In this document: positions 1 through 64,000 of the stretch, one piece after another
Layout: the number at the start of each line of letters is the position of its first letter
Numbering within the stretch: position 1 is the first letter of the stretch
Source of the DNA: Pseudogymnoascus verrucosus
Lineage: Eukaryota
Direction: 5' to 3' (one strand)
Assembly (NCBI GenBank): GCA_001662655.1
Contig: KV460234.1
DNA length: 64,000 nt
Position numbers and translations under genes: made by a program
Notes under the pieces: model-generated
Told to the model about the DNA's origin: nothing
The model's input: the letters and a program-made list of their open reading frames with translations, nothing else
Databases searched by the model: none

Positions 1-362
1 GGTTGGTAAGTGCTCGGAGCCGGTGTTGTAGCATAAAGTAACGCGGACTTAGCTGCAGGATCACTCTTGGTCTAGACGCTTGGATGGATCCTTTCCATCG
101 AGTGTTACAGATACATTCACATACGAGCACTATAAGAAACGTGCGCAGAACGTGGCAATGGTGAAGATCTGCATCCATTGCGGGGTGAATAGGGGAGATA
201 GAACTGTACTGGGAAATATCCGACGATATTTGGATTGCGTAGAGAAATAGGCTGTTCTGTACCGTACAATTCAAACATATTGTCGTTGAGAAATAAAGTA
301 AACAAGCATACTTCGTGGCGGCGGCGGCGCGATAACAAGATTTGCCCCACATGTTGGTCAAT

Positions 363-587
363 CACGTGTGTATGTCACGTGATACATCCACGTGATTACT
401 AACTTCGCCTCACAGAATATTCTAGCATCACCGACATCATTCCAGCGCCTTCACCATCGTCCACTACGATTACCACCCAACCTTCGAGAAAGACGACGAT
501 GCCTCTAGAATGACTTATCAGCATGTTGCGTACCACTTCTCGTAAGTAATAGAATATTCTCGCAAACGTAAGTTAAGTCTATATAAC
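363..587 (+). promoter_or_regulatory. Promoter of small HSP gene: three CACGTG boxes, heat-shock-element-like GAA/TTC units and a TATA box
   Basis: CACGTG at 363, 376 and 389; AGAATATTCT (nGAAn-nTTCn) at 414-423 and 551-560; TATATAA near 581; all upstream of the ATG at 732. Confidence 0.6.
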
Positions 588-731
588 CATCGTGAACACA
601 CCGAGTAAGTGCTTTTCTTTCTTCATCAAAACACAATCATCCATCAAGATCTTCATACAATCTCGAACAATCCAACAAGCCCTCAGCGAATTCCTCTTAC
701 CAACATTATCACTCCAACACAAACACGCAAA

Positions 732-1364
732 ATGTCTTTCCACCCACACGCATTCTTCTCCTCCCCATCCCAGTCCGCCTCCTCATTCACTCCTCTCTTC
801 CGCCTCCTCGACGACTTCGACACCTACTCGCGCCACACACCTCGCCAATGCGCACGTGCTGAGAAGACCTTCGTCCCAAAGTTTGACGTCAAGGAGCTCC
901 CAGCCCACTTTGAGCTGCACGGCGAGCTCGCGGGCATCAATCAACGCGATGTCACCATCGAGTTCACGGACCCACAGACACTGAGCATCCGCGGACGCTC
1001 TGAGCGCTCCTACACCGCCGGCACTCCACCTGCCGCCATCGAGGCCGATACCCCAACACCTGCCATCAGCGAGGACGGCGCCACCACGCCAAAGAGCGAT
1101 CACCAGCCTACAGTTGAAGATGAGGACACACCAACCACCACCGTCGCAGCCCCTGAGGCAGTTCAGCCAGAGAAGCCGCAGAAGAAGGAGCCTGAAGAGC
1201 GCTTCTGGGTCTCGGAGCGAAGCATCGGCTCGTTTGCGCGCTCCTTCACTTTCCCGGGACGCATTGACCAGGATGGGGTTACTGCATCGATGAAGGATGG
1301 GATCTTGAGCGTTGTGGTTCCCAAGGCGAAGAAGCATGAGAGCCGCAAGATTGAGATCATGTAA
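732..1364 (+). CDS. hsp30: Small heat-shock protein (Hsp20/Hsp30, alpha-crystallin domain), intronless
   Basis: FTPLFRLLDDFD, PKFDVKE, ELAG, ERSIGSFARSFTFPGRIDQDGVTASMKDGILSVVVPK and C-terminal IxI-like RKIEI; ATG at 732. Confidence 0.93.
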   Translation: MSFHPHAFFSSPSQSASSFTPLFRLLDDFDTYSRHTPRQCARAEKTFVPKFDVKELPAHFELHGELAGINQRDVTIEFTDPQTLSIRGRSERSYTAGTPPAAIEADTPTPAISEDGATTPKSDHQPTVEDEDTPTTTVAAPEAVQPEKPQKKEPEERFWVSERSIGSFARSFTFPGRIDQDGVTASMKDGILSVVVPKAKKHESRKIEIM

Positions 1365-3012
1365 ATGACTTGCGAGGAAACTTTACTGAGTCTATTCTGC
1401 ATCGAGATGGGAGTTGGAAGGAGTTTTTAGTTCAAGCGAGAGGTTTACTTTGAAGCAAACAATGACGCTTTTACAGTTCTGCTTTAGTTGTACTCTACCA
1501 AATCAAATAATACAAATCAATCCAATAAATCCAATAAATCCAATACATTAGTGCAAACCCAACATAAATTTGCTTTGAATGTGACGGCATCTCATTGTGA
1601 TTATTATCGTGAACTCAGTAATATAATTTACTTCTAGATTTAATAAATAATATTAATACATCAAAACCTCCCCAAAAATAAAAGCCGGATCCATATTAGA
1701 GTTTCTTTCTCCGGAATATATTCTAATCAATTAATGACACCTTGTCGGATACTTTAACTGACGAGGCATGACCACACGAGACTCTGACCACACCTAGTGT
1801 TGAGAAGCCAGTGCATCTTGGCGGGGTATTTCACCCGTTTTACCTCCGTCCTCTCCGTCACATCTCACAAAACATCCATAATTTTAGACGACGCAAGCTA
1901 ACGCACACTCACAAGCTACCCTAATCATTTATCCCATCATAAATACTGTTTGGAGATTCAGTCCAAAAACGGCGACCGGCTTCCGCTCGTCCGTTGGCGG
2001 CGCCGCGCTGTCCCAAGGCGCATACTCCCGCCTTGGCTGGTGGCGCGGAAAGGTTATTCGGACCTTCTCGTATTTATCCATGTCCAGTCCGGCAACGGGG
2101 TATTCAGTACGTGTAGTTACTACTGTATCCGATTATAAGTTGTTCTTGATGGTTAGAATCGCCGCATGATCAATGCCAGGAACAGTGAGATTTTTTATCT
2201 CCGATACTACTGGCTATGGCTACATGAGCCACCCATTACGATGATAGGTGCGTTATTGTGCTTATTAAGGAGGACCGTTACCGTCCATTTCAGCTGGAAT
2301 ATCTTGGGGACCAGTTTAATAGAAGGGCTCAAAGTTGATCCCTGTGACGAAGCAACGAAGTTACGGCGGCGGGCAAAATGTTTGCGAAGGTCGCGGCCCT
2401 CCAAGGAGCTTTAAATTCCATTCAAGTTTTGCCCAGAACATGGATTGGGTTGTCGTGAGAAGCGCCACGAGCATGCGGCGACAGGAAGCCACGACAATAA
2501 AAAGTCACGATGACAAGAAGTTGCGGCGACAAGACAATCCCGACAGTGGCACTGCCATGACCAACTCTTCTATCCCGGTATGCCGGTCACGATGGCTGTT
2601 GTATCTGCAACCCGGCATACTGGATCGTGATAGACTTCCGGATCGTGGTGAGGTGCTGGGCGAGGTTAGCGCTGTCGAGCTTCAGGATGGTCGCGGGCCC
2701 CCCGTTGATCCAGAGCAGAGGAGTACGCTCGTGGATGTTAGGGATGGTTGGCGAGAACTCCGTGATGACGGCCTGTTTGATCACGCATTGGTTTGGGAAC
2801 GCCAAGGTCGGGTATTTCATTTGCCTGCCCTCTCTGAGAATGAGGGTCGAGGGGCATTATATACTCAGCCGCGTCCATCAATAGCGGGCTTCCAAACCAA
2901 AGTGCGGAGGAAAACGTCCCTCATCACAAACAAACCTGGGGAGTTCTGTAGCTGTCCTTCCATCGCCGTCTAAACCCGCCTCCCAATAACTAAACCTCAT
3001 TCCCATGACTGC

Positions 3013-3600
3013 CCCTCGTTCCTTCCTTCATATTATCGCTCGTTCCTTCCTAAACTCCCACGCCCCGCTCCTTCCAATATATTATCCCTTGCTTCTTCCA
3101 TACTATCCCGGTTCGTTCCTTCCAATATATAGCCCCTCTGGCTCCTTCTCAAACATAGCGTTCTGAGAAAACGGCAGCAGATAGAAAGATTGCCATAGAG
3201 AATGCGGTGGCAGAAGCGCGCTGTGCATCTGCAGAACTACAGCACCCGACGAAGCTCGGAGATCACACCTTCACAGCAGATTGGAGGCTGTGACAGGTAT
3301 ACAGCGGCGACAAAGAGCGGTGGTGACGAGAAAGGCGGTAACGATAGACGAAGCGGTAGTTAGAACACCAGCATCACCTCGAACCAAGTATGCCTCATCA
3401 CCATCCCAGTATTCACTCCATAGTTCACAGATTTGCTAATTGTTGTCCAATAGCGTTGGTTAAGACCGGACCAGCCGGTTACTTACTTTGCCTGTCCCTC
3501 GTTCCTTCCTTGATATTATGCCTCGTTCCTTCCTATATTATCCCCCTTCGCTCCTTCGCTCCTTCCCTCCCAATATATTCTCCCTCGTTCCTTCCCATAT
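3013..3600. repeat. Two clusters of degenerate pyrimidine-rich CTCGTTCCTTCC..ATATTAT repeats
   Basis: ccctcgttccttccttcatattatcgctcgttccttcct at 3013 versus ccctcgttccttccttgatattatgcctcgttccttcct at 3496, plus further degenerate units. Confidence 0.6.
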
Positions 3601-4460
3601 CATCGCCCAACTCGCACCTTCCCATGTCCTCCCTCCCTCCCTCGCATCTTCCCATCGCAGCCCCCCTTTCAAGCACCACCCGCCCCCGCAGCTCCAACAG
3701 AGGTATATATACCACCTTCCCCACGCACGCATCCAACCCGCTTAACTTCTCACAGACAAAGTAAAAGTACACCGGAATATCGACGTGGGGGTGCTGGAAT
3801 AAGCTGGCGCGGATTTGGTGAGTTAAGAGTGCTGGGTGCCGAGGGGGTTGGCTGCGGTTTGTAGAGGCGATGGTGAGAATGAACGGCGGCGACGAGAACC
3901 GCTTACCTCCCACCAACGAAACTGCGTCCACAGCAACGCCTGGCAGTATACACCGCACCACCCGTCCGCGCTACAAACAGGCACCCCTGTACTTATTGGC
4001 TTGTGGTATTTTGTTTGATCATGAGTCTATGTGGAAGCCGGGGAAGACGTGGCCCCATTTCCGACCGATCGGTTGGTTGCTGCGGATCCTCACAAGTCCA
4101 TGGGATCAAGCACTCGCATTTAGATTTTAGAATTTAATTAATTTCTTTTTTCATGAACACATCCTACGCCTGGTTGGTATCTCTCAAAAGGTGTATCCCG
4201 CCCCTAAATATACACCTCGCTCCCCCTTCCAATTGCCCCTTAAAAAAGAGGTTTCGCTAATCCAACGCCACAAAAAATGATTGATCCCCCTCCCAAAAAT
4301 CGCTCCTGCCCAAATATATCTATCTCTATTCCCGAGTTGAATCCGCTCCCATTATACTTGTATATACCCGGACCCCCTCATACCGAGGGGGTCCGCGCAG
4401 TGGTGTGAAAGGTGTGTGAAAGGTGATGATGACGAAAGGTTGTTATACACCGATCGTTCC

Positions 4461-6156
4461 TCACAAATCCATAAACCAATCATCATCCCCCACCTTCAAC
4501 CCCTTCATACTCTCCGTCTGCTCCCTCTTCTCCTCCTTCGTCTTAACCACCTTCTCCTGCTTCACCGGCGGCGGCCTCTCCTCCATATCCCTCGCCCTGT
4601 ATGCCTCGAGATCCTCGCCCTCAAGCATATCAGGGTTAAACGCGAAGGAGCCCCTAGGAATAAACGTAGCAGCGAACACCGTGCACGCGATGATGGTGAA
4701 CTGCACACCACCCACGTACTTGACAGCTTCGTGCACGTCCCCGCCATTCGCCGCGGAGACTTTGTCAATGTAAGTTCCCAGTAATGGGGAACAGATGGAG
4801 TAGGTGACGATATACGTCGAGTAGAGGAACGCCATCACTGTCACCAAGGCACTAACGTCTTTGCGTTCGTGCTCCTGTCGGTGCAACATAGCTTGCAGGT
4901 AAGCGGAGAGGGAAATATCTCCCGCAGCCCATCCAAACGATATCGGAATGAACGTCGCCGCCACCATCCACGCCTGACCCACCTGCCCCGGCGTCGGATG
5001 CCAGAAGGCGAGGTACCACACGATCAGCAGTCCGCAGGCATCCAGTCGCAACCACGGCATAGGTGTGGTGACTAGATTAGTAAAAAGGAAAACGAACAGC
5101 GCGCCGAGCAGTTCTCCGAAGTTCGATCCCCCGACGATGAGCTGTGCCCACGCAGAGTTGTGGAGGTAGCGCTGCGCGAGGAGGGGGGCGATGTTGTTCT
5201 CGAGGTAGCGATGCGCGTAGAGGGCGAGGGAGTAGGAAGGGAGGAGCCAGATGAATTTGCGGCTTGTGAAGAGGATGCGAGCGCCTGTGCTGATGGAGAC
5301 GAAGAAGAGTTGCGTGGATTGGGAGAGGAGGGAGAGGTAGGAGGGACTGTTGACGGTGCGGAGTTTGGGGGCCGTGGTGGGGTGCTCGGCGGTCGAAATG
5401 CAGGACCAGATGCACGCGGCGCCGGCGAAGCAGAAGGGGGAGACGATGATGGCCATGTTGTTGCCGAGGTGGGGGATGAGGACGAGGGCGGTGGTGAAGG
5501 CGCCGGCGGTGCCGGTCACTTCGTAGAAGATGTGGACGGTGGCGTCGAGGCGGCGGAGCTTTTGTACTGTGGGATGTTAGTGAGTGGTGTTAATGGTGAG
5601 ATATATCAGACTGACCGTCGGAGCGGACAATGTCTCGCGGGATGACGCGGCGGATAAGCTCGACCATGCCGTAGACGACACCGGTCACGCAGTAGACGGG
5701 AATCATGCCGTCAGTGTTAAAGTCCCCGTAATACGAGAAGTCGCCGGCTGGAGTGCCTGCAGGCTTGAAAGTGCCGCCCGTTGCAGCGTCGACGATGAGG
5801 ATGACGGTAGTGAATAACGCAAAAACCAGAATGGCGACGGAGAGGACGATGCGTGTCTCCCATCTCTTTACCAGAGGGGCGACGAGGATGGCGCCGAAGC
5901 ACTGGAAGGCTTGGTTGAGGCCTTGGAGTAGGCCGATGCGGCCGAATGTGACAGGCGTATATCCGCCAACGCGGGCGGCGTAGTCGTAGCGATTCGATGC
6001 GAGTGAGATGAAGGAGCCGACAAAGACTTCGAGACCAAATTTATATACCATGATTCCTGCGATATAGATCATCATATTCTTCTTCTCGGAGCGGGTGAAG
6101 AGATGCCATGTCGCGAAGACATTCCCGCTCTTGGGATCCATCATGGCGGGAAACAT
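4461..6156 (-). CDS. Multi-pass membrane protein, probable MFS-type transporter of unknown substrate (intron 5567-5615)
   Basis: Two ORFs joined by a GTCAG...CTAAC...CAG intron to give RDIVRSD-VQKLRRLDATVHIFYEV; many hydrophobic helices. Confidence 0.8.
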
Positions 6157-7203
6157 TGTGGCAGTAGTTTTCTGCTGTGCTGGCCGGATTGCTTCTTGAG
6201 CAGCAGGGTCAGACGTCGAGGAGGCAAGGCGCCGCTCTGCCTTTCTCACAGGAAGTGATGATGGAGATGTTGAACATAGACAGCCATGACCATCGATCTC
6301 TGGCAGTGGATCCGCAGCGCCGGGTCTTATATGTATATGTAGGCAGACTGACGCAGCACCAGGCTCTGGCGCGCCTGGGTGAAAAAGAAAGGAAAGAGGG
6401 GCGTCTTACGTTTGAGCGCCATTCATGCAGTCGGGGCACTGCTCGGGACGCCGTCTGGTGTCTATTTTCCACACGAAGGCGCGGGTTGGGTGGGGTTAAT
6501 TTTTGGTTCGTAGCTGCGGATTACGGGTTCTACAGCGGTGATGGGGGACCCAGTGATAGACAGAATGACCGCACTGATAGTCGAAGTGTGATGGAGGCTT
6601 GGGAGACAGGGAGGATGATTAGTGGCGCGACGATGAAAAGGCTGGATTGAAGGGTTCGTTGGGGGTTTCGGTGGACTAGGGGTGGGAGGGTAGGGCGTGA
6701 ATCGACCCAGTAGATGCAGTTTAGGAAGGAACGTGGGATTATGAGCATAAGGTGGGAGACAGGGTCTTGTCTGGGCGGGCCATGTCGGCGATCCGGAACC
6801 TTACGGGGCGACAGTGTGGTGGGGTGGGGGGTAGGGGGGGTTAGGGGAGGAATCGGGGAAATCCATAATTTGTGCACAGTAGCACAGTAGAGTAGTACAT
6901 ACTGAGTTCATTAGGTAGGATGTAACTGTTTGAAGTGTCTGTAGTGTCTTTAAGGAGCTTTAAGGAGACCCTATGAGGATAGTTTGAAGGGGTTCATAGG
7001 AGATACCAGGGGATAGAGCAACAGGGCACAGTCTGGATTGCCAATAGTGCGAGTTGGTCTAGAGCATCGTAGTGGCTGGTGGCCCGAACAATTTGATACG
7101 TACATGTACAGTATGTAGTGTAGATAGCTGTGTCCAGTTAGTTAGAGACGATTCTGTATAATATTGGCATGGTATGTACTTAATAGAGATATAGTCAGTG
7201 CAA

Positions 7204-7241
7204 CTACTCACCCAATACTTCTGGAAGTATTGGGTGAGTAG
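7204..7241. repeat. Near-perfect 38-bp palindrome (18-bp arms, 2-nt spacer)
   Basis: ctactcacccaatacttc TG gaagtattgggtgagtag. Confidence 0.9.
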
Positions 7242-9522
7242 GGGCCAGTAACGGGCAAATAGAGGTCAATGGCAGTGACGTGGATCGCGATTTGAGGGCG
7301 ATGGTGGTGCGATGGACGCGATGGATGGGATTTGAGTATTGGGAGTTTAGTGGGAGTATTGGATGTAGTGGGTGAAGAAGGGCCAGTCGCAGTGCAGCAG
7401 TAACAGTCGTTGGGCGTGGGGGGGGTTTGAAGTTGGGATGGGGGATTTGAGGTTGAGGGGCGTGGGACGTGGGGTGTTCGACGTCGTGCGGGTGTGGTCT
7501 GGGAACGTGGCGTCAGACGGCGCTGCGATTGGGTTGCGGGTCTGGTCAGTGCAGGATAGACCCCTGTTAACGATGGCCGCCTCCACCGCCATTTACCGCT
7601 AATCCACTATCAAGCGAACCGCGAGACGCCACTCGACAGGGGTAGCTGACAGTGGTGTAAATGTGTTGTGCAGGGGGAGCAAGGGGCAGAGCAGTGCGAG
7701 CATCGATGGCTTCAAACTGTACTATACGCGGTAGCACTACTGATTAACTAATGCTCGACTACTGCTCTACTACTGCCATACTAACTACTCTACTGCTTAC
7801 ATCAAGTAGTATTCACTCAACTTAGTTCTCAAAGGATTCCTGTCGCGATTCTCAATGTGGGAGTAGGATGGGTTATCACGTGTTATCATCTCATCTCATG
7901 CACATAATAAATGCAGCTTCTTAATGCGGATATACAAATTGAAAGAAGAGACGGCCTGTGATAGGCAACGACGGGAGGGGATAGGCCGTGATGGTCCTCT
8001 CACACTTACCCAAATCCATAGCATCTTTATCGAAGATCCCCCAAGTTCCTGCAGCCGGAAGGAAGCTAACCGTGCTTCGAGAAGGGTTCGATTCGACGGC
8101 GGAAGGAACACTAACCCTACCTGTCGCTCCTTCCTTCACTCTCACACATCCCTCCCATCGGGAAATGCGGTAAAAGGGTCAAACCAAAAAATAAAGAGGG
8201 TTCAACGTTGCAGTCTCCTAGTTAACTCTAGTGCTCTCCTTACTACGCCACAACTAATCCGACGAATATCACGTGTGGAACCAACCGTGGGTCTGAGACA
8301 GCGGAATTGAATCGATACAGTACTTCGTGGTGTACTCTGCTCTACTCTAGCTCCTAGCCTCCCTCCCCTCCCGCCCGCCGCCTTCCTTCCCATCTCAACT
8401 CACTCACAGACCACAAGGCGAGATGATTCGCTCTCACGACTCGACGCACACCACACAACCACCATCATCAATATATCCCACACCCCGCGTACCTGCGCCG
8501 TACCTGTGTGTGAAGAGCGGCGGGAAAACCTTCTCATCACAATCAACCCGTCTCTTGGTAAATCAATTCCAAGACCTCGTTATCGAAAAGTATGTCACTC
8601 AATCAGGATGGGCGGGAGTAACAGCCAAGCGACGAGATGGAGGAGAGTATTGAAGCCAAGAATGAGGAAGACCGGTCAAAACAGGAGCCAAGGACTATCA
8701 ATGAACCTGCCATTGCACCACGCCTTCATTGTCGAACTCCAAGACTTTACTAGCAGCTTCTAACACCTAACTCCAAGCAAGTAGAGCTGCGAGTCAAAAC
8801 GGAAGCCAAGGTATCACCTCATCTCGGCGGTGACACTTCCCATCACCACTTCGCATCCACCTGTCCCTCTCTTCTCCTCCCTCCAACCACCTCCTCTCCC
8901 CGAAACCTCAGCCCGAGACACTCACCACCTCCCTCCCCACCCCACCACCCCCCACGACCACAACAACCACCACCTCTCACCCCCCCACAAACCACCACGT
9001 TCACTCAATCCCCCTCCCTGTATCTCCTCCGCCTTCCAAACCCCTTCTAGAGAGGCTTGGCACTAGCCCTCCGTCGCGCACACACGTTCACGCCGTAGCA
9101 CGGTGCTATCTCTCACCTCGGCAGCCCTTGTATCCACGTGGTCGCGTCGAGACCGGTGTCTTGGCAGGGCTAGAGGGCGCCGGCGTGGTCGTGATCGTGC
9201 CGGCGAGGGAGTTGAGATTGTCCGAGCACATGTGCGGAAGAGACTAGTACGGAGCCCTGGCCGGGAATTGTGACGAGCGAGCTCCCTGTTGCCCTCGTGG
9301 GTAGGAACGCGAGGGCCGGATAGGGGCTGGGGAGTGAGTGTGAGCAGTGGAGGAACGAACTACTATGCTCAGCATTGAAACATTCTAATACTGCATAGCT
9401 AATCCTCCCTCCTGATCGTGAACCCCCTCTCCCCTCATGCTCGCGATGACCGCGCGCGCTGCGGTCATGTCTCAATCCGGCGATGTGCGTGTGTGGATAT
9501 TTGCTTGGTTGCGTGGCCTTCC

Positions 9523-9578
9523 TTTTTTTTTTTTTTTTTTNNNNNNNNNNNNNNGGGTGGGGGGGGGCGGGGGGGGGT

Positions 9579-9624
<46 letters not shown>
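9523..9624. other. Assembly gap (N run) flanked by poly-T and poly-G
   Basis: 13 N at 9541-9553 between homopolymer runs. Confidence 0.95.
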
Positions 9625-9625
<1 letters not shown>

Positions 9626-10290
9626 TATGGGTGAATGTATGTGCCGTGAGATATTGTGTGAGCGGTGGTTTTTTTTTGCTTCTTCTTTGTTGTGGTTTGA
9701 TTGAGGATGTTTTTTGGTTTCTTGTCTGTCTTGGTGGGGGATGGTAAGTTGCTTTGGTGCTGTCTCTCCTTATACTGTTTATGTTGGTCTTTAAGCACAT
9801 CTCATCGTCATACGTCTTAAACATGGATCCTCTAGCTAAAAGGGGGACGAACACCTTGCCCCTGAGTCGAACATATATACCAACAGAGACACCAAACAAT
9901 TGCGAAGGGCAAAAATAACACGTACAACAGTAGGTATTCGCTGCTGCCCACCCATTCAACTACTAATCCAGCGATGTCAAGCTTCCAGTAGATTAATACT
10001 CAGAGTGGTGCCATCTGGACTGCGGGTGAGCGTCGCCCCCTTTTGAATTTGATACCCTCACAATGTTCCATCCCCCAATGGAGTGATGACGACCACCTGA
10101 ACTAAACCCCAACCAAATTAACCAAATTATGGCCTCTATTCGCTCAATTATAACGCGTCTCCATAGGGGACGGTGTTGACGTATTGAAATGAGACCCGAG
10201 TCGTCGTGGAAATTAGAAATCCGTAACAAGAACGCCCTTTCTTTGCAATGCCGGAAGGCTAACAGAAAAGACACACAGAGCACCCCAAAC

Positions 10291-11303
10291 CTACGTCTTA
10301 ATATCCCCCCCCCGTTCACCCAGCTCATCCACCACCGCCTCCCTCCCAACCCCAGCACCAACACCATCCCTCCTCCTCCTCGCCTCATCCTCAGCCCTCC
10401 ATTTCTTCTTCGAACTCCTATAACAATACACACACCACGAAGCCACAAACACCACCACAATAACCGGAACCCCCACCATAATGAACACCATCCAACCCGC
10501 CCTCCCCGCTCCCCCCCCATCACTGCGATTATTACACTCCATCGCCCCGACCGGTTCCCCTGGAACCCATTTACTCAGCGTCGCACTGCACCCGGAACTG
10601 AAGTCGGGGGGAGTGGGGGAGAGGGTCGGCTTGTCGCTGCTGGCCCAGGTTATTTGGTAGGCGTTGTGGATTTGGATACCGTAAGGGTAGGGGGTGGCGT
10701 GAGGTGTTTGGCCGGTTGAGAGGGTGGATGATGTGGATGTGGTGGAGGGGGATGTGACGCCGATGGCGCTGACGCAGGCAGCTGCGTTATCAAGGCTCTG
10801 GAGGGTGACGCCGGGGTTGCCTAGGGTGTAGCCGCTGGTGGGGAGGGGTGTTAGTGATGCGGCATGGGGATGCTGGGAAGTGAGATCTGAGAATTGGAAA
10901 TTGGAAATGGGAAAAATGAATATTCCTACCTTGCGCAACAGTAAGCTGTAGTAACTAGACTCGAGAGCGAGGACGTATCGATGTCCACATCTAAATCTCT
11001 GACTGCGTACGCGGTCCATTGGTCAGGGCAAACGGCGGGACTGAAGTGGAAGCGGCTTGAGGGGGCGATCTGGTCCCAGCCTGGGGGTTGGCATTGTGTA
11101 AACCGCGCGTTGGCGGGGTCAGAGTAGACGACTATGAGGGTGGTGGCGGTGAAGTTGTTCCAGTGGTAGCTTGTTATTGTGCTGGTTGTTGTGAAGATGT
11201 TGGTGCAGCTTGGGGGGAGGATGAAGGGCGTGGTGAGGGCGAGGAGGGTTCTGGGTATTGTTGTGTTTGTGGATGGCGGCGGGGAGGTGGTGGTGGTTGT
11301 CAT
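10291..11303 (-). CDS. Hypothetical Ser/Thr-rich single-pass membrane protein with Cys motifs (intron 10835-10929)
   Basis: LTTPF..PPSC, CQPPGW, FSPAVCP, YCCA/SGY across the splice junction; C-terminal hydrophobic segment followed by a basic tail. Confidence 0.75.
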
Positions 11304-11869
11304 TGTGTGGGTTTGTCGGCGTTGGTTTTGCCCGTTGGGGCTGTTATGAGGGTGTGAGGTTAGAAGAGAGGCCCCAGAGATCTATATACCCGGCACGTGC
11401 GTTGGAAGGATTATTCACTCAAGGGTTGTTATTAATAGGGTTTTTGTTGGTTGCTCGTCGTTGATAGCTCACCGTCGCTATCTATGACCTCGATATAGCC
11501 GTACTGGGATTATTTTAAGAGTATGGCGAATTAGAAGTACTTTATATGGGGTAATATAGTCGCTAATAAACTCTCACTTGGAAATTATACGGTTGTACTA
11601 TGTAGCGTAGTATTCAGAATCGATTAAATTATAAGCGCCCATAAATCTTCCTGTATTTAAATACTCGAATAAAAAATAGTCTATATTATAACTTAGTTAT
11701 ATTTACTTTTATAAAGATATTTATGTAGGTAATATCTATCTATCATACGCTAAAGCTAAAAAAAATGTCTCTACATACACCGGCTCCCTGTTAACGACTA
11801 ACTATATACGCCTACATTTCTTTAGTCGTAGAGTTGTCACCGTGTAAGAGAAAAAGAAGTGTTCCTACA

Positions 11870-13419
11870 TTATGGTTGCACAACATACTCCCACGGCAGA
11901 TTTATATCCGTCAAGAACGTAGTCTTTGCTTGCAAACCTTCAGCTGCCAAACTCTGCTCAGCGCCACTTGCCTTTGCACCAAAGCAATTCTCAACAAACG
12001 AGCCCGAATCCTTCTGCTTCTTAGCCACAATCTTCTCATACTGCTTCAACGGACACGAGCGGCCAGGCCCAGAATCGCATCCGACAACAGGGTAAACCGC
12101 ATCGTTGAGCAGGATCCGAACGTAGGGGTCTCCCTTGCCACCACAGGTCAGTCTCTCAAACGTAATTGTCCCACGCATAGTCACGAAATTCGAGGCGATA
12201 TACTTCTGGTCACGAGGGATGTGGGTAGGCGGTAGAGGCGCCTGATCGTCGAAGACGCCAATGTTAGAGGCGAGCTGGTTAATCTGACCGTCATTCGAGA
12301 ACGTAGCGATAAGGGGAGGTAGCTTGTACGGCGCCGACGACTTCGATGATGTGTATTCCTTGTCTGGGCCGTCGACGAAGCGCGATACCACAGCCGAGAG
12401 GAAGGGCAACATGAATGTGCTGTTCTTGACGGCGCCGGGCCCCGCGCCGTAGTAGTACCTGATATCCTGAGCGTACTCGAAGTCACGGAGCTCATCCTTG
12501 GTGAACACATCACAGAAGGGACTCCTTGTGCCTGTGATCTGCGACTCAAAGCCACAGAGAACCGGGAACTGCGAGACCTCAGAGGTTGTGAAGTTCAGCG
12601 CGCTGTGGGGCCCGATGAGCTTGTTGAGACGCGCGGTAACCTTTGGCAGGTAGATGTCGTTCCATGTTGTCGCATTGATGCCGCCAGAGGTGTCTTTATA
12701 CATGGGGCAGAGGTCCGAGGGCGCGAGCGAGTTGGCGACGCCACGGGGATCAGTGTTGTTGAGCACGTAGACGGAGCCCCGTGTTGTGGAATCCGGGCCT
12801 ACGTATCCGCGCACGAAGAGACGGGCAGAGTCGACTACGCGCGGCTGGTTCGCCTGATACATGTTCGCCCACGCCAGGAACGTCTGGTTCTCAGAATAGA
12901 GTTGGGGATACCGCGTGCGGTACGTGTAGCCCATGTCATACAGCTCCTTATAGCCACCGAGAGAAACCAGGGACAGTTCCAGCTCGGGGTTCCGCAACAC
13001 GGGCTTCCATGTTGAGATAAACTTCAGCGATCCCTGGGCTTGGAATTTTGGCGCGCTCTGGATTTTTGTCTGCAGGGCCACCCACCCATTGTAGGACCCG
13101 GGGTCTGGGTAGCGCGATCCGTGCCGGCTCGTGAATGCTGCCATGTCAACGGAGCACCCGGCCGGTGGCTGATTCGGGATGTTGTTGACATCAGGGCCTA
13201 AAACGTGGTCGGTTAGTATTAGGATTCTGGGCCCTAATGGGCAAACTTGCCTGGAAACCATGGGGAGTTCCCTCCGAGATATGGCGGAAACTGAGCGCCA
13301 ATTGTTCCTGGGCCTGCTCCGACATCGACGCCACCATGTGCATTGCTGCCGCCACCATGTGCCGCTGCCAGCCCACTGGCTCCAATGAGCAAGAAAAGAG
13401 TAGCGAAAGTCGGTGCCAT
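11870..13419 (-). CDS. Secreted histidine acid phosphatase / phytase-like protein (GC-AG intron 13198-13250)
   Basis: Signal peptide MAPTFATLFLLIGASGLAAA; RHGSRYP catalytic motif; YVRILLNDAVYP and C.SGPGRSCPL. Confidence 0.9.
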
Positions 13420-14559
13420 TTTGAGAAGGAGCAGGAATATCAACAAAACCGTTTACACAGAGTAGTGATGTTTCTGCTGCCCGGATTGTGCCACGGGGCA
13501 GAAATGACACTTATAAAGCATCATCACTATGAAGCATGAAGTCCATCAATTTTCCGGCTTATGTTAGAAGTAAACATAATAAAATTCGCTGGAATCAATA
13601 TGTAAATGTAGGGTTGCAGCACGTGCCTACTAGGATTATGACGCGGTCGCAGCCCAATGGATGGCGGATGAGAGTGCACGTTTGGAGGGCCGATGAAGTT
13701 TCCTTATCGAAGACTAGGATCAAGTTACCGCGGTGATTTTATTCTCAATGGAGATTGACTTGGATAGGAACACGTGCATACTAGGGTTATGACAGCAGTT
13801 GCGGTCTAACGGGCGGAGCTTGAGGGTGGCTCCTCGCATGTGTGGTTGTGACAGGGGTAAGGCATTGGATGGGGCTCGTATGTGAATTAATACCCATGTT
13901 GCTAAGTATGGTGATGGCGACGACACCGACAATTGATATGCGGAAAAATTGGTGTCTAGGCCAGCCTATCCTATGGAGGGGCTAGTTGACGGAATTCAGA
14001 CTGTGACATCGCTTCTCTCGTGCGACCATGTGACCATGTGCCCATCTCCTGGAACTCCGGATAAGGCTAAGCACGACGAAGGAAAAAATATGAAGGTTAG
14101 TGTCTCGTTGGTTTGTGGATTGGCCATGCAAAATCTGAAGGGCGACATGTGCTGCATGTGGAGAGTGGATGGAGCGCTTTCTCGATGATGACTTGTAGGC
14201 GTTGATCACAAAACGTATCTTCTAATTTGACAGAGTAAAACTCGTGATCTGGGTCTTCTTGCACAATGGCGCATTCTGTCACATAACTCCACTCCGGTCT
14301 AAATGCTGCCCTATTCGACCATCCTTCCAATCATTATATGAAGACGATATGCTAGGTCATGGAGGATGTAGGTTGTACGAGTTTTTCCATTTAGCATTGA
14401 TGTGTTGTTTGTATCATGGGAATGCTTACAATAACTCCCGGAAGGTCTGTTGGCGGATCTGAGCCGCGAGTTGGAGGTTTGGGAAACTGTTCAGCCTCCT
14501 TCATCGCCTCTTTATAGGCATTAGTCTCCCAATCCTAGTATAACCCATCTATTATTGAC

Positions 14560-15525
14560 GACTGAAGATATTCTGGCTCCTATGTAAGACCATATGTTCC
14601 AGTCTGTATTGACCAACGCTTTCTCTCCTTTAACAAGGCACTCATTCCACGGCTTGATGCCTAATGAAATAAGCCACTCAATGCTGTTTAACGTGGACTT
14701 GTGTCAGAGAGGTGCAAATTATTAATGTATGAAGTGGGGTGGGCATCTATCCCCGAGTCGTGGAATTCCACCTCGCATGGGAATTGCTGGAAATTAGAAG
14801 ATCAGTAGAACCGTTTGAATTCATTAAACTCATTAGTACCAGATACTACGATATCGCCTTCTTTTATTCTCGGCTCAACATCAGAGGTATCTATGCGCTC
14901 ATCTAGCTGCTTTCGAGCGGGATTTCCACTTCCAATCAACTTGACGCCATCTTGTAGACCTACTCAGCCCTCCGTTAATGCCAACGTCTTTCCGAATACT
15001 AAGGGGAACAGCGAAGGGTTCAACAGCGTTTGATCTTGATCCGAATGCAACTTCTTGATCATCTGGGCAATGCCATTCTTCAGTGCAAGACGGAGAGAGT
15101 CAGAAACGAGCGCAATCTGATTTACACACCGCAGATCCGGCGTCAAAAAGGCGATTGAGATTTTCTTCCTCAAACATGGCCGATTTGTCTTGATGCTCCA
15201 TGATACACCAACTATATGCCCTTTCGCTGATCAATTGCATTCTCAGCGCCTCGCACTTCGGCGCCGTCTTGGGCCTTAAATGCCTCTTCGCGCCACTTTG
15301 CAACAATCTCATCGTTGAATACGTCGATATTCCAGTCACGCTTGTCAGTCAAGTTTCTCATGAGTTGTAACATGGTCATCTCAAGTGCGGTTACGGCAGG
15401 CCTTAGTTCCAATCCGGTTACGGTGTCAGAAAAGCGATCGTCGAGGCTAAGTTCTCATGGGGAGATCTCCCGCCAAAGCCAAGGGATTGAAAGTGGCATT
15501 TGGCCGCCGCTATTATTCATCCCAT
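14560..15525 (-). pseudogene. Degenerate DUF4246-like gene with frameshifts and stops
   Basis: Fragments in different frames: LTDKRDW..VFNDEIVAKWREEA, LISERAYSWCIME, DAGSAVCKSD, PSLFPLVFGKT, FQQFPCEVEF, TSYINNLH. Confidence 0.75.
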
Positions 15526-16475
15526 ATTCAGCAATCATTACTTAATTAGAAGGTAGAATGTCGGATTGTCAGCAAGAAATCTGCTCTGGTAGTATGTTGG
15601 GAGTGAACTCAGGAGCGAAGTTTGGGGTCTACAACCGCCTGAATCTTTTCAAGGGCAGGTCCTAAACTCGGGGATACGGGGATACGGTGATACGGTGAAG
15701 CGACCGTGAGGGTGAAGGTTAGGGTTGGCAGTAAATTAGTTAGAGCAATAAAATTAATCCCTAGGCGATACCGCTATGTCAATAGGCAGTGTTATAAAGT
15801 CATCTGTTTTCTATAACTTATTTAATTTTCCCTGGCCTCAAACTTAACTATTTTTACAAGCAACCAGGTACACTTCCAAAGTTTAGCTTGCCTGGGTTTA
15901 GCGCTGTTGTCGGGAATTCGGGGATTATTTTGGTCGAGTCTTAGCGTGCTTATAGTCCGGTTTTCAACAAGGAATTTGTGGGCAAACCCCTCCCCTCCAC
16001 ATGTCACATAACGTCGATCTTGGCTTGCTTTTCATTTATTCGTAGATCTCTCAGATCTCTCGGATCTGTTAGTTCTCTTGGCTCCTTTGGAAAAAAAAAC
16101 TTTAGCACCCTTGATCACTGATGGCTCAATTGAGCTCTATTGATCACTGATGGCTCTTGTCAATTCGCTTTCTTAATGTTCCGGTTAACTCATTCCCTCC
16201 TTCCCATCAACTGCCGTGTGTTATGGTGCAATCAGGCAACAGCGCTGACATTCCGCGCGGGCTACTTCATGCTGCGCCCCGCCCCCCACCCCACCTCGTA
16301 AAAACCAACACGGGTAACTGAGAGTGACCAATCCTTCAGAGGATAAATGTCGCATTGATCATCGGTATGGTATATTGGAGCAGACACCCCCGTCAACCCA
16401 ATTGCCTCTCCTTTCTTTCACGTTACGCTCATTTTCACCTAACTCAACTTAAAACGATGGAATCCATCTTATAGC

Positions 16476-18624
16476 ATGGCGGACAGGTTATCTACGCCGG
16501 AGCCGTGCTACGGTATCCTTCCAACGGGCCGGGAAGTCAATACAACAGTTTTTTGTCGGGATCGCAATTGCTCCTCGGCAAATCACAGAATCCCGCGGCC
16601 TGATTATAAGACCCAGTTATCGTCTTCCAGCGACATCACCCAGTCACCTTACAATTCTCCATCTGAAGCAGAATTTCAAAAGCTCAAGGTTGACCCTGAA
16701 GATCCCCAATCATACGGCACCAACCGGCGGCTATCAAAAAGCTCTCTCCCTGCTGGCTCGGCGAGATGGAATCCTCGTCATCTAATCACCCAAGCTCGTG
16801 CCGGAAAGCTCAAGAGGAAACAATGCATCCTCTTCATCTTGGCTCCTATCACGATCATTTTGGTAATCATTATCGCAGTCGTTACATTTGTCACAGTCAG
16901 AGCCAAGAAACACCCAAACTTAACGGTAGACCTGGGCTACACTCAATACAAAGGCTTCAGAACGCCAGACGGCATTGACAAGTGGTTTGGCATGAGGTAC
17001 GCAGCACCGCCACTGGGTGATCTCAGATTCAGGGCTCCCCAAGACCCATTGGCTGCTTCAAAACAAGATGCATTTCAAGTAAGTCTGCCTCCACTTCTCT
17101 CTAACATTGGCTAACCCACCACAGCAAGGAAAGCTGTGCCATGGCACTCCCTCTACCTACCTCAACCCCACAAAATCGGAGGATTGTCTTTTCATTAATG
17201 TTTACTCTCCTACTAATAGAACCGCTCTCCACCCGGTCTATTTCTTCATCCAAGGAGGTGGATTCAATGATCTGGCTAATCCTTATCTGACCGGAGACGA
17301 ATTGATTAAGGCCGCCGGCAATGATATTGTGGTTGTTACCTCTAATTATCGAGTGGGACCGTGGGGTTTTCTAGCCAGTAAGGAAATCAAAGAGGATGGG
17401 GATTTGAATGTTGGACTGCTTGACCAGAGGAAGGCGTTGGCCTGGGTTCAGAAGTATATCCACTTGGTAAGTTCATCATTTTCCGCTCTAGATAGAAACT
17501 AACAAAGTCAACAGTTTGGAGGTGATCCCAACCACGTTACAATTGATGGAGCTTCTGCTGGCGCAGCGTCGGTTGATCTTCACCTTACCGCATACGGAGG
17601 CCGCGACGACAAGCTTTTCCATGCTGCTGTCGGACAGAGTAATTCCTTTGGAGCCCAGCTGACAGTCAACGAGTCACAATACCAATACGATGGCCTTGTT
17701 AACCGCACAGAGTGTCGCAAGTCGACAGACACCTTAAAGTGTCTCCGTGGGCTTGCTGTGGAAGTTATCGCTAGCAATAACATGATCATGCGCACTCCCG
17801 GCGCCAAGGGGACTCCTCTCTTTATGTACTCGAATGTTATCGAGGGGCCTGGGGGATTCACAGAGGATTACACGTATAATATGTACGCCGATGGCAAATT
17901 CATCAAAGTACCAGTCATATTCGGGTACGTCTCTCCACTGCTCATTTTTGAAACTCTACTAAAATTGTGAAGTTCTGTTGCTAATGAAGGCACTCTCTTC
18001 ACACCATCGAAGACAGATAATGTGACAGACATGACCAACTTCCTAAAAAACAACTTCGGCAAGCTTACAACCGACCAACTAGACCATATCGTCAGCCTCT
18101 ACCCACATGATGAAACCAAGTACCCAGGCAGAGGAGCTTGGTGGAGGACAGCCGCTGACGCATACGGTGAGCTTCGGTACAACTGTCCTGGCCAATTCAT
18201 GAGCCGCATGTTTGAAAACCACACCGATGGAACATCCAACTGGCACTACAGGTAGGCCCACCCCTCCTTCCGCTGCACACCACCTCTAACAAGAAGTAGC
18301 TGGGATGTCAGCCCACCCATCAACACAAAGTCTGGAATGGGGGCCATGCACGCTGCGACCATGTATTCCATTTGGGACATCGCGACCGGAATTGGCGCCG
18401 AATTAAACCCCACGATCCAGGCATACTGGACGTCGTTCATCCGGACCAAGAACCCGAACCACTACCGGCTTCCGGGGACCGTGGAATGGGGCACGTTTGG
18501 GACTGGGATGGAGCGGCTCGATTTCCCAAATGATCCGCAGAATGTCTCCATGGAGGCGGTGGGGGCGAGCGAGAAGGCGAGGTGCCAATATTATAGTACT
18601 ATCGGGAACCTTATTGGGAACTGA
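16476..18624 (+). CDS. Type-B carboxylesterase/lipase with an N-terminal transmembrane anchor (4 introns)
   Basis: GMRYAAPPLGDLRFRAPQ, SEDCLFINVY, QGGGF, NYRVGPWGFL, GASAG nucleophile; introns at about 17079-17124, 17467-17513, 17925-17972, 18252-18299. Confidence 0.9.
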
Positions 18625-19399
18625 AAGGTTATGAGAAGGGAGAGAGCATTTAACTAGACACATCAGGCATTAGAAATGGTTTATAATGGTTTAGAATAGA
18701 AGCGAAATGGGAATTTATCTGCGAGGCGTTTCATATCAACGAGAAGTAGTTCATCGAGACCGTGCCATTCAGCCAGCTGCCAAAGGATCTGGTGGGGGTC
18801 TCGTCCCTGAAAAAAATCATAAGGAAGCTCTTATTCGGGCTCGTCCAAAAAATTGGAAAGCTCGCCATACATCCCGCGATGAGCTCAACGTACTAGCGCG
18901 TTCTTGACAGACATTTATGGAATAGGGGCAGTTCATGATCCAATTAGCAGCCACATATCAGAGAACAGCTATTTACAGCCTGTTCGGGTATTACTAACCT
19001 GAGTTAGAGCCCGAGCGTCATCTCAAGCTCAGAATGCATATCCAAAATCCCAACGAGTCTTTTAGTAGGTCGATAGAGGACATGCAGACATTCTAGACTA
19101 TTTAATGTGGTCGATGGTACGTACCGTCGATAAGTCTTTTAACAGTTATCCATAATTAATACTGCTTAGTCATCCTTATACCTCACCAGTTCGCCAGCTT
19201 GAAGTCCCATCAGACACGCAAACTCGCAACTCTCATTCTCTATAAAAATGTACCTAGTCAGATCGGTTTTGTTAGATTGTAACTAGCGTTATGCTACGCT
19301 AGACGCCAAACACCACAATCCCATCTGTTGCCCAAACAAGCCACTACCCAGAGCGCAACTCCCAGCCAGCCAAATCGCCGAGAGGTCTACCAAGTCACA

Positions 19400-20056
19400 A
19401 TGAACTTCCTCGGTCTCCCCAAAGGCATAAACTTCCCATTAACCTGGCGCATCCTGCGCATGGTATCCGCACACCCTTACTGGGACCTCCTACGCCTACT
19501 TTGGCCATTCCCCTGGTACCTGCCGCATCCCCTCCCCCTGCCTCGCCCCCAGGCTTTCACCCACGACCACACGCTCTTCGATACCCGCAACCCGCTCATC
19601 CCGCAGATCCGGCTCGTGCCACTGTTCCGCGCGCGTGACTCGCCGATTGCATCGTTCTACCGCATCTATGAAGCGATGTGCGCGCGCGATGGACCTGCCA
19701 TAGGCTCGGAGACGCAGTATTTCTGGCGTCGCCCTGAGGCGCACTGGGCGTTGGAGGGAATCCCGGACCCGAGGGACCCGGATCCCGTGAGGTATGCGGT
19801 ACTTGCTTCGTTGATGGAGGCGATGGTGGATGCGTTTAATTGGAGGCTTGAGTTGGGGCTGAGGAGAGGCGGCAAGCGGTGGGTTGAGAGGGAGGACGAT
19901 GGGACACCGGCGCCATTTGTGCCAGAGGTTATGCCAGCATGGGCTGGGGGAGTACCAGCGCTGGAGGATGAGCTTATTATTGCAGAAGGTGGGACGGGAC
20001 CGCGATTCGCAGCGAGGAATATCATTGCTTTCGAGGGGGATCTACGGACGGTCTGA
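19400..20056 (+). CDS. Hypothetical protein (IPDPxDPDPxRYA family); partner of the adjacent nucleotidyltransferase
   Basis: Open intronless 218-aa ORF containing IPDPRDPDPVRYAVLA, AFNWRLELGLRR and PAW...P.L...F..RNI....DL..V. Confidence 0.8.
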   Translation: MNFLGLPKGINFPLTWRILRMVSAHPYWDLLRLLWPFPWYLPHPLPLPRPQAFTHDHTLFDTRNPLIPQIRLVPLFRARDSPIASFYRIYEAMCARDGPAIGSETQYFWRRPEAHWALEGIPDPRDPDPVRYAVLASLMEAMVDAFNWRLELGLRRGGKRWVEREDDGTPAPFVPEVMPAWAGGVPALEDELIIAEGGTGPRFAARNIIAFEGDLRTV

Positions 20057-20121
20057 CAACATCGAAGCTATACGAGCGCTTAGAGCTTTGAAGTAGATAG
20101 GATCTAATTGAGTATCCAACA

Positions 20122-20917
20122 CTACTCCCTGTTGAGCCCATCCTTGTTGTACGTTTGTTGGTATGTGCGAGCTATCGCATCTAAAGTGCCCTCAGTTGGC
20201 AGTACGTCAAAGCCATTCCAGTTCAACCCCCTGATAAACTCGCGGTCTAGCGGCTGGCCACCATTCCGCTCTACCAGCACATTGAGAATAGCCACAGCAT
20301 CACTCATATCAATACTGTAGTTTCGTGGAGCCGAAGCGTAGGACAAACGTCTGAGCTTCGTCTCCAATGCCCACTCAAACTTTATAGCATAAATGATCAG
20401 CCTCTTTCCCTGCCATAATACTACGCCCTGATCTAACGACTCCTGGAATAGTTTTGGTCGGGTTGAACGTTTTGTGAATATAGTCATTTCATCGTTAAAC
20501 CAATCGTCTGGGTAAGTAAGTTGGATTGCCACGGATTCGGCGGCGATGCGGATGTCCTCTTTGACGTCCTCATTGTCGTAGAGCTCTGGGTCAAGGCAAT
20601 AATCCAAATCGACTGTGGACACTCGGCTCTTAAGATAGCTGACTGCGAGAAATCCACCAGTACATATAATCCTAATGGGCGCGACGACGCGCAAGAGTTC
20701 CGATTCGTCGAGTTTGGCATCTAGCAACTCGAGACCTACATGCTTGTTAATAAAGACAGGGATCAAGATTGCAAGCTTGTTGAGCTTGAACCCACAAAGT
20801 TGGTATCTATTTACCTTCCTGGAAGTTTTGAGCATTCAGTTGCTGTTTCTCTGGCGGCGCATTAGGTTGTTTAGAACCGCCCCCGGAGGGGGACGGTTTC
20901 TCGCGGAAGAAGCTCAT
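20122..20917 (-). CDS. AbiEii/DUF6036-like nucleotidyltransferase (intron 20736-20814)
   Basis: Spliced NFQEG-LELLD; GGFLAV..L.SRVSTVDLDY (GG...RxTxDxD), WFND, KLRR, DMSD motifs. Confidence 0.75.
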
Positions 20918-21689
20918 GGTTCTAACCCCCAATAAGTGGATATAAAGTGAGGGGAAGGGGAACGTAGGAAGGACAAGGACACAGCGACATAGGATGTCCA
21001 AGGCTGATGGTCGGTCCGTCCGTGCAACGGGCTGTTGGTCCCCTGAAGCGGGGTGATATCACTTGGGGAATCCAAAGTCGTGAGAATGGGTTCAGAGACC
21101 GAGAAGGCGAGGAGGCAAGACGAAGGTCACCGGCGTAAAAATGTTGGAAAGAGACTAAAGCACCTATATAGTGTCACATCCAATAAATCGTCCGAAATGT
21201 AGAAATCTGCTTTAAAATCTAGGCTGCAATGGAGGGGCACCATCGAACTATAAAGTGGGCGAGTGGTACAGTGCCAAGCAGAAGGCATGGTCTAGACCGA
21301 ACACTGTTTTACATTTACGAGGCTGTCAGTTGGCCCGTGCAAAGGATCTGGAACAAAACGCCAAAGTACGTACTCTTGCTGCCCAAAGACTAAGCCGCGT
21401 AACCCGAGGATTAACACCAACAATCTAAGCTGATGGAATTTATCTCTTCGGCTCTATTTATAAGTGATCAGCTTGCCTATTATAACCCTGAGCGATTAGG
21501 CACCTCTATTTTAATTTTAGTCGCTGTAAACTCTGACAGTTGTGCACAGTTCTTCGAGATTTTGGTAAAGAAAAGTCTCATATTTATTTATATATTGCGC
21601 ATTTTTAATATCTACATAATTTATTCGGGGTATTAATACCATACGTGAGCAGTAAAGTTCGTCATTCATATCATCACTATCTCCCATTA

Positions 21690-24140
21690 CTATCTGCCAT
21701 TCATGTCCATATATACCCAGTCAAACGGAGACCAAGAGTCTGGCAGCTGGAAGTCAAGCCCTGGGTCTTGAATCTATATCCCGTTATCGTCAGCACCTGC
21801 TGTTAATTCCACTCTCGCAAAGCATTAGACCGGGTGAAACTCACACTAGCATCCCAATCAAATCCACCCAAGGGACTTTCATCGACCATATCCACCATAC
21901 TACCTCCTTCGCTTCCCCCAGCCCTCCTCTCAAGAGCCTCCACGCAAAATTCAGTGCTCTCTTTCAGCGTCCTTGGGATCTCTTGGTCTATTGATGTTCC
22001 GTCCTCCATACATATGATTTGCGCAAGCAGGCACCTGCCAAACACATAGGCCTTCACGCTACGCTCTTCTGTTTCCAACCGCGCTCCACACATATCGATG
22101 AATCTTTGAATCGCGCCATGTGCCTCCGTGCGTGTGGCATCCTCTGTGGCACTGGGGAAAGGTGATGGCGGCGCACTAAGCCGCGTCGTTAGTTCAAAAG
22201 CAACGGCAACGGTGGCGTGAATGGGGATGTTGCGGAATAAGCCTCCGCCGCGAAGCTGGAGTGCTGTGTAGTCGTCGTGGTCTTGAGGATCCGGGATTAC
22301 AGGAGCGAGTAGCGAGAGAGATGTCTCCAGGGTGGCTTGGCGGGAGAAGAAGTATGTTTGGTCGGTTTTGGCTTTCATGGCGTAGGGCAAGTGGAGAGAG
22401 AGGAGAAAGCGTTTCGTGAAAATTTCGAGGAGTTTTGATTGGAATGGGGAGGGCTCCGCTGGCATGGTGTTGGATGAAGAACCAGACTGCCAGAAATGAA
22501 TGGCTGTGGAGTGTTGTTGGCAAGCTGCTGTGAGGTCGCCAGCGAGGCGGAGGGTCTCGCTATAAGAGTCGGAGGAGCGGAAACCGTTAATGAGCCTCGC
22601 GATAGCGATTCTAACGGGGAAGGTCTTCGCGAGAGCAATTTGGATGCTGCTCTCCGTAAATATAGTATCTGGTTTCGGAAGTACTGGAGCACTTGATTGT
22701 TCGTCGATTTGCGAATCGTTGACGTTGGACGGAGGCTCGCAGTCGAAATCGTCTGCGGAGAGTAAGAGTGGGCCGCCTGAGTCCATCGAGGACTGCAACA
22801 GGAGCTCGACCACTGTAGCCCATAGTCGGCGTCGATGTTCTGCGTGGAGTGTAGTCATTTGGAATAGCTGAGAGGGGTCACGGTGTAGGCCCATTTGCAT
22901 AGCTATGCGAAGAAGGCTCCCGGCTGATACCCAAACGCTATCTCCATCAATGATATTTACCTGTTTGGCGACGAGCAGTAGGCATCTTATCTCTAAGTTC
23001 GCGAGAGTCGCTTTCGGTTTCTGATAGGGAGTATTAATCCATGCTTCTACTGTATGAATCCATTGCGTTGCTCCAGCACGTAGGCTTGCCAAGCTCGGAT
23101 CTGAATTTGGAGTTTCTTGATGGAAACAAGTGCCAATTGCCATTACCAGCAAAAGTTTTATTACGTATAGATCTCGGGCAGCTTTGGGGTTGGCCCAGAA
23201 GTCTGCATACTCATTCATAAAGGAAGGGATATGAATGATGCGAAAGACGGATTCGAAAGTTCGAAAGTACCCCTGGATGAGAATATCGGACGATTCCCTT
23301 GGTGGAACATGGTCACGAAAATCCAGGGGGACAGATTGGGGGGCGAGATACCGGAGCTGAGCAGCATTGGCAAGACGCTTGCATTTGCGGACAATTGCTC
23401 GCATTTCTGCCTTCTCCTCTTCCCCGGTGGCACCTTTGAGTCTTCCCATGAAATCGAACTTGTAAACGTTAGTGTCTAGCTAAAAGGCTCTAGTGTGCAA
23501 CATTGTAATCAAATCATACCTGTTTAATGTACTTCATCCAATGATTTTGGCCGCGGAACTTCATCTTTTCATAGTTGGATTTCTTCTTCCCCTTGTATCT
23601 CTTGCATACTTTGGGAGACACGGTCGGGGGGTTGGGCTGTGTTTGAGGGGCATTGCTCGATTCCCCATTTGATTCATTGCGTGAAGCATCTAGTAGCTTC
23701 TTCTCCAGAGTTTGGACTCTGTTGAGCAGCGCCTGCACGTGCTCTGTGGTTGCAGGCGAACCATTGTGCGACTGTACCAACGACGAGGAAGTCGACCCAG
23801 GGGCAGAAGGGACCGACGGGTAGCTGCTGGCACTGGTAGTTTGTTCATAGGTTTGTTGTCGACTCTGTCCCATAGAATCGGGTTGGGTGTGAGGCGGGAT
23901 CTTCCTCACGATTGGAGCTGTGGTGGGAAAATCGTCCTGGAGATTTTGGTACGTGCATGTCTTGCTCCTGGAACGGCTACATGGCCCGCAAGGGGTAGAA
24001 CGGTCACATTTTATCTTGCGGTGGCGGCATTCCTCGCAAGCCAATGCAGGACGTCTCCGTTTCCGAAAAGGGAATGCAGGGGGGGATACTGTCGTTGCAA
24101 CTGGAGCAGGGAGATTATCCCCGGGCACGTTTGTATCCAT
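21690..24140 (-). CDS. Zn2Cys6 transcription factor with a fungal-specific middle homology region
   Basis: ACEECRHRKIKCDRSTPCGPC...C; AMQMGLHRDP, RRRLWATV; introns 23459-23519 and about 21775-21844. Confidence 0.92.
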
Positions 24141-24758
24141 TTTGCTTCCACAGCGTCACGGTCTTCCACGGTGTTTGTTCGGCGATGGCTTGATGGATAT
24201 AATAAATATTTTGCAACGGGGTATAACGGACATATATGAAAGGAATTCAGAGATGACGAATCTGCCACATCAAGGGGGATATATTGAGGGGGCGGCGGAC
24301 AATTACCGGGGATTTCGGAGGTATGGTGGTCGCTTATTGGTCCATTTAAGTACATTTTGTAAAATCACATGACTTTTAGTACAAGAAAGCTACATCGATA
24401 CCTTTGAGGCCGATATATCCGCTTTGGTACCGCATTTAAATCCGACTCAGCAACTACCCCCAACGGCTTCTCGTAATACTCCAATGCCTTTCCATGCATC
24501 ATTCGTTTAGATCGATCGTAGAATCCGATGAACACCGCAGGATCTGTTGTATGTAAGGTTACCCATGTTTAATTATCTCCGATTGTCTGTTGTACTCTCG
24601 TTGCGTATGACGTTCTCCCTTGCATCGAGAAGTCTCACTTTATATGACCATATAAGGAGGACCTTTTCAAATCCCCCTTCTTCGATTTTGCCATCTCTTA
24701 ATACCCTTTTATCTTTTCCCCATCTTCAGGTATCTTTAGAGATAGTGCGGCACATAAA

Positions 24759-26275
24759 ATGGGTTCCCAGGGAGAAATCAACGGACCCAGTGGTTCTAAT
24801 TCGAAGTTGGATGATGTTCCCCTATCTCATTCAGCCACAACCCTAGCCGCTGTAGACTCCGAGGCGGGTGTAAAAGAAGGATCTTTCAATGTTACCGATA
24901 ACGACAAGGGTGCAACTCCAGCCATAGCTTTTCCCGAAGGGGGCGCACGGGGCTGGGCCACAGCTGCTGGAGCCGCTGGTGTTTTGTTCTGCACTTTTGG
25001 TTATATCAATACATTTGGGTACATTTCCAATTCCAGTTCAGAATATCTTATTAAATATAAAAACTAATAGGATGTAGGTTTTATCAGGAGTATTATCAGA
25101 GACATCAGCTATCTGGCGAGACTCCGTCTGCCATTTCATGGATTGGCTCTGTGCAAGGCTTTTTTATTTTCTCTGGCTCTCTTGTTGGAGGGCCACTATT
25201 TGATCGCTATGGCGAAAAGGTATGTGGCTATTCCCTAATTAAGTTAATATCATTGAAATTATAGGGCAATAACTGACACAAATTTTAGGTCCTGTGGCCT
25301 CCTGCCTTCGTCTGCGTCCTGTCTGTCTTCATGACCTCCATCTCGACGAAATACTGGCATTTCATCCTTGCACAAGGCGTCCTCGGGGGGATCTCGATGG
25401 GAATGACAATGGCACCGGCTATGGCAGCCGTTCCTCAGTACTTCAATAAAAAGCGCAGTGCGGCGATGGGTGCGACCGTTGCTGGGTCATCCGTGGGCGG
25501 CATCATCCTTCCTATCATGCTCGGGAAAATGCTCAACGGCAATGGGCTATCATTCGGATGGGCCGTACGTGTTGTTGCCTTTCTCATGTTCGCCATTCTA
25601 AGCGTGTCGTGCTTATGTATCAAGGCACGTTTGCCACCTCGCAACGGAACTTTCTTACTCCCTAGTGCGTTTAAGGATCTACAATACGTGGCTGTAGTTG
25701 CGGCTGGTTTCCTGATGATCTTTGGCTTCTTCGGCCCATTCTTCTACCTCCCTGTCTACGCGGTCCAACAGGGAATGTCAAAGCTTCTTGCTTCGTATGT
25801 CTTATCTATTCTGAACGCCGCATCCTTCTTTGGCCGGGTGGTGCCTGGTATTATGGCCGATAGAGTCGGACGCTACAACACTCTATTTGTCGCAGCTATT
25901 GCATCGGGAGTTTTGATATTCTGCTGGCCGCTCATTACTACAAATGCGGGAATAATTGTTTTCGCTGCACTCTTTGGATTCTTTTCTGGCACCATTATTT
26001 CAGGGATAATGGTGTGTCTGGCATCGTGCGCCGGCGACCCGCGAGCAATTGGTACCTATATAGGAATGGGGCTGACACTGGGAGGAGTGGCAGTACTGAT
26101 TGGACCCCCAATCAATGGTGCTCTTCTCACAGAGTATAGCGGCTTTCATGAAATAAGCTGGCTTATGGGGACGGTGACAATGGCTGGCGCCATGTCCGTA
26201 GTTTTGGCAAAGTGGTTGAGTGGGGGGGGGCATTTTTGCAAAGCTGTGAGCGAATTTCTTGTGGGTTATATGTAG
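24759..26275 (+). CDS. MFS monocarboxylate-porter family transporter
   Basis: FPEGGARGW, FGYINTFG, QYFNKKRSAAMG, GRVVPGIMADRVGRYN; two introns near 25019 and 25220. Confidence 0.9.
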
Positions 26276-26534
26276 CATTGAAATACTAGCTCTAGGCGTC
26301 AATATAGAGATCGGTTAGAACTTGGTATTATAATCAGACTCCCGATGCATAATGTTTTATTGTGGCCGTTTAATATTTACTTCGGAAGATCATGCAACGT
26401 TTTGGGTGTTACCAGGATGGGAATCCATCGCTTAAGTTTCCTGCATCTCTACAGTTCCATCGAGTTCTCGGCGTTTTATCGAATCTGCCGTTAATATTGG
26501 ATCTTTCATACACAACTCCGCCCTAACAATAAAT

Positions 26535-27453
26535 ATGGATGAAAACCCATCTCTCGTCCAGGAAGCCCGCAATAGGCGTGCCTCGTCAATACCCGTCGTT
26601 CTCATTCACGATGGCGGCGGCACTGCCTTCGGATACTATATCCTCGGCGAGCTGCACCCTGCGCGCGAGCTATGGGCGATCCGTAACCCCGACTACAACC
26701 GTAGTAAGCCGTATTCAATGACTATGGAGGAGATGGCACGAAATTATATTCGAATGATTGAATCAAGCGGGATCCGTGGCCCCATCTATCTCGGTGGTGA
26801 GCACTGCGACAGGACCCCTCCATCTCACCTCGTACTTTCGGTCATTATACAACCAACAGATACTAATTCCGTACAGGATGGTCACTCGGCGGCCTTCTCT
26901 CCGTTGTCATGGCCAATGAAATCTCCAAATCCACCACCCCCGTCTCCTTCTCCCTCGCCGGCATCCTCCTCATTGAGTCTCCATTCTATAGTCCCAAAAG
27001 CGAGTGTCCCCCAGTGCGCACTGTGGACTTTTCGCACCTCCCAGAGCATATCAGGAACTGTTTAAGCAGTTGTATGGTCATGCTGGAGGAGTGGTCGATG
27101 CCGACCACCGGCCCGGAAGGGTGGCTTCCGCCTGCGGTGCTCATTCGTTCGACTCAGCGCATGGTGGCAGGGCCTGGTGAGTCGAATGAGTTGCCTGCGA
27201 GAGTGGATTTGCGCCGAGATGATAAGATCCTGGGGTGGGGCCTCATAGGTCAGGAATTTATCATTGGAACTCTTGATGTGGAGTCAAATCACTACAATAT
27301 TTTTGATATGAACAAAGTAAGTTAGCACGTACCTTGATTAGAATATTTTGGGCTTTGCTGATTACACTTTGATAGATCGAAGAGGTAACATGGGCTATAA
27401 ACCGGGCATTGCAGATGCTGGATGCCAGTAGAGGCATAGGCATACTTACCTGA
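26535..27453 (+). CDS. Stand-alone thioesterase-domain alpha/beta hydrolase
   Basis: LIHDGGGT; GWSLGG nucleophile formed across intron 26797-26876; NHYNIF; second intron at about 27318-27374. Confidence 0.85.
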
Positions 27454-27697
27454 TGATATGGGTATTAGATTGCGCTCAAGTTCTAGTTCTATCTTAGATC
27501 ATCTCAATAGATTATTCACGGTCAATGCAAAGAAAATATAGAAATTGGTACTAATAGTCCTGTATGTGTGGTGAATATGTAAATTATATTATACCGTAAT
27601 TATGCCATGCCGAGGAAGCACAAATGCAACAATTGTCACTACTTAGACCCTCTAGCTCATCTGGCTGGTTCTTGACTTATTACAACCCATGCAATTT

Positions 27698-28981
27698 CTA
27701 TTGAGCGTGCGGTGCCTTCTGGATATCTCCAACGGTTTCGGGGATCTTCTCACTCGCTCCTAAGCTCCCGTCACTACCATGTCCTGTGTTTTCACCACTT
27801 TCCGCTCGTGCCAGAGGCACTACCTTGGGGCCTCTATTAAATCGTTTCTCCTTAGCATCAATGATAGCCTGTTGTTTGACTTCCCGTCTTTCATCTCGTG
27901 CCTTATTTCGTGCTATTTTTTCCTCATTCTTGTTGAAGAACGGATAGGTAGCTGCGGCCCAGCCAGCTTTGGTGAAACAGTACCCCGGATGCAGAAGAGT
28001 AAATGCGCCACACGCAATCATAATCATGGCGCCATCTAGTATCATGAATGATACTTCGTTGTTCGCAAGATGGCCGGCGAAGCCGCCAGAAAGCTCGGCG
28101 GCACGGAATACCGACCGCGTGAAGACACATACAGTAGCGAGAGTGAGGCCTATATTGGAAGTTTGTGAGCTGATGTTATAGATAGCAAACGGAAAAGGGA
28201 ACTGGGCTGTAAATAAAAATAATTATATGACGTGACTCACCTCCAAGGAAGAGCTTAAATCTCTGGGAGTTGTAGACGTCGGCATGGGTAGGGTTCAGAT
28301 GATTTCGGTTCTTGTACACCCGCAATGCAAACTCAACACCAATGATTGTAAAAGCTGTGAGACTTGCAACTTGGATGGCAAGACCAGCAACCATGATGTG
28401 AGTGCCGAGATCAATCTATTGTAAATTTAGCATCGATACTGTGAAGTTATCGTACGTATTGGGAAACAAACCATGGTCGGGTTGGTCAATGGGAAAATCG
28501 ACGCGATGACCCCCCCAACGGCCTGGATCAACAAGCTTAAAACATCGCATGCCACAAATACGAACGTGTACGTCCGAGGCTTCAGCCAGCTAATCTCTTC
28601 CCCAACAATAACCACAATTCTACCCAGGCAGAGATAGATAGCTGCTGCAAAGAAGACGGGCCCCAGCGTAAGACAGACCAAGTACAGCAAAAAATAAGGC
28701 CGATAGAAAGGGTTGCTGTGAAGAAGGATACGGCCGATGTAGCCCGCACTCTCAAGTACAAGGCCCGCAAGCATACACATACAGACTGAAGATGTACGGT
28801 ATTTGATACCCAGCCATATCTGGGCAAATATAAAGGCGCATATGAGAATAAGAAAGAACAGGTTCCCCCCCAACGACGGGATGTATTTCACAAACCCCCA
28901 TTGGTGGACATCGCAAGTGGCGAGAGTACAGACGAAGCCCTCAATATATCCTTCAGGAACAACGCGGCCGACAAGAGACAT
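27698..28981 (-). CDS. RTA1-like (Rsb1/Rta1) 7-TM lipid-translocating exporter
   Basis: [67 protein letters not shown]; 2 introns. Confidence 0.9.
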
Positions 28982-30436
28982 TTTGGCGCCTCGATTCTGT
29001 GTCTGAGGAAAGGAGACGGTTGCGTTACTAAAGGGGTTCAAGGCTCCCAAAGAGACGTAGTATGGCGGGGTCAGCAAGCGTAAAATCACACGTCTTGCTT
29101 TGCATCAAGGAAAGGGTGGCGGGGATTGTATTTAAAGGAGTCGGGATGCGAAGGATTTGCTTGTAATGGGGAGAATCAGTTCAACCATGCAGCTGCATCT
29201 TTTGACAGGCGGCGGAATAGTAGTTCCATTCTCCCATGTCATGAAATATCAATAAATGACGACGACCCGAGCCTAGTAGTAGCTGGGATACTTGTATTTT
29301 GGATACCCATGCCCCATGTCGAGTAGCGCCCCCTCCCATGCGTTTGATGAGTGTGGTTGTACTTGCATCCGATAATTCGCTAGGGGGTGCGCGAGGCTAC
29401 GAGCAAGACTGGTAACGGCTATATACCCCCGCAATTAGCAATGCCTAACGACTGACATGTGTGGGGTATTGATGTGGTCTTGATGCAGGGTCGTTCAAGG
29501 TTCAGGTAGCGACCGGGCCTGCTTCCGAAATATATTTGGATTGTGGGGTCCAAGAGTGGTGAAGCACCGTTGACGGGCAGGGGTGGCATGTTCCATTGTT
29601 CGAATGTAGACATAATGAAGTGTAGCCCTGCCGCGTTGTCTGTGGGGGCCAACAGAGTATAGGCAGCTAAAAGGCTCGGATCCTTCATGGGCCCATGTAC
29701 ACCCGCACAACTATTCAGCCGCGCAGGTTTATTGATTCCTTCTAGAAGGATTTTGCAATTCAGGCCGGGCAAAGCTGATGCGCTTGGCTCATTGGCGTCT
29801 CTCTGCAGCTATCAACATCGACTTCGGCGGTTCTATTTCAGCCACATTGTTTCGAGGCATTTAGCCACGAGCCGAACCCTTGACTCATTTGAATATGTTG
29901 GTCCGATCTATTAATTTCTTTCCTAGGGCGGCAGGGGTGGCTCAAGCCACAGCTGGGAAGGATTGGGGAAGCAACAACAGATGGCGCACGGAGATGGATG
30001 CTCCTGCTGGATATTTCCTTGCTTCGTACTAAAATTGACTGTCTTATATCGCCCAATGACAATTCCGTTGGCTGAACAAAGCTTCAATGCAACGGAGCTC
30101 CCCATATATCCAACCACTTCATCCTACGGTCATGCAGACGATGGCCATTACAGAATGGAACATATGTTTCTGGGAAGGGACTCGCTGTAAACTCGGAGTC
30201 GCATTTACACGCGGCAAAGAGAGCGACCCGAAATAAAGAAGAGATGGGGGCGAAAGTGTCGAGAGAGCGATCGAAATGGTGTAAACCAAGGAAGTGGCAT
30301 GCATCAATAATACGTATCTTGTATCCCCGATACCGCTCTTCTGTGTCACAGTTTCAGCTCCTGTGCGCCGTATAAAGCACGATTTAACAGCTACCGTAAT
30401 TATAGTTTTAAATCAAACAACCGTTATGAAACTGAT

Positions 30437-31551
30437 TCACTCAGACTGGCTTATTTCTGGCGCGTAAACCTCCCGTTGTAGCCATCCAGCAGCGTTTTCA
30501 TACATTTCGCGCCCCCGTTTCCTCATTCTCACTTTAGCGGCTCCAAATGCAACCCACTGATCAAAAGCTGGGTGACAGAGTTAGCTAATTCATTCATAGT
30601 TTCAAGGCTATCCGTACCATGGTCTTCACCAGGTATCTTCTCCCACTTCACCCCGTTCCTCTCCCATGCAAGGTCGGATCCGACTCTTTGACCGGGGCCG
30701 CAGTTTGCCATTTTCTCAGCCATAATTTCTGCTTGCCTGCAAAGAAGATCAAGCTCGCATCCAAAAATGCAAATCTTCGGCGGCAGGCTCTCTCTTGGGG
30801 CGAAGACGGGGCTGAGCATCGGATCCCTCAAATCCTGCCCTGCTTTAACATACCCCCAGCCAAACATCCAGAGTTGGTCTTGTGGCAAGGTAGTACCAGC
30901 ACCGTTTGGGTTTTCCCTCAACTCATCTGTGGTCGTGGGTAAGAAATTTGCTGGAGGATAAAATGCCACGAGCCCCCCAATTCTTCCCTGTAGAGTCTTA
31001 TTTTGAGAGACCGCGCAGGCTAGGTTTCCACCAGCGCTGAAGCCTCCGATGGCAACTTTTGACTTATCTATCGGTAGGGAATCATCATCTAAGACGGCGT
31101 TTACGAGGTCGGTCAACGCCTGAACGGCGGTGGGAAATCGATATGAAGGCGATTTGGGATAGTCGAGGCTTACAACAAGTATATTGTTGTTGTTTGAAAA
31201 ATTAGAACAGAAACCGTCGTCTGCCACAGGGTTTGTCCATGAAAACCCGCCGCCATGCATATGAATGTAGACAGGGAGTGACGAGCCGCCGGGTTTGTAA
31301 GACCGCGGTATGTAGATACGATTCGTTAGTGATCGGTGACAGGAATACCTCTTCTTGAAGGTGGGTTGTATAGATCTATCGCAGATACCAGGGATACTCA
31401 GTAAACCCAATACGAGGTCGAAAAGTAATTTGACCAGATGAAGCGTGACGAGGTATCTCAGTCTTTGGAGAATGGGAAGGCTTCCGGCGTGAGTTTTTGA
31501 GCCTATCAACGGGGTCGTAGTGGACGAGACTGGTGCGTCGGGATCTGCCAT
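30437..31551 (-). CDS. Hormone-sensitive-lipase-family alpha/beta hydrolase (intron 30568-30617)
   Basis: HGGGF, GFSAGGNL, DPMLSP, ELD, and HAFD formed across the intron. Confidence 0.88.
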
Positions 31552-32305
31552 GGCTAAGCTTGGGAGACTATGGAAAACGAACGGACTTATCACAGATTTC
31601 GGGAGCTTCAAATGGGAGCTAGGAGGGGCTTTTTGCTCGTATCTCGTAAACACCGCTAGGCCCCTCCATTGATCTGTCCTCCATCTTGTTTGTGTCCAAC
31701 TGCCGACAATGCGGTGTGGTCTGTGCACCATCGGAAATGCCATATCCAGATCACCGACTTCCCCGGTTGACATCGTATTCGGCCCATCGAGGGATCAGCA
31801 ATATCGCCAAGGGAGTCTTTGAGACACTTCGATCACCCATATCCGTCTTTCCGCGCGATATTTGGACATTTGGAACTTGCTCAGCCAGTATTCTCACCTG
31901 TCCTGTCTGCAGCTTCAAGAGATCGGCGCAGGCAAGCTTGGACATGTCGGAGACCTTTTTACAGTTTCCACCAATACCAACAGTGCTTGCCACTACCCGA
32001 TTGCGGATTCACATAAGCCCGTGAAAGCTTAACTCGATTTAGATGTGATGGCGCTTGCCACCTTCCCCATTGCGGGTGGCGCATAAGCTTATTTAATGAC
32101 TATGCCTGCATGATTAGAATGAACTTCATGCAGTATGTTTGGTAAGAAGTAGATCCAATTTCCATGTTTGGGCATTGAGAGATGTCCGGGTTCGCCGAGA
32201 ATATGGCTATATAAGAGTTCTTAAATGCCAGAGGTAAAGTTAAATATCACATCTACTCATTTCCCATTCCAATTCTCATTCAAACAACCACAAACCACCG
32301 CCATC

Positions 32306-33082
32306 ATGTCTCTCCGTACAACTATTTCTATCGTTTCGGTCCTGTTGGCGATGCAATCAGGCGTCATGGCTGCGCTTAACCCAAATTGTGCTCCAGGAGG
32401 AAACTTCGATATGAAGCCCTGGAAGCTGCAGCTTCCCATCGGCAACCCAGGACAGCCACAGACCATCTCTAGCTCGCAATTGCAAGGCTGTGGTGGCTAC
32501 CAGGACCCTGGGCACAAATATTTCTTCACTGAGAGTGGGGATGGTGCTCTTGTGATGAAAGTCCCTGGATCTCCAGACTCGGCGGGCTGCGTCACGACCC
32601 CAAACAGCAAGCACTGCCGGACTGAGCTTCGAGAGGCCAACCCTTCGGACGGGTCTGCTGCGAGCTGGAGCCCAAACGCAGCTAAAAATAGACTGTATGC
32701 GTCTCTATCTGTTGCGTATGCCGACGAATCCAGCCATGGCAGTGTTATCGGTCAGATTCACATCGATGACAGTATCTCAACGAAGCCAGTTTGCGAGCTC
32801 TTCTACAACTCCAAGGGTGATATTTCGATGGGAGTCGAGCAGACGAGAGCAGGCAACAATTTACTTTTCACGCCCATTGGGAATATTCCTGTTGGCCAAC
32901 AGTTCTCGTACGAAATTCGATACGAGAGCAATGTCTTGTCGGTCGGGATCAATGGCGGTGCCCAAAAAGTGCTCGACACTTATCAGTTGAATGCCCCCAA
33001 CAGCTACTTCAAGGTTGGAAATTATAACCAAGGGAACAATCCGTCCGACATGCACTTTCTTGCTATTGTTGTTACTCATTAG
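32306..33082 (+). CDS. Secreted polysaccharide lyase family 7 (alginate/glucuronan lyase fold), intronless
   Basis: Signal peptide; WKLQLP, RTELRE, QIH, YFKVGNYNQ motifs. Confidence 0.92.
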   Translation: MSLRTTISIVSVLLAMQSGVMAALNPNCAPGGNFDMKPWKLQLPIGNPGQPQTISSSQLQGCGGYQDPGHKYFFTESGDGALVMKVPGSPDSAGCVTTPNSKHCRTELREANPSDGSAASWSPNAAKNRLYASLSVAYADESSHGSVIGQIHIDDSISTKPVCELFYNSKGDISMGVEQTRAGNNLLFTPIGNIPVGQQFSYEIRYESNVLSVGINGGAQKVLDTYQLNAPNSYFKVGNYNQGNNPSDMHFLAIVVTH

Positions 33083-33295
33083 ATCTGTGGAGGCCTTTAT
33101 AAGCCGACATAGGCACCTAACGGGCTATTCACCGGGAATCTGTTCGTCAACACTGTAACGAGTTTCCCTTGGAGCTGTCGTAATAAGTCGTCAATCAGAG
33201 ATAAATAAGACCAAGAATTCTCACACCTGTTCAAAGTATGTGATTAATGAGTGACTTTGCACTGATTCATTAATTGTAATCCCAGGGCTCCCATG

Positions 33296-35838
33296 TCACA
33301 GAGGAGTCTCAGTAGCAATGTTCGGGCGTAGAAACCTTGAATCGAACCCCTGTTCAACCTGCCAAGTGCTCGCTGGAGCAATAGAGTTTGCGAAGAACTC
33401 AAGGAGACCCTGATCATTGTCCGTTGACCCCGACGTATTTGACACAGGTGGCTGGTTCATACCCACCGTCGTAGATTGCATGTTATTGCCAGCAGACTGC
33501 CACCACTGGAAATCCCCTGGTTGCCATGGAGGGAACAATTGCATTGAGGTATCACCCATATAGCCCATGTCTCCTGTTCCGTTTTGATTCTGTCTTTCTT
33601 GGCTAGAGCTGGCAGCTAAATTGCTCAGGCGTCTTGTTACAGAAGGCGGTGGTTGGCCGCTCTCTGGCGATGGATGGCGTGTCGCGGGGGTGGACACACT
33701 AGTTGCATTGAAGAGATTATTCCAACTTTCCGTCTCCGATGGTGGTGGTGATATAAGGAAAGGATATCGACAGAGCAAGTCGATGGTGTGGTTCGTAGGC
33801 GTTTCCCTGGCTACAGAACCGTCCGTTCTAGAATATGTAAGTGACGTACTCTTGGGTATAGAGCACTACATACCTTTGATTTCCATCGTCATTCCCACAC
33901 ACAAGCTCCCATAGCCCAGCTTGCTGTATGAGATCGCAGCATTCTTGATGCTATTCAATTGTTAAGACGTAATAGCCAGGAATCAATTGTTAGGACAACT
34001 TACAACTTTGTCAGCCAAAATAATAGTTTCTTTGGTGTTTGCTAGAGCTTTAATATTAATCTTTAAAAGCTGTGACATCTCTCTACATGACTCTGCACTT
34101 GTCGGTTGTTGCTGGATTGTCTCATTTGCAAGCTGAATCGTCACCGAGTCGAGAATACAAAAACTAAGCCATGGATCGCGGAATAGGTGGTCCGGTTCTA
34201 CTCTGAGCACCTTCTCAAGGAGGCGGCTTATCTGTTGAGCATGATAGAGACATCTATCGCGGCATTTTTGAAAGAATTCAGCTAGCGCTGGCGCGTTGGG
34301 ATCATCATCACTAGTTGCGCCACGGTCCTGTATCCAGCTTCCAAACAAATCGCATCCACATTGATGGTACCAGACATGGACCATAAGAAACATGTCGAGA
34401 TGTCGGCTTGTACGGAAGGTGTACATATGGCGCTCTTCGAATGTCATATTAGGCGGTAACTTCTTACGCCAGTCCTCAAGCTCTTTTACAACTCGGTAAA
34501 ACTGGGATGTTTCCATCCACGGGGGTTCCATGTTATATTCTCGCTGGTCCCGAATAAAACTACGTGCCTGTGAGTACGTGGATTTCGGTTTGTTGTGTAG
34601 ACTCACTTTGTGATCCGCCTCTTTAGGGCAAGAATCCTTATAAAATACCCGTTTGGATTTGTTGCATGATAGGCTGCCGCGTCATTTGACTCGTCATGGA
34701 GGAGAAGCGTTGTACATGGAGTACCTTGGGTAAAATTCCACAGATTGCAAGGTAATCCCAAGTTACACACTGCTTCATCACTTACGTGCATCTCGTCGGA
34801 AGCAAGCAAAATATCTGCTCCAAAAACAGACCACATCAAACGACGACTGCATTCGTCTTTGAGAAACGTCCCAGAGTCGCTCATAGGTGAGTCTGGTTGC
34901 TGGGCTGTCGGGTGGTTTAGTTTTAACTGAAGTGCCATTCGGATAGATATTCCTACATCAATATGGTCAGCAAATTTCAGGGGTAGGGCGCCAAGTATGA
35001 CAAGAGGAGGAATACTACCCGTCAAATTCCATGCAGAGGTAATATCAGCTTCATGGATATCGTGCATTGCCAGAGTCTGTAGGGCCAATATGGGAAGTGT
35101 GGAAATTTGGTCCAAGCTCTCCATCACCATGGATTTTGCTTCAGCGACCCAACTTCTACCTTTAGCCTTGCTCTCTGGATCCTCGAGAAACTTTGCAGAA
35201 ACTCCACAAATCGCTAATAAAAGCAGCCTCGGCGACTTCTCAAACGCTTCGCAAAGAACTCCTGGGTGCAAGACATTGTTGAGACATATGGGATGAACAT
35301 TGGATAGGTATGAGTCAAGATATGGCAACAGAGCAGGGCCAGCAGGTAGCCGGGGCGAGCTAGGTCTATGTTGTTATTAGCTGAGTATCCATATGACAGA
35401 GTGATGCTATTACAGCCTCGAACTTCCACGAGAGCTTATTCCCATATCGATATCTTGCCTGGTAGATGCAACACTCCCGCTTTGGTGACAGTCATGGTTG
35501 TAATCTACCTCCATGGTTTCCATCGGAATATTACCTTGGCTGTCTGGAATATTTAATAGCTGTGATACTGGGACGGATCTCTCGGGTTGTGATTGGCGCC
35601 CTTGCTCATAGATGCAACTGATACCACGGCGGACGCATACTGAACATGATGGCTTGCCAGCATCACATTTAAGCTTCTTTTTGCGGCATGTTTCACACGC
35701 CACGGACGTTCTAAGACGTTTATGGCCCGCACGAGTAACTTCCCCAGACACGAGCTCCTCGCTGTTGGGGCGAGAGGCTATCATATACATCAGCACCAAA
35801 CAAGTAGGGGATATACTACTCCTGTCATACCTTGCCAT
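33296..35838 (-). CDS. Zn2Cys6 transcription factor (multi-exon; start approximate)
   Basis: ACETCRKKKLKCDAGKPSCSVC....C; IRMALQLKL, RRLMWS. Confidence 0.85.
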
Positions 35839-36751
35839 CTGCATTCAAGCCCAAGTTTCTCACACCGCAAACATAAACCTAGACGGCCATCACATTTTAC
35901 CTGTCAATCTTAGCAACGACCAAGAACATCCGCATCGTTGGGTATCTTACTTTTCGAAAGCGACAAGTTGAGCATCCTACATTTCTCGCATCAGTACTGT
36001 AGCATTTTGTTAGAGCTAGACATACCAGTCATTATTAGACTAATTTATGAGGATCCTCATAGCAAATATCTTCCAACAGTAGCAGAGAAGTCATCCAGAG
36101 GAGTCCGGTAACTCGGTGTCAAGGCTAGCTTTCGCTGGTCACCAACTAACCCCTGTGGCATGGCGCCACCGCGGTTACCCCGCAAATACGCATCGATTCC
36201 ACGTTTATTGAATTTAAGTCAGGTGATATGGAAATTTTCCATCATAAATACTGTGCTTTCTATTTCACTGAGGGAATCGGTGTCATAGTATAATAGTAGC
36301 TATATTTTCATGGCGAAGCCGTGGACTCCTCTGGTCATTGTAGGGGTTCTTCGATAGCGCAGAGTTATTTACATCCCACGTGATAGTACAGGTGAACATA
36401 TGCCTGTCCTTATACTCCTATCAGTCTGTACGGCGTCTTTGTATCCGGTTCTTCTACGGCGTTTACTTTCCTCCAGAGGGCATAGTGGTGAAGCAGCAGT
36501 GTCACGCCATGGCGGCTAACTTGACGTCAATTGGAAATGTGGGTCAGCTTCGGATGTCGCGATGGTGGACGGATATCGGCGGACGGAAGTCGCAAAAATG
36601 GTAATTGCAACCTGGGTGGGTGATGAAAATAAAGATATTAATTGCAAATAAGACAAAATAAACAAGAGTATTCGCTTCTAATATACTTTAATAATACGTG
36701 AATCTTCAATCGCTATTTAGCTCCCCAGAAAGGCTTCTCATGTCCCAAATA

Positions 36752-38563
36752 TCAATTCTTTGTGATATCTCGGCCTGGCTCATTGGAGGACTGAGTATCG
36801 ATGTCAACATTGTCACCCTTGAGGGTTTTGTCTCCTCGGAAAAACACCTCTTCCATCTCTTCTAGGCTCTTTCCGGCGGTCTTAATAAGTTTGTTAGTAT
36901 TCTCCTTGGGTAGATAGTAGGGCCTCAAACATACCTCTCTCAGCACGAAGAAAGAATAAACAATAATCGCATAATTGAAGATAGCGAACATGAGAAATGT
37001 TCTCCACCCAATGTTTGAGACTGCGTATGGCGTGATCTGGGAAAGTGCAAAGTTGAACAGCCATTGCGACGCAGCTCCGACAGCAATTCCAATCTCTCGG
37101 ATCCGAGTGGGGAATATTTCTCCAAGATATATCCTAATAATACATTAGCTTCGTCCGGAAAGCTAGAGTGGGGCACATACCATGCAACAGGCCCCCAAGA
37201 CAGATTGTATGATGCAGACTCGCAGTACACCATGAGAACTGCCGCGATAGCAGAATGTGATATGCTGTCTCCAGGCTTCCCTGGGGGGAACTTCGCGACA
37301 ATGATGGCGATAATAAGCATGAACGTTCCCATAGCTGCAGCGCCGCCCATAAAAGCAGTCTTTCTGCCAATTCTACCAACGACGAAAAGCTAAACCACGG
37401 TCAGATCATGGCTAGGAATTAGATAAGTTGACTTACACAAAAGGTTGAAACTGCTACAACTTTGACGACTCCGAAGAAGCCAGTGATTAAGGCCGTTGAG
37501 TTACCAGCACCGACGCTTGTAAAGATCTGGGGGGCATAATACGCAAGTGAAGTGTTGCCCGTTAATTGGGCAGCTATATATAAAGTCAGCCTATACTTCA
37601 GTAACAAGTTCAAACGGGAGAAACGTACAGAGTTGCATGGTGATGGCAATAAAAAGTCGGTATCGGTTGGAAGGGAGCAACAGTTCCTTGTAAGTGACGC
37701 CCTCTGAAATGCGGCTCTCCTCTTCAATTCCAGCAACGATCTCTGCAAATTCATCTTGTACCTCTTCAGAGTCGCCGCCACGAACCCAGATTAAATTTTC
37801 GAGGGCCTGTTCATTTCTCCCTCTCTTTACTAGCCAGCGTGGGCTTTCCTTGACAAGAATCATGCCCAAGCCTAAAATGCCACCGGGAACTGGATTTCAA
37901 CAGTTAGTATGTGACACTCACAGACTCTGAACAATGGGGGAGCTCACGTAACTGAAGCCCAATTGGGATTTGCCATTGCTTCGTACTCGGTTCTACATGC
38001 TTTTGCACAGCGTAGTTTACCCAGTAGCTTACACAGACGCCGATTGCAAAGAATAGCTGGAATCCAGACCCGAGTTGTCCACGGATGTTTTTCGGGGCCA
38101 TTTCTGCGGAGTACATGGGAACAAGGACGGTGGCTGCACCTACGCCAAAACCGGATATGACTCTGCCAGCGTAAAAACAGGCAATGGAGCCCGTATTGAC
38201 CACTTGAAGAATTCCGCCCACGATGAACACGGCAGAGCTGATAACCATGGACCAGCGTCGGCCTAGGCGCGCAGTGATGGGCCATATCACGAAACATCCG
38301 AAAAATGCACCGGCTTGCAGAATACTAACAGCATTGGCGTTGATGGACTTGGATTGTGCCTTAGTATAGTTGAAGTCTTTCTGGAATGCTGCGAGGGTGA
38401 GAACTCCACCAACGATTCCGGTGTCGTAGGCAAACAGAAATGATCTGAGGACATATCAGTATCAGTATAAATCGTAGGGATGTTTGATAAAGATGTCAGC
38501 TTACCCAACACAGCAAAGAACCGCAACATAAGTGGCGCGAAAGTTACCCAGCGCAGTACCCAT
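36752..38563 (-). CDS. MFS sugar porter (quinate-permease-like), multi-exon
   Basis: FAYDTGIVGG, GRR, GRVISGFGVG, PMYSAEMAP..IRG, ESPRWL, GPVAW, ETAGKSLEEM. Confidence 0.92.
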
Positions 38564-39104
38564 TGTGATATATTTCCTGAGGGTCCAAGATTATTTGATT
38601 GACGAATATTTGGGAGCAAGTGAAGGGAATTACTGCAACTTATGTATCGCTCGGAGATGTCACAAACCAAAGACGCCATGGCGTGCTCTCCATCCAGGCA
38701 ACGTCGAGGATATCCGCCAACAAGGGAGCCATGCCTTCAACACGCGTTGACCTTCGTTCTAGTAATAATTTGGCGTTGCTGTCAGCGACCCATTTCATGC
38801 GGGGGCCTCCGTGCCAGGGGTAGCTGCAATCGGTAGTCTCTCTTTAGGGGCGGGCTAAGCTAGCGCGAGCGACATCCACGTCGTCGTTCGACGAGTTCCG
38901 AGATTCTCCACAGCGACTTCCGACGACGCTCGGCCGCGGTAGGTGCTGAAAATGGTGGTGGAGGCCGACTTCCATTTGGCTTCGGATGATAAGGGCTCCT
39001 TGAGTTACCCCTCAGGGTATCGGCAGTTTTATTGTGAGAGGGGTAAATATATATACTTTGGAGAAATCCTTCTCAACCTATAATTGTCAATTCTATGTAA
39101 TTAA

Positions 39105-41285
<2,181 letters not shown>

Positions 41286-41383
41286 TTTATATATGCTGTG
41301 GTAGTCATATTACTATATTATAGCATGTATATTTTCAATTGTCCAACAACGCTGGTGACGTCTGGAAAGCATCCCTTGTATTA

Positions 41384-43108
41384 TCACGTATTCCCCGTAT
41401 AATGACCTTGCGGCCCGGTCGTGAAATCTCCCCTCTGCTCCAAACTGCTCACTCTACCCAGTAAGAACTCCAACTGCCGATATGCAGCTCCTGGCACATA
41501 TTGAGGGATCATGTGCCCCGCCAAATTGACCGTGACGAACGTCAGACCTCTCTCTGTGTGCGTCACACCCTGGAAACCACCACCTGCCGTATCAGTGAAC
41601 ACATGTGTCTCAATACCGTTGGCGTACTGGAGGATCTCGCCGTTGGTTTGGTGGTACGGCACATAGAAGTTCTGCTCCTTGAAGGGCGACGTCTGGAAAC
41701 CCTGGGCGCCGTTCCAGGTCATGTTCTGGATGGAGATAAGGGACCCGTTGGCGAAGAGGAGGAAGTCGAGCATGCCGTGGCCGATGATTGTGTTGTTCGT
41801 GCGCTCAATGACGCTTGGGAGTGGGCCGAGACTGGACTCGATTGACTTGTCACCGTGAGGGAAGAGGTTGTCGCCACCTCCACAGACCATGTAGTTTGTT
41901 GGTGGCGCGTTGATGGCTTTCTGTACGTCAGTGCGGTTGAAGTAGTTATTTGGTCCTCCGGCCATAGATGGGAAACCGAGCAAGTTCCACTGATATGGGC
42001 AGTAATCTGTCAAGTGGTATATGTTGAAGCAGGGATTTTCATAGTATGCCGCGTTGTAGACCTCATCGAAGATATCACAGCCGGGCTCCTTCCAGCTGGG
42101 AGCGGCGGGGATTTTGCTAGATGGCGGGAACTCCGTGGTCCACTTGTTGAAGAAATCAGTGTATCCACAGCTATCTGCGCGAGCTGTGATGTTTGCAATG
42201 AAGCTCTCGTTCAAGTTGATCACATTGTTGAAGTAATTCAGCGCAGGCACAATAGGTGCTGCAATTGTTAGTTTGGTACTCTTTTGCTATGGATTGGAGA
42301 GTGCTTACCGTGGAGCAGGACGTCGTCTGTGTTGATGGAAGGGTCATTAATCTGAACACCCTTCACATTGAAGTACTTCTCGTCCTTCGTATCCAGCATA
42401 CCGCTCGCAATATATGGGATATACTGCCCAGCGTAACTTTCTCCCGTGATATATATTTTGTATCCTTGCATAGAAAAGGTATCAATGAAGTTCTTCCAGA
42501 AACCCATGAATTGCTCTGCAACATCGTTCTCGTCGTCAACGAGAATACTGCCGGGTGAGAAACCCGTGCTGACTGGCTGATCGATGTATATCATATTGGT
42601 AAGGTTAACCCATGAGTATGGGTTTGCGAATGGCGCATAGGTTCCGGGCTGCCATAGGAAAGGCCCATTTTCCTGGAACAGGCCGTCCAAGGAGCTGCAG
42701 CCTGGACCACCGTTGAGCCAAATTGTGATCTCCTTCTTCGCCGCTGGGTTCGAAGACGGAAAGAACCAGAACCACAATCTGTTTTCGTCATCTTTCTTGC
42801 TGGAAATCGGCAGGGTGCCCGCATACGACTCCCCAATATTGAAGTCCACCTCTGGCAATGCAGAGCCATTGACGGCGAATTCTAGACGTGATCAGCCACG
42901 GAATACTGGGAGCCAAGGGGCAAATGGTCATACTGGCAGTTTTCTTGTTCAGGAAGTGAGCAGAGTTCGCCGCACGCGATGCATGTTTTGATACCATGGG
43001 TTCCGCTGATCTCTTCTGCACATACTTTGCAGCCTTCTCGTGCGGGTTCTGGGCGGCTGTCACCACCGACGCAGCGAGGAGCAGCAAGAGAGCACGGATA
43101 GTCTGCAT
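41384..43108 (-). CDS. Secreted serine carboxypeptidase (S10)
   Basis: Signal peptide; [31 protein letters not shown]; 2 introns. Confidence 0.93.
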
Positions 43109-44286
43109 GATTGCCAGCACAGAATAGCCAAAGTATCACAACAGATGCAATTGGGATACAGAAATGATTTTGGAGATCGTCGACGTATATAAATGCATAT
43201 AGGTGAACGGAAGCTCACATGTATATTGCCCTATCAACAACATGCAGCACGTTTTCGTGTCTCTCTCATGATGATCATGGGCCACAGTTGCGGATCTCGC
43301 ACCCCTTCTAGGCATTGATCGCCGAGGCATCTTTGCTGGCTCCGTTGCGGCTAAGCTGTATGCGGCAGCTACTGAGACATAAACCATGGGTAAATGCTAT
43401 CGTTGCCTGGTGACAAGCAAAGGAAGTGGGGGATCTCGGTGTGTTGACGATGGGGAATCTCAAACGCAGGGATTAGTTCTGCGTTTGTTTCTTCGCTGTC
43501 CCCGCATCCCGTGTTTAACCTGCCTCATTCCGACAAGTGGGTGTAACGGGTAGCGGCACGCCAACGAATTGGCTTTCTCAAGCGGCATTGGCAAAGGCTT
43601 GAATTAGGGAGGCGGTAACTAATTGTCTGTGCATGCGGACATCCAACGCCTGCGTTGACTTTTGCGCTGAATATTGCGCCTTCGTGGCTGTACAGCGATC
43701 ATCGTCGTTCGCTACATCGGGAAAGTCGCTGGTTGGCGGGAGTCTCGGTCTTTCCGCGCAATAGGACGGGATGACGAAATGATGCATTCCCACCCACTAA
43801 TTATACAACGAATCGGCCAATAGGTTGAAAAGACAAACCGACCTTCCTAATTAGTCCAAAAATTGAAGGTATTCGGAAGCTTGTCTATGGCAGCGTCACG
43901 ACCATGAATGCTTGGTGAATGCCTAGTCTTTGGTATAATACTGCAAAGTTACCCCGGTTTACTACCATCTCAGCCCAAGTAGGGCTGTCAGACTTGCTGG
44001 CCGCAAATAGCCATGAAGGACATTGAGAATTTCCAAAGAGATGCTGTGCTGCAAAGTGCCAAGCTGGCTGAGTAACGATGCGAGTGACTCACAATATATG
44101 AAGTTATTTTTTCCAATTTGTTCGTTATAATGCAAGTCAACATCCATAACATCAGTGCAATGCAATCTGTCTGCACTTTAAATCCCCCATGCCGATAATG
44201 AGACTGAGAGGCATTTGCTTTACGAAAGCTTGACAAGAAGTCAAGAACCGACCGACTCCTTACACCATCCCCCGCACGATATCAAC

Positions 44287-44835
44287 ATGAGCAAAATATC
44301 GGAAGAGTGGGTATCATCGGCGCCAGGTGCCTCCGGGCGCAAGCTAATCCAGGTCCCGCTTCCCGTGTTGGAAGCCCTCGCAAACGGGGACCTTGAGTCT
44401 GCTAACAGCCTCTCCCCGCACCACCTAACGCCGTATCTCATCTCCAGCGAGTGCCGCGGCGTGTGGGGCATGCGGCGTGACCAGGTCACTGCTGACCCTG
44501 GGGATGGCGTTTGGGTGACTCGGCTTCTCGTGGACATGGCGACTGGCGCTGTGGTAGGTCGTGCGGGGTTCCATGGGCCGCCGGACCAGGTGGGGATGGT
44601 TGAGATAGGCTATGCCATTGATCATTTGTGTCGACGGCAGGGACATGCGCGGGCTGCACTTGAGATCCTCCTCGATATTGCTGCGGGAGACTCGCGCGTG
44701 AATGTCGTTCGTGCGTCAGTTCGGCCAGACAATCTGCCATCGAGGGCGCTGATTGATCAGTATGGGTTTACTGTGGTGGGCGAGCAATGGGACGATGAAG
44801 ATGGACTTGAAGTGGTTCTGGAACTCTTGTTGTGA
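44287..44835 (+). CDS. GNAT acetyltransferase (RimJ/RimL-like), intronless
   Basis: VGRAGFHGPPD, VEIGY, RRQGHA (acetyl-CoA motif A), N.PS..L...GF. Confidence 0.88.
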   Translation: MSKISEEWVSSAPGASGRKLIQVPLPVLEALANGDLESANSLSPHHLTPYLISSECRGVWGMRRDQVTADPGDGVWVTRLLVDMATGAVVGRAGFHGPPDQVGMVEIGYAIDHLCRRQGHARAALEILLDIAAGDSRVNVVRASVRPDNLPSRALIDQYGFTVVGEQWDDEDGLEVVLELLL

Positions 44836-45560
44836 TGAAGGGATCATCATGGAGTTGGAGAGCGACATGGAATCTCGGCGAGTCATTGACCGGCTCGGTG
44901 CCTCATCAGAGCCGTTCCACTTTCGGAAACAGATGGCATTATCGATTCTCGGGGCATCTGAGTGGACCCTAGGCGGTATCTCGACGATGAAAGCGAGTAG
45001 TTTACCTTCTAAATGGAACTGATTACCACAAAAATACTCTTTCGGTAACTCCATGTTCACGAGAATCTTCCTTAGCTTGTCGGACCCTAAAGGTCCAGAC
45101 ATCGCGAAAGCTCCATTGATCTTTGTTTTCTGCAGTGGGTGAACAACAAAGGCAAATTCATCTTTATTTACAAACAGTGAAGAAATCCGTTCCTGGGAGG
45201 GATGCAACATGTGGCAACCGGATGCAAAGGTAGATCTTACAATACTGACAAGTCAAGCAATCCAACACAATGTCATCCCGACGAGAGATATCGGAGGTGT
45301 TCCCTCGAACAATCGCTAATCTTACACGGCGGGAAGAGATTATCCTGCGGCACCATGACCGAGCACGGAGACGACTCCAGGCACGAGCAAGAAGCGGGAG
45401 AGATTCTGTGGAAACTGGCAATAGAGCTCGAACAGCCAATAACAGGGGCGTTCGATTTGGTCAGAGCAGGATTCCAGGAGACTAGAGGCAAGGTATGAAG
45501 AGAATTCACAGTCCCCAGAGCCCGTAGTCTCGCACAGGATCGTGGGAGGAGACGTGGATG

Positions 45561-46511
45561 TTAACGAGGATCTGATGTTCGATCGATTGCCTGCCCATTT
45601 AAAGGCCACGCGTTCTCGTCGTGAACGCTCCCTCGCACAGGCTGGGGTCGCTGGGGCTCGCCATCGCCGAGAACTTCTATTTGAAACTCCTGTGGCGCTG
45701 ACTGCCAGTAAAACGGATTTTTCGGGCCCTCCACATTGCCTCGATTGAAAAATGTGTTCTGCATACCTAGGAGGGAGGTGAATTCTGCTACCAGTTGATC
45801 GAGGGGCCGGTTTGTTATTCTCTCGAGTATAACCATCAAGGACATGAAGTTCAGGTCGGAGTACCGGAACTTGCTTCCCGGTGGATTTGTCAGCCCTTGG
45901 GTGACAATGGCCTTTATCTTCTCTTCATATGTCGGGTATATCTCAGAAAACAAAGAGGGCACAGGATCGGAAGCGAAGCCGCTCGTGTGGGTAAGCAGCA
46001 TTAGGATGGTAATGTTTGACTTGCCATTTACGGCGAACTCAGGCACGTATCTCGTCACCGTCTCATTCAATTGCAACGTTCCTGAGTCTATCTCTCGTAA
46101 AGTCGCAACGGTGATGTACATCTTAGTCAGGCTGGCCAGGTCGTAAATGGTATCGAGGTCGGCCGCCTCCTGTAGATGAGGCGGCAGCAACGTGCCATTG
46201 GCGTCCGCATACAGATTCTTCTTGCCGAACGCAAAGGCGCTGACAATGGTATTCTTGTGGCCGACAAGAACAGTTCCACCGGGCTCGATTGGATTAATCG
46301 CATCGAAAGAGAACCTGCCGTAGTCGGCCGGGGTGGTGTATGCTGTCAAATTGGCGATCATCTGCTGCAGAGGCAGAGGATCCATACCTACGGACTCTGG
46401 GGTACTGTAGCTAAGTATATTGCCATGATTAGCGCTCTTGGCAGCGGTAGGGTTTGCCGTCGTTTGGATAAGCACGAGGCTCGTAGAAGCAACTATGCTG
46501 AACAATCTCAT
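45561..46511 (-). CDS. Secreted beta-lactamase-fold serine hydrolase (AmiE/YbbE-like); appears 3'-truncated
   Basis: Signal peptide; YDLASLTK (SxxK), LLTHTSGF, YSDLNF, RGSVHDENAW; the expected GHAGLFS...HTG C-terminal third is absent. Confidence 0.8.
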   Translation of the reverse strand: MRLFSIVASTSLVLIQTTANPTAAKSANHGNILSYSTPESVGMDPLPLQQMIANLTAYTTPADYGRFSFDAINPIEPGGTVLVGHKNTIVSAFAFGKKNLYADANGTLLPPHLQEAADLDTIYDLASLTKMYITVATLREIDSGTLQLNETVTRYVPEFAVNGKSNITILMLLTHTSGFASDPVPSLFSEIYPTYEEKIKAIVTQGLTNPPGSKFRYSDLNFMSLMVILERITNRPLDQLVAEFTSLLGMQNTFFNRGNVEGPKNPFYWQSAPQEFQIEVLGDGEPQRPQPVRGSVHDENAWPLNGQAIDRTSDPR

Positions 46512-47171
46512 GTTGGTTTGGAGCCTAAAGCGTTTGTGATCGGTCGCTCAAACGTATGGGACTAAGCCTATGAGATAGGATTGAGACTCACGCAGTGGCA
46601 GCGGCCAGATATAAATATTCAAAGCTGGGAAGAACGATTCCTCTATTTTTACCTACATTAAGCGTCCCATTGGCACGACCTATCTATCTCCCTGCAGGAC
46701 CCCTCATTTCACTATCATAATTGAATATCATTAATACGAAGTAAGCTACAACTATGGCGTTCCTTGAACACTCTGCTCCGAAACTACGAAACTCCAATGA
46801 GTGCTCGAGTTTCATTGGCCTGTTAACATTGTCTACCCCACTTCCTTCTACATTCTCCGCTAGTTCATTCTCCGATGTCGTTCTTTGATTGTTTGCTCAG
46901 ACTCCGAATATACTAGACTAGCCACAATCTAGTCTAGCCTAGTTTTTTTAGTATGAAGTTTTGTATGTAGCGAACTGCGAGCTCCGAACTGCGACGTAGT
47001 ATGCACTAAAGCTACAAAAGGTAAAGCAGTACGTACTAAAACTGCGAACTGTAAACTTGTGGTTGGCAGGTTTAGGCAATACGAATATTTGAGATTAACT
47101 CAAGTTACCATCCACTGAGTAACCAACTTGCACTTGCTGAGTAGTTGATTAAGGGAATATACTTCACCAAG

Positions 47172-48426
47172 ATGCCTCAGCCCGAAACCATTGTAGTTGT
47201 CGGGTACGTGTTCCGCTATACTCTTCACTTACTCCCTCCCTTTCGTTCCCAGCCTTGATCTTGTCAAGAACTGTGCTGACTAATCTCTCCGTTAGAGCTG
47301 GAGTGATCGGCCTTAGCACTGCTCTGTGTATTCAGCAGCATTTGACGCCCTTGCAATCGGTCGTCATCGTTGCTCGGGATTTTCCCAATACCACTTCAAT
47401 CAATTATGCCACTCCTTGGGCAGGTGCCCATTATCGCCCTGTACCTGGCCAAACTCCCCAAATAGTCCAGGAGGCAGCCTGGGCAAAACGAACGTACGAC
47501 GTATTCCAACACATCGCCGCTGAAGAGCCCGCTGCGAGTGGTGTGCAGTTTTTGCCTGGAGAGGAGTATTTGCAGAAGCCGCCACCGGAGTATCTGGATG
47601 CGGTGGCGGATGTTTCGAAGAGCGCTTATGGGCATCTTCAGGGGGGGTTCGAGCGACTCAGCCTCGATGAGATTCAAAATTCTGCTGTGCGTCTAGGCAT
47701 TCGGTACTGGACGTACTGCGTTAACTCGCCCGTGTACGCAGCATATTTGTTACGGAAGTTTGTCCTCAAAGGCGGCCGGACTAGAGGATATACGCTGGCT
47801 GCGCTAGACGAAGCCTTTTTGTTAGAGCCGAATGTGACTACAGTGGTTAATTGTTCTGGTATGGGCTTTGGAGATCCGAAGTCGTTCATCATTAGAGGTA
47901 TGTTCCGTCCCTTAACTTGCCTGGTTGGTGTATCTGCAAGCGTCATCAGTGGAAACTAATTTTGCTCGCAGGTCAAACTTGTCTTGTCCGCAACAGCTGC
48001 TCGAAGACCATCACCCATCAAAATTCCGATGGATCCTGGTCATTCGCGATCCCTCGGCCGCTCGAGGGTGGTACTATCATTGGTGGCACCAAACAGCCCC
48101 ATGATTGGAATCCGAACCCCATGCCGGAAATCCGACAGACTTTATTGTCAAACGCAGCAAAGTGGTTTCCTTTTGCCTCTAGTACGCCACAGACCTTTGA
48201 TGTAGTTAGGGACATTGTGGGACGCCGGCCAGCGCGGGAGGGCGGGTTTAGGCTCGAAGCTGAAACTATTGGTGTGGTAGGTGCAGATGGATGTAATAGA
48301 ACTCGTAATGTTATCCATGCGTATGGCATTGGAGGCAGAGGAGTCGAATTATCTTGGGGGATTGCTGAGGATGTCGCAGGATTATTGCTGGGGAAGGGAA
48401 TAATAACGGAGAAGGCATTGTTGTAG
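47172..48426 (+). CDS. dao: FAD-dependent D-amino-acid / D-aspartate oxidase (introns 47204-47295, 47898-47971)
   Basis: VVG-AGVIG Rossmann motif, WAGA, VVNCSG.G, RGQ, GRRPAR, HAYGIGGRG.ELSWG. Confidence 0.9.
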
Positions 48427-48750
48427 TCTATTGAAAGCATTGAGCAAGAGGTTTTGGATTGCAACTCGATGCTACTGTTATGGATTTAAACTCATGAGAT
48501 CTAGTGCCTAATTCCTTCTCTAATTGTCTGGCAAAGGGTTACAGTTATCAAAAGCTATTCTGTTTGCCGTTGTGGAGTGGATCTACGGCTTGTGGTGTAC
48601 CTCTAGGATAGAAATAAATACGGCACCTTACTTACGTCTTATTTTAATAACAATTTAAACCATAAATGACAGTGTATGATTACATTGAAATTATACAAAT
48701 GGAAACTGAATCCGATTGCTAGTACAATCCACGTATGGACATGCTATTAT

Positions 48751-50868
48751 CTAAATCTTTGGGGAGATGCCAAGTTTCTCATCCTCGGTGACAGCCAGAA
48801 GAGAACCCTTAGACTTTTCCAGCACCGTATCTGTGACGATATTACCCGATACTTCTGTCGTCAGATGATAGTCACCGCTCTTACTGAGTGTGTACTCTTC
48901 CTTGTCAATGTGGCGGAACGTAAAGTAGAATACAACAGTAAGGATTCCTCCTGCGATACATGGTCCACCAAAATCCCAGGTTAAGTAGGGGTCCTTTATC
49001 ACTGACGAGCAAGCCAGGCCAATAATATATGCGATTGAAGTGTTGAAGAGATTGAGGGCCATGACCAAGCCTCTCATATTCTTTGGGGCACGAGAGTAAG
49101 CTATACCATAGGCCGGAATATTGATAAATAGCTCAGAGATACCACCAATGGCATATGGCAGTGCTATCCACTAATATTTTGTCAGCAGGGCATTCTGTAG
49201 TGCACTATGATTCCTGATAAAACAAGGATACATACCCAGATAGTAATAGGAGCAACCAAAGAGACGCCATTCGCATCAACGCAGGTATTGCTCGTACCAA
49301 ACTCTTTGCACGGTCCCAACTTGTATGCATAGTAGTTAAGCAAAGTGTATCCCATGCCGCCTATTGTGGACATAGCGAGGCCAGTAGTGATACGAGCGAC
49401 TGGGCCATAATGGATATTCTGGCGGCGTAACAGTGGGTAGAGTCCATAGTTAATAATTGGAGCAAATAAGATAATACTCAATGAATTAAAGTTGCTGATA
49501 ACATCGTTGGGTACCCCATTAGTCGTCAACATTGTCGACAAAAAGCTCGCAGCCTGGCCAATACCATTATCATTAAGATACTGGATCGGGAAGAAACTGA
49601 AAATGCCCGCAGCTTGGAATGTACGGCGAACATCGTCAACAAATTCATCATTCCACCTAGTAGGGATATTGAGTCCACGGGTCGCAATAACGGACGGCTT
49701 AGCAGATTCCCAAAATCCGCGTCTTCCTATCTTCATGATACCACCGTGCCTTAGACAAATGCCCAGCACACGGAAGACATTAGGAAGGTCGCTGCCTCCT
49801 GGTGGGAAGAGAATGAGACGTTTGCGGATCCAAAACTGTAGGAAGATCAGTTTCAGTACATATAGCATCTAGACTAAAATTTAAAGATTTCAAAGTGACT
49901 AAATTTAAGCCATCGGGCAGACAAAGGAGAGAAGGGACGTACCATTAGAAAAGGAAGCGGAAGATACAAGAAAAGTGGCAGTACAAACGCCAACCACCAT
50001 CCTACATACTTCTCTGAGTATGCAGTAGCCACTGCCATCATTCCGCCAATATTAATCATGAGGTAAAACCAGGTCATGGTTCTCTCCGTAGTTGCCTCAG
50101 GATCAATAATGACCCTTTCGCCGCTTTTTAAGACCTTTATCTTGGGTACCGTATGAGGGTTTTGATCAAGAAGTAGCGGCGCGATATTTGGTTTGAACAT
50201 AGCTGCAGGGCCAAAGTCAATACTAGTGCATATATGGGGAAGAAGCTTCATACCAGTGCCGATAGACAGAATATATACAGAAATGAAGAATGGGATTTTA
50301 GCACCACCGCTAGCCAAAAGTGATGGCGCAGTAGAGCCGACCATTAACACATGGGCGATGCCAAAAACAAGAATGCCCCAGCAAATAAGCTTGAAGCGTC
50401 CGGTATACACATCCGATATGTAGCCAAAGATAAGCGGAAGACCATACGCCAACATGCTGAACGACTGATTTACAGCGTTCGCCTTGACTGTCCCTAGACC
50501 GAGTGCTCCGGCAGTTTGCTGAGTTCCGCGTGGGGGGGCGCCATAACCATTTCCACTTACAGGCATTGGCCGATTAATAAAATTGCTGATCAAAGATGAG
50601 ATGCCGTAGTAGGATGCACGTTCAGCGAATTCGATAGCGCAAAGAAAGTAGGCCGCGACAGGAAGGCTTCCGGGCACACGGCGAAGGGTGGCCTTCTCCT
50701 CTTCCGTAGGAATGTCTCCGTGCTCGTCAATTGTCACATCAAAAACTTGGACATCGCCAGACGAAGATGTCCCCTTCTCATCAACAAATTGGTCAATATC
50801 TTTGGTAGCTGTGGATTGTCAGGAAATATTTCTCCGCGGGGACGTTTAAGTCACGAAAGCTCACCCAT
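48751..50868 (-). CDS. ptr2: POT/PTR2 di-/tripeptide transporter (4-nt first coding exon)
   Basis: EFAERASYY (ExxER), FYLMINIG, YSRAPKNMRG; ATGG|gtgagc...cag|CTACC gives MATKDIDQF. Confidence 0.93.
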
Positions 50869-51310
50869 TACAACGTCTTCGATATGGAAGAGGATATGTC
50901 TAAAGATGCATGTTCTGAATGGCGACTAGAAGCTATATAAGTTGTCTGGTTGAGTGTATCCCCTGCTATAGATACAGATACGAAGGGACACCTGCCAGGA
51001 CTCTCGCTGTATTAGGAAGGTGAACTGTATTTCGGAGACTGCGTAATCTATACCATAGTAAAAGAGTATGGTAAGGAGCTAAATAGTAACTATCTAGCTA
51101 TCATTGTGCCTTTTCACTAGCGGTCAGACTATGGGTTTGGAATGACACCTCTAGTAGTCGGATCGGGTATCATTTACGGCCCTTGTTGTTTAAATTGGTG
51201 CTAAAAGGAGCTTGGGTCTAGATTTTGCCGGGGTAATATGCAAAAAGTTACACTTGTAACTCGTAGCACAAGAATTCCCCGAGTTATGAAACCTAGATGG
51301 GCGTTTAAGT

Positions 51311-51400
51311 CAGCAATCCTGGTCCGCCGGAGCTCATAATCCTGGTTCGGAGCTGCTTATCCTAGTGTCGGAGCTGACAATCCTGGCTCGGAGCTAGTAA
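51311..51400 (+). repeat. Tandem array of four ~20-bp units AATCCTGG(N)TCGGAGCT in the ptr2 / NlpC-P60 divergent promoter
   Basis: aatcctggtccgccggagct, aatcctggttcggagct, tatcctagtgtcggagct, aatcctggctcggagct. Confidence 0.9.
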
Positions 51401-51598
51401 CTGGAATTCACACTTTGGCAACCAGATAAGGAATGACAAGATTATTCCAACTAACAATATCTTTAGTATCGGAGCTATATTCGACCTCTTAAAGTTGCAA
51501 GTGACAAGAACCAACAAGTAATAAATACCATCTAATGGTCGTCGTTTCTGATTTCATGTCCAGCACCTCAAGCCTAGTTCTAAACAAACAAAACAAAG

Positions 51599-52621
51599 AT
51601 GATCAATATTATTTTCGCTCTCGCTTTGGTTAACCATGTGGTCACCGCACTCCCATCAATAGTTCTTGAGCGTGCGACAGCTGCCAAGCAGGTTGGGTAC
51701 ATCAGCGTCTCAGTTGCAACGCTATGGACCACTTCCAGCAAGCCGCGGCCATTGGTTGATGCACCCGCTCTCACAAACCCAGCCGATATCGACGGTTGGT
51801 TGAGCTCAATGAATGTCAGCCAGTACCTAGATCTCACCGACAAAAGCCGTACCCAGACACAAGCACTTTACGGCGCTCAGGTTGGCATTATCAGCGAACA
51901 GGACGGATGGTATGAGATTGAAGCTATAGGCCAGCCAACACCAAAGGATCCCATTGGCTACCCAGGCTGGGTTCCAACAGCTCAAGTGTCGCTCGACTCT
52001 AGCTACGGCAAGCTACAGTCGAAAAACCCCTTTGCAGCGATCAACAAGGTGGCCACCGCACCACTATACCGCGATGCTCTGATGAAAGAGAAATATCTCG
52101 AAATCTCCTACGACACGCGCCTACCAGTGATAGCACATATTGGTAGACTGATCCAAGTTGCAGTGCCCGGTGGAGGCTCAGCATACCTGTCTGCGAATCA
52201 TGCTACTGTGTACGGCTCAGTTTCAAATATCCCATATCCTACTGGAAATGACCTCGTTAAAGCTGGAAAGCTGTTCCTCGGCCGCCCCTATCTCTGGGGT
52301 GGCGCATCAGGCTTTGCCTTTGACTGCTCTGGGTTAACGCATACTCTATACGATGCACATGGTATCACGATTGCTCGCGACGCAGGCTCCCAGGCGGACT
52401 TCACTGGCCATGGAACAAATGTTGCTCGGTCTGATTTGCAAGCTGGAGATCTTATGTACTATGCCAGCAACATTACCAGTTCAAGTAGCATCTATCATGT
52501 TACAATGTACATCGGGAATAATGAGATGATCGAAGCCCATGGTGCTGGAATACCAGTGAAAATCTCCCCGGTTCGCTTCGGCGACGATTATTGGGGTGCA
52601 CAACGGTTCCTAACCCATTAG
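51599..52621 (+). CDS. Secreted NlpC/P60 (C40) peptidase, YkfC-like gamma-D-glutamyl endopeptidase, intronless
   Basis: Signal peptide; VSVATLWT and TQALYG N-terminal region, GYPGWVP, PYLWGG.SGF.FDCSG (catalytic Cys), RDA..Q, HV.MY.G...MIE. Confidence 0.9.
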   Translation: MINIIFALALVNHVVTALPSIVLERATAAKQVGYISVSVATLWTTSSKPRPLVDAPALTNPADIDGWLSSMNVSQYLDLTDKSRTQTQALYGAQVGIISEQDGWYEIEAIGQPTPKDPIGYPGWVPTAQVSLDSSYGKLQSKNPFAAINKVATAPLYRDALMKEKYLEISYDTRLPVIAHIGRLIQVAVPGGGSAYLSANHATVYGSVSNIPYPTGNDLVKAGKLFLGRPYLWGGASGFAFDCSGLTHTLYDAHGITIARDAGSQADFTGHGTNVARSDLQAGDLMYYASNITSSSSIYHVTMYIGNNEMIEAHGAGIPVKISPVRFGDDYWGAQRFLTH

Positions 52622-53633
52622 ATGTGTTGATATTTCCGGGATTGAAGGGGATTAAGGAATATACTAGTCTTGGTCAGATAGTATATACCATAAATGATGT
52701 TGCTTGGAGAGTTGTTATATATTAGACAATAATATATTGATTCTATTTTTTACAATCTAATCATTCAGTTTTACATTGTCTGTCCCCTTTCGTAATACCT
52801 ACTGCTTATATGACTGTGAGTTTTTCTGAATTAAACGTCACTTCTGGACCGTACCTTACGGAATAGCATATGAAGAAGCATTGTAGTTGTTTTTGGTTAT
52901 GAGGAGAGGTGCGGAATAGCATATGACGGAAGTGTGCATAAGATCACACGTGCCAGACAAACTCCACAGATCCACAAAGGCCTCATTATAATCACTGGGC
53001 TAGTAGTCGACATCACTAAGGGGCATCCGTTTCTCGCTCGAGCAGAAATAGTCCCGCTCCAACTCTTCACACGCAATATTTTTCGTTGAGACATACACCA
53101 ACCACACCTTCAACATCGTGGTCACACAGCTGATAGAGTCTGTCGCCAGTATCATTTTCATTGCTTCCGACACCCCTTAAAAAATCCAAGTGAAGGGATA
53201 GCTTTGAAGCAGGGGTGCACTCGTAGCTGCAAAAGGCCTCTAAAGTGAACAGCCTCTGATAGTAACTTCACAAATGGGTTGGCCCTAAGAGTTTGTGACA
53301 CAGTGGGACTTTTAGCAGATACATCTAGACTAAATCGGAGCAATACTACCGCAATCACGAAAGGCTATGGAAGGCAGCGCAATATCAAGGGTCTCCCCCA
53401 TTGTCCAAAGCGCACTAGTTCGTGCATCTTCATCGCATAATATAACTCAGTTAACATTGCGGGTTTTAGACAATGCTGAACACATCTTTCTGATGAAGAT
53501 GCGCTGCCTCTGCTGTTAATTGGTTACCATGAAAATAAGTATTACAAGGGCTCACTATGATAAGGTCCTCACACCTGCTTCTTTGGCCTTGATTTGATGT
53601 GAATGTTCATTGCCCCTGAGTTGACGATTACAT

Positions 53634-53732
53634 TCCGAACCAGGATTACGAGCTCCGAGCCGGGATTGTTAGCTCCGACACCAGAATTGGCAGCTCCGAA
53701 CCAGGATTACGAGCTCCGGACCAGGTTTGCTG
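53634..53732 (-). repeat. Reverse-complement copy of the 51311-51400 array (five units) upstream of the proline iminopeptidase gene
   Basis: Reverse complement reads aaacctggtccggagct, aatcctggttcggagct, aattctggtgtcggagct, aatcccggctcggagct, aatcctggttcggaa. Confidence 0.9.
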
Positions 53733-53943
53733 GAACCTAAACCCCCCAACTTTGACAGCAGCCTGGAAGATACTCATGCTGATAGCATGGCGTCGTTCCA
53801 TCCTCTGGTTAACGATATTAGAGAGTTATATCCGCAAGCGAGTTCCATATCCAAGTCGATTTTTTTTTCTTCATTATATCTATCCTTTTTCGGTCTTGTT
53901 CCTATGTTAGACAGCATACCAATTCGAATTGCTAAATTTTACA

Positions 53944-55058
53944 ATGGCTTCACCGAGATGCATTCCTGGATACGCCCATGAGGATGCTTTTGATGATGGC
54001 TTCCTTGATGTAAGCTCCATCCATACGTTATATTATTCACAGTATGGCAAGAAGGATGGCAAGCCAGGTAAGTGAACAACTCGTGATAATGTCGCTTTCT
54101 AAAACCTTAACAGTACTCTATCTACATGGTGGTCCTGGCGGACAAACCGGGAAAGCCAATACTGCTTATTTCGACCCTGCTGTCTATCGTGTCGTGCTCT
54201 TCGATCAGCGAGGCGCAGGCAAGTCCACTCCAAATGCAGAACTCCGCGAGAACACGACGGAGTTCATCCTCAGCGATATCGAGGTTCTTCGCAAGCACGT
54301 TGGCATTCCAAAATGGCACTCCGTATTTGGTGGTTCCTGGGGTTCTACGCTGTCGCTACTCTATGCACAAGAGCATCCTGAACTCGTTAGCTCTCTTATC
54401 GTCCAAGGCATTTTTACTGTGCGAAAGGAAGAGCTCGACTGGTCTCGACGTGCTGGGGCGGCGCGCATCTTCCCAGACCTGTTCGATAAGTTCATTGACC
54501 ACTTACCTGAAGAGGACAGAGACACTCCATATACAGGGTATTACAAGCTGCTCACAGCCAGCGATAGGGAGACGCAGATCGCTGCTGCGAGATCGTGGAA
54601 TACGTGGGACATGTCTATAGGAACAATAGAAGTGAACCAAGCTAGCCTCGAAAACATTAATGATGATAATTGGTCACTATCGCATGCATTGCTAGAATGC
54701 CACTATTTTATCAATGGAGCTTGGCTAGAAGATGGCCACATCTTAAAGAAGAGCAATTTGGATAAGATCCGCCACATTCCAAGTATATTATTGCGAAACA
54801 AAGCACTGATTAATGCACTTGCTAACTAAAATACAGTGACAATCATCCAAGGGAGATATGATATTATATGCCCTCCTCAGACTGCCTATGATTTGCATCA
54901 AGGATTACCTGAATCTCGGTTGTGTTGGGTTCCAGACGCAGGCCATTCAGCTAGTGTAAGTGACTTCCACCTTTAAACGACCCTTGTGCTGACATTGTAA
55001 GGAACCCGGAATACACCGCAAATTGATTGAAATTTGTGACGAATACGCCCAGATTTGA
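53944..55058 (+). CDS. pip: Proline iminopeptidase-family (S33) aminopeptidase, cytosolic (3 introns)
   Basis: LHGGPGG, FDQRGAGKS.P, GGSWGS, QGRYD..CP, AGHS; introns 54068-54113, 54783-54836, 54956-55001. Confidence 0.92.
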
Positions 55059-55487
55059 TATCAGCCATGACGAATAGAGGAATTTTGCTATGCATCTACG
55101 ATTTATGGCATTTTTACCATGGTGAAGGTTGCCATGTATAGTTTTGCTAGTCAAGAATCAAGTTTTGGTATTGGTAATATTACCATAATTGAACCCTACT
55201 GTGCAAGCTATGATTTGCTTCGGAGAACACCTTCTTACGTTTATGACGCAGCGTTGAAATCGTTCGAGCAGTCGCATGGATTATACTAGTGCAGTCATTA
55301 TTAGGTACTAAGAATTGTGCTTAACACACGTTACATTATCTTGGACCTGGTTACCTGCCATTTGTCGCCCCACTAAAGCTGCCACTGCCCATCCCCCCGC
55401 TGCGGGGTTACATATCCCTATCCGGCTATGTTGTGCCTATCTCCTGTCTTTGGTTTGTGGAGGTTGTGCATAGGTGATCCTACATTT

Positions 55488-55720
55488 TCAGTCATTTCTT
55501 ATATTAGAGACTGTAGTCTTGAGCTCGTTGAAGTACGTCGGTTTCTTGTTTTCCATCTCGCCGAGGTAGCCTCTGTCGATAAGGCAAGTTAGGGTGACTG
55601 TGTTGTCGTTATACACGATGTCCGAAGTCTCACATTTATCCCATGGCTCTGAATTAGAATATTCTAGGGGGTGCCATAATAAACATAGCGATGTGGAATT
55701 CTCCAATCCATAGTATCCAC
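55488..55720 (-). pseudogene. Fragment resembling the C-terminal PD-(D/E)xK-like domain of large fungal proteins
   Basis: HP.Y....W...ETSDIVY.D...LT..L.DRGYL......PTYF.ELKTT with no intact upstream gene. Confidence 0.45.
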
Positions 55721-55982
55721 AGCTACGCTTGTATTTCTCCGTGCATCCCGTTGACAACCTCCCCACCATAACTTCCGCGAATTCCGCGACACGCGGTTCC
55801 TCAAGCATAAATCTCGAATGTACGTGCCTATCTGTCTTGCACAAGCTATGTTTGCCGCGCAACTCCGTTATCTATTCCTCTTCGTACTAGATAATTAGAT
55901 AAGGTTAACCCACTTTTTCCGAAGTACCCCACTCTCTCCGATCCTCCGCTCCGACTTACAAAACCGCACTCACGCCGGAGTA

Positions 55983-58346
55983 ATGTCATTGAGCCATTCA
56001 AGCAGGATGAAGAAGCGTCTAAGGGCTTCTTGTGATCCCTGCAGAGTTCAAAAACTCGCATGCGATCATGTGCAGCCAGTCTGCTCTCGCTGTGAGCGAA
56101 AGGGGAACGCTGCTGCATGTTTCTATCGCGAGAACCCCTTCAAGCGCTCGAGGCCTTCAGTCGCTTCTCAGTCGCCGAGGAGCCAGGTGTAAGCATGCGC
56201 TTTGCATTCAAGATCGTTCCGCTTTTTATAGCCCGTTCTAAAGCCCATTTATAGGCTGTCTCCTCCAACCGTGCCCTTATCCTCTCCAGCACAAGCCCGG
56301 CTATATCCCAACCCAGGCTTCCTCGGGTCGTCGTCTTTTGAGGCGGTCGTACACGAACTTAATGATGAGAATCAACAATGCATAACTGCACCTCTAGGCT
56401 CTGAAAACACAAGTCTAGCCAGAGAAGTTGCCCGATCCACCGCTCAATTCACCCAGGATCTTCAACGAATACAAAATGGGGCAGACGTGCTAACCCTTGC
56501 CTTAAACCTACGGAAGCTTAATGCGACGAAAATACTATTTTCCGAATGGGGAGGTCACAGCAGTGACCAGTTTCTAGGTTCCACATGTGCAACTCTCTTC
56601 CAAGAGTCTTTCTCCGCCGATATGGCTGAGATTGAGCAAAGCACCGATCAAGTGAATGGCGTCCTTTCCATGTCTCGCAGGTTGTTTGATAATAGCACCA
56701 AGCCCTTCGACATTAGTGATTCAATGAGTGTGAAGGAATTCTATTCTCTCTACACCGCATCAAACTTGCGCTGGGAGACCATTGGTATAATAATAACATT
56801 CATTGGGTAAGTAGCACAGTAAACCGCGCTGTTATGGAACACCCTAACATCGTTAGGATGATCGCGATAGAAAACAGACACTGGCAATCAATCGATTCCA
56901 CAGAGGTAGAACGACAGCGCCTCATTTCAAAACTGGTTGAGGCAAGCGATACCTGCCTGCTATTTTGCGAGACCTTCGACAACCTAAACGACATGCACAT
57001 CACGCTGCTTCATCTCAACTTCCTTCTACATTCCATGTTCGATGGAGACCAAAGTAGGAATCCACGCCCTTAATGTGGCTGTAGAACTCACAGCCCTAGG
57101 TTTCAAGACGTGGCGCCGGTTGCACGATGCCATCAGTGCGTTATTTGCGCTTGGTCTCCACGAAGAGCTCGTCGAAGGCCCCAAAACACCCTTTTTTGTG
57201 GTCCAACTCCGAAAACGCATATTTGCGAGGATATATGGAGCGGATATAAGCTTCGCGACGTTTTTAGGCCGCCCGCCGAGAATAAGCAAACGCTTCTGCT
57301 GTATTCACGTTCCGCTTGATCTGGAAGAGGAAGTATATGAGTACGGAAGAGAAGAAATAATCACTGAGATGCAGCAGATTGACAGCAATGGTTGGAATAC
57401 CAAAGGAGAGATTAGGAAACATGCGGGTCGACGATGGTCAATGATACTCGCAACAATTACAGAGGATATTTTAGAAGTCCTGCTAGGTCGGCACCCGACA
57501 AACGTGCCCGATACTATATCGTAAGAAGTCCTTCACGTTGATGATACGTAGCTAAACTCATCACAGCAGGATTAGAGTAGAGTGTGAAGCGGCTTGGGAT
57601 TCTCTACCAGCCATGCTCAAGAGTCCGAGAGAATCTTTATGGCACAGCGGCTATTCACCCAAACAGCTTGATACTCTGATCTTAGTCAAGCTCTTCTACC
57701 TTCATACTTTATTCCTGGCGGAGAGAGCTCTTTCACGTCATACTCGGGAGATCAGTTTGGGCTCCCTGTCAACTGCCTATGAGATGCTTTGCTGGGTGAA
57801 TGATGCAATGATACGGAGAGACAGGTTATCAACATTTGCGCACACTTCGTTAGCTTGGAGAGTAGGTTACTTGCGCTCTTTCCCCGAGTTTTGCTAACAA
57901 GACACAAGGTAGCATCTTTTGCTCTCCCCGCCGCCGGTGTCCTTGCGCTGAATCTTCTGCGCCACGCCAGCAATAGTTTCCTTCAACGACATGAAGCTGT
58001 GTCCCGAATGCAGATTATAGAAGGGCTTTCCGTACTCACAGCACACCTCGATGTTTTGTTTGAGCCCGGTGATGGGAATTATCAGCTATTCTGTGAGGCT
58101 AAACGTGTACTACAGTCAATCCTAGAGATCGCGATCACGCCAGCTGCGCAGAGGCAGGTTGATGGCCCCTTTTCTGATTCTGCTGTGGGATTCAGTGAGG
58201 CGGACTGGGAAAGTTTTGACCAGTGGGGATTCGATAGCGATTTCTGGTAGGCAATATTGCTCCAAAATATCCTTGCTGTACTGATTGTATGCAGGTCAAA
58301 TCTTGGGGATCACCCGCTGCTCGCTTCTGAGATGTACGATGGGTAG
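55983..58346 (+). CDS. Zn2Cys6 transcription factor (multi-exon); candidate cluster regulator
   Basis: RASCDPCRVQKLACDHVQPVCSRC......CFY; LRWETIG, ALGLH, FLGRPPRI, GDGNY. Confidence 0.9.
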
Positions 58347-60454
58347 AATGAATGGAAAGAGGCTAGATGGCTTTGTTGTGTTGATATCTGTGCTGTTTCG
58401 TTTACGCTGAAAATTGGTTGAAGTATGTGAGAAATACGCTCAGCTTTAATAATAGTTATAATACCCACTATTATTATATATTGTTGATATTTATTTTTTA
58501 CCTGCATTCTAATTTTTTTTAGTTAGAGGCAAGATAGAATTAAACTTGATCTATTCAACTGCTTCACTAAACTGCTTACAGCTGCTACGGGGTGGACGAC
58601 TGCGAGGAGACGGAGTGACGGGAGGATAGGTGGAAGGAAGCAAAAATGTGATCGCATATAAAGCTGTGGTGGGCGAGATGCAGCGTGCAAGGGGTTCGAG
58701 ATCTAGATCACGATCTTGCGTTGCATCTGGGCAGGAGGCCAGGAATGCATGTGTGTGTATAGATCTAGATTTCATAAGGCTTATTTTGGCGGTTTAGGTG
58801 TGTATTTGTATTACCCACCTCTCCCTACTCAATGGCCGAGTTACGTTCTTTGCGCCTCCGCGGCTATGGAGATACAGTTTCGTGATATGGTTTGCTATGC
58901 AACTATCATAGGTGGGAGAGGAGGCGGAAAGAAACCGAGGAAAAAATACGACAATACGAGTAGAAGCCAGACAGCGAGAGGTTATCGTGGGGGAGTGTAG
59001 AGCCAGGGCCAGGAGCGAGGTGACGCAGCACCGGCATCACGCATGATCGGCGCAGGGACCTACAAGCGCAGGATCTCGATCTCGATCCCCCAATCACGCG
59101 GGCGAGCACGCGAAGGGGTTGTAGTGAGGTGTGCGAATTTCTTCTCTACCGGTGCTACGAGGGAGGTGCGTGGGTTAATCTGAGACAATTGAATCTCAAA
59201 CAAACATTCCACATAAAAAGCATTCTATCCTCACGTGGATTTGTCAATTCACAGAATCCACTCAATCCCAACAATTCAAGCGTGCGCGTCTCTTTTACGT
59301 CTCCTACCAAGACTCTACAAAAACCGCCGCGATCCGGCCTTGGGATCTTACCCAGATCTCCCCAAATCTCTCCAGATCGACCTCCACCGCCACCCAGATC
59401 GACCTCCACTACCCGGGCCCGAGTACCCAGAAATCCCAAACCTTACCCCAAAATCCAATAAAAACCCCAAACAATCCCGAGAATCTCAACTTTCCAAACC
59501 GAGTATATCCAATAAACCCCCAAAACGCAGGCAAACGAAAGAAATGGGGATGCGTCTGATGAATGTATGGATACTCTTTCGGCGAAGTACATAAGCCACC
59601 GAACAAAGCATAAACGCGGGTAGCCGTGGAAAATACGCCATATAAGCTGAGATTAGTTGGGGGTGCAGTATCGATGTTTCACTGCGGAGGGTAGCTGCGA
59701 GTTTGGAGGGTGGGGACATGGCGTTTCTAGGTGGGGGGAGGGGGAGGGAAGCTATAGAATGTTTGAGAATGAGACATTCCACCACACGGGGGGTGAGAGG
59801 GGAGATGATATGCAACTCTATCCTGGTTATGAGAGCACGCATGCTGTCTGTCTGTTTAGGATTCGGTATGGTCATTAACTTAGACAGCCATGCCGGGTTG
59901 AGAAGATAGAGAGAGCTATCCCTACATCTCCCCCCGCACAGCGTCTGCACTCCCCCATAAATATCCGAAAGAGCTACGACAGATGAGGTGTCGTGCCTTA
60001 CACTATGCTGTGTCGATCAGCTAAGCAGTAGTCGTTTAAACAGATCAAGACACTTGCAGAAGCTGTGTCCCAGAGTGCTTGGCTGACGACGAATGGGAGC
60101 GGAGCAGCTAAGGGGGTATGATGGTGGAGTGGAAATACTTGGAAGGGGCTGGAATATAGTATAGAGATAGATACTGCGATGTAGTGACGTGGTAGCACGA
60201 CGTATTAATGCTATGCATTAAGCTCAGTTTATCTAACAGCAAAGAGTAGCACATGATACTCTCGACGTTAGGGGGTAGGATTGGGAGGGTAATGAGTTGG
60301 AATGCACCTACACAAAACCAAGGCGTAGACATCTGTGTAACGACTATATAAGATGAGTAAGAAACTCCATCGTAACTAACATCTTAAAACCAACGTCTCT
60401 CCGGCCCACAAGAGCCGCCGCAACAAATACCGAGCGTGACAAATATATCACCAC

Positions 60455-60519
60455 CACCATCCCCCATCCCCATCCCCCATCCCCATCCCCATCCCCCATC
60501 CCCCATCCCCATCCCCCAT
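60455..60519. repeat. (CCCCAT)n-type microsatellite
   Basis: Tandem catcccc/catccccc units. Confidence 0.85.
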
Positions 60520-61191
60520 TCCCAATTCCTCCACTTCCTACCAACTCTCCCACACTGTCTTTATCTCTTTACTCCGAATACAGCTAACCTACCCACAAAG
60601 ACTCGTCACCGCCCACAAAGAAACGGCGAGTCTGTCCCCCGTACGACGCGGTATAGGATACCCGCGCCGTGATACAGGTATATCCGCCTGTGCCTGCGGT
60701 ATTGCGATGGGGTGAGTGTGGTGGTGGCAAAAACGGGCGTGGTGCATTAGATCCTCTCCAACTTATGGATTTGGAAGACGGTGCTGGAAGAAAGACTACA
60801 GAAGGATTGGGGGAGGATTGGAGAGGAATCGCTCTCACACACATGAGCACAAAATGGAAATTAGGTAGGGCCAATCGACTCGCTCTCCGCGGACATCGGC
60901 ACCCCCTTCCTACCGACCGGGTCGAGAGTACTATGTACGCGGGCGGATTCAAGTTATGTGCATCAATGAAATAGGTGGATTTGGATGGATGGATGCAAGC
61001 AGAGCGCCGGAGATGCGAGGCGGGGAGGCGGATTGGGGAGATGAAAGAAAATTTAAGTTAATCCCTGGTGTGGGATGGAGGGGTTGGGTAGGTATAAGGA
61101 GGGGTGGGTTGCGCTGTTGGAGGGGCTGTTTTGGGGGACAAGCTTTTTGAATCATCACTTACCTACCTACCTACCAATTCATTGCTTCGAG

Positions 61192-63096
61192 ATGATACTA
61201 CTGCCCGAGTCTGATGTGCTCGATGAGAAGTGCCGAGTCGTCGTCGGCGGGGAGGAGAAGGGTGGGAGTGAGATGGCGATTCAACGACTGCCCATACTGC
61301 GACTAGCAGTAGGACACCCGCCAATCCAAGATATCCCGGCGAGTTCTCCAACAAACTCACCAACCTCTACTCTCTCCGCGCTCTCCATCTCCAAATGGTC
61401 CATACGCGGGCCAGACGCCACCTGTGCAGCCCTTACTACAGACGAGTCGACTATCACAGCGGATATCGAGCCGCCGCCTGATGGGGGGTATGGCTGGGTG
61501 TGCGTCTTGTCCTGTTTTCTGATTAACGCCTTCAGCTGGGGTGTTGTTTCCGTTCGTCCTCCCCTTCCCCCATTCCCTCCCCCCCTTTCTCCCCCACCCC
61601 CTTCCCCAACACCCAAGCTAACCCCCCCTTCGCACAGTCCTACGGCGTATACTTAGCCTACTACCTAACCCACCCCCTCTTCCCCATCGCCACCCCAACC
61701 ACCTACGCCCTCCTCGGCGGTCTCAACTTCGGCACCGCCACCCTCTGCGCCCCCCTCCTCACAATCCTAACCCGTCGTTATGGACCCCGGCGCCTCATCC
61801 TCCTCGGTGCCTTCCTCCAAACCCTCTCACTGATTCTCGCTTCCTTCGCTACCGAGACGTGGCATTTACATCTTACTCAGGGTGTGTTGCTGGGTTTAGC
61901 GGTGGGGTGCGCGTATATACCTTCTGTGGCTATATTACCTCAGTGGTTCGAGAAGAGGAGGTCTATAGCAGCGGGGATAGCGGCCGCGGGGTCGGGGGTG
62001 GGTGGGGTGATCTTCTCCTTCGCGACGCAGCCGTTGATCGACCACTTCAGCCTCGCCTGGTCCCTCCGCGCCATCGCCGTCATCTCGGGAAGCATGCTCC
62101 TCGTCGCCGCCCTCCTCCTGCGCACGCGCAACGCCGCGATTCAACCACGCCAACACGGATTCGCTATCCGACTCCTCGCGCGCTACGAGGTCGTGTTGCT
62201 GCTCGGGTGGTCGTTTGCCAGTCTCGTCGGGTATATCGTCTTATTATTCAGCCTCTCCGACTACGCCCAATCCATCGGTATCCCCCCCTCGCGCGCAGCC
62301 TCCATAACAGGTCTCGTCAACGTCGGTACCGCCGTCGGTCGTCCCTTCGTCGGCGCACTAAGCGATCGCTGGGGACGCATCGAGGTTGCGGGCGTGGTGA
62401 CGGCGGTGTGTGGGGTGAGTGTGTTTGCGGTTTGGGTTCCCGCCGAAAGGGGGGGGGAGGCGGTGGTGATGGGGTTTGCGGTGCTGGCGGGGGCGACGTT
62501 GGGGACGTTTTGGGTGGCTATTGGGCCGTTGTGTGTGGAGGTTGTGGGGTTGGTGGAGTTGCCGGCGTTGTTGTCGTTGGCGTGGGTGGTTGTTGTTGGG
62601 CCTTGTACTGGTGAGTTTGGGGATTTTTTTGTGTTGTGGTGTGGTGTGTCTCCTATCTTGTGGGTTGTGTGGGTTGTGCGCTGTTGTGTTTTGTGTTGGG
62701 TTTTGGATCTGGGGTTTATTTCCTGTCGTGTATATCGAGTTCGCTTGTCATAACCCCCCAAGGTATCACCTCAAAAAAAAAAAGAAAGCTAACACCCAAC
62801 CAGTCTCGGAGGTAATAGCCCTCAAACTCCGCACCCCCGGCACGTCACACCCCTACATCGGCCCGCAAGTCCTCGCCGGCACCGCATACCTCGTGGCAGC
62901 CGGCATCATGCTCGAGCTATGGCGTGTTCATCGCGGGAAATCGGGGAGGGCGGCGGTAGGGGTTGATGTTGAAGAGGGAGGAGAAGCAGGGGGGGTGAGA
63001 GTTAGAGGGGAGGAGCTGATGGAAGAGGTTGTTGTTGTATCAGGTGACCACAAGAACGAGGTGAACAGACAGCAGGTGCAGGAAGAAAAGTCATAA
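61192..63096 (+). CDS. MFS monocarboxylate-porter family transporter (introns at about 61552-61637 and 62611-62803)
   Basis: PPPDGGYGWVCV, PQWFEKRRSIA.GI..AGSG.GG, GRP..G..SDRWGR. Confidence 0.88.
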
Positions 63097-64000
63097 CACA
63101 CACGGGATCGGTAAGAAATCACCTCGGTGACCGGCTCGGCTTGAAGCTCAGGCTCGGCATTCATCGGAGGGGGAGGTGGGGGGAAAGAGGCAGAAAGAAG
63201 GTGAATGGAGTATCGGAGTACAAGTAGGAAAAATCTGTATACCCTTAGTATATTTTCTCACCTTTTCCAACTGCCTTGATTCGTATTCGTTACTCTTAAC
63301 CTCTTTAGTTTTGATACAAAAAACACAACGCGCGCCGATGTCGGATACATCCACCGCCACCTCTCCTCCTTCAGTCACCCTCACCTATCCAATTCCTCCC
63401 GTCAGCCAAGATCCCCATCATCCCATTATCCCACCATCTCGGCCCCCCATACCCGGCCGGAACCCTACCCCGCGCCTCTCTTCTCGCCAATTTATGTAAT
63501 CCCAAGGGCGCGTGAGCCTGAGTGAGTCAATCCCCTAGCTCTAAAGCTCGAAATCTGGACGTCGAGGGAGTGGGGCGTATATGGGGCTAGATGTGGGGCT
63601 TAAAGACCTGGCGAGGGGAGCTAACGGATGTGACGGCTCTAGCGGGGTTTGCTTGGCGCGGACGACACTAGAGATGCAGGGAGGGTGCGGCGGCGGGTGC
63701 TGCGGGTGGTGTTCGGGGGTTGTAAAAAAAAAAAAAAAAAAAATGGATGGAGGGAGAGAGTCATTTGGGACGGGTGTTGGGGGGATGGATGGGGATGGAG
63801 AGGGGAATGGGGGATTGTGAATTAGGGAGGGGGGTTGGATGGGATTGTAGGGTGAGATGGGTGAGGGAGTGCGTAATCGTGGAGATGGAGATGGGAGTCA
63901 CGGATTATCTGATGTCGTGATGTGGTGGGAGAGATTGTGTGATTGTTATGTTCGTATTGTTGTTGTGGGCAGGGCGCGAGTGGGCGTGGGTAAGTGTGGA

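What the first reader, a model, noticed from the sequence alone, without database searches (positions are those of the whole stretch)
45561..58346. Candidate fungal gene cluster for dismantling and using bacterial peptidoglycan stem peptides
Seen: six adjacent genes encode a secreted SxxK/VHDENA serine hydrolase, a D-amino-acid oxidase, a PTR2 transporter, a secreted NlpC/P60 peptidase, an S33 aminopeptidase and a Zn2Cys6 factor. Established: Bacillus AmiE (YbbE) is a beta-lactamase-fold MurNAc-L-Ala amidase, YkfC-type NlpC/P60 enzymes cleave the gamma-D-Glu-diamino acid bond of murein peptides, POT transporters import di/tripeptides, and DAO/DDO oxidise D-Ala or D-Glu. Inference: a pathway of stem-peptide release, cleavage, import of L-Ala-D-Glu-type peptides, hydrolysis and D-amino-acid oxidation, i.e. 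a eukaryotic analogue of bacterial murein recycling used for feeding on bacterial remains. I know of no described fungal cluster of this kind.
Basis: partly seen in the sequence, partly recalled or inferred. Interest (0 to 1): 0.92.

Follow-up and report, generated by a model that had tools for sequence, protein, structure and literature searches.

The report
Fungal peptidoglycan-peptide scavenging gene pair
A soil fungus keeps a bacterial-type enzyme that cuts bacterial cell-wall peptides right beside its own dedicated peptide importer, a pairing found in three fungal classes, which suggests feeding on bacterial wall debris; the wider six-gene pathway first proposed is only partly supported.

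Summary
The six genes are there (a Pseudogymnoascus genome). The solid part is a two-gene core. One gene is a secreted, intronless, full-length YkfC-type SH3b-SH3b-NlpC/P60 gamma-D-Glu-diamino-acid endopeptidase, whose nearest non-fungal relatives are Actinobacteria. It keeps the catalytic residues and the Asp/Tyr pair that demands a free N-terminal L-Ala. It is divergently paired with a PTR2 importer. By locus tags, the two genes are adjacent in 11 of 11 Pseudogymnoascus genomes and in 6 of 8 other genomes (Onygenales, Coniochaeta). The YkfC-linked PTR2s form one strongly supported clade, apart from the housekeeping PTR2. A duplicated 20-bp repeat array sits before PTR2/YkfC and before the S33 gene, and nowhere else in 64 kb. 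The beta-lactamase-fold gene has lost its 3' third in this genome. However, the same family sits directly beside YkfC in 17 of 80 bacterial loci. The S33 enzyme is a prolyl aminopeptidase. The oxidase's substrate is not settled. Linkage of the oxidase, S33 and regulator genes to the core is not shown outside the genus. No expression data were available. Verdict: a conserved fungal murein-peptide cleavage and import module, not described in the papers searched; the full six-gene pathway remains inference.

The parts
45561..46511 (-). 3'-truncated PBP4B/YfeW-like beta-lactamase-fold serine hydrolase gene. It has 316 codons, a signal-like N-terminus, SxxK and VHDENA. The C-terminal third, with the HTG box, is missing.
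   Evidence: Pfam PF00144. NCBIfam PBP4B family-level match. tblastn of orthologue P0121 covers residues 1-306 only. Contigs of runs X3 and X4 continue at 45595 with the intact reading frame.
45260..45594 (.). Segment that replaces the 3' part of the hydrolase gene. It is shared with run X2. It is not covered by the contigs of X3, X4 and X6, which stop at 45259 and resume at about 45595.
   Evidence: read laying tables 7 and 8.
47172..48426 (+). DAAO/DDO-family FAD oxidase, 362 aa, 2 introns. It is transcribed divergently from the hydrolase gene.
   Evidence: Pfam PF01266. PDB matches to D-aspartate oxidase and D-amino-acid oxidases. Gene model.
48751..50868 (-). PTR2/POT di/tripeptide transporter, 612 aa, 4 introns. 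It belongs to a YkfC-linked paralogue clade.
   Evidence: Pfam PF00854 in three exons. Gene model. Homologues and locus tags. Trees.
51327..51400 (-). 20-bp tandem repeat array (about 3.3 units) in the PTR2/YkfC divergent promoter. It is the left arm of a 74-nt inverted duplication.
   Evidence: TRF. Motif searches. Alignment. Inverted repeat I1. PWM scan.
51599..52621 (+). Secreted YkfC-type gamma-D-glutamyl-diamino-acid endopeptidase (SH3b1-SH3b2-NlpC/P60), 340 aa, intronless, of bacterial ancestry.
   Evidence: Pfam PF00877, PF23795 and PF18348. 3h41 full-length match. Residue conservation. Homologue list. Trees.
53634..53743 (+). 20-bp tandem repeat array (about 4.6 units) roughly 200 bp upstream of the S33 gene. 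It is the right arm of the inverted duplication.
53944..55058 (+). S33 prolyl aminopeptidase, 322 aa, 3 introns, with no signal-like N-terminus.
   Evidence: Pfam PF00561 and PF12146. TIGR01249, 257.2 bits on one exon. Gene model.
55983..58250 (+). Zn2Cys6 transcription factor, 670 aa, 5 introns.
   Evidence: Pfam PF00172 and PF04082. Gene model gives one open frame. The two indels seen in run X2 fall in predicted introns.

Best explanation
The functional unit is a two-gene module. In this genus it sits among further genes that may or may not belong to it.

Module: a secreted YkfC-type cysteine peptidase, inherited from a bacterial (actinobacterial-like) gene, cuts free murein stem peptides between gamma-D-Glu and the diamino acid outside the hypha. 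Like its bacterial relatives it can only take peptides whose L-Ala amino group is free, that is, peptides already released from the glycan. A dedicated PTR2 paralogue, transcribed divergently from the same 730-bp intergenic region, then imports the small products (L-Ala-D-Glu, and the diamino acid with or without D-Ala). The module serves to scavenge nitrogen and carbon from bacterial wall debris.

In Pseudogymnoascus, the neighbouring prolyl aminopeptidase carries the same 20-bp repeat array in its promoter and is probably co-regulated, possibly by the adjacent Zn2Cys6 factor. The DAAO/DDO-family oxidase could dispose of the imported D-amino acids. The PBP4B/YfeW-like hydrolase, where intact, could supply the free stem peptides.

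Shown: family membership, conserved residues, conserved adjacency, matching trees, shared repeat arrays, truncation of the hydrolase gene.

Inferred: substrates, direction of flow, co-regulation, and any role of the oxidase, the aminopeptidase and the factor.
For: 1. YkfC identity.
- Pfam finds NlpC/P60 plus the YkfC SH3b2 and SH3_16 domains.
- The protein aligns to B. cereus YkfC (3h41) over residues 33-338, E 2.9e-75.
- The YkfC structure paper (PMC2954226, passages read) names the triad Cys238/His291/His303 and the L-Ala-amine binders Tyr118 and Asp256 as the subfamily signature.
- The window protein has Cys243, His300, Glu312, Tyr121 and Asp261, plus Asp242, Ser244, Arg260, Tyr231 and Trp233.
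- Seven of these ten (Cys, His, Tyr121, Asp261, Asp242, Arg260, Tyr231, Trp233 less none; i.e. all but Glu312 and Ser244) are invariant in all 121 sequences aligned. Glu312 is kept in 118 of 121 and Ser244 in 114 of 121.

2. Bacterial ancestry, long resident in fungi.
- The gene has no intron, while its neighbours have 2-5. Its GC3 is 0.504 against 0.47-0.51 for those neighbours.
- Fungal hits are patchy: Pseudogymnoascus, Oidiodendron, Onygenales, Penicillium, Hypocreales, Zasmidium, Coniochaeta. The next-best named hits are Actinobacteria at 50-55% identity.
- The 20 named fungal rows lie on one side of a branch from the 4 named Actinobacteria (FastTree 99; SH-aLRT 98).

3. Conserved pairing.
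- YkfC and PTR2 carry consecutive locus tags in 11 of 11 Pseudogymnoascus genomes for which both tags were listed.
- They carry consecutive tags or accessions in 6 of 8 other genomes: five Onygenales, and Coniochaeta sp. with two copies.

4. Matching trees.
- All YkfC-adjacent PTR2s, plus that of Blastomyces parvus, form one clade (support 100 with FastTree on 89 rows, and with IQ-TREE on 31 rows).
- This clade is separate from the housekeeping Pseudogymnoascus PTR2 and from the other Sordariomycete PTR2s.
- The paired YkfCs also group together, with weaker support (SH-aLRT 87).

5. Bacterial context of the closest relatives (80 loci).
- L-Ala-D/L-Glu epimerase directly upstream in 12.
- MurNAc-L-Ala amidase (Amidase_2) 19-44 nt downstream in 3.
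- PBP4B-like hydrolase within 600 nt on the same strand in 17.

6. Precedent.
- The same paper proposes for B. cereus extracellular cleavage by a signal-peptide-bearing YkfC and import of L-Ala-D-Glu, with a peptide-binding-protein gene next door.
- Candida albicans grows on a peptidoglycan fragment as sole nitrogen source only if its peptide transporters are present (PMC12284242, passages).

7. Shared cis element.
- All 7 PWM hits scoring 14.2 or more in the 64-kb window lie in the two arrays: three before PTR2/YkfC and four before S33.

8. Stability of the block.
- The block 45595-58830 is colinear in contigs of two other strains, and is present as an inverted block in a third.
Against: - Adjacency is not universal. 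In Oidiodendron maius and Blastomyces parvus the closest PTR2 is not next to YkfC. The B. parvus gene is partial, on a small contig.
- For Penicillium, the Hypocreales and Zasmidium no PTR2 neighbour could be checked.
- Consecutive tags are taken to mean neighbouring genes. This is an inference, supported by the V501 tag order matching the window's gene order.
- The five Onygenales genomes are close kin, so there are only about three independent lineages with the pair.
- Two residues proposed to meet the diamino-acid carboxylates in B. cereus differ (His290 to Tyr, Arg306 to Gly). Specificity on the S1' side may therefore differ.
- C. albicans Ptr2 and Ptr22 did not take up MurNAc-dipeptide.
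- The oxidase cannot be assigned to D-Ala or D-Glu. Both active-site tyrosines of the yeast enzyme are replaced (Phe, Lys).
- The aminopeptidase is a prolyl aminopeptidase, and stem peptides contain no proline.
- The repeat array is absent from the oxidase/hydrolase and factor promoters. Because it is an en-bloc inverted duplication flanking YkfC, it could be a relic of rearrangement or of a mobile element rather than a binding site.
- The hydrolase gene is truncated here.
- The neighbourhood is generally rich in factors, transporters and hydrolases.
Confidence: 0.6

Rival explanations
1. All six genes form one dedicated pathway: amidase-like release of stem peptides, YkfC cleavage, PTR2 import, S33 hydrolysis of L-Ala-D-Glu, oxidation of D-Glu or D-Ala, all under the Zn2Cys6 factor.
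For: - The order hydrolase-oxidase-PTR2-YkfC is kept in 5 of 8 Pseudogymnoascus genomes by tags, and the block is colinear in other strains.
- The PBP4B-like family is operon-like with YkfC in 17 of 80 bacterial loci. It alternates with a classical MurNAc-L-Ala amidase (3 of 80) at the same place.
- S33 shares the repeat array with PTR2/YkfC.
- The oxidase has Lys where human D-aspartate oxidase has its side-chain-binding Arg (the residue's role is recalled, not tested here).
Against: - The hydrolase gene is truncated in this genome and further broken by an inversion in run X2.
- Shorter annotated products of the hydrolase gene occur in two more strains.
- The hydrolase gene is far from YkfC in 3 of 8 Pseudogymnoascus genomes and in Penicillium lagena and P. 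riverlandense.
- S33 is a prolyl aminopeptidase by NCBIfam.
- No repeat array lies in the oxidase/hydrolase promoter.
- The factor's nearest named relatives are in fungi not seen to carry the pair.
Confidence: 0.18
2. A general peptide and nitrogen scavenging neighbourhood. PTR2, the prolyl aminopeptidase, the oxidase, the nearby S10 carboxypeptidase and the factor serve ordinary peptide nutrition. YkfC is one more secreted peptidase, whose real substrate may be other gamma-D-glutamyl peptides.
For: - PTR2 plus a prolyl aminopeptidase is a sensible pair for proline-containing di/tripeptides, and both carry the repeat array.
- An S10 carboxypeptidase lies 3 kb upstream, and the window holds many hydrolases, transporters and three Zn2Cys6 factors.
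- The S1' residues of YkfC differ from those of B. cereus.
Against: - The Asp/Tyr signature for a free L-Ala amine and the D-Glu carboxylate binders are kept in all 121 sequences.
- Bacterial relatives sit beside murein-peptide genes in 32 of 80 loci.
- The PTR2 partner is a separate paralogue clade that travels with YkfC, which a general-purpose role does not predict.
Confidence: 0.14
3. Sensing or interference rather than feeding. The secreted enzyme trims bacterial wall fragments, and the transporter takes them in as signals of bacterial presence. Alternatively, the enzyme removes fragments that bacteria themselves recycle or sense.
For: - Peptidoglycan fragments are taken up and sensed by Candida albicans (PMC12284242, abstract and passages).
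- The enzyme is secreted (signal-like N-terminus conserved in fungal homologues).
Against: - No receptor or signalling gene lies in the block.
- A YkfC-type enzyme cannot attack intact cross-linked wall, so it is not bacteriolytic.
- Pairing with an importer and the proximity of catabolic enzymes fit nutrition better.
Confidence: 0.08

Closest known systems
Bacillus ykfABCD / B. cereus ykfBC-oppA murein-peptide catabolism (YkfC, gamma-D-Glu-L-diamino acid endopeptidase; PDB 3h41)
   Same: - Same three-domain architecture and catalytic Cys/His.
- Same Asp/Tyr signature for a free N-terminal L-Ala.
- Like the B. cereus enzyme, it has a signal-like N-terminus and sits beside a peptide-uptake gene.
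   Different: - The host is a eukaryote.
- The importer is a eukaryotic PTR2 (POT) paralogue, not an ABC Dpp/Opp system.
- No L-Ala-D/L-Glu epimerase lies next door; a DAAO/DDO-family oxidase is nearby instead.
- The third triad residue is Glu, not His. His290 and Arg306 are replaced.
Actinobacterial YkfC-type genes with PBP4B/YfeW-like or Amidase_2 neighbours (Mycobacterium-like and Nocardia loci L018-L048, L086)
   Same: - These are the closest non-fungal relatives, at 45-57% identity.
- The same two families (YkfC and a PBP4B-like serine hydrolase) are found together.
   Different: - In bacteria the two genes are 120-371 nt apart on one strand. In the fungus they are 5 kb apart, with two genes between them.
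- The fungal hydrolase is only 29-35% identical to the bacterial ones, and its family is widespread in fungi without YkfC. Co-transfer is therefore not indicated.
Laterally acquired NlpC/P60 genes of other eukaryotes (Trichomonas vaginalis, house-dust mites, single-domain ascomycete homologues)
   Same: Bacterial NlpC/P60 genes domesticated by eukaryotes (PMC6299479, search listing only; PMC4600878, passages).
   Different: - Those are single-domain or RipA-like enzymes. The paper states that they lack Asp256, Glu83 and Tyr118. They are thought to act on wall-bound peptides.
- The present one is the YkfC type, restricted to free stem peptides, and is linked to an importer.
Candida albicans uptake of peptidoglycan fragments by oligopeptide transporters (Opt4)
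   Same: A fungus imports bacterial wall fragments through peptide transporters and can use one as sole nitrogen source (PMC12284242).
   Different: - The transporter family is OPT, not PTR2. Ptr2 and Ptr22 did not carry MurNAc-dipeptide there.
- No dedicated fungal stem-peptide peptidase, and no gene linkage, was described in the passages read.

Membership tests
YkfC subfamily of NlpC/P60 (C40) peptidases | Two N-terminal SH3b domains followed by a C-terminal NlpC/P60 domain | tested here: met
   PF18348, PF23795 and PF00877 in that order. Alignment to 3h41 covers chain residues 9-310 of 311.
YkfC subfamily of NlpC/P60 (C40) peptidases | Catalytic Cys and His with a third polar residue | tested here: met
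   Cys243 and His300 align with Cys238 and His291. Glu312 stands at the His303 position. Cys and His are invariant in 121 sequences; Glu is kept in 118 of 121.
YkfC subfamily of NlpC/P60 (C40) peptidases | [quoted passage not shown] | tested here: met
   Asp261 and Tyr121, both invariant in 121 of 121 sequences. The criterion is taken from PMC2954226.
YkfC subfamily of NlpC/P60 (C40) peptidases | Hydrolysis of L-Ala-gamma-D-Glu-|-diamino acid, with no activity on glycan-bound peptides | not testable with these tools
   Needs an enzyme assay.
POT/PTR2 proton-coupled di/tripeptide transporters | PF00854 profile across the protein, on an MFS fold | tested here: met
   PF00854 is hit in three exons covering profile positions 47-383 of 392. 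Full-length fungal PTR2 homologues are 70-94% identical over one exon.
D-amino-acid / D-aspartate oxidase family | N-terminal FAD-binding GxGxxG motif and the Arg that binds the substrate alpha-carboxylate | tested here: met
   The GAGVIG stretch lies at the exon 1/2 junction. Arg aligns with Arg285 of the Rhodotorula enzyme. The residue numbers are recalled; they agree with the chain offsets seen in the alignments.
D-amino-acid / D-aspartate oxidase family | Substrate-side residues typical of neutral-substrate DAAO (Tyr223 and Tyr238 of the Rhodotorula enzyme) | tested here: not met
   They are replaced by Phe and Lys. The Lys aligns with the Arg of human D-aspartate oxidase in the GGT-R-Q stretch. 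The substrate class is therefore open.
PBP4B / YfeW / AmiE-like beta-lactamase-fold serine hydrolases (S12) | SxxK, a second Tyr motif and a third K/H-T-G motif on a complete fold | tested here: not met
   SxxK is present, but the part holding the HTG box is absent from the window. The intact orthologue P0121 scores 168 bits on the PBP4B model, whose cut-off is 385, so the match is at family level only. That Bacillus AmiE belongs to this fold is recalled, not tested. The paper read names AmiE only as a MurNAc-L-Ala amidase.
Prolyl aminopeptidase (S33, TIGR01249) | Equivalog profile score and a GxSxG nucleophile | tested here: inconclusive
   One exon alone (229 of 307 profile positions) scores 257.2 bits against a cut-off of 259.75. 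The spliced 322-aa protein could not be submitted. A GGSWGS stretch is present.
Fungal metabolic gene cluster (co-located, conserved, co-regulated) | Co-location conserved beyond close relatives | tested here: inconclusive
   Met for PTR2 + YkfC: three classes, 6 of 8 non-genus genomes. Not met for the hydrolase. Could not be tested for the oxidase and S33. Nothing found for the factor.
Fungal metabolic gene cluster (co-located, conserved, co-regulated) | Co-regulation by a cluster factor | not testable with these tools
   Only indirect evidence: the same 20-bp repeat array lies before PTR2/YkfC and before S33.

The most novel reading that the evidence does not exclude
Filamentous fungi have built a eukaryotic counterpart of bacterial murein-peptide recycling around a gene taken from Actinobacteria-like bacteria. 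A secreted YkfC and a dedicated PTR2 paralogue have stayed together as a unit since before the split of three ascomycete classes, or were passed between those classes. In Pseudogymnoascus the unit has drawn in the same partner family (a PBP4B/AmiE-like hydrolase) that flanks YkfC in mycobacteria. An oxidase that destroys D-amino acids stands in place of the bacterial L-Ala-D/L-Glu epimerase. On this reading, bacterial necromass peptides are a targeted fungal nitrogen source.
Probability: 0.3. Interest if true: 0.85.

Novelty: new variant of a known kind. Interest (0 to 1): 0.72.

Why it matters
Peptidoglycan is a large pool of soil organic nitrogen. Yet no dedicated fungal route for its D-amino-acid-containing stem peptides appeared in the papers my searches reached.

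A conserved pair of a bacterial-derived endopeptidase and a fungal importer would give such a route a genetic handle. It can be tested directly with two genes and defined substrates.

It would also be a clear case of a horizontally acquired enzyme becoming physically and evolutionarily coupled to a host transporter paralogue.

It adds an argument from gene neighbourhood, in both fungi and mycobacteria, for a murein-related role of the uncharacterised fungal YfeW-like hydrolases.

Tried and rejected
- Whole genome of the window: none is held.
- Earlier notes of this scan: nothing by place or by sequence.
- Metagenome scan with the YkfC protein: only 11 distant bacterial relatives (27-38% identity). 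There were no fungal contigs, so it gave no synteny. The patterns drawn from a single protein were too specific.
- Expression: no RNA holder was listed among the 23 runs found for 46000-55900. Co-expression and introns could therefore not be checked with reads.
- Factor conservation: exon 4 of the Zn2Cys6 gene was searched against the representative library (best hit 61% identity). The 10 best representatives were then looked up. The named ones come from Penicillium daleae, Niveomyces, Phaeomoniella and Fusarium. None was in a pair-bearing genome, so this says nothing either way about linkage.
- Repeat motif in other cluster promoters: the PWM scan found only weak matches (score 12.7 or below) in the oxidase/hydrolase intergenic region and none of note before the factor gene.
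- The single AGCTCCGAAC at 46980 is not backed by the longer motif.
- First pass at bacterial neighbourhoods by longest ORFs plus Pfam: it missed most PBP4B-like neighbours, because antisense ORFs in GC-rich DNA displaced the real genes. tblastn over all 80 loci corrected this.
- Alpha/beta hydrolases next to YkfC in 3 bacterial loci are PcaD-like, not prolyl aminopeptidases. I rejected them as a parallel to S33.
- Co-transfer of the oxidase, S33 or PTR2 from bacteria: 0 of 80 bacterial loci hold a relative.
- Rfam: no family in 44000-59000.
- No sizeable ORF in the 1.3-kb spacer 52622-53943.
- NF002968 in control genomes 'rings' in Bacillus subtilis and E. coli without naming the locus. It does not settle whether AmiE is of this family.
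- Technical slips, corrected and re-sent: a search term with a slash, two out-of-frame exon references, too many residues in one Pfam call, and a ticket asked too early.

Full report
**What the window is.** The best protein matches name the host as a Pseudogymnoascus species (Leotiomycetes). The hydrolase product is 98% identical to V501_05116 of strain VKM F-4519. The NlpC/P60 product is 87-93% identical to proteins of several other Pseudogymnoascus strains. No whole genome is held for the window.

**The six genes.** Pfam on the long open frames between 45.3 and 58.3 kb finds Beta-lactamase, DAO (two exons), PTR2 (three exons), NLPC_P60 with SH3_YKFC_2nd and SH3_16, Abhydrolase_1/Hydrolase_4, and Zn_clus plus Fungal_trans. 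I built exon models by hand. Each gives a single open frame.

| Gene | Coordinates | Size | Introns |
|---|---|---|---|
| Oxidase | 47172-48426 (+) | 362 aa | 2 |
| PTR2 | 50868-48751 (-) | 612 aa | 4 |
| NlpC/P60 | 51599-52621 (+) | 340 aa | 0 |
| S33 | 53944-55058 (+) | 322 aa | 3 |
| Zn2Cys6 factor | 55983-58250 (+) | 670 aa | 5 |

Two one-base indels that a related strain shows inside the factor gene fall in my predicted introns.

**The hydrolase gene is broken here.** Its frame ends after 316 codons.
- The 443-aa orthologue P0121 matches the window only over residues 1-306. A permissive tblastn with its last 148 residues finds nothing else in 64 kb.
- Contigs of two other strains (runs X3, X4) are colinear with the window from 45595 to 58830. 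Where the window diverges, their loose ends read on into the missing part of the frame.
- The 335 bases at 45260-45594 are shared only with run X2.
- In run X2 the segment 46300-58768 is in addition inverted, with one break inside this same gene.
- Annotated products at this locus are also short in two more strains (230 and 189 aa). They are full length (443-444 aa) in four. Contig ends are not excluded as a cause.
- The lost part holds the third active-site motif, so the product here is most likely inactive.

**The NlpC/P60 gene is a real YkfC.**
- It aligns with Bacillus cereus YkfC (3h41) over 306 residues, E 2.9e-75.
- I read passages of the structure paper (PMC2954226). The triad is Cys238/His291/His303. 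The product L-Ala-gamma-D-Glu is held by Glu83 (backbone), Thr84, Tyr118, Tyr226, Trp228, Asp237, Ser239, Arg255, Asp256 and Ser257. [quoted passage not shown]
- Counting along the printed alignment, the window protein has Cys243, His300, Asp242, Ser244, Arg260, Asp261, Tyr121, Tyr231, Trp233 and Thr87.
- It differs at Ser257 (Ala), His290 (Tyr), Arg306 (Gly) and His303 (Glu).
- In an alignment of the window protein with the 120 best database hits, Cys, His, both Asp, Arg, the three Tyr and Trp are invariant. Glu at the third triad position is present in 118 of 121.
- The N-terminus is a short hydrophobic, signal-like stretch that is also present in the Oidiodendron and Blastomyces homologues. 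This is my reading by eye; no predictor was run.

**Origin.**
- The gene has no intron, and its GC3 (0.504) matches that of its neighbours.
- Fungal homologues are scattered: Pseudogymnoascus, Oidiodendron, Blastomyces/Emmonsiellopsis, several Penicillium, Purpureocillium, Pochonia, Lecanicillium, Amphichorda, Zasmidium and Coniochaeta. The next hits are Pseudonocardiaceae and Nocardia at 50-55% identity.
- In trees, the 20 named fungal rows lie on one side of a branch from the 4 named Actinobacteria (support 99, FastTree, 119 rows, 2 rows under 290 aa dropped; SH-aLRT 98, 25 rows).
- This fits one old transfer into fungi. Unnamed metagenome rows and the top-120 cut limit the claim.

**The pairing with PTR2.** I had no fungal genomes to read, so I used locus tags and accession numbers, which run along contigs. 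In strain V501 the tags 05116 to 05119 reproduce the window's order from hydrolase to YkfC, which supports this reading.
- YkfC and PTR2 have consecutive tags in 11 of 11 Pseudogymnoascus genomes for which both were listed (V502, V495, V499, O988, V501, VE02, VE03, VF21, VE00, VE04, V490).
- Outside the genus they are consecutive in Onygenales sp. PD_40, PD_12 and PD_10, in Emmonsiellopsis sp. PD_5 and PD_33, and in both copies in Coniochaeta sp. 2T2.1.
- They are not consecutive in Oidiodendron maius or in Blastomyces parvus, where the PTR2 is a partial gene on a 26-kb contig. That makes 6 of 8 genomes, from about three independent lineages in three classes.
- A tree of 89 PTR2 proteins puts all ten YkfC-adjacent PTR2s plus the B. 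parvus one in a single clade (support 100). This clade is away from the second Pseudogymnoascus PTR2, which P. destructans also has, and away from the PTR2s of other Sordariomycetes.
- IQ-TREE on 31 rows gives the same clade (SH-aLRT 100).
- The YkfCs of the same genomes, with Oidiodendron and Blastomyces, also group together, with weaker support (87).
- So a particular PTR2 paralogue and YkfC have been inherited, or moved, together.

**What the bacterial relatives sit next to.** A scan of one genome per prokaryote species with a YkfC alignment returned 80 loci. tblastn over all 80 gave the following.

| Neighbour of YkfC | Loci (of 80) | Position | Taxa |
|---|---|---|---|
| MR_MLE epimerase (the YkfB type) | 12 | directly upstream | Firmicutes, three Streptomyces, one Nocardiopsaceae |
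| Amidase_2 MurNAc-L-Ala amidase | 3 | 19-44 nt downstream | Nocardia |
| PBP4B/YfeW-like beta-lactamase-fold gene | 17 | within 600 nt, same strand (11 upstream, 6 downstream) | Mycobacterium and uncultured Actinomycetota |

- Five further loci hold a PBP4B/YfeW-like gene farther off or on the other strand.
- The mycobacterial protein and the fungal orthologue share 29% identity over 407 residues. Both hit the PBP4B model best.
- Two unrelated families occupy the same slot beside an enzyme that needs amidase-released peptides, and one of them is a known MurNAc-L-Ala amidase. This is the best argument I found that the PBP4B-like proteins act upstream of YkfC. It is an inference.
- No bacterial locus holds a relative of the oxidase, S33 or PTR2 (0 of 80). 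These are therefore fungal genes recruited to the neighbourhood.

**A shared cis element.**
- Tandem Repeats Finder reports a 20-bp repeat at 51328-51395 and at 53634-53725, and nowhere else in the window.
- The two arrays are homologous as blocks, with the same order of variant units. They form a 74-nt inverted repeat, 89% matched, on either side of YkfC.
- Each array points toward the outward gene: PTR2 about 460 bp away, and S33 about 200 bp away.
- A PWM built from the nine units gives 7 hits scoring 14.2 or more in 128 kb of both strands, all inside the arrays.
- The arrays may be binding sites for the adjacent factor. Because they are an en-bloc duplication, they may instead be relics of a rearrangement or of a mobile element.
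- The oxidase/hydrolase and factor promoters lack the arrays.

**The other genes.**
- The oxidase is about equally similar to human D-aspartate oxidase and to the Rasamsonia and Rhodotorula D-amino-acid oxidases. The carboxylate-binding Arg is kept. The two tyrosines of the Rhodotorula active site are Phe and Lys. The Lys aligns with the Arg of the human D-aspartate oxidase GGT-R-Q stretch. A shift toward acidic D-amino acids such as D-Glu is possible but not shown. The roles of these residues are recalled from the literature.
- S33 is a prolyl aminopeptidase by NCBIfam. A role on L-Ala-D-Glu would be a side activity that nobody has shown.
- For the factor, a search of the representative library and a look-up of the ten best hits gave no tie to pair-bearing genomes.

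**Surroundings.** The rest of the window holds an S10 carboxypeptidase and a GNAT just upstream. Further off it holds a sulfatase, a sugar transporter, two more Zn2Cys6 factors, an alginate lyase, esterases, MFS transporters and a histidine acid phosphatase. In such a region a factor and a transporter near any gene are unremarkable. This is why I rest the case on conservation and not on the six-gene adjacency itself.

**Literature.**
- Seven full-text searches found no description of a fungal YkfC-type gene or of its link to PTR2.
- A mite paper notes single-domain ascomycete NlpC/P60 homologues that lack the Asp/Tyr signature (PMC4600878, passages).
- A survey of D-amino-acid enzymes transferred into eukaryotes discusses peptidoglycan as a possible source of D-amino acids in soil. 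It does not mention NlpC/P60 or adjacency (PMC5169069, passages).
- Candida albicans takes up peptidoglycan fragments through OPT transporters and can grow on one as nitrogen source. Its Ptr2 and Ptr22 did not carry MurNAc-dipeptide (PMC12284242, abstract and passages).
- Subscription journals are largely outside this library.

**Verdict.** That module is two genes, not six. The hydrolase has good circumstantial support from bacterial operons, but it is dead in this genome and only loosely linked in fungi. The aminopeptidase is probably co-regulated, but its role is unclear. The oxidase and the factor are plausible members without evidence beyond position.

Noticed in passing
window 46300-58768 (run X2): In the closest other strain, two contigs show reciprocal opposite-strand joints at 46295/58771 and 46300/58768. 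The whole block, from inside the hydrolase gene to about 500 bp past the factor gene, is therefore inverted relative to the window.
   Followed up: partly
window 51327-51400 and 53646-53719: The two repeat arrays form a 74-nt, 89%-matched inverted repeat enclosing a 2.2-kb segment that holds only YkfC. This layout resembles terminal inverted repeats around a cargo gene. No target-site duplication was looked for.
   Followed up: partly
window 32225-40737: An alginate lyase (PF08787, 32225-33079), a Zn2Cys6 factor (33986-35844, -), a sugar transporter (36755-38455, -) and a sulfatase (39105-40737) lie together. This may be a second small cluster, for a sulfated or uronic polysaccharide.
   Followed up: no
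window 41387-42891 (-) and 44182-44832 (+): An S10 serine carboxypeptidase and a GNAT acetyltransferase lie just upstream of the block. Whether they belong with the peptide-use genes was not examined.
   Followed up: no
window 9555-9624: A run of about 70 G (91% pure) next to an 18-T run at 9523-9540.
   Followed up: no
protein clusters: All named members of the YkfC cluster and of the linked-PTR2 cluster come from non-destructans Pseudogymnoascus. P. destructans appears only in the housekeeping PTR2 cluster. The bat pathogen may lack the pair. This rests on annotated proteins only.
   Followed up: no
window 45561-46511; homologues: The YfeW/PBP4B-like hydrolase is intronless here and its GC3 (0.60) is higher than its neighbours'. 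Its family is widespread in Pezizomycotina (Aspergillus, Talaromyces, Penicillium, Xylaria, Sporothrix, Fusarium), where sources name it 'UPF0214 protein YfeW'. Its own origin may also be bacterial.
   Followed up: no
loci L044 and L047 (Gammaproteobacteria MAGs): These hold the bacterial PBP4B-like protein most similar to the fungal one (34% identity over about 405 residues, E 1e-64). It lies 3.9 kb from YkfC on the opposite strand.
   Followed up: no
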